A stretch of DNA of 64,000 nt from the NCBI GenBank assembly GCA_002269645.1, contig NIVC01000142.1, positions 124,001 through 188,000 on the forward strand, given 5' to 3'. Shown here in pieces: positions 1 to 64,000 of this stretch; position 1 is the stretch's first letter; every line of letters starts with the position of its first letter. The notes under the pieces were generated by a model. It was not told the DNA's origin, did not search any database, and saw only the letters and a list, made by a program, of their open reading frames with translations. This DNA comes from Macrostomum lignano (Eukaryota). The position numbers and the translations under genes were made by a program.

Positions 1-27902
<27,902 letters not shown>

Positions 27903-29334
27903 GGTTTTACCTATGCTCTGTTCGTATTTGCAATCATCTCCATCAGCCGCCGATCAAGCCGTGGAAGGTCGCCGTTCTCGTCTTTATTTTTCGCGCAATT
28001 TCATATAGCTCGGCGAGCAGCTCTCTGCTGAATTCAATTTGCACCGCTTTTCTCTTTACTTTTGTTTTATTAATAAGGGGAGAGAGAGCAAAACAGCGTT
28101 GAGACTTGAAACAATTGTGTTAAAAAAAGAAAACAAGATGTGTACAATGCTAGTGCAGCACACCGACTTGGTTGAGCTTATTTTGTCTGGGACTTTCCTA
28201 CTAGCCCTTTTCAGTTAGTTCAAGCCTATTATCTATCTATTGGGCGCCGAGAATAAGAGTAAGGTTTGGTTCAACTGAAGAAGGGGGGGCGGGTTTAGCA
28301 AGGCCAATTAGGCGATTTGCTATTGGCTGGCTAACCCAGTCAGCCATTCCCACTGGCTGGGGTGGGGTGGGGCAAGGGGCCCCGCGCCTTGTACAATGCT
28401 GAGCTTGGGGGGCCGTGGCGTTGTAAAACACATTGGGGGCCAGCCTTCCTATCTTCTATCTTTTCGTTTAAATTCTCTTTACTTGCACTTGCTACTATAA
28501 GTGGCGCACAGAGACATTCTTGACTTGGTGTTTTTCTCATCAACTCAATCAAATCTTATTATAGTTTCATTTATATTTATTCTGTCCATTTTGCACGCAG
28601 TCCTGGGACAGAAACTCATAATTCAATTCAAGTTATTCAACCTAAGGGCTGAGTTTTTAGTTCTTACAGTGTGTGAGCTGAAACAGATTTTGTCCAAACT
28701 GTCTTCTTTGAATTAATGCATTTTGATTTTGTTTTCTTAAGCTCGGCAGCTATTCATTTTTTGACAATGACTCGCTTTTCTTCATTCCGCTGCATTGCAT
28801 CTGTTTTGTTGCACAAATCGCAGGCGCAAGGCGCGAGCCGCGAGCAGACAGACAACGTAAGAGAGCAAAAGAGAAAAACCTGAGGGGTAGAATTAGAAGT
28901 AGGTGCGGTTGCCCTTTCTCTAACAGGTCTCCATTGCAGATGATAGTAAGTACATGGATAGGAAGTGATGGAGGCCGGGACCACACACGCTGTGCGAATG
29001 GTCATTGAACTACTGCAGACCATACAGCTTGTATATCCAATGTATTATGCTGTTTGCATGTACGTACTGTTACTGCATGTTACTGCATAACATATTCAAC
29101 CAACCAACGCTACTGTGTTAATACATGGCAGAGCAGCATTGAGATAAGGGCAATGTCCCCTGACCTTCGGGGAGCCATCCAGGGGAAGTCAAAGAGATCA
29201 GCTACTGCGTATACTAGTGAAAACGGGGTTTCCTGGAAAAATCTGGACAGTAGCGCTAAAAGGGAATTTAAAAAGCAAAATATTACGCTTAGTGGGGCTG
29301 TTGCTTGGACAAAAACTTTACGATGCAGCATGAC

Positions 29335-30173
29335 TAGGGATTGCAAATCCCAGCTGTTCTACGATCCCGGGATCCCGGACGAAGCAATGACTCAATCCCG
29401 AGATCCCGGATCCAATCCCGGGATTGACATTTTAAATATTTGTGCCGATAGAATGCCAGAAAACCCGCTTTTTAAAACGTTTTTTTAAAAGTAATAGCTT
29501 TTCTATTTTATTTTACTAAATTTTACGAACACAAATGTGTAAAGCAGTAATACATTATATATTTCTCGACTTGACAGCATTACCGAGTATCTATTATCTA
29601 ATATATAATGGTTTCTTTTCCTGTTTTGTTATTTTCTACACTTGTAACTTACGAGCTCGTAATACATGTATGCAAATATAAATTCACGATCACGATCACG
29701 CCTGACTTTGAAAATTTCACGAAATTTCACGCTCGACCAAAATTTTCTGCTCGTCCGACCTCTAGTTTGTTTTACAAATTGCCTTTGGCTCAAGGTCCGA
29801 TGCCCAAGGCAGTTAGGCATGCTTTTGTTTCCTTCCAAAGCCTGTAGAAGTACATGTACATGCAGGCTGATTTCAGTAAATGCGTTGAACTCCCAGCAGA
29901 CGTCAATGAGTCATTTTTCAATGCTTTTATGTACATAACACAAGTTACACAGTCAAATACACAAACACAACACAAGTTTGAGACTCGCATGTATTGTATG
30001 TATTGTATAATTTGTATTGTATCACGTCACGATTCGAGAATCGAGAGTCACGTCACCACTCACGATCACGACGCGCGAATGTTACTTGTGTAACGTATTT
30101 AAAATACGAACATTTTGATATTTCCTGGATATCACCCACTTTATCAAAAAAGTTTCCAATCCCGGGATCCCTA
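29335..30173. mobile_element. Non-autonomous hAT-like DNA transposon (MITE-type), 839 bp
   Basis: Termini TAGGGAT...ATCCCTA, flanked by an 8-bp target duplication agcatgac/tgcatgac (7 of 8), with subterminal ATCCCGGGAT palindromes at both ends and no ORF. Confidence 0.65.
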
Positions 30174-31030
30174 TGCATGACTGTATGACTGTATGAACCT
30201 CTTCTAGTCTAGAACTTTTCGGACTTTTTTGAGCAAGGAGTTGTTAACTCTAATATCAATTTTTTATCCAGCTACGAGTATTGACCACGCTCCACACCTG
30301 CCTACGTACAAGGGCCACTATGGGCATTAAGTAGCTGTTTGCAAATGTCGCGTGGCATGGGTGAGTGACGGGAGGTGAGAGAGTTACGCTACAATATATA
30401 CCTGTGCTCTCCAGACTCCCTCAAAAAGGCGGTGTCGGTGGTGGCTGCACAGAGCACAACAGGAAGGACTTCAGAGACGCCTCTTACTCATACAGAGCCA
30501 GACCATTATCCGGTATAATAATATAATATGTACTTAAGAAGTAAACTATAGGTAGTAGGTAGCTTTGAGAGTTCTTGTGGCTATTATATGAATACAACCT
30601 TATCCGACCACAACAACAGCCACCTTTGAATAACACTGGATGCGATAGAGTAGGTTGCAGTTTCTTTTCAATTTAAACCACTTCCAGCGGCTGTTAAAGC
30701 GCGGAACCTCTTGTGGAAGATTTTGCAAATGCTTTGAATCTGTGATCAATATAGAAGCGGGGTAACTACGAGCTATAGAGGGAAGATTAAGACTATTGAA
30801 TACACACTCTGATTTTCACTCTATGGCATAAACTGGAAAGCGTTCAAACAGGGTATCTTGGAAGCATTCTAAAGTCTCTTGAGTCAATCTTGAAGCTTTC
30901 TTTTAATTCATTGCTGCGATCCGCCCTTGCAGCCCCTGAGCTCTTCCTGGCATTCACACGATAGATATATTGCCAGATTAAACTACAGCTGACTAAATCA
31001 ATTAATTATACGCAAAACCTGCGATTACAA

Positions 31031-33594
31031 ATGGACACTGAAGAAGGATATTCAGACACGTCGCAGTCACGAGGCTTTGGTAAGCTAAGCACAGCTTTTT
31101 GCTCAAAATTCTACATAATGGTACACGTCTAGTTTAGTTTAGTGTAGTTTTAAAACTATATGCGAAGACACTGCTAACTAAGTAGCATGGTGAACATTCT
31201 CTATCACAGTTTCAATCATATGAAACAAAAATTCAGGTACCTGGACTACAAGTGATCGCGATGCAGACTTTGGTTGGGTAGACGCCGTAAACAGTAACAA
31301 CCACATGCAGCCGAATCCAGAACCGCCTCGGGTCCAACCGACAGATGAAACAAAAAATGCGGCTGCAGCGCAAGCATCAACAACAGATAATTCTCGTAAG
31401 CGCACAATAATTTTGTATTTATTCTTTAATAGGCCTTATTCCGTCCACAAATCTGCTTAAATTTCCAGAGAAAGTATCAAAAAAGTCCAACATGACCATC
31501 AGTGAGGAGCGCAACGCCAAGATTCTGCCTATGAAAAAAAATCCGCTGTATAATGTTAATCTAGCAATTGAAAAACTCAACGAGTACCCGATGTTAAAGA
31601 TCCGCAAGGAGGGCAAGTTGTATTTAAATATGAAGAGAATAGTAAATGAGAAACATCCTAGGGTCAAGAAGAACAAGAGAGGAGAGGTGATACCAACCAT
31701 TCGCGAAGAAAAGCTCGGTCCAATTGAAAGCGTTGTTAGTCGCTTCTGTCAAGACGTACTGTGCATCAGCCGGGCTGACACGTTACCGCTGTCATCTCAG
31801 GGCGAGCGCCACCTGATTTGGGTGAGCTCGATAAAGGCTAAGCACATCATCAATCATCTCAATGGCAACGGCTGCTACGTTGTCAACCGCTTTCCAGGCG
31901 GTGTGTTCTTAAAAGACAAGCAGGTAATGGGCACCACGCTAAGAGAGTTCATGTTGGAGCGAAGAAACTACTGCATGAAGAGATGTGGCGCGAATGAGAT
32001 AACACCAGTAGATGATAGCGACGATGAGGATACCGGTGGAGTGACTTACCGGATCTGTACGCATATGGTTCAATCGATGCGAACCGACGAGGAAGGTTGT
32101 ACCGATGAAGCTTGCTATAACTTTGGAAAGCAAGTCTGCAAGCACTTGGACATCTTCATCCCAGAGGTGCAGAGCTTCAGCTCATATAACGCGCTGCAGG
32201 ACTTTTCTAATCGGCTTGATGATGAACTAAAGGGACAGTTGTTTGTTTGCAAACCATCCTACCTTTACAAGGGTCTTGGTTTTCGATTCTTTCACAAGGT
32301 TGAGGACTTTCAGAAGTTCTACCATATGACTATCGGTAAAGAGACGTCCCGACATGACTTCCTGGTTCAGCGTGTTATCAAAGATCCTTACCTTTTCAAT
32401 GGTCGCAAGGTGGACATTCGGGCATTTATGTTAATTATGACACTGCGCTATCGTCGAGTAGTAGCCTTCATTAATCCCGGCTTCTGTCGTGTGGCCTCAG
32501 CCGAGTACGAACCTTTCAATGGGCAGCCGAGCGACGAAGACCAAGAACCAGAAGAACCCGAAAACACGAAACCAATGACACCTCGGAAGATGCGAGATCG
32601 CGAGGCCGAGGAACTTGATGAAAAGATGCAGATGCTTGCCTGCCCGTATCAGACAAAGCAGGAGAGAGCCGAAAGAGCCAGGCGTATGAGTGAGAATCAA
32701 CTGTTCACCGATCGTGAAGATCGGTCTAAAGAACTTGATGAGGTTTTCAGAAGCGAATCGCTTCTTGAGAAGATTAAGGGACAGATCAAGCATATTGGAA
32801 TGCGCTTAGCCTCTGCTATTGAAAGCAAAATCTGGGACGCTTATGGCTGCTACCAGATCTTCGGATTAGACTTATGTGTGGACGAAAATCATAAAGTAAG
32901 GTCTTTTACTCGTAGTTTTAATAAGTAAATAATAGTTTATCAATTTCAAACAGGAAATCGCAAGAACTGTTAGTTCATCAGCGTTTTATGGCTAAAAACG
33001 CCCTTTCAGGTGTGGCTCCTCGAAGTAAACAGCCAAGCAATGAGCGAGGTGGATTTGTTGAGCCCAACCCAGCGCGTTGTAGTGCCCGCCGTGATCATGG
33101 AGTCCATAGGCCTGGTGGTTGAATGCATGTACAAGTCCAAGAATGGTCTGCGGCTGCGAAAAAGTCCGATAGACGAGTTCAAGGAGACCGGATTCTTGTT
33201 CGCGCAAAACTTCACCATGGTTTTCTCCACACTTGTAAATATTGGTTGCTTAAACCACTTAAGCCTTGATTAATGTCCGTAACGTTTCATTATCAGTAGC
33301 AAGCGGTCATACTTAAGAAAATTAACTGTGGAGAACTATTGAAAAAAATTATTGAAACTTTCAAGCTTCAAGCCCTATCTGAAATTTCAGAAGCGGCGAC
33401 GCACCGACTATCTGCCGCCAAGGAAGCCGCCACCCAGGGTGATTCCATTCTATCAGCGAGTGGATATGGTTGACCATATGATACGCCAAACAGACCAGAG
33501 AAAGTTCGAGACCACGGAAATGCGTAGGAAAGTCTTAGCTGAGAAGGCGAACTATAAGAGCAAAGTCAAAGCTAAGGATGAAGAAGAGTCGTGA
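31031..33594 (+). CDS. Divergent tubulin-tyrosine-ligase family protein (TTL/TTLL10-like), about 699 aa; join(31031-31079,31237-31395,31433-32895,33010-33234,33391-33594)
   Basis: ATP-grasp TTL motifs CKPSYLYKGLG, LVQRVIKDPYLFNGRKVDIRAF and YQIFGLDLCVDENHK|VWLLEVN; splice phases 1,1,0,0 are consistent. The last junction is uncertain (acceptor 33373 or 33391) and the first two exons are inferred from splice sites only. Confidence 0.85.
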
Positions 33595-33948
33595 ACAAGT
33601 GAGCATCAATGAGATCCGCTTGAGTTAATTCACTGAGCTCTTTGGGACGCAAGAGGCGAATCGTCCAAGCAGTGAATCCTTTAATCTTGACGCATTTTAG
33701 TTTCGCAAAGTTAATTTGAGTTTATTTTAATTTAAAAATCGCATTTCAGTGCGATTCAATATATAAACTCAACGTTCTGACCACGATTTTTGTGGCTTGA
33801 CATTGATTAGAAAATCTTAAACTTGTCGTTTAGAAATTTAATGCATCCTTTATTCGTTATGAAAGTGTTTAAATGGCAGTTATATAATGCTACCATGAGT
33901 AGGTCATTTCGATAGCGTGATTTGAAGTTGACAATGCTAGTAGTATAA

Positions 33949-34313
33949 TTAGAATGTCCGATCAACTATACTCCTCTCTATAATTAATGCGATTGGATGT
34001 AGTTTAAAATAATTGATATCGGTATAATCAATCGAAACCCTATAACTTTCTGATGTTCCACGCCCGAAAATTCGGTTCCCATCAGATACAGTAGAAAACG
34101 AGGCTACGATCCCAGGATCTGTTACGTCACAGTGCTCCCTGTAAGTGTATGAGCACTTGCCGAAGATAGAAATGGAAATTTCCGACTTTAAAACTCTAAA
34201 TACCACTTGAAGCCAGCATGTGTTCGGTCCGAGACGGTTATTGCAAGCCTTTGGACGTTGATTTTGGCAAAATGTACTTTCTGGCAGGCTTGCTCGTAAA
34301 AATGCAGCTTTTC
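33949..34313 (-). pseudogene. Possible unannotated gene 3' end (two exons, 65-nt intron), convergent with the TTLL gene
   Basis: 34313-34204 joins 34138-33949 via TG|gtattt...cttacag|G to give about 99 open codons (EKLHFYEQACQKVHFAKINVQRLAITVSDRTHAGFKWEHCDVTDP...RTF*). The upstream frame is broken next to A-homopolymers. No family recognised. Confidence 0.3.
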
Positions 34314-35230
34314 CTATCTCTTCGATGCGTTTTTTTCTCAGCTAAATTGTCTGAGAAGTCTTGCTTGCTTCCGGTCAGAAAGATTGGAAAGGAACTAAGA
34401 GCTATATTTCAACTGAAGCTCAAATCAATAAAATACAAACTGTAATCAACTTTGTAAGTACGGGGGTGTATATTGCAACTTCAGCCGATGAGAAGCTGCC
34501 GATTTCGTAGAGAAAAACAAAAACTCCAGAATGAAGTTTCAAACCCTTTCACCACAAGTGATCTTTGGCACTCGAGGTTTTTAGCCTTTGAACTCCAACC
34601 TCTCAGCTTCTTGAGCGTATCGCCCATCCCTTACTAATATATATATCCTTTATCTCTCCCACGCCCACAAGCTAAACTATCAATCCAGATCCTAGTTTCT
34701 GACGATCCTCCTTTTTCAAAGCCATGTGTTTTTAGATATCTGCCTTCATCTCACACAATGGGAGCCCAACCCCTGACTTCTCTATAAGCGTTTTTTTCCT
34801 GAAAAAGATGGGATAATTATTCTAACGACAGCCTCACGCAATTTTCATTATCAAAGAGCTTCTGATGGGGCATGCTGCGCTAAAAAAGCATTTTTTCCTT
34901 CCATTGTTGAGTGGCTTTTATCATCTCTGCTTCCCTTTCGGTGAAATCTCTTTGGGGTAAAAAAAGAAGTTCAATGAGAAAGTAGGTTGCTAATCGGAGC
35001 AACCTTTTTGCTTTGCTGCCGACCAAAGCGCTTCAGTCAAGTTTTAATCTATGCTCAAAGCAAAGCAACCATCAACCAAAATCTCCAACTTTTATCCAAT
35101 ACCTGTCAATAGTGAAATTGGAGGAAGCTTGGAAAACACTTTGAATTATCCAATGACTTCTGTTGTATAAGCATGGGCTTATTACTGGCAGGGGCGTCAT
35201 CATGGATGATGGAGGGGGAAAAAGCCAAGA

Positions 35231-35462
35231 ATTCTACATGTACTCATTTTGGCGCCTCAGGCACTCATTTTGGCGCCTCAGGCACTCATTTTGGCGCCGC
35301 GGGCACTCCTTTTGGCGCCGCGGGCACTCATTTTGGCGCCGCGGGCACTCATTTTGGCGCTGCAGGCACTCATTTTGGCGCCGCAGGCATTCATTTTGAC
35401 GCCGCGGGCACTCATTTTGGCGCGGCGGGCACTCATTTTGGCGCCGCGGGCACTCATTTTTA
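35231..35462. repeat. 21-bp minisatellite (ggcactcattttggcgccgcg)
   Basis: Tandem copies. Confidence 0.94.
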
Positions 35463-36632
35463 CGCCCTGAAGCAAAACTATTGATTTCCTCAACTGGTCA
35501 CAAGGGAGGGGTGACGAACCTCATCTTCCGACCTCATACGAGAAGTTGAATTTAAATCCAGAATGTATTCGATTTAATGGCGACTCAAATGTCAAACAGT
35601 AAAACAAATAAAATGATACTATTATGAAAGTCTCAATAAAAGAGATTATAACGCGTTATCAAAAACTAATTTGAATTTTGATTATTTCTTTCTTGAATTT
35701 TGAAAAATGCCTGTTTCACGTGTGCTCTTTGAGAGTTTCTGAAGGTGTGAAAAGTTGATTATCTCGTGACAAAGCACCAATTAGAGTCTTGCATAAATTT
35801 TCCCATAACTTTGGCGTGCTATAAGTCTTCTTTATTGCCAGAAATTCTTGAAGGCCTGTTATCATGTGTTTGCCAGGCTTTTATCGGAGATCCAGCAGCG
35901 AGTCAGCTTCATCTAGGGGCGGGATTAGGCAGCAATGACCCGGCGCGGTTCCGGGCCAGATGGTAGCCCCTGAATTCTGCAGTGCTGCGCAGGGATATCT
36001 GCAAACTTCCAATCTGAAAGCTTTGGAGCTTTAAAGTTTGTTTTTGCTGTGTACTTTTCCTTCTTTTATTCCTGGCGTGGCAGGTTAGCTCGCCTCGGTA
36101 AATATTTTGAAGAAGGGTCGAGATGCTACGAGAGATCTGCATGTTGTGGAGATTGCAACAAACCAAATAGCAGGAATTTTTTTTATTTTTGTGAATTTAG
36201 CATAGACCTAATTAGCCTTAGGGCTACTGGGGAGGCAATTACATGAGCTCGGACAAAATTACCTGTAGTGGGGACGAAAACTCCCCAATTCAATATCTGA
36301 CGGTTTCAAGGATTTCCAATGAAAATTTCTCACCAGGAGGTAACATTAGGCGCAGAAACAAACGATCAAAAAAGATGATTAGATTTTACAAAATTTGATT
36401 AATACTTTATTAACGAGTCTAGTATTGAATAAGTAATCAACAGCTAAAAAAATGTAATCTGATAAATTGTGACTTCGAATATAGTATGTTTCTTAAGTAT
36501 AACATTATTTGCTCCATACTTTTGAGTATTTACAACGAAGCAGACAGAGTAGCATCTCAGTCTTAATGGAAGAATGGCGAGGAATGGCGGTGAGAGTCTC
36601 GAAGTGAAGAAGCGATTCTTTGGTTTGAGTCC

Positions 36633-38045
36633 TCACACTGAGGTGAGCCGGTACCCGACGCAGTCGCGGTACTTTCTCTCGCGTCGCCTTCGGGAGGCGC
36701 TGCTGCCGCTGCCGCCACTGTCGCAGCCGGACGTAGTCCAGCGCTGGTCTCCAACTGAGCGCGGACCCCGCAGAGGGCGCAGCTCCTCCGAAGCCGCTCC
36801 GACAATTTCGTCACTGTCGTCATAGTCGATCGCCTCCAGGGACGGCGGCGGCGGCGGCTGCCGAGGCGCCCGATGCTGTATCGGAGGCGGCGTGAGCGGG
36901 GGCGTTACCGGCAGCGGGGCTCGCTCCGGACGGAACTTGTACTGCGCCACCGCCTTGCCCGAGCTGGCCGGGGTCGAGCAGCAAACGAACAGTCTGCGCT
37001 GCAGCTCCTGGCGGAATCGGTGACCGAGCACGAAGTAAAATATCCAATTGGTGGCGTTGTTCGTGTACATGAGCACGGCGAACACTCGTTCGGCTATTTT
37101 CAGTGCAGCGGCGTGCGCCGGACCTCCGCGCTGGAGATCGGCGCGCCGCTCCGTAGCGTAGATCAAGTAGAGCTCATAGGGCAGCGCGAACAGCAGGAAG
37201 GTGGAGTTCATGCCGATCAGGGCGATGGAAATCCGACGCTGCTGCTGGCTTAGGCGGGCCTGGTCGGTCGGGAAGGTGCGCTTGAACCGGTGCAGGCTGT
37301 ACATGATTCCCGCCGAGCTGACCGCCAGGCACACGGCCGGGAAGAACACCCGGAGCACCAGGGTGCTGTAGAAATAGTAGGGCGACTTCCATTTCTGAGC
37401 GCACACGCCGCCGCTACCGCCGCCGCCGCCAGTGCCGTTGTTTGCTTCGCTGCGCTCGTAGTACTTGACGGAACTGGTGACGGCCGCCACGGCCAGCACG
37501 ATTGGCACAGCCAGCGTCACCGCCAGGGCCCGCTTGGAGGCGGCGTAGTTCAGCCGGCGTCGGCAGGCCAGCGGCATCACGGCGCTCAGACATCTGGTGA
37601 GGCTGATGCCCACCTGCACCCAGCTGGAGGCGATGAGGCCATAGTACTGCAGGATGGTCAGGCCGTAGCAGGCCGGCGCGTTCCAGCTTCGAGGATCGTA
37701 GCTGCCAACCGTGGCAGTCGGCGACAATTCGGCTTTGACAATGGCTCGCACAATGTTCAGGTACATGATTGGCAGGCCCACTGACAGTACGCACAGGTCG
37801 GTAAGGCTGAGCGCGATGAACCAGGGCCGGGCCTCCTTCTGCGTGCTGCCGCGCCGGAGCAGCACGGTGACGCACACGATCGTGCCCGCGCAGCCGGACA
37901 CGTACAGCAGCGGGACTAGCCAGGCGAACAGGTACTTGTACACCGCGGCCAGCAGCTCCAGTGCGGCCGCCTCTTTGGCCGCGTCACTGTCGACGTCTAC
38001 CGTTGAATTGCCGCCGTTCATCAAACTGGCAGCGGTTACCGGCAT
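36633..38045 (-). CDS. Intronless class A (rhodopsin-like) peptide-type GPCR, 470 aa
   Basis: Seven hydrophobic segments; TM1 GCAGTIVCVTVLLR, TM2 LSLTDLCVL, TM3 SSWVQVGISLTRC, TM6 FLLFALPY, TM7 YTNNATNWIFYFVLGHRFRQEL; N-terminal NST sequon. Confidence 0.92.
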   Translation of the reverse strand: MPVTAASLMNGGNSTVDVDSDAAKEAAALELLAAVYKYLFAWLVPLLYVSGCAGTIVCVTVLLRRGSTQKEARPWFIALSLTDLCVLSVGLPIMYLNIVRAIVKAELSPTATVGSYDPRSWNAPACYGLTILQYYGLIASSWVQVGISLTRCLSAVMPLACRRRLNYAASKRALAVTLAVPIVLAVAAVTSSVKYYERSEANNGTGGGGGSGGVCAQKWKSPYYFYSTLVLRVFFPAVCLAVSSAGIMYSLHRFKRTFPTDQARLSQQQRRISIALIGMNSTFLLFALPYELYLIYATERRADLQRGGPAHAAALKIAERVFAVLMYTNNATNWIFYFVLGHRFRQELQRRLFVCCSTPASSGKAVAQYKFRPERAPLPVTPPLTPPPIQHRAPRQPPPPPSLEAIDYDDSDEIVGAASEELRPLRGPRSVGDQRWTTSGCDSGGSGSSASRRRRERKYRDCVGYRLTSV

Positions 38046-38569
38046 CTTTTGGAGCGACTTTTTTCGTCTGTTTTTTCTCTGAGTCTGTGAAGTATTCGGC
38101 GTGGGTGGCAGGCAGGATGCGGGCCGTGGGGGCGCTCACTTTTGAATCTTATCTCTGGCCATCGCTTGAGTCCAGCGCGAGTGGTAGGCTGATTCGCTCG
38201 CAACTAGCTGTCCAATCTCGGGGACTGGGGGGCTGCGTGGGATTTGCTCCCACGAGGGATCGGGGATGAGAGTAGCCATGAAATCCTCAGTTCAAATCCC
38301 CGCAGAGTACAGGAGGCTGGGGAATATGTAGAGTATTCGAGAACTACTATGCATCGACTCACTCCATCATTGTCAATATCTCTCGGTCCGTGCGGCAGAC
38401 AAAACTCCCTGGACTGTCATGTCTTCTGGTTAAAGGAATAACGAAAATCCGCGTTATTAATTTGCATCGCGGGTTTCCGTCTGCTGGGAATTATTTTTTT
38501 GGCAAACGGGAATTATTAGAAACAGGAAATTAGTATTGACTTTTTTGCCGTGATCCACCCGACACCAAG

Positions 38570-39335
38570 GAGGGTAGCGGTGACCCACAGCAGGGTGGAG
38601 GCTAGCGGTGACCCACAGCAGGGTGGAGGGTAGCGGTGACCCACAGCAGGGTGGAGGGTAGCGGTGACCCACAGCAGGGTAGAGGGTAGCGGTGACCCAC
38701 AGCAGGGTGGAGGCTAGCGGTGACCCACAGCAGGGTGGAGGGTAGCGGTGACCCACAGCAGGGTAGAGGGTAGCGGTGACCCACAGCAGGGTAGAGGGTA
38801 GCGGTGACCCACAGCAGGGTGGAGGGTAGCGGTGACTCACAGCAGGGTGGAGGGTAGCGGTGACCCACAGCAGGGTAGAGGGTAGCGGTGACCCACAGCA
38901 GGGTGGAGGGTAGCGGTGACTCACAGCAGGGTGGAGGGTAGCGGTGACCCACAGCAGGGTAGAGGGTAGCGGTGACCCACAGCAGGGTGGAGGCTAGCGG
39001 TGACCCACAGCAGGGTGGAGGGTAGCGGTGACCCTCAGCAGGGTAGAGGGTAGCGGTGACCCACAGCAGGGGTGGAGGCTAGCGGTGACCCACAGCAGGG
39101 TGGAGGGTAGCTCAGTGATCCCCGGGCGGGTAGGGTGGAGGGTAGCTCAGTTATCCCCGGGCGGGTAGGGTGGAGGGTAGCTCAGTTGATCCCCGGGCGG
39201 GTAGGGTGGAGGGTAGCTCAGTTGATCCCCCGGGGGGGGGTAGGGCGGAGGGTAGTGGTGATCCCCGGGCGGGTAGGGCGGAGGGTAGCTCATTGATCCC
39301 CGGGCGGATAGGGCGGAGGGTACTGAGGTGACCTA
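38570..39335. repeat. 28-bp minisatellite (gggtagcggtgacccacagcagggtgga) with a G-richer variant block at 39110-39335
   Basis: Tandem copies upstream of the GPCR. Confidence 0.94.
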
Positions 39336-39910
39336 CAGCGGGCAGGGTAGAGGCGGAGAACATGGCATGAAGGCAAAGTATCGCTCAGTTCTTATTTCCC
39401 CCAACTCTTTGCCAAGGGAAGTTACTTTTCCGGAAATTCGCCAGAGCAAAAACAGACCAGACTCTGCTCGCATCCGGAGTTCAAAAATAAATTATAAAGC
39501 TGAGAACAGTAGCCTGTGCAGTCTGTGAACTTTTATGGCTCTAGTCTGTTCCGCGCCGTCATCTCTACTTGGAATGCAAATGCTGTGACGGCGTGCATAA
39601 ATCAGCTCCCCCACTGATGCTGTCGACCCTGAATCCGCTTCTCCATGTCGCTTGTGAGCTTTGAGTCGCAGAGAGTCAGAGATTCTCTCTTGTCAGCGAG
39701 ATTGGATTTTGCACTCCCAATATCCCCCTTGTACCCGTCGCATTATCATGCTTTCCTTCGCTATCCCCTCCGGTTTAATTAGGCCTAAGGGCTATTGCAT
39801 GTTCGATATGCCCCTCCCTCCCGACCCCCTCCATGTGTATTTTAGATGGTGCAGCTGCATATTGGAAAAAGTTTTCGATTTTAGATTTCGAAGATGGCAG
39901 AAGGGAAAGG

Positions 39911-40165
39911 GAATAGAATAGAATAGAATAGAATAGAATAGAATAGAATAGAATAGAATAGAATAGAATAGAATAGAATAGAATAGAATAGAATAGAATA
40001 GAATAGAATAGAATAGAATAGAATAGAATAGAATAGAATAGAATAGAATAGAATAGAATAGAATAGAATAGAATAGAATAGAATAGAATAGAATAGAATA
40101 GAATAGAATAGAATAGAATAGAATAGAATAGAATAGAACAGAACAAAATAGAATAGAATAGATAA
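39911..40165. repeat. (AATAG)n microsatellite
   Basis: Direct. Confidence 0.98.
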
Positions 40166-40194
40166 TAGAGAAAGAGAAATTGTGTTGGGAGAAA

Positions 40195-40372
40195 GAAGTA
40201 CAGAGTGGGATAAGTACAGAGTGAGATAAGTACAGAGTGAGATAAGTACAGAGTGGGATAAGTACAGAGTGAGATAAGTACAGAGTGAGATAAGTACAGA
40301 GTGAGATAAGTACAGAGGGAGATAAGTACAGAGTGAGATAAGCAAACAGTGAGAAAAGTACAGAGGGAGATA
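40195..40372. repeat. 16-bp minisatellite (gagataagtacagagt)
   Basis: Tandem copies. Confidence 0.92.
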
Positions 40373-41044
40373 AGTCTCACAAAGAGAAGTGAGAAGAAGG
40401 CTGAGGGGTGAGAGAGTGGGCAGTGCAAGAGAAGCGTGAGGGCGAGCGCGCATCCTGTGTGCCAGTCTGCAAGAAAGCTTTGAGAGCAGCCGAGCGTTAC
40501 TTCCGTAGCAAATCCTGGACTCAAAAAGATCTGAGTAAACAAATCTGATCTGGTGTCGCTCTCCTTACCAATTAACAGAACTCGCAGTCAGAACTGGATT
40601 CTGCCTCCTTTTGATCACCTGACTCCGCGTTGCTGCTCTTGTCAGGCTAAATACTTCCTTAGGGACGTCTTAGTAGAGTAATTAGCTAATTATATGCTTC
40701 AGGTGAGTTACGAGAATAGCCTAAATTGCTGTTGGAGTGCCTCTAAACCTTAAGAGTTTACGAGTAAGATGTAAGAGTCCACCCCGAAGCCTGGCGTCAC
40801 TTCGGGCTGAAAACTGAACAAACGTTTATCATGTGGAAACTCCATAAACATGCTGCTGAGTGCATGCATATCAAAAAGCTCAAATTGAATTGTAATTCTG
40901 ACTACTAGGAAAATTTTTTGAAATAATAATTTCACGAATTGGCTAATTAAATCTGAGCGACAAAATGTGAAAAAGGGAGAGGGAAATGATGGGCGCCAGA
41001 GATGGTAAAATGCTATCAATAAATATGATGATTTGGGAGAGAAA

Positions 41045-41770
41045 ACAGTTGCGTGGGAGAGAGGAAGAGGGAGTAGAGTAGGGAGGAGAGGGAGGGGAAG
41101 GAGAGAAGAGAGATGGAGAGGGGTGAAGGAGAGTATGGAGAAGGAGAGGGAGGTGAAGTAGAGTAGGGAGAAGGAGAGGGAGCGGAAGTAGAGTAGGGAG
41201 AAGGAGAGGAAGTAGAGTAGGGAGAAGGAGAGGAAGTAGAGTAGGGTGAAGGAGAGGAAGTAGAGTAGGGAGAAGGAGAGGGGGCAGTAGAGTAGGGTGA
41301 AGGAGAGGAAGTAGAGTAGGGAGAAGGAGAGCAAGTAGAGTAGGGAGAAGGAGAGGAAGTAGAGTAGGGAGAAGGAGAGGAAGTAGAGTAGGGAGAAGGA
41401 GAGGAAGTAGAGTAGGGAGAAGGAGAGGAAGTAGAGTAGGGAGAAGGAGAGGAAGTAGAGTAGGGAGAAGGAGAGGAAGTAGAGTAGGGAGAAGGAGAGG
41501 AAGTAAAGTAGGGAGAAGGAGAGGAAGTAGAGTAGGGAGAAGGAGAGGAAGTAGAGTAGGGTGAAGGAGAGGAAATAGAGTAGGGAGAAGGAGAGGAAAT
41601 AGAGTAGGGAGAAGGAGACGAAGTAGAGTAGGGAGAAGGAGACGAAGTAGAGTAGGGAGAAGGAGAGGAAGTAGAGTAGGGAGAAGGAGAGGGGGGCAGT
41701 AGAGTAGGGAGAAGGAGACGAATTAGAGTAGCGAGAAGGAGAGGAAGTAGAGTAGGGAGAAGGAGAGGAT
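41045..41770. repeat. 24-bp purine-rich minisatellite (gaggaagtagagtagggagaagga)
   Basis: Tandem copies. Confidence 0.94.
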
Positions 41771-43174
41771 GTAGAAGGGAGAATGAGCGGGAGCAATTAA
41801 GGTAGATTAGAAGTCGGATGCAGGGAGAAAGGTGAAGGGATCTGAGGTGGGAAGCAGAGCATTCGAGAAACAGGCAGAGCTGAGGCAAATGTCCCTGCAA
41901 CAAAAATAATGAATTTAATGGATCCCACTCGCTGGGCAAGGATTACCAGCGTAGTGATGGGGGGGAGCCGCGCAGGTGCACAAACAATGGCCCGATGCAT
42001 TAGATTAAATTCCCTGTTCAGCCCCGGGGATAAACACGAATAGCATTCGGCCTGTTTCTCCTCTTTGCACGTTGGCCCGTTCAGCTTCTGGCTGACTTTT
42101 CCCAGCGTGCGCGCCTCCGGTTCTTAAATAACGGGCCGCCCCGGCGCTGCCTGCGTCTGAAGGGGAAATTTGTGTTTCACTCGCCTCTTCTTTCCGCTTC
42201 GGTTTCCTTAGGCCTTGCAGCTGGAAAAAGGACAGTTTGACTTCCCTATGCTGGCCTGTCTCGGGGATATTTACAATATCCTCAAGGACGGGGTCCGATG
42301 TCAGCGCCTCCTCGGGGGGTAATTGAATCTGCTGCTCGGAGTTGGAGAATTGAATTTCTCAAAAATGAGAAGACACGAGAGGAATTCATTAATTCTACAG
42401 ACATGATAGTCGATAGGGACTTTTTTCTGGAATATTGGCTTCATTATGCAGCCATTGTCTACCGCTGCAAGCAGGCAGTTGTGGCTGAGCTGGCTGAATT
42501 GCATGCTTGTTGCTGCATAGAAATCCGGGTCTTTGGTAATCACCCAGGTGTGGCCAGCCTCCTCCTACGCTAGTTTTGTAGTAGGTAACGACGCAGAGGA
42601 CTCAAAAGAGCTCTAGAGCAGAAGCGCTCGCGGAAAGCCGAGGAGGGAAGGCGCATGGCCTGGCTAGGAGTCAGGTACAGGACGCGTGGATCGTCAATAA
42701 AATTTGTGTCAATGAGGGTCATGGTGCCGGCTCGTCCTCGGCGAAATCCCTCCTGAGGTTGGCTTCTCCCCATCCGTGCTTCCCTCCCACGATGCAGAGT
42801 ATATAAATCCTTCAGGCTTTCTAGGGCAGAAAGGAGGAGAATCCGAGGGCCGCGGAGCGGCACGAGGATTTCCGACTTTTTGCCCTAGATAACCTGCTGG
42901 ATTTGTATTCCTTCTTGATTTTGCGGGCGGGCCGAGAAACGACATTCTTCGGCCCGCGAGTCAAACTGCATTTGCTTCAGTCTAAGTTCAGTGCTTGAAG
43001 TCCTGATTCTCGGCCCGCAAGAAAATGGAATTTGTCTATGGCACAAAATGCAAACTGTATTTCATTTTAGCTCTGAGCCTAAAAGAGCGACTGACAAAGT
43101 AATAAGCTCGTAATTAGTCTAACTTTTTATTAAAACTGAATTCCATTAACTCCTGACCCGAGCGTTCTGAGAAC

Positions 43175-43549
43175 ATGATAGACTACTCCTGTATAGAAGG
43201 AGGCGAGATTTCTGGGTTGCAGCGTGAAGAAATCGACTTTGTATGCCAACTCCGTGGCCGTGGGCGAATGTTCAATCAGTACACTGGCTTGCCTGTGCCT
43301 GGAATTGGAGTCAGCAAGGCGCTCGACAACGGCCTGTTGGATGATCTAGTAAACGATCTTTCTGCTGAAGCGAGCAACGACAATCAACTCCGGGAGCTAA
43401 CAAGTGATGAAGTGAGCGCCATTTTGGATGTGGAGAATGCCTCACGCGTCGTCTCTACCGAAGCAAAAACAAGACAGTGTGTGGAGAAATTCAAGAAGTT
43501 TTTGCGCACCGAGAATCTTCCTGAATCCCGTGTTCTATTTTTCCTATAA
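43175..43549 (+). mobile_element. Possible truncated Crypton/DUF3504-type tyrosine-recombinase N-terminal fragment
   Basis: LRELTSDEVSAILDVENASRVVSTEAKTRQCVEKFKKFLRTENL resembles, by eye only, the helical N-terminus preceding Crypton-derived YR domains. No catalytic core was found downstream. Confidence 0.3.
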
Positions 43550-45734
43550 GTGAGTACCTCTGAACGCCATGTACTGTAACGACGGCGTGGGTTGCACCAC
43601 AAAACTATATTAAATCGTTACTGTTGTCCTCTTTGTAATGTTGCAATACAATACAATCGTTTCGGCTTCGTCTATGGCCCAGCCCGATATCGGGCAGAGA
43701 ATGGGCCATTTCTTAAGCAGCCTTGCCCGCAAAATCAAGCAGGAATAAGCTTAGAAGTGCGCTCGTCAGGGCCGCTGCGCACCCTGTGTGAGCGGGTGTA
43801 CAAGTGTGTTTCTGTGTACAGTTTCGGCACGCTTGTGTGTGCTCAGGAGTCAGCGGGTATCCACAGCCCTCCTGCAAATTTCCTACAAGCATGAACGTTG
43901 TTCTGTATTGCACTGAAGGCTGATTTATGATGAAGGATGGCTAAATCAAATTTTGACAATCAGCACTACTGGAGACTGAGGAATAAGTGACCCCTGCGTA
44001 ACGCTTTCTCGGCACGCCTGTGTAGCATGAGACAGACCAGGCTTACGAGCCAAGGTCTGCAATCATACACACCTGCACCCCTTCTATTCTGCTGCGGGAC
44101 TTACAGGCCGACCCAGGGGTTCACGTCCCGCGTGTGTTCAAGGCAGCCCATCCGTGACCTGTGCGTGATCAGGTACCTCTGGCGACGGCTCTGAGGAACA
44201 AGTATCACCCTCTGACCTTAACAGGGTATGCGGCCAGTCCGCAGGCTGCGGGGGCAGCCTCCTTGTCTCTCTTAAGGAACCCAATATAGCACCGCGCTGA
44301 TGGACCTTCGGCTCGGCCTTTAGCTGGACCATTAGCCGCGGGGAGCATCTCGGTTGTTAACGGTAGGGCCGGTAAGGGCTCCGAGCTTAGCTCCCATTTG
44401 CTTCTCAGTGACCTAAGGAGTTTCAACGTGACACCTGCCGCATCCCTAGATGCTGCTGGAACGCAAATAGCCCGCTGACAAAATGAGGTTTTACCACAGA
44501 CAATCTGCCGAGAAAAATTCACTAAGGAAGGCACACATTGCAGGTTCGGTAGAGCTGTAACTGTAGCAGTATTTTTTAAATAACAGACTGGATTTAACTT
44601 GCGATATCAGTTCAGTTCAAGCGCATTATCAGTTTCAACTAATATTTGAAAGTCCAGAATGAGGGTTAGTTATCGGTTTACTGCACAAAAAGGGAAATGT
44701 GAAGTGTGGCCCACCGAACACCGGCAAGCAAGCAAAGTTCCGGCAAAATTTCAGTTCTCTATTAAATGTACTTTTTTACTGTCTATGATACATCAGACAA
44801 AGCATGCATCTTATCTTGATAAGCTAATTAGTTAAATTGATTTATTTTGCCGATGTATTATTATGCTTCAGCTATCCATGAATAGATTTTGGCACCAGTT
44901 TAAATTTAGATTTCTTAGAAACGAAGAAATTTCACATTTCGCCGGAGGGCGAACTCCTTTGTACTTTTATTCCGGAGATCAGGCATTAATCCGATTTTCT
45001 ACAGCTGCAGCAGGATACCCTGGCCAGCTGGTTTAAATTAAAGGCATTAGAAAGTCCCAGAAGGTTGCAAGCGGTTTGCAATTAGCTATTTTTGCAACTG
45101 AGCTCCGAGTTCCCTCCCCTTGCACCCACCTGTCTCCGCGCGAGCAAACAGTTCGGCATTAGAGGCATCCATCCATCCCCAGGACTCGCTGCTCATCCGT
45201 CATTTTTCTTCCTTTTTTGACATCCCCTTCCTGTGTGTCAGTTAGTGCTCAACCTCCAGCCCGTCCCCAAAGTCACTCTCCACCCATCCCCTCCCACACT
45301 AAAAAAGTATCCCCTCGTGGGATTTTAGCGATCCCCATCAGCAGCGCCTGATCGATTAAGTGCAGAGCTGGAGTCCAACGTTTTTTTGGGAGCTTCCTTT
45401 GAGAACTTTTCTTGGCGAAGAGTCGGGGATCAGCTGCAGAGGGGAAATTGTAAGCAGTGCGGGAATCTGGCCTGCTCGTCATGATCGATAGATGAGACAG
45501 CTCCGTCTGGGGGCGATGAATTGATAATCAGGGAAGGGGCATCTCTGCAACTCGAATGGATTGCACTGAGTCGAGAATCGCAGCGAACTTCTATTGCGTA
45601 CCTACATGTCTGCCTACCTGTGTCTGTACCGCTTTCCCATCTGTGACTTGACCGCTTACCGATACGCTGTGAATGAGAGCAAATGATGAATGAAACCAAC
45701 GAGGAAATGGAGAGGGAAGGTGAGTGGAAGTATG

Positions 45735-47750
45735 GTAGGGTAGGGGGAGAGGGAGAGGAGAGAAAGTAGAGTAGGGAGAGGGGGAGAGAGAGGAAGTAGA
45801 GTAGGGAGAAGGGGATGGGAGAGGAAGTAGAGTAGGGAGAAGGAGAGGAAGTAGAGTAGGGAGAAGGGGAGGGAGAGGAAGTAGAGTAGGGAGAGGGGGA
45901 GGGAGAGGAAGTAGAGTAGGGTGAAGAATAGGGAGAGGAAGTAGAGTAGGGTGAAGGATAGGGAGAGGAAGTAGAGTAGGGTGAAGGATAGGGAGAGGAA
46001 GTAGAGTAGGGTGAGAGAGAGAGAGAGGAAGTAGAGTAGGGTGAGGGAGAGAGAGAGGAAGTAGAGTAGGGTGAGGGAGAGAGAGAGGAAGTAAAGTAGG
46101 GTGAGGGAGAGAGAGAGAGGAAGTAGAGTAGGGTGAGGGAGAGAGAGAGAGGAAGTAGAGTAGGGTGAGAGAGAGAGCGAGAGAGGAAGTAGAGTAGGGT
46201 GAGGGAGAGAGAGAGGAAGTAGAGTAGGGTGAGGGAGAGAGAGAGAGGAAGTAGAGTAGGGTGAGGGAGAGAGAGAGGAAGTAGAGTAGGGTGAAGGATA
46301 GGGAGAGGAGGTAGAGTAGGGTGAAGGATAGGGAGAGGAGGTAGAGTAGGGTGAAGGATAGGGAGAGGAAGTAGAGTAGAGTGAAGGATAGGGAGAGGAG
46401 GTAGAGTAGGTTGAAGGATAGGGAGAGGAAGTAGAGTAGGGTGAAGGATAGCGAGAGGAAGTAGAGTAGAGTGAAGGATAGGGAGAGGAAGTAGAGTAGG
46501 GTGAAGGATAGGGAGAGGAAGTAGAGTAGGGTGAAGGATAGGGAGAGGAAGTAGAGTAGGGAGAAGGGGAGGGAGAGGAAGTAGAGTAGGGAGAGGGGGG
46601 GAGAGGAAGTAGAGTAGGGTGAGAGAGAGAGAGAGGAAGTAGAGTAGGGTGAGGGAGAGAGAGAGAGAGGAAGTAGAGTAGGGTGAGGGAGAGAGAGAGG
46701 AAGTAAAGTAGGGTGAGGGAGAGAGAGAGAGGAAGTAGAGTAGGGTGAGGGAGAGAGAGAGGAAGTAGAGTAGGGAGAAGGGGATGGGAGAGGAAGTAGA
46801 GTAGGGAGAAGGGGAGGGAGAGGAAGTAGAGTAGGGAGAGGGGGAGGGAGAGGAAGTAGAGTAGGGTGAAGAATAGGGAGAGAAAGTAGAGTAGGGTGAA
46901 GGATAGGGAGAGGAAGTAGAGTAGGGTGAAGGATAGGGAGAGGAAGTAGAGTAGGGTGAAGGATAGGGAGAGGAAGTAGAGTAGGGTGAGGGAGAGAGAG
47001 AGGAAGTAGAGTAGGGTGAGGGAGAGAGAGAGGAAGTAAAGTAGGGTGAGGGAGAGAGAGAGAGGAAGTAGAGTAGGGTGAGGGAGAGAGAGAGAGGAAG
47101 TAGAGTAGGGTGAGAGAGAGAGCGAGAGAGGAAGTAGAGTAGGGTGAGGGAGAGAGAGAGGAAGTAGAGTAGGGTGAGGGAGAGAGAGAGAGGAAGTAGA
47201 GTAGGGTGAGGGAGAGAGAGAGGAAGTAGAGTAGGGTGAAGGATAGGGAGAGGAGGTAGAGTAGGGTGAAGGATAGGGAGAGGAGGTAGAGTAGGGTGAA
47301 GGATAGGGAGAGGAAGTAGAGTAGGGAGAAGGGGAGGGAGAGGAAGTAGAGTAGGGAGAGGGGGAGGGAGAGGAAGTAGAGTAGGGTGAGAGAGAGAGAG
47401 GAAGTAGAGTAGGGTGAGGGAGAGAGAGAGAGAGGAAGTAGAGTAGGGTGAGGGAGAGAGAGAGGAAGTAAAGTAGGGTGAGGGAGAGAGAGAGAGGAAG
47501 TAGAGTAGGGTGAGGGAGAGAGAGAGGAAGTAGAGTAGGGTGAGGGAGAGAGAGAGGAAGTAGAGTAGGATGAGGGAGAGAGAGAGAGGAAGTAGAGTAG
47601 GGTGAGGGAGAGAGAGAGAGGAAGTAGAGTAGGGTGAGGGAGAGAGAGAGAGTAAGTAGAGTAGGGTGAGGGAAAGGGAGAGGAAGTAGAGTAGGGGAGA
47701 AGGATAGGGAGAGGAAGTAGAGTAGGGGAGAAGAGGAGAGGGGAGAGGAG
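45735..47750. repeat. About 30-bp purine-rich minisatellite (gaggaagtagagtagggtgaggga(ga)n), related to the 41-kb array
   Basis: Shared core gaggaagtagagtaggg; internal block duplication of about 950 bp. Confidence 0.94.
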
Positions 47751-48976
47751 AAGTATTAACAGAGTGGAAGTAGACTGGTCAGAAAGAATTGGACGCAGAG
47801 ATTATCGAGCGCTCGATATTCTCTGATTGGACGTGAAAACGAGCAGCCCTCCTGTTATTGCTCAACCTGGGTAATATCGTATTTGATTTTAGCTGTTTTA
47901 TTCATTTTTTTGGAATACTTGACTTGGATAATAACACAAATAAGTATTAGTAATAATAGGCTTTTTCTATCGCTGACAACTTTTAATGGTTTACTTACTG
48001 TTAAGCTTCCCTTGCTCTTGTCGTCAGTTTTTCAACTGAAGAAATAAAAATTCAGTTACTTTTCAATGCAGCTTACTGTCAGTAGGACTTATAAGGCTTT
48101 TTTAAAGGTAAGAGTAATCACGTTTTAGAATGACTATAGTATTCGTACAAAATTGGCTGTATTTAAAGATCACTTTAGGCATGAATGAGTGGTGAAGGTT
48201 GAAACGCACAAAGCGATGGGGCCAATCCCCGTGGAAAGCAAATTTATGTTTCTCTCCAAAATAACCTTTGTTAGTCACCGAAAATCGCAAGCAAACACCA
48301 GTAATGCATCGATTCCATTCGAGCTCAGGCGACGACAAACGGGTAAAAATGGGGGGCGTTGCCCTTAGCAACTGGGGGGAGGGGCTTGCGCGCACAAAGC
48401 TGTCACGCACACTGCTTTTGCTATACTAGACTTTTTTTCGGCGCAAAGCGAAGCGAGAGAGAGAGAGAGAGACTGAGAGATGCTGGGCAAAGGCATCCAA
48501 GCTTCATCTCGGCATACAGCACGGTCGGGTGAGCTTGTCTGGGGGGATGCAACAGAAATGAGAAAGCGATGGGTGATGAGCACACACGCCTGACTTGGTC
48601 AAGTCGAGCCAATCGGTCCATCCCTTAGGACTCGGCCGTTGAGCACAGTGAGCAGCGGTGGTCGGGCGTGAAGCATAAGGTGTCACCTGATAGCCCCCCC
48701 CCTAGCCAATTCCTGAGAGATGTAGACAGACAGACCGAAATTAATTAACCAATGAACTCACATTTCTGTCATCAACTGGACCAGCTCTCTACTTAACATT
48801 AATTTCAGAATTTTTGCATGCATTCTTCGATTTTTTATTTATTAAATTTTCTGTTTGTACAACTACAGGAAGAAAAAACTATTCGTTTGTTTGTTCAGTG
48901 CAAACAGAATCGAGCCTGCTTGAGCCTTCACGCTTGGATGGTCTCACGCTGTAGAACTGAAGTCCGTGTGTCTGGA

Positions 48977-51900
48977 TCCTGAAGGACTGGTGCTTGTGTT
49001 ATGGCTGTCTCCTGAAGGACTGGTGGTTGTGTTATGGCTGTCTCCTGAAGGACTGGTGGTTGTGTTATGGCTGTCTCCTGAAGGACTGGTGGTTGTGTTA
49101 TGGCTGTCTCCTGAAGGACTGGTGGTTGTGTTATGGCTGTCTCCTGAAGGACTGGTGGTTGTGTTATGGCTGTCTCCTGAAGGACTGGTGGTTGGGTTAT
49201 GGCTGTCTCCTGAAGGACTGGTGGTTGTGTTTTGGCTGTCTCCTGAAGGACTGGTGGTTGTGTTATGGCTGTCTCCTGAAGGACTGGTGGTTGTGTTATG
49301 GCTGTCTCCTGAAGGACTGGTGGTTGTGTTATGGCTGTCTCCTGAAGGACTGGTGGTTGGGTTATGGCTGTCTCCTGAAGGACTGGTGGTTGTGTTATGG
49401 CTGTCTCCTGAAGGACTGGTGGTTGTGTTATGGCTGTCTCCTGAAGGACTGGTGGTTGTGTTATGGCTGTCTCCTGAAGGACTGGTGGTTGTGTTATGGC
49501 TGTCTCCTGAAGGACTGGTGGTTGTGTTATGGCTGTCTCCTGAAGGACTGGTGGTTGTGTTATGGCTGTCTCCTGAAGGACTGGTGGTTGTGTTATGGCT
49601 GTCTCCTGAAGGACTGGTGGTTGGGTTATGGCTGTCTCCTGAAGGACTGGTGGTTGTGTTATGGCTGTCTCCTGAAGGACTGGTGGTTGTGTTTTGGCTG
49701 TCTCCTGAAGGACTGGTGGTTGTGTTATGGCTGTCTCCTGAAGGACTGGTGGTTGTGTTATGGCTGTCTCCTGAAGGACTGGTGGTTGTGTTATGGCTGT
49801 CTCCTGAAGGACTGGTGGTTGTGTTATGGCTGTCTCCTGAAGGACTGGTGGTTGGTTATGGCTGTCTCCTGAAGGACTGGTGGTTGTGTTATGGCTGTCT
49901 CCTGAAGGACTGGTGGTTGTGTTATGGCTGTCTCCTGAAGGACTGGTGGTTGTGTTATGGCTGTCTCCTGAAGGACTGGTGGTTGTGTTATGGCTGTCTC
50001 CTGAAGGACTGGTGGTTGGTTATGGCTGTCTCCTGAAGGACTGGTGGTTGTGTTATGGCTGTCTCCTGAAGGACTGGTGGTTGTGTTATGGCTGTCTCCT
50101 GAAGGACTGGTGGTTGTGTTATGGCTGTCTCCTGAAGGACTGGTGGTTGTGTTATGGCTGTCTCCTGAAGGACTGGTGGTTGTGTTATGGCTGTCTCCTG
50201 AAGGACTGGTGGTTGTGTTATGGCTGTCTCCTGAAGGACTGGTGGTTGTGTTATGGCTGTCTCCTGAAGGACTGGTGGTTGTGTTATGGCTGTCTCCTGA
50301 AGGACTGGTGGTTGTGTTATGGCTGTCTCCTGAAGGACTGGTGGTTGGGTTATGGCTGTCTCCTGAAGGACTGGTGGTTGTGTTATGGCTGTCTCCTGAA
50401 GGACTGGTGGTTGTGTTATGGCTGTCTCCTGAAGGACTGGTGGTTGTGTTATGGCTGTCTCCTGAAGGACTGGTGGTTGTGTTATGGCTGTCTCCTGAAG
50501 GACTGGTGCTTGTGTTATGGCTGTCTCCTGAAGGACTGGTGGTTGTGTTATGGCTGTCTCCTGAAGGACTGGTGGTTGTGTTATGGCTGTCTCCTGAAGG
50601 ACTGGTGGTTGTGTTATGGCTGTCTCCTGAAGGACTGGTGGTTGTGTTATGGCTGTCTCCTGAAGGACTGGTGGTTGTGTTATGGCTGTCTCCTGAAAGA
50701 CTGGTGGTTGTGTTATGGCTGTCTCCTGAAGGACTGGTGGTTGTGTTATGGCTGTCTCCTGAAGGACTGGTGGTTGTGTTATGGCTGTCTCCTGAAGGAC
50801 TGGTGGTTGTGTTATGGCTGTCTCCTGAAGGACTGGTGGTTGTGTTATGGCTGTCTCCTGAAGGACTGGTGGTTGTGTTATGGCTGTCTCCTGAAGGACT
50901 GGTGGTTGTGTTATGGCTGTCTCCTGAAGGACTGGTGGTTGTGTTATGGCTGTCTCCTGAAGGACTGGTGGTTGTGTTATGGCTGTCTCCTGAAGGACTG
51001 GTGGTTGTGTTATGGCTGTCTCCTGAAGGACTGGTGGTTGTGTTATGGCTGTCTCCTGAAGGACTGGTGGTTGTGTTATGGCTGTCTCCTGAAGGACTGG
51101 TGGTTGGTTATGGCTGTCTCCTGAAGGACTGGTGGTTGTGTTATGGCTGTCTCCTGAAGGACTGGTGGTTGTGTTATGGCTGTCTCCTGAAGGACTGGTG
51201 GTTGTGTTATGGCTGTCTCCTGAAGGACTGGTGGTTGTGTTATGGCTGTCTCCTGAAGGACTGGTGGTTGTGTTATGGCTGTCTCCTGAAGGACTGGTGG
51301 TTGGTTATGGCTGTCTCCTGAAGGACTGGTGGTTGTGTTTGGCTGTCTCCTGAAGGACTGGTGGTTGTGTTATGGCTGTCTCCTGAAGGACTGGTGGTTG
51401 TGTTATGGCTGTCTCCTGAAGGACTGGTGGTTGTGTTATGGCTGTCTCCTGAAGGACTGGTGGTTGTGTTATGGCTGTCTCCTGAAGGACTGGTGGTTGT
51501 GTTATGGCTGTCTCCTGAAGGACTGGTGGTTGTGTTATGGCTGTCTCCTGAAGGACTGGTGGTTGTGTTATGGCTGTCTCCTGAAGGACTGGTGGTTGTG
51601 TTATGGCTGTCTCCTGAAGGACTGGTGGTTGTGTTATGGCTGTCTCCTGAAGGACTGGTGGTTGTGTTATGGCTGTCTCCTGAAGGACTGGTGGTTGTGT
51701 TATGGCTGTCTCCTGAAGGACTGGTGGTTGTGTTATGGCTGTCTCCTGAAGGACTGGTGGTTGTGTTATGGCTGTCTCCTGAAGGACTGGTGGTTGTGTT
51801 ATGGCTGTCTCCTGAAGGACTGGTGGTTGTGTTATGGCTGTCTCCTGAAGGACTGGTGGTTGTGTTATGGCTGTCTCCTGAAGGACTGGTGGTTGTGTTA

Positions 51901-53700
51901 TGGCTGTCTCCTGAAGGACTGGTGGTTGTGTTATGGCTGTCTCCTGAAGGACTGGTGGTTGTGTTATGGCTGTCTCCTGAAGGACTGGTGGTTGTGTTAT
52001 GGCTGTCTCCTGAAGGACTGGTGGTTGTGTTATGGCTGTCTCCTGAAGGACTGGTGGTTGTGTTATGGCTGTCTCCTGAAGGACTGGTGGTTGTGTTATG
52101 GCTGTCTCCTGAAGGACTGGTGGTTGTGTTATGGCTGTCTCCTGAAGGACTGGTGGTTGTGTTATGGCTGTCTCCTGAAGGACTGGTGGTTGTGTTATGG
52201 CTGTCTCCTGAAGGACTGGTGGTTGTGTTATGGCTGTCTCCTGAAGGACTGGTGGTTGTGTTATGGCTGTCTCCTGAAGGACTGGTGGTTGTGTTATGGC
52301 TGTCTCCTGAAGGACTGGTGGTTGTGTTATGGCTGTCTCCTGAAGGACTGGTGGTTGTGTTATGGCTGTCTCCTGAAGGACTGGTGGTTGTGTTATGGCT
52401 GTCTCCTGAAGGACTGGTGGTTGTGTTATGGCTGTCTCCTGAAGGACTGGTGGTTGTGTTATGGCTGTCTCCTGAAGGACTGGTGGTTGGTTATGGCTGT
52501 CTCCTGAAGGACTGGTGGTTGTGTTATGGCTGTCTCCTGAAGGACTGGTGGTTGTGTTATGGCTGTCTCCTGAAGGACTGGTGGTTGTGTTATGGCTGTC
52601 TCCTGAAGGACTGGTGGTTGTGTTATGGCTGTCTCCTGAAGGACTGGTGGTTGTGTTATGGCTGTCTCCTGAAGGACTGGTGGTTGGTTATGGCTGTCTC
52701 CTGAAGGACTGGTGGTTGTGTTATGGCTGTCTCCTGAAGGACTGGTGGTTGTGTTATGGCTGTCTCCTGAAGGACTGGTGGTTGTGTTATGGCTGTCTCC
52801 TGAAGGACTGGTGGTTGTGTTATGGCTGTCTCCTGAAGGACTGGTGGTTGTGTTATGGCTGTCTCTTGAAGGACTGGTGGTTGTGTTATGGCTGTCTCCT
52901 GAAGGACTGGTGGTTGTGTTATGGCTGTCTCCTGAAGGACTGGTGGTTGTGTTATGGCTGTCTCCTGAAGGACTGGTGGTTGTGTTATGGCTGTCTCCTG
53001 AAGGACTGGTGGTTGGTTATGGCTGTCTCCTGAAGGACTGGTGGTTGTGTTATGGCTGTCTCCTGAAGGACTGGTGGTTGTGTTATGGCTGTCTCCTGAA
53101 GGACTGGTGGTTGTGTTATGGCTGTCTCCTGAAGGACTGGTGGTTGTGTTATGGCTGTCTCCTGAAGGACTGGTGGTTGTGTTATGGCTGTCTCCTGAAG
53201 GACTGGTGGTTGTGTTATGGCTGTCTCCTGAAGGACTGGTGGTTGTGTTATGGCTGTCTCCTGAAGGACTGGTGGTTGTGTTATGGCTGTCTCCTGAAGG
53301 ACTGGTGGTTGTGTTATGGCTGTCTCCTGAAGGACTGGTGGTTGGTTATGGCTGTCTCCTGAAGGACTGGTGGTTGTGTTATGGCTGTCTCCTGAAGGAC
53401 TGGTGGTTGTGTTATGGCTGTCTCCTGAAGGACTGGTGGTTGTGTTATGGCTGTCTCCTGAAGGACTGGTGGTTGTGTTATGGCTGTCTCCTGAAGGACT
53501 GGTGGTTGTGTTATGGCTGTCTCCTGAAGGACTGGTGGTTGTGTTATGGCTGTCTCCTGAAGGACTGGTGGTTGTGTTATGGCTGTCTCCTGAAGGACTG
53601 GTGGTTGTGTTATGGCTGTCTCCTGAAGGACTGGTGGTTGTGTTATGGCTGTCTCCTGAAGGACTGGTGGTTGTGTTATGGCTGTCTCCTGAAGGACTAT
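48977..53700. repeat. 33-bp minisatellite, about 143 highly homogeneous copies (ggtggttgtgttatggctgtctcctgaaggact)
   Basis: Direct; 4.7 kb with nine 32-bp units. Confidence 0.98.
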
Positions 53701-54649
53701 GGCTGTCTGCACTGCAATACTGCAGAAGGAGAACCACATTTTCCAGCTGGAGTTAAGAAATCGCTGCTTCTCAAATTCCGAAGCAGTCAGTGAGTCAGCA
53801 GCCCCTTTGCCCTATAGAACCTCACGGTCAGGCTAGAATCTTGCGGTCTTGAGCGCTTCCACCCCTCCGATTAAGTCAGGCCGGCCCCGACAAAGGAGAA
53901 CGCAATTGAATTACCACTCAGTGACGGGGGGGGGGTCATTTGCGACCCACTGCAGCACTGCTGCTCCGGGTCGGGAACAGAGTTCCTGAATGTGTCTTCT
54001 AGGAATTCCTGGAATTAATCCGATTTGCGCGACATTACAAACTAGTAGGTCGAACTTCTCTGCCCTTCTCTCCATCTTTCCCTTCTCAAATTCGTCTACA
54101 AAGTCCGAAACGCACTTCAAGATGCATCGGTCAAAACTTTTTTATTTGAAATTTCCTTCCTTCATCTTGGGAACACGCGAAAAAACTAGAAAAAATGGCT
54201 TAATCCCCAGAGCATAACGTTTCTTCCAAGTTCAAGACTCTTGGCTGAATTTCTATAAGTTGAGTATTGCGCAATGACGTGCTTAAGCAAGCGCGTCGTG
54301 AGCTCATCCAGATCCCTTAGTTATAATAAATCTGCAGGCCCCAGCTTCTTAAAAATGAAGCGGAACCTAATGCAGAAAGTGCTCGGTTCACTGACTGCCT
54401 TTATTACTGGCTGACTTGGCCCGCCAAGCCTTCTCGCTTTTCTTTCAAACTCAGTCAAAACCCTCCGCGCCTGGGATTAACGAGCGGCCAGGCATTAGAA
54501 AAAAAAACTTTGACATCGGGTGGCCAATCAGAGACGTGGAAGACTTGGGGGGGGTTTGGCACAGCGGGTCTGAGACCAAAAGCTTATTAGTGACCCCTGA
54601 TTCTGGGCCCTGACACTTGCGGAGCTGCAGCCAGCATTCGAGCACAAGG

Positions 54650-57600
54650 ATGAAGCCGGCAGACAGTCTTGGCGCTGCAGCCCCGACGGCGCACTGGTGC
54701 CTCACGCTGCTACTGGCTCTGTCCCTGGCCTTCCTGGCCTGGCGAACCGTCGTTATGGACGCTCAGATTCGGGCCATCGCTGAATCGTTGGACGCCGCCG
54801 CCGTCAATGCTTCATTGAGCGACGATGCCGGCCTTCACCTGTGGATCAGCGGCGGCTCCGCGCGTCCGCAGCTGCGGATGCGACGCAGTGTTGGCCGGCG
54901 AAGAGGTCTTCAAGACGGCGACGGCCGCTGGTTGGATGCCGTCAGCAGATTCAGGGTGAGACCGGGCAGCTCTGCTCGATCGGCTGGTGGCTGCGCCCTA
55001 GATTCTTAGAGTACACCAATGAGCCCTCCTAGATTATTATGGTACACCAAATGAGTCCTCCTAGATTCTTAGGGTACACCGATGAGTCCTCCTAGATTCT
55101 TAGAGTGCACCGATGAGCCCTCCTAGATTCTTAGAGTGCACCGATGAGTCCTCCTAGATTCTTAGGGTACACCGATGAGTCCTACTAGATTCTTAGAGTG
55201 CACCGATGAGTCCTCCTAGATTCTTAGGGTACACCGATGAGCCCTCCTAGATTCTAAGAGTACACCGATGAGCCCTCCTAGATTCTTAGGATACACCAAT
55301 GAGTCCTCCTAGATTCTTAGGATACACCAATGAGCCCTCCTAGATTCTTAGGATACACCAATGAGCCCTCCTAGATTCTTAGGATACACCGATGAGCCCT
55401 CCTAGATTCTTAGAGTACACTGATGAGCCCTCCTAGATTCTTAGGATACACCGATGAGCCCTCCTAGATTCTTAGGATACACCGATGAGTCCTACTAGAT
55501 TCTTAGAGTGCACCGATGAGTCCTCCTAGATTCTTAGGGTACACCGATGAGCCCTCCTAGATTCTAAGAGTACACCGATGAGCCCTCCTAGATTCTTAGG
55601 ATACACCAATGAGTCCTCCTAGATTCTTAGGATACACCAATGAGCCCTCCTAGATTCTTAGGATACACCGATGAGCCCTCCTAGATTCTTAGAGTACACT
55701 GATGAGCCCTCCTAGATTCTTAGGATACACCGATGAGCCCTCCTAGATTCTTAGGATACACCAATGAGCCCTCCTAGATTCTTAGAGTACACCGATGAGC
55801 CCTCCTAGATTCTTAGGGTACACCGATGAGCTTCCTAGATTCTTAGAGTGCACCGATGAGTCCTCCTAGATTCTTAGGGTACACCGATGAGCCCTCCTAG
55901 ATTCTTAGGGTACACCGATGAGTCCTCCTAGATTCTTAGAGTGCACCGATGAGTCCTCCTAGATTCTTAGAGTGCACCGATGAGTCCTCCTAGATTCTTA
56001 GAGTGCACCGATGAGCCCTAGCTTATTATGGTACACCAATGAGCCCTCCTAGATTCTTAGGGTACACCGATGAGCCCTCCTAGATTCTTAGGATACACCA
56101 ATGAGCCCTCCTAGATTCTTAGGGTACACCGATGAGCCCTCCTAGGTTCTTAGGATACACCGATGAGCCCTCCTAGATTCTTAGGGTACACCGATGAGTC
56201 CTCCTAGATTCTTAGAGTACACCGATGAGCCCTCCTAGATTCTTAGGGTACACCGATGAGCCCTCCTAGATTCTTAGGGTACACCGATGAGTCCTCCTAG
56301 ATTCTTAGAGTGCACCGATGAGTCCTCCTAGATTCTTAGAGTGCACCGATGAGCCCTAGCTTATTATGGTACACCAATGAGCCCTCCTAGATTCTTAGGG
56401 TACACCGATGAGCCCTCCTAGATTCTTAGGATACACCAATGAGCCCTCCTAGATTCTTAGGGTACACCAATGAGACCTCCTAGATTCTTAGGGTACACCG
56501 ATGAGTCCTCCTAGATTCTTAGAGTACACCGATGAGCCCTCCTAGATTCTTAGGGTACACCGATGAGCCCTCCTAGATTCTTAGGGTACACCGATGAGTC
56601 CTCCTAGATTCTTAGAGTGCACCGATGAGTCCTCCTAGATTCTTAGAGTGCACCGATGAGCCCTAGCTTATTATGGTACACCAATGAGCCCTCCTAGATT
56701 CTTAGGATACACCAATGAGCCCTCCTAGATTCTTAGGATACACCGATGAGCCCTCCTAGATTCTTAGGATACACCAATGAGCCCTCCTAGATTCTTAGGG
56801 TACACCAATGAGACCTCCTAGATTCTTAGGGTACACCGATGAGCCCTCCTAGATTCTTAGGATACACCGATGAGCCCTCCTAGATTCTTAGGGTACACCG
56901 ATGAGCCCTCCTAGATTCTTAGGGTACACCGATGAGTCCTCCTAGATTCTTAGGGTACACCGATGAGTCCTCCTAGATTCTTAGGGTACACCGATGAGTC
57001 CTCCTAGATTCTTAGGGTACACCGATGAGTCCTCCTAGATTCTTAGGGTACACCGATGAGTCCTCCTAGATTCTTAGAGTACACCGATGAGCCCTCCTAG
57101 ATTCTTAGGGTACACCGATGAGCCCTACTAGATTCTTAGGGTACACCGATGAGCCCTCCTAGATTCTTAGGGTACACCGATGAGCCCTACTAGATTCTTA
57201 GGGTACACCGATGAGCCCTACTAGATGCAATGCGAAGTTAAGTGTCTTGCTCAAGGACACAAATTGTGTCCAAGAATAAAACAATAATATAAACTGAAAT
57301 TCTGTTTTGTCGATTAGCAGCAGTGCTTATCAAAGCTTCAACTGACTGGCGATTGCGCAATCAATCAGCTGCAGCTTCGTTGCAGCTTGCTCAGTTGGTC
57401 GTAAAAAAGGGACTGATTGATTAAAGATTTTAGCGCATTGACTGAAAAGAGTTCAAAGAAAATGACTCAACAGTCTGAATGAAAAAGTTGCAGAAAGTGG
57501 AAATATTCCTTTATTTAGATTGGAAAAAATATTTACCTTTTAATATACAACGTGCAGAAAAACATGGTGCTACTGTGAACAGGTAGAACAGGTGCAGTAG

Positions 57601-60600
57601 TGCTAAGGACAGGTAGAACAGGTGAAGTAGTGCTAAGGACAGGTAGAACAGGTGAAGTAGTGCTAAGGACAGGTAGAACAGGTGCAGTAGTGATAAGCAC
57701 CGGTAGATCAGGTGGAGTAGTGCTATGGACAGGTAGAACAGGTGCAGTAGTGCTATGGACAGGTAGAACAGGTGCAGTAGTGCTAAGGACAGGTAGAACA
57801 GGTGCAGTAGTGATAAGCACCGGTAGATCAGGTGGAGTAGTGCTATGGACAGGTAGAACAGGTGCAGTAGTGCTAAGGACAGGTAGAACAGGTGCAGTAG
57901 TGATAAGCACCGGTAGATCAGGTGGAGTAGTGCTATGGACAGGTAGAACAGGTGCAGTAGTGCTAAGGACAGGTAGAACAGGTGCAGTAGTGCTAAGGAC
58001 AGGTAGAACAGGTGCAGTAGTGCTAAGGACAGGTAGAACAGGTGCAGTAGTGCTGTGGACCGGTAGAACAGGTGCAGTAGTGCTATAGACCGGTAGAACA
58101 GGTGCAGTAGTGCTATGGACAGGTAGAACAGGTGCAGTAGTGCTAAGGACAGGTAGAACAGGTGAAGTAGTGCTAAGGACAGGTAGAACAGGTGCAGTAG
58201 TGCTAAGGACAGGTAGAACAGGTGCAGTAGTGCTATGGACCGGTATAACAGGTGCAGTCGTGCTATGGACCGGTAGAACAGGTGCAGTAGTGATATGGAC
58301 CGGTAGAACAGGTGCAGTCGTGCTATGGACCGGTAGAACAGGTGCAGTAGTGCTATGGACCGGTATAACAGGTGGAGTAGTGCTATGGACCGGTAGAACA
58401 GGTGCAGTAGTGATATGGACCGGTAGAACAGGTGCAGTAGTGCTATGGACCGGTAGAACAGGTGCAGTCGTGCTATGGACCGGTATAACAGGTGGAGTAG
58501 TGCTATGAACAGGTAGAACAGGTGCACCAGAAGATGAAGCAAGATCGAAGAGTAGAAGGCTGTGTGCCTGGATAGAAGCGCCAAAGCTACCAAAACTTTA
58601 AGTTACCAAAAGGAGCTTTCAGAGCAAGGTTATTTAAGCCGTCAAGCTTAACTATTCTACTCAACACCTTCCTCATTTGCGAGTCCAATGCATCAATTTT
58701 GCCGCCTCATCAACCCTGTTTAAAAATGCCCAGATGCTCGTGTCGTTGCTAACGAGACTAAGCCTCTCTCCACTTACTCGAGGGAAGGTTTGGAGCAAAG
58801 ACAGAGATTAACCTTCCTGAGCCAATGGCTTAACCAAACCAAAACCTACTATTATAGTGGGGAGGGCAACGGACATCAAGGTGTTGAAGAGGCGATGGGG
58901 CTAGCAACAAAAAAGGTTTGGAAGAATAAGCTGCTAAATAAACGAAGCACTCTGAGCGTAAAAAAAAGGCAGCCAAAACTGCCAATACCGCAGCTTCCCA
59001 ATTTTGCATTCAAGGGCGGAGCACTTGACAGCACGGCCCTCTTCAACTGAAAACTCGGGAATCTCCCCAGTTTCCTGAACTTGATCCCAATGGCAGGGGA
59101 AGCTGAATAAGTTTATTCCCGCCCGCCATCAGGCGGCTGCGTGCGGAAGCGCCGATCTGAGAGCTGGCCACTTGTGCAGACGGCAGAGCGGGGTTGAGGA
59201 CAGGGAACCAATATTCAGCGCCATGTGGCAAGGGCATTCTAGAGTTTCCAATCGCTATTCAACAGCCCAAGGTGGAGATTTCCTTCACATTCTTTAGTTC
59301 TGAGCGTATAGCGTCAAGCATTTCCAACAAGCCGGCTGCAATGCAAACTGAAGCTTTTAGGACTTTTTATGATGGCTGATAAACTACGCTCATAAACTTG
59401 TTCATAGTTTACAATATGGCTCGCTAACAATGCCCAGGTTGCCGACTTGAAGTCCATCTGTGTTGCCGTGTCCGAGGCCTGCGCTGTGAAGCACCGGGCC
59501 CGCAGTGCGAGGAATTCTAAGCGTGAGGACTTTTTGAATGTTTTGCTTGTCGAGATTCAAATTGCTCCGACCCAGCCCTTCAAACCCAGCCCTTCAAACT
59601 CAGCCCTTCAAACCCAGCCCTTCAAACCCAGCCCTTCAAACCCAGCCCTTTAAACCCAGCCCTTCAAACTTAGCCCTTCAAACCCAGCCCTTCAAACCCA
59701 ACCCCTCAAACCCAATCCCTCAAACCCAATCCCTCAAACCCAATCCCTCAAACCCAACCCCTCAAACCCAATCCCTCAAACCCAACCCCTCAAACCCAAT
59801 CCCTCAAACCCAATCCCTCAAACCCAACCCCTCAAACCCAATCCCTCAAACCCAATCCCTCAAACCCAACCCCTCAAACCCAATCCCTCAAACCCAACCC
59901 CTCAAACCCAACCCCTCAAACCCAACCCCTCAAACTCACCCCTTCAAACCCGAAATTTCAAACCCAACCCCTTAAACCCAACCCCTCAACCACAAACCCT
60001 CAAACCCAATCTTTCAAACTCAACCCCTTAAACCGAACCCCTCAAACTCATATCCTCAAACCCAATCCCTCAAACCCAACCCCTCAAACCCAACCCCTCA
60101 AACCCAACTCCTCAAACCCAACTCCTCAACCACAAACCCTCAAACCCAATCTTTCAAACTCAACCCCTTAAACCCAACCGCTCAAACTTATCGCTCTCAA
60201 GCCAATTCCCTCAAGCCAAAACCTCAAAACCGCTAAGGTCTTTCACTTAAAGATAGACGAGAACCCGATTTGGCCTGACGAAAGAGACCCGAATCTCTTT
60301 CCAGCGAAGTCAACCACCCAATCCGCTGCTTTGGGCCGCCCTGGGCCGCCCGGACCAAAGGGCGACAAAGGCGACAAAGGCGACATGGGCGAGCGCGGTC
60401 TGCTCGGCCCCATCGGGCTGCCCGGCAAGATGGGACCCCGAGGCGTCCAAGGTCCCAAAGGCGAACCGGGCGACTCTTTCAGACCAAGTGAGCCGCCTGG
60501 CTTGTTTTTTTATCGTAAAAACTCGCAAAGAATCCTAACCAATTGATGCTCAATTTACTCGTAAACCCATTTTTAACCTATTTCAGGCAACATGAAGTGT

Positions 60601-62046
60601 AGAGTTGACTACCAGGGCGAGACCGTGTGCAGCTACAGGGATTCCAACAACAATCTGGTTAACATGCGGAGCCGGGGAGAGAAGCAGTGGCAGCCAGAGC
60701 CCTGGTGTCCTTGTAAGTGGCATTGAGAAATGCTGTGTTACTTGTATTGCGGTGGGTGTGGATTGGGGTGGGTGTGGATTGGGGTGGGTGTGGATTGGGG
60801 TGGGTGTGGATTGGGGTGGGTGTGGATTGGGGTGGGTGTAGATTGGGGTGGGTGTGGATTGAGGTGGGTGTGGATTGGGATGGGTGTGGATTGGGGTGGG
60901 TGTGGATTGGGGTGGGTGTGGATTGGGGTGGGTGTTGATTGGGGTGGGTGTGGATTGGGGTGGGTGTGGAATGGGGTGAGCTCTGCTGAATGCGTTTTGG
61001 GTGTGGATGGATTGGTGTCACCATGGGGTGTTATAATACAACCCAGTATATCTAATAGTATCGCATATTAATTTCTCATTAACCGTATCTGTGTTTATTC
61101 TTCCACCAATCGCAGGCCAAAAAGGCGAGCCGGGCGACCGAGGCCTGGTCGGGCTACGCGGCGAGAAAGGCGAGCCGGGGGTGTGCAACAGGGCCTGCTT
61201 TAACGGTGAGACAGGAATTTCGCTGCTTGAATTTATGGCTTTTTAAAGATTCAAGAAATCGTTGTAAGGGATTTCAAGAGACGAAATCGCATACAGGCTA
61301 TTACAAACTTACAGGCTGTTACAGACTTACAGGCTATTACAGGTTTACAGGCTAGTACAGACTTACAGGCTATTACGGACTTACAGGCTATTACAGACTT
61401 ACAGGCTATTACAGACTTACAGGCTATTACAGACTTACAGGCTATTACAGACTTACAGGCTTACAGACTCTATGGGGTTACAGACTTACAGGCTTAGACT
61501 ATTGGACTTAATAATAATAAATAATTGAATACACCTGCCCTAATGGGCAGACGTGCAACCGACAGCTCAGCCGCAGCTATTGCGCGGCGCATCTGAAGGC
61601 TGCGTACGGCTGTTCAGTCCAAGGACTGGGGGGTCGCCACACACAGCCTCAATTACCCCAGCTAATGCTGGCACCCATTTTACAGCTGGGTGAGCTGAAG
61701 CAATGCAGAGTTACGTGTCTTGCTCAAGGACGCAAATTGTTCCAGCGGGATCGGGAATCGAACCCCCGGCCCCCGACCTTCAAGTCATGGTCCGATGCTC
61801 TAACCACTGGGCTAAAACCCTCTTGTATATGGGCTTACAGACTACAAGCTCTTGCAGAATTCCAGCGCTTAAAGACAAGGAGCTCTTACAGACTACTAAA
61901 AATAGTATCTAAAATGGATTTAATGCGCTGCACTCATTGCAGAGCCGCCGGTCCAGCCATCAAAGACCAACGGGTCCCCCGGGCTGACCAACTGCAGCTA
62001 CGCTTCTTTGCTAATCCTCCTGCAGCTCTGCTTTTTAGCCATCTGA
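54650..62046 (+). CDS. Small membrane collagen, about 286 aa: N-terminal TM/signal anchor, furin site, two Gly-X-Y segments, C-terminal hydrophobic GPI-like tail; join(54650-54955,60253-60487,60587-60712,61116-61205,61943-62046)
   Basis: Exon 1 has [20 protein letters not shown]|S and donor AGG|gtgaga. Exon 2 has 16 Gly-X-Y triplets (GRP...GDS) and exon 4 has 7. Phases 0,1,1,1 are consistent. The last exon is [34 protein letters not shown], with AATAAA at 62223. The exon 2 acceptor is the least certain junction. Confidence 0.75.
54998..57225. repeat. 31-bp minisatellite (gatgagccctcctagattcttagggtacacc), collagen intron 1
   Basis: Tandem copies with recurring variant blocks. Confidence 0.96.
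57227..57266 (-). mobile_element. Fragment of the same CORE-SINE family
   Basis: gcaatgcgaagttaagtgtcttgctcaaggacacaaattg matches the CORE segment of the 61.7-kb copy at 36 of 40 positions. Confidence 0.7.
57575..58527. repeat. 30-bp minisatellite (gtgcagtagtgctaaggacaggtagaacag)
   Basis: Tandem copies. Confidence 0.95.
59570..60230. repeat. 14-bp minisatellite (aaacccagcccttc / aaacccaatccctc)
   Basis: Tandem copies. Confidence 0.92.
60749..60968. repeat. 16-bp G-rich minisatellite (ggattggggtgggtgt)
   Basis: Tandem copies in collagen intron 3. Confidence 0.94.
61288..61500. repeat. 18-bp minisatellite (acaggctattacagactt)
   Basis: Tandem copies in collagen intron 4. Confidence 0.9.
61509..61820 (-). 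mobile_element. tRNA-derived SINE with CORE (MIR-like) central domain
   Basis: On the minus strand: box A TAGCCCAGTGGTTAG, box B GGTTCGATTCCC, then gcgtccttgagcaagacacgtaac...cagctgtaaaatggg, resembling the MIR CORE (gtgaccttgggcaagtcacttaac...catctgtaaaatggg), and a (TTA)n tail. Confidence 0.75.
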
Positions 62047-62445
62047 GACAGCCGCCCCGCCTCAGCCTACCTGGGAGCACGCCCGATGTCCCACTCGTCA
62101 AATCATCATCCTCGAGTTTGTCTAAGTTCATTTTTAGCAGTAGCAAATCAACTAAAAATAATTTGCTCTATACTCGCTACTCATGCTACTGATAGTAGAG
62201 TTAGTAGGGGGATTGTGTATCGAATAAAAAACTAAATCATAATTTTAAATGTTTTTGTTACTCTAGCATGCCTTAAGAAGCCGCGTTATCAAAGTTCTGT
62301 TGAAATTCGTATTCATTAACCAATGAATGTTTTGCATAATAAACGGCTTTATTCACATTCTAATTTTACTCAAATTTTCACGATTGAATAAAACCAAATC
62401 AGAATGATCTATTTATATTTGTATTTGTATTAGAGTGAGTACATA

Positions 62446-62782
62446 GAGTCACACCAGAGTCACACCAGAGTCACACCCAAGTCACACCAGAGTCACACCA
62501 GAGTCACACCAGAGTCACACCCAAGTCACACCAGAGACACACCAGAGCCACACCAGAGTCACACCAGAGTCACACCCAAGTCACACCAGAGACACACCAG
62601 AGTCACACCAGAGTCACAACAGAGTCACACGAGAGTCACACCAGAGCCACACCAGAGCCACACCAGAGTACACCAGAGTCACACCAGTGTCACACGAGAG
62701 TCACACCAGAGTCACAAAAGTCATACCGGAGTCACCTAATTCACACCAGAGTCACTTAAGTCACACCAGAGTCACACCAGAG
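62446..62782. repeat. 11-bp minisatellite (gagtcacacca)
   Basis: Tandem copies. Confidence 0.92.
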
Positions 62783-62879
62783 AAGATGTGACTCCGTGGA
62801 ATATTCTCTTTTAGATAATCTGATCAGAATTAATACTCCTGTTTTGCATGCACCTACGCCGTACCAGCGCGGTGCCTAT

Positions 62880-63098
62880 GGGGCCGTAGCCCAGTGGTCT
62901 AACGCGGGCCTTTTTGTGCCTGCGGCCCAGGCTCGATTCCAAGTGCAGTCAAATTAATTTGAGGACTAGATTGGACTCTCGGCTTGGCTCTGCTCGTGCA
63001 ATCGAGGGCCACCCCTCCCCCCCCCCCAAGGCACAGTGAAGTGTACATGCCTAACGATAAATAAAGTTAGGGCTGTACACTCCTGTGTGAGTGTGTGC
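62880..63098 (+). mobile_element. tRNA-derived SINE-like element (second family)
   Basis: Box A TAGCCCAGTGG at 62887 and box B GGCTCGATTCC at 62930. There is no proper acceptor stem, and a non-tRNA body with a simple TG tail follows. Confidence 0.55.
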
Positions 63099-63107
63099 CT
63101 GTGCGTA

Positions 63108-63275
63108 TGACCAAGACCAGTCACCCCGGCCAATCACCCCGGCCAGTCACCCCGGCCAGTCACCTCGGCCAGTCAACCAGTCACTCAGGCCAGTCACCCC
63201 GGCCAGTCACCTCGGCCAGTCAACCAGTCACTCAGGCCAGTCACCCCGGCCAGTCACCTCGACCAATCACCCTCA
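63108..63275. repeat. 13-bp minisatellite (ccggccagtcacc), directly 3' of the DEG/ENaC stop codon
   Basis: Tandem copies abutting the stop codon. Confidence 0.9.
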
Positions 63276-63870
63276 GTCGGCCACCCCGCCAGCGTCAAAC
63301 TTTTGAACGCGGCCAGCAGCCGTAGCTGCCGCAGTCACCGCAGCCGCAGCAGGTGGCGCCTCTCCGCTGTCGCCGGCGCCATCAGAGCAGCCAAGCAGTC
63401 TCTTAAACAGGTAATAAATAAACTCGAGCAGCTCCACCGAAGTGATGACAGTCAGGCCTCCCCACAGAGAGAATGAGCCGCCGATCTGTGAGATCAACGC
63501 CTCCAGGGTGATCTGCAGTTTCTCCCGGGTCACCGTTCGGGCAAAATCCGGCCGGAACACCCGCAGCCGAAGGAAATTATCCCTGATGAGGTTGCCCTCC
63601 TCCGACTGCAGCAGGTCGGCGGCCTTGGCGGCCTGGCCGCTCTGCACGAGGCTGTCCAATCGGCTGTACACGCTGAACTTGCCAGCCAGCATGGAGTTGT
63701 TGCGCACTCTTAGCCTGTAGAAGTCCAGCTCGTTAGTTTTCGGCGGCCACAAAGATTGATAGGCGGTGCTTTTGAACGCCAGTGAGTGACAGGAGGCCGG
63801 GCAAGCGACGCCCGAGTCGCTAGCGATGAGGTTGCGCGGGTCCAGCTCCTGCTTCGAGGCGCAGTCATAG
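63273..63870 (-). CDS. DEG/ENaC (ASIC/FaNaC/ENaC family) channel, terminal exon with TM2; 5' exons lie beyond the window
   Basis: Acceptor ctacccgcag|C; ACPASCHS...QSLWP, IRDNFLRLRVF, then TM2 LISQIGGSFSLWGGLTVITSVELLEFIY, which aligns to ASIC LLGDIGGQMGLFIGASILT and alpha-ENaC LLSNLGSQWSLWFGSSVLS. Confidence 0.93.
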
Positions 63871-64000
63871 CTGCGGGTAGATAGAGGCGGATCTATAGAC
63901 TGACAATAGATCTACTTGTAAATGTATATAGACATTTACAATATGCATCTATAGACACAAAGAGCTCAGATCTATATACGATCACAGAGCCAAATGACCA

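What the first reader, a model, noticed from the sequence alone, without database searches (positions are those of the whole stretch)
54650..62046. Collagen apparently anchored at both ends (TM + furin site + Gly-X-Y + GPI-like tail)
Seen in the sequence: the phase-consistent splice model gives a short cytoplasmic N-terminus, one hydrophobic helix ([16 protein letters not shown]), a heptad-like neck ([17 protein letters not shown]) and RMRR|S. Two collagen segments follow (16 and 7 triplets), then a last exon ending [26 protein letters not shown], i.e. small residues plus a terminal hydrophobic stretch with no cytoplasmic tail. Established: type II TM + furin + collagen is the layout of MACITs (collagen XIII/XXIII/XXV), gliomedin/colmedins and EDA, which end in a short NC, olfactomedin or TNF domain, not a GPI signal. 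N-terminal TM plus C-terminal GPI is the tetherin/BST2 topology. Inference: this may be a membrane-to-membrane collagen tether that furin converts into a GPI-anchored trimer, or a GPI-collagen with a cleaved pro-domain.
Basis: partly seen in the sequence, partly recalled or inferred. Interest (0 to 1): 0.75.

Follow-up and report, generated by a model that had tools for sequence, protein, structure and literature searches.

The report
Unannotated flatworm collagen with GPI-like tail
This stretch of the flatworm Macrostomum lignano genome holds an unannotated, apparently species-restricted gene for a very short collagen. It starts with a membrane-targeting helix and ends in a textbook-looking lipid-anchor (GPI) signal, which would be an unusual way to hold a collagen on a cell, but this rests on sequence analysis alone.

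Summary
The window is Macrostomum lignano (Mlig_3_7, NIVC01000142.1).

The gene is not in the public proteomes. Its non-collagen parts have no detectable homologue among 1.8 to 5.8 billion proteins.

The best acceptor, TTCCAG|CG at 60305, is out of phase with exon 1. A missed 85-nt exon (59438-59522) restores the phase exactly. It carries the only GT[GA]AG donor in the 5.3-kb gap and is a GC-rich island with GC3 of 0.75. The resulting 6-exon, 297-aa model uses only canonical M. lignano splice motifs.

The product layout:
- An N-terminal hydrophobic helix, which could be a signal anchor or a cleavable signal peptide.
- An RMRR site in a predicted disordered loop, and a second site, RSAR.
- Two short triple helices (16 and 7 triplets) bracketed by cysteine pairs.
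- A C-terminus that fits the GPI rules: NGS, an 8-residue spacer and a 14-residue hydrophobic end.

The last exon has coding-like GC3 (0.79) and is followed by poly(A) signals.

The most likely reading is a pre-pro short collagen whose mature form is GPI-anchored. Double anchoring is possible but unproven. It is not a member of MACIT, cuticle-collagen, EDA or colmedin. No transcript or conservation evidence was obtainable.

The parts
54524..54528 (+). CCAAT motif about 125 nt upstream of the ATG. It is a possible core-promoter element. A CTGCAG, the spliced-leader (SL) type acceptor motif, lies at 54625-54630.
   Evidence: motif positions. The motif definition [T/C]TNCAG comes from PMC8629364. 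Function is inferred only.
54650..54955 (+). Exon 1 (306 nt, phase 0), aa 1-102. It holds the start codon, a short N-terminus, the hydrophobic helix, the helical neck, the RMRR site and a second helix.
   Evidence: donor AGG|GTGAGA scores 8.4, far above the alternatives; only such candidate first exon in 53800-60300; in-frame codon log-odds +0.15 against -0.19 and -0.28; helices at residues 11-66 and 88-101.
54695..54742 (+). Hydrophobic core [16 protein letters not shown] (aa 16-31). It could be a signal anchor (type II TM) or the h-region of a cleavable signal peptide.
   Evidence: Kyte-Doolittle. Hessa-scale sum of -2.3 for 15 residues and about +0.2 for 19; part of an uninterrupted helix with pLDDT 81-95.
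54875..54886 (+). RMRR (aa 76-79), matching the R-X-[K/R]-R proprotein-convertase consensus, followed by S.
   Evidence: motif; lies in the only low-confidence, non-helical stretch, residues 67-87. The consensus is from PMC10538796 and PMC4678570.
54997..58526 (.). Intron 1 minisatellites: a 31-mer x72 (54997-57226) and a 30-mer x31.6 (57579-58526).
59438..59522 (+). Newly proposed exon 1b (85 nt, phase 0 to 1), encoding [28 protein letters not shown](P). It adds a Cys-x6-Cys pair and a second RxxR (RSAR, aa 124-127).
   Evidence: It has the only GT[GA]AG donor in 54960-60300. Its acceptor is cccag| preceded by CTAAC. It is 61% GC in 38% GC flanks, with GC3 of 0.75. Its length is 1 mod 3, which exactly reconciles exon 1 with the best acceptor at 60305.
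60305..60487 (+). Exon 2 (183 nt, phase 1-1) with acceptor TTCCAG|CG. It contains COL1 = 16 Gly-X-Y triplets (60334-60477, aa 141-188).
Evidence: Pfam PF01391 E=2e-12. Acceptor motif per PMC8629364.
60587..60712 (+). Exon 3 (126 nt, phase 1-1): the non-collagenous NC2 region with four Cys, ending in ...WCPC.
   Evidence: GC3 0.76, P=0.006. Codon log-odds +0.39. No homologue and no PDB match.
61116..61205 (+). Exon 4 (90 nt, phase 1-1): COL2 = 7 triplets (61124-61186, aa 237-257), followed by the C-x3-C motif (GVCNRAC).
61943..62046 (+). Exon 5, coding part (stop at 62044-62046): [34 protein letters not shown]. The candidate omega triplet NGS is at 61969-61977. The hydrophobic tail is at 62002-62043.
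   Evidence: Acceptor TTGCAG| fits the M. lignano motif. GC3 is 0.79 against 0.48 and 0.48 (P=0.012), with 0.40 GC and no periodicity just upstream. The tail filter is passed by no other terminal ORF in the window.
62223..62228 (+). First AATAAA, 177 nt after the stop codon; further ones are at 62338 and 62387. This is the probable 3' end of the transcript, convergent with the ASC channel gene on the minus strand.
   Evidence: ASC exon at 63273-63752.

Best explanation
This is a real but unannotated, lineage-restricted Macrostomum lignano gene of six exons (54650-62046, 297 aa). It encodes a membrane-associated 'pre-pro' short collagen.

The proposed mechanism has four steps:
1. The N-terminal hydrophobic helix targets the chain to the ER with the N-terminus in the cytosol. 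It acts either as an uncleaved type II signal anchor or as a cleaved signal peptide.
2. The amphipathic helix that continues from it, together with the cysteine pairs, brings three chains together. Two short triple helices form, about 14 nm and about 6 nm long, separated by a Cys-rich hinge.
3. The C-terminal 25 residues are exchanged for a GPI anchor at about Asn273.
4. A furin/PCSK-type convertase cuts at RMRR79 and/or RSAR127 in the secretory pathway and removes the N-terminal part.

The mature product would then be a GPI-anchored collagen trimer standing on the cell surface. If the N-terminal helix is not cleaved by signal peptidase, the precursor is briefly held at both ends in the same membrane, as in tetherin.

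Shown directly: the sequence features, the exon structure by splice and phase logic, and the coding-like composition. Inferred: expression, trimerisation, cleavage and GPI attachment.
For: Organism and locus: the neighbouring TTL gene is 100% identical to M. lignano BOX15_Mlig029260g2 on NIVC01000142.1.

Gene structure:
- All five donors are GT[GA]AG and all five acceptors are CAG, as in M. lignano (PMC8629364).
- Exons 2-4 are symmetric phase 1-1.
- The gene has 5 introns averaging about 1.3 kb, matching the genome averages (PMC5730564).
- Exon 1b is needed to restore the frame.
- The ORF is intact across 6 exons, with GC3 of 0.68-0.79, like the neighbouring genes at 0.74-0.83. Introns, the UTR and the read-through after exon 4 are at 0.29-0.50.

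Product:
- Pfam Collagen E=2e-12.
- Exon 1 is the only candidate leader exon.
- AF2 gives a helix at 11-66, then a disordered loop carrying RMRR.
- The C-terminus meets the omega, spacer and tail rules and is unique among about 2400 terminal ORFs.
- AATAAA lies 177 nt downstream of the stop.

Precedent: PCSK cleavage of TM or signal-peptide collagens is established for MACITs and nematode cuticle collagens (PMC4678570, PMC10538796).
Against: - There is no transcript evidence.
- The gene is absent from the NCBI and UniProt M. lignano proteomes. This is weak evidence, because the GenBank set excludes transcripts overlapping repeats (PMC5730564) and a clear GPCR nearby is also unannotated.
- Exon 1 has no homologue among 1.84 billion representatives. 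Exons 3-5 have none in the word-indexed 5.8 billion. No conservation therefore supports either hydrophobic end.
- The exon 5 acceptor is only average by a crude score, and alternatives exist.
- The exon 1b evidence is circumstantial; a chance fit has a probability of roughly 0.1.
- GPI, signal-peptide and furin calls are rule-of-thumb only. No dedicated predictor was available.
- RX[KR]R has about a 20% chance of occurring in so Arg-rich an exon (my estimate).
Confidence: 0.45

Rival explanations
1. It is a secreted or matrix pre-pro-collagen in the style of nematode cuticle collagens. The N-terminal segment is a signal peptide or anchor removed by processing, and the protein is released. The hydrophobic C-terminus is not a GPI signal. 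Either the transcript ends by read-through after exon 4 (...[16 protein letters not shown]), or the tail is a propeptide.
For: - The size (about 300 aa), the RxxR sites, and short interrupted Gly-X-Y blocks bracketed by Cys, including a CPC motif, match the cuticle-collagen layout (PMC10538796).
- Read-through after exon 4 stops after 16 codons, with AATAAA at 61516.
- The exon 5 acceptor is only average.
Against: - The exon 4 donor ACG|GTGAGA is canonical.
- The read-through has GC3 of 0.31, which looks non-coding, whereas exon 5 has GC3 of 0.79 in exactly the frame imposed by phase 1.
- The GPI-like tail is not a pattern that random ORFs in this window produce.
- Pfam Col_cuticle_N does not match, even at E<=1.
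Confidence: 0.22
2. It is a stably doubly anchored collagen. The N-terminal helix stays as a type II TM anchor, the C-terminus receives GPI, and convertase cleavage is inefficient or regulated. The trimer then lies along one membrane, or bridges two, like tetherin.
For: - The helix at 11-66 has no Gly or Pro break and no obvious c-region.
- The N-flank is slightly more positive than the C-flank (sequence).
- 117 of 173 C. elegans cuticle collagens are predicted type II TM (PMC10538796).
- The GPI-type tail.
Against: - The core is only 16 residues. SLA|F and ALS|L satisfy the (-3,-1) rule, so signal-peptidase cleavage is plausible.
- RMRR sits in an exposed loop, so the N-terminal anchor would probably be cut off.
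- Nothing supports bridging between membranes.
Confidence: 0.18
3. It is a non-functional or unexpressed locus. The collagen exons would be a decaying or never-fixed gene copy in a recently duplicated, repeat-rich genome, and the two hydrophobic ends come from stitching ORFs together.
For: - It is unannotated in all public proteomes searched.
- It is an orphan outside the Gly-X-Y repeats.
- Its introns are swollen by minisatellites.
- Without exon 1b, the best donor and best acceptor are out of phase.
Against: - There is no stop or frameshift in 894 nt across six exons.
- The splice sites are canonical.
- GC3 enrichment is exon-specific and stops at the exon borders.
- The end features are improbable by the background tests.
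- Non-annotation is explained by the repeat filter (PMC5730564).
Confidence: 0.12
4. It is a shorter mRNA made by spliced-leader trans-splicing onto the exon 2 acceptor (TTCCAG at 60305, or 60310). This mRNA would lack exon 1 and so lack the ER-targeting helix.
For: - About 21% of M. lignano genes are SL trans-spliced at [T/C]TNCAG, and the SL ends in ATG (PMC8629364).
- TTCCAG at 60299-60304 fits the motif.
Against: - At 60305 the SL ATG is out of frame with the collagen.
- A collagen without ER entry could not be hydroxylated or disulfide-bonded.
- Upstream cis donors exist at 54956 and 59523, which favours cis-splicing.
Confidence: 0.03

Closest known systems
MACIT collagens (vertebrate XIII/XXIII/XXV, C. 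elegans COL-99)
   Same: N-terminal hydrophobic anchor, a juxtamembrane helical region, a furin-type site in the first non-collagenous domain, interrupted triple helices, and cysteines at the NC borders (PMC4678570).
   Different: MACITs are about 600-700 aa with three or more COL domains. They have an extremely conserved C-terminal COL/NC region ending W(H/N/Q)K or WKP/WCS/WRP, and no C-terminal hydrophobic tail. Here there are 297 aa, two COL domains, a GPI-type tail, and no sequence similarity outside Gly-X-Y.
Nematode cuticle collagens (e.g. SQT-3, DPY-17)
   Same: About 300 aa, with a predicted type II TM or signal peptide, an N-terminal RxxR cleaved by BLI-4, and short Gly-X-Y blocks bracketed by Cys clusters (PMC10538796). 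The layout is the closest match overall.
   Different: A different phylum. The Pfam Col_cuticle_N domain is absent. There are far fewer triplets (23 against about 50). Cuticle collagens have no GPI-type tail, and flatworms have no collagenous cuticle (own knowledge).
Ectodysplasin-A, gliomedin/colmedins and MARCO/class A scavenger receptors
   Same: Type II TM, a short collagen stalk and, in EDA and gliomedin, furin shedding. MARCO proteins were among the database hits.
   Different: All of these end in a globular ligand-binding domain (TNF, olfactomedin or SRCR), and none is present here. Similarity to MARCO is confined to Gly-X-Y.
Tetherin/BST2 topology
   Same: N-terminal TM, an extended rod-like oligomeric ectodomain and a C-terminal GPI anchor (own knowledge). 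This applies only if the N-terminal helix stays uncleaved.
   Different: Tetherin is a dimeric coiled coil, not a collagen, with no homology. Here a convertase site would sever the N-terminal anchor.
Fungal GPI-linked collagen-like protein MCL1 (Metarhizium)
   Same: A collagen-like Gly-X-Y domain combined with a C-terminal GPI-type attachment signal. This rests on my own knowledge of Wang & St Leger 2006. The papers I could search describe MCL1 as a collagen-like hyphal coat, but I did not see a GPI statement about MCL1 in them.
   Different: It is a fungal cell-wall protein with no TM or furin module, and is unrelated in sequence. I found no animal collagen described as GPI-anchored (0 papers).

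Membership tests
Collagen triple-helix repeat proteins (Pfam PF01391) | Uninterrupted Gly-X-Y repeats scoring above the Pfam gathering threshold | tested here: met
   47.1 bits against a cutoff of 27.2, E=2e-12; 16 + 7 perfect triplets, with Pro in the X and Y positions.
MACIT | Type II orientation: a cytosolic N-terminus and one uncleaved TM helix | tested here: inconclusive
   16-residue core. The Hessa sum is about 0 for 19-21 residues. The helix is continuous with no break. (-3,-1) sites exist, however. SignalP and DeepTMHMM were not available.
MACIT | Juxtamembrane NC1 coiled coil with a furin site | tested here: inconclusive
   RMRR is present in a disordered loop and the helix extends to residue 66. 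Only about 2 clean heptads (M36, I40, I43, L47) are visible. MARCOIL and ProP were not available.
MACIT | Three or more COL domains and about 600-700 aa | tested here: not met
   Two COL domains, 297 aa.
MACIT | Highly conserved C-terminal COL/NC region with two Cys, ending W(H/N/Q)K or WKP/WCS/WRP (PMC4678570) | tested here: not met
   The C-terminus is ...[12 protein letters not shown]...CFLAI. No word-sharing homologue for exons 3-5, and no MACIT among the hits.
Nematode cuticle collagen | Col_cuticle_N domain (PF01484) | tested here: not met
   no match, even at E<=1.
Nematode cuticle collagen | N-terminal RxxR site, Cys clusters flanking the Gly-X-Y blocks, about 300 aa | tested here: met
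   RMRR76, RSAR124; Cys110/117, 196/206/232/234 and 257/261; 297 aa. This is a resemblance in layout only.
Ectodysplasin / colmedin / class A scavenger receptor | C-terminal TNF, olfactomedin or SRCR domain | tested here: not met
   no such Pfam domain. Only 40 residues follow COL2.
GPI-anchored proteins | N-terminal ER-targeting sequence | tested here: met
   a hydrophobic N-terminal segment, either signal peptide or anchor.
GPI-anchored proteins | C-terminal signal: small omega/omega+2 residues, a 5-10 residue polar spacer, and a 12-20 residue hydrophobic end with no cytosolic tail | tested here: met
   N273-G-S, spacer PGLTNCSY (8 residues), tail [14 protein letters not shown] (14 residues, mean KD 2.6, no charges). 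Too short and weak for a TM helix (Hessa -0.85 over 15 residues). Rule-based only.
GPI-anchored proteins | Positive call by a trained predictor (NetGPI, PredGPI, big-PI) and biochemical release by PI-PLC | not testable with these tools
   No such predictor or experiment was available.
Tetherin-like double anchor | Both the TM and the GPI retained on the mature protein | not testable with these tools
   This depends on signal-peptidase and convertase processing, which needs experiment.

The most novel reading that the evidence does not exclude
This would be the first animal collagen carrying a GPI anchor. It would be made as a tetherin-like precursor tied to the membrane at both ends, by a type II TM helix and a GPI anchor. 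A proprotein convertase would then convert it into a GPI-anchored triple-helical rod, giving a new way to attach collagen to a cell surface.
Probability: 0.2. Interest if true: 0.7.

Novelty: new variant of a known kind. Interest (0 to 1): 0.45.

Why it matters
All described membrane collagens of animals are held by an N-terminal transmembrane helix and shed by furin. I found no description of a GPI-anchored animal collagen.

If the C-terminal signal works, this gene would add a second way to anchor collagen. A lipid-anchored triple helix could be released by phospholipase, sorted to rafts or apical membranes, and would be oriented C-terminus-in, the opposite of MACITs.

M. lignano has working transgenesis, RNAi and in situ methods (PMC5730564), so the idea is directly testable.

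There are practical points too:
- The public GenBank annotation of Mlig_3_7 misses intact genes whose introns are full of tandem repeats.
- Reading a 'phase-consistent' model by eye can skip a small exon.

The claim stays modest. It concerns one orphan gene in one polyploid genome, supported in silico only.

Tried and rejected
1. Homology searches.
- The full 267-aa model returned only generic Gly-X-Y hits: phage tail fibres, otolin/C1q and MARCO.
- Exons 3-5 returned no candidate at all.
- HMMER of exon 1 against 1.84 billion representatives returned only three spurious hits to translated tandem repeats.
- Exact look-ups of the model, the GPCR and the TTL ORF were not in the collection.
- PDB sequence searches of the non-collagen parts found nothing beyond collagen peptides.

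2. Splice models.
Both need AAG acceptors while a TTCCAG acceptor sits at 60305.
- The alternative exon 1 donor at 54987 (CTG|GTGGCT, phase 1) was rejected as weak.

3. Family assignments.
- MACIT, cuticle-collagen, EDA, colmedin and MARCO membership were all rejected on tested features.

4. Structure prediction.
- Only the contiguous exon 1 product was folded. It was a single sequence, so confidence is modest.

5. Small RNAs.
- tRNA and Rfam scans of 54-64 kb were empty.

6. Synteny.
- Walking to a homeologous copy was not possible. Flanks are limited to 10 kb, and the collagen gene lies 21 kb from the only annotated anchor.

7. Literature.
- Searches for a GPI-anchored collagen returned nothing.

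Full report
**Where the window comes from.** A 478-aa ORF at 31492-32925 is 100% identical to 'hypothetical protein BOX15_Mlig029260g2 [Macrostomum lignano]'. That protein is encoded on GCA_002269645.1 (assembly Mlig_3_7), contig NIVC01000142.1, at 155031-157594. Mapping its exons onto the window gives an offset of 124000, so the window is NIVC01000142.1:124001-188000 and the finding lies at about 178650-186046. M. lignano is a free-living flatworm. Its genome is more than half repetitive, with 15% simple and tandem repeats. It averages about 5 introns per gene with a mean length of 1.1-1.4 kb, and it has recent large duplications (PMC5730564).

**Checking the observation.**
- The ATG at 54650 has A at -3 and a CCAAT motif 125 nt upstream.
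- The exon runs to a strong donor, AGG|GTGAGA. It scores 8.4 in a crude matrix; no other GT in the exon exceeds 3.9.
- It encodes a 15-residue N-terminus, [16 protein letters not shown], then [17 protein letters not shown]..., RMRR|S and GRRRG.
- The only Gly-X-Y runs of five or more triplets in all six frames of the 64-kb window are 60334-60477 (16 triplets) and 61124-61186 (7 triplets).
- Pfam Collagen matches at E=2e-12.
- The last exon (61943-62046) ends [26 protein letters not shown].

**Is it chance?**
- In 53800-60300, exon 1 is the only ATG-started open frame that combines a hydrophobic N-terminus with a good donor.
- Window-wide, 2 of 63 ATG..GT[GA]AG candidates have such a segment.
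- I built a rule filter for a GPI-type end: no charge in the last 14 residues, mean Kyte-Doolittle of at least 2.0, and a small omega/omega+2 pair 19-30 residues from the end.
- The filter was designed after seeing the tail. Applied to every CAG-started terminal ORF of 28-150 aa on both strands, it is passed by 2 of 2393, and both are this exon.

**The splice model needs one correction.**
- M. lignano cis donors are GT[G/A]AG, cis acceptors are CAG, and spliced-leader acceptors are [T/C]TNCAG (PMC8629364). The four introns of the neighbouring TTL gene show the same pattern, with ttcag, ttccag and tttcag acceptors.
- The best acceptor in front of the first collagen exon is ctctTTCCAG|CG at 60305, 25 nt after a CTGAC branch-point-like motif. 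It needs one base from the preceding exon, whereas exon 1 ends in phase 0.
- I searched the 5.3-kb gap for CAG...GT[GA]AG intervals that are open in phase 0 and have a length of 1 mod 3. The gap holds exactly one GT[GA]AG donor (59523), and one interval fits: 59438-59522, 85 nt.
- This interval is a 61% GC island in 38% GC flanks, with GC3 of 0.75. Its acceptor, cccag|G, is the first AG after a CTAAC motif. Of the eight CAGs within 400 nt upstream of the donor, it is the only one that is open and in the right phase.
- By my estimate a chance fit has a probability of about 0.1, so this is good circumstantial evidence rather than proof.

**The resulting six-exon model.**
- Exons: E1 54650-54955, E1b 59438-59522, E2 60305-60487, E3 60587-60712, E4 61116-61205, E5 61943-62046.
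- It uses only GT[GA]AG donors and CAG acceptors.
- E2, E3 and E4 become symmetric phase 1-1 exons.
- It has five introns with a mean of 1.3 kb and encodes 297 aa.
- Exon 1b adds [28 protein letters not shown](P): a Cys-x6-Cys pair and a second RxxR (RSAR) 13 residues before COL1.

**Is it coding?**
- GC-rich genes in this window have GC3 of 0.74-0.83 (GPCR, Ig and ASC exons).
- The collagen gene's exons have GC3 of 0.72, 0.75, 0.68, 0.76, 0.79 and 0.79.
- Introns, the 3' region and the 16-codon read-through after exon 4 have 0.29-0.50.
- For exon 5 the enrichment is frame-specific: 0.48/0.48/0.79, P=0.012 for the frame fixed in advance by the phase-1 junction. It begins at the acceptor; the 100 nt upstream are 40% GC with no periodicity.
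- In-frame codon log-odds, trained on about 1700 neighbouring codons, are highest in the proposed frame for E1, E2, E3 and E4. They are neutral for E5.
- AATAAA follows the stop at +177, +292 and +341 nt, in the AT-rich gap shared with the convergent ASC channel gene.

**Protein anatomy (297-aa numbering).**
- Hydrophobic core at 16-31.
- N53-A-S sequon.
- RMRR at 76-79 and RSAR at 124-127.
- Cys110 and Cys117.
- COL1 at 141-188, with Pro in X five times and in Y four times, many KGD/KGE pairs and one GER.
- NC2 at 189-236, with Cys196, 206, 232 and 234 (WCPC).
- COL2 at 237-257, then C257-x3-C261.
- N273-G-S, the spacer PGLTNCSY, and the tail [14 protein letters not shown] (284-297).
- Each helix is therefore bracketed by cysteine pairs, and the ectodomain has eight of them.
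- At 0.286 nm per residue the helices would be about 14 nm and about 6 nm long (established geometry).

**The two hydrophobic ends.**
- AlphaFold2 on the contiguous exon 1 product gives one uninterrupted helix at 11-66, with pLDDT 81-95 over residues 11-40. It then gives a low-confidence coil at 67-87 that contains RMRR and GRRRG, and a helix at 88-101. This was a single sequence with mean pLDDT of 70.
- This fits a TM helix running into a neck, with an exposed convertase site.
- The lack of any Gly or Pro break after the core argues mildly for a signal anchor.
- Against that, the core is only 16 residues, and the unweighted Hessa sum is about -2.3 for 15 and about +0.2 to +0.4 for 19-21 residues. 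S25-L-A27|F and A23-L-S25|L also satisfy the (-3,-1) rule.
- In C. elegans, members of one family, the cuticle collagens, split into 56 with predicted signal peptides and 117 with predicted type II anchors (PMC10538796). I therefore treat signal peptide versus anchor as undecided.
- The heptad claim is weak. Only M36, I40, I43 and L47 form a clean a/d series.
- The C-terminal tail is 14-15 residues with a Gln in the middle, and a Hessa sum of -0.85 over 15. That is too short for a membrane span, but it has the length and character of a GPI signal. N-G-S sits 25 residues from the end with an 8-residue spacer.
- All of this is rule-based. SignalP, DeepTMHMM, NetGPI and ProP were not available.

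**Relatives.**
- There are none outside the triple helix. The full protein finds only generic collagen repeats.
- The alignment to MARCO, the only type II collagen among the hits, is pure Gly-X-Y.
- Exons 3-5 share no words with any of 5.8 billion clustered proteins.
- Exon 1 has only three spurious hits among 1.84 billion representatives.
- PDB has nothing.
- The gene is therefore also missing from the NCBI and UniProt M. lignano proteomes that are in those collections.
- This is weak evidence against expression. The GenBank annotation is a transcript-derived 'coregenes' set from which transcripts overlapping repeat annotations were removed (PMC5730564). Four of this gene's five introns carry large minisatellites. 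An intact intronless rhodopsin-type GPCR at 36633-38045 is likewise unannotated.

**Interpretation.**
- The best-supported reading (about 0.45) is a real, lineage-restricted pre-pro short collagen. It would enter the ER through its N-terminal helix, trimerise, receive GPI near N273, and lose its N-terminal part to a furin/PCSK-type enzyme, leaving a GPI-anchored collagen rod.
- A persistent double anchor (about 0.18) requires that signal peptidase does not cut and that the convertase is inefficient.
- Even then, both anchors would be made in one bilayer.
- A secreted collagen of the cuticle-collagen type, with a different or non-GPI C-terminus (about 0.22), is the main rival.
- A dead or silent locus (about 0.12) and an SL-trans-spliced short form (about 0.03) are less likely.

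**Comparison with known families.**
- It works most like nematode cuticle collagens and MACITs: an N-terminal anchor or signal, an RxxR site, and interrupted helices with Cys knots.
- Membership fails for each family tested. There is no Col_cuticle_N domain, no conserved MACIT C-terminus or three-COL architecture, and no TNF, olfactomedin or SRCR domain.
- A GPI-type end on a collagen has, to my knowledge, a precedent only in the fungal wall protein MCL1.
- Full-text searches found no paper describing a GPI-anchored collagen.

**Verdict.** I rate it a new variant of a known kind. Interest is moderate (0.45) because everything beyond the sequence features is inference from a single genome.

Noticed in passing
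window 54997-57226, 57579-58526, 59570-60187, 60746-60978, 61292-61494, 62445-62782, 63117-63272: Four of the gene's five introns carry their own, unrelated minisatellites: units of 31, 30, 14, 16 and 18 nt, with 11 to 72 copies. Intron 1 carries two of them; the 99-nt intron 2 carries none. Two more arrays, with 11- and 13-nt units, lie in the gap to the next gene. Exons are small GC-rich islands between the arrays.
   Followed up: partly
window 48977-53698 and 45745-47741: A 4.7-kb array of a 33-nt unit (143 copies, 99% identical) and a 2-kb array of a purine-rich 30-nt unit lie just upstream of the gene. They cause the extreme GC and AT skew of this part of the window and produce long artefactual ORFs.
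   Followed up: partly
window 57244-57262 and 61717-61735 (element about 61540-61830); also 62870-62960: The same dispersed-repeat core (GTCTTGCTCAAGGACRCAA) occurs in introns 1 and 4. The intron 4 copy continues into a tRNA-like sequence on the minus strand, and a second tRNA-like stretch lies at about 62880-62950. These are probably tRNA-derived SINE fragments. ARAGORN and Rfam call nothing there.
   Followed up: partly
window 36633-38045 (-): An intact, intronless 470-aa rhodopsin-family GPCR ORF (Pfam 7tm_1, E=3e-13). It is neither in the protein collection nor called on the GenBank record.
   Followed up: partly
window 63273-63752 (-), continuing beyond 64000: The last exon of an amiloride-sensitive sodium channel (ASC/DEG-ENaC) gene, convergent with the collagen gene. 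The two stop codons are about 1.2 kb apart, and the single minus-strand poly(A) signal (TTTATT at 62348) lies among the collagen gene's own AATAAA signals.
   Followed up: no
window 54625-54630: A CTGCAG matching the M. lignano spliced-leader acceptor motif lies 20 nt upstream of the start codon. If it were used, the ATG at the end of the spliced leader would open an out-of-frame upstream ORF.
   Followed up: no
window about 27797-27902 (-): The only other ATG..GT[GA]AG candidate first exon in the window with a signal-peptide-like hydrophobic stretch (MPSTAVLLALTSSS...LLVVLLAVTICC). It may be the leader exon of the Ig-domain gene on the minus strand.
   Followed up: no
window 31031-33591 (+); 3114-3968 and 4595-4960 (-): A tubulin-tyrosine-ligase-like gene (BOX15_Mlig029260g2) with short introns of about 76-157 nt and a 95%-identical homeologue in UniProt. 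There are also Ig-domain exons of a 680-aa annotated gene. Both were used here only as splice and codon references.
   Followed up: partly
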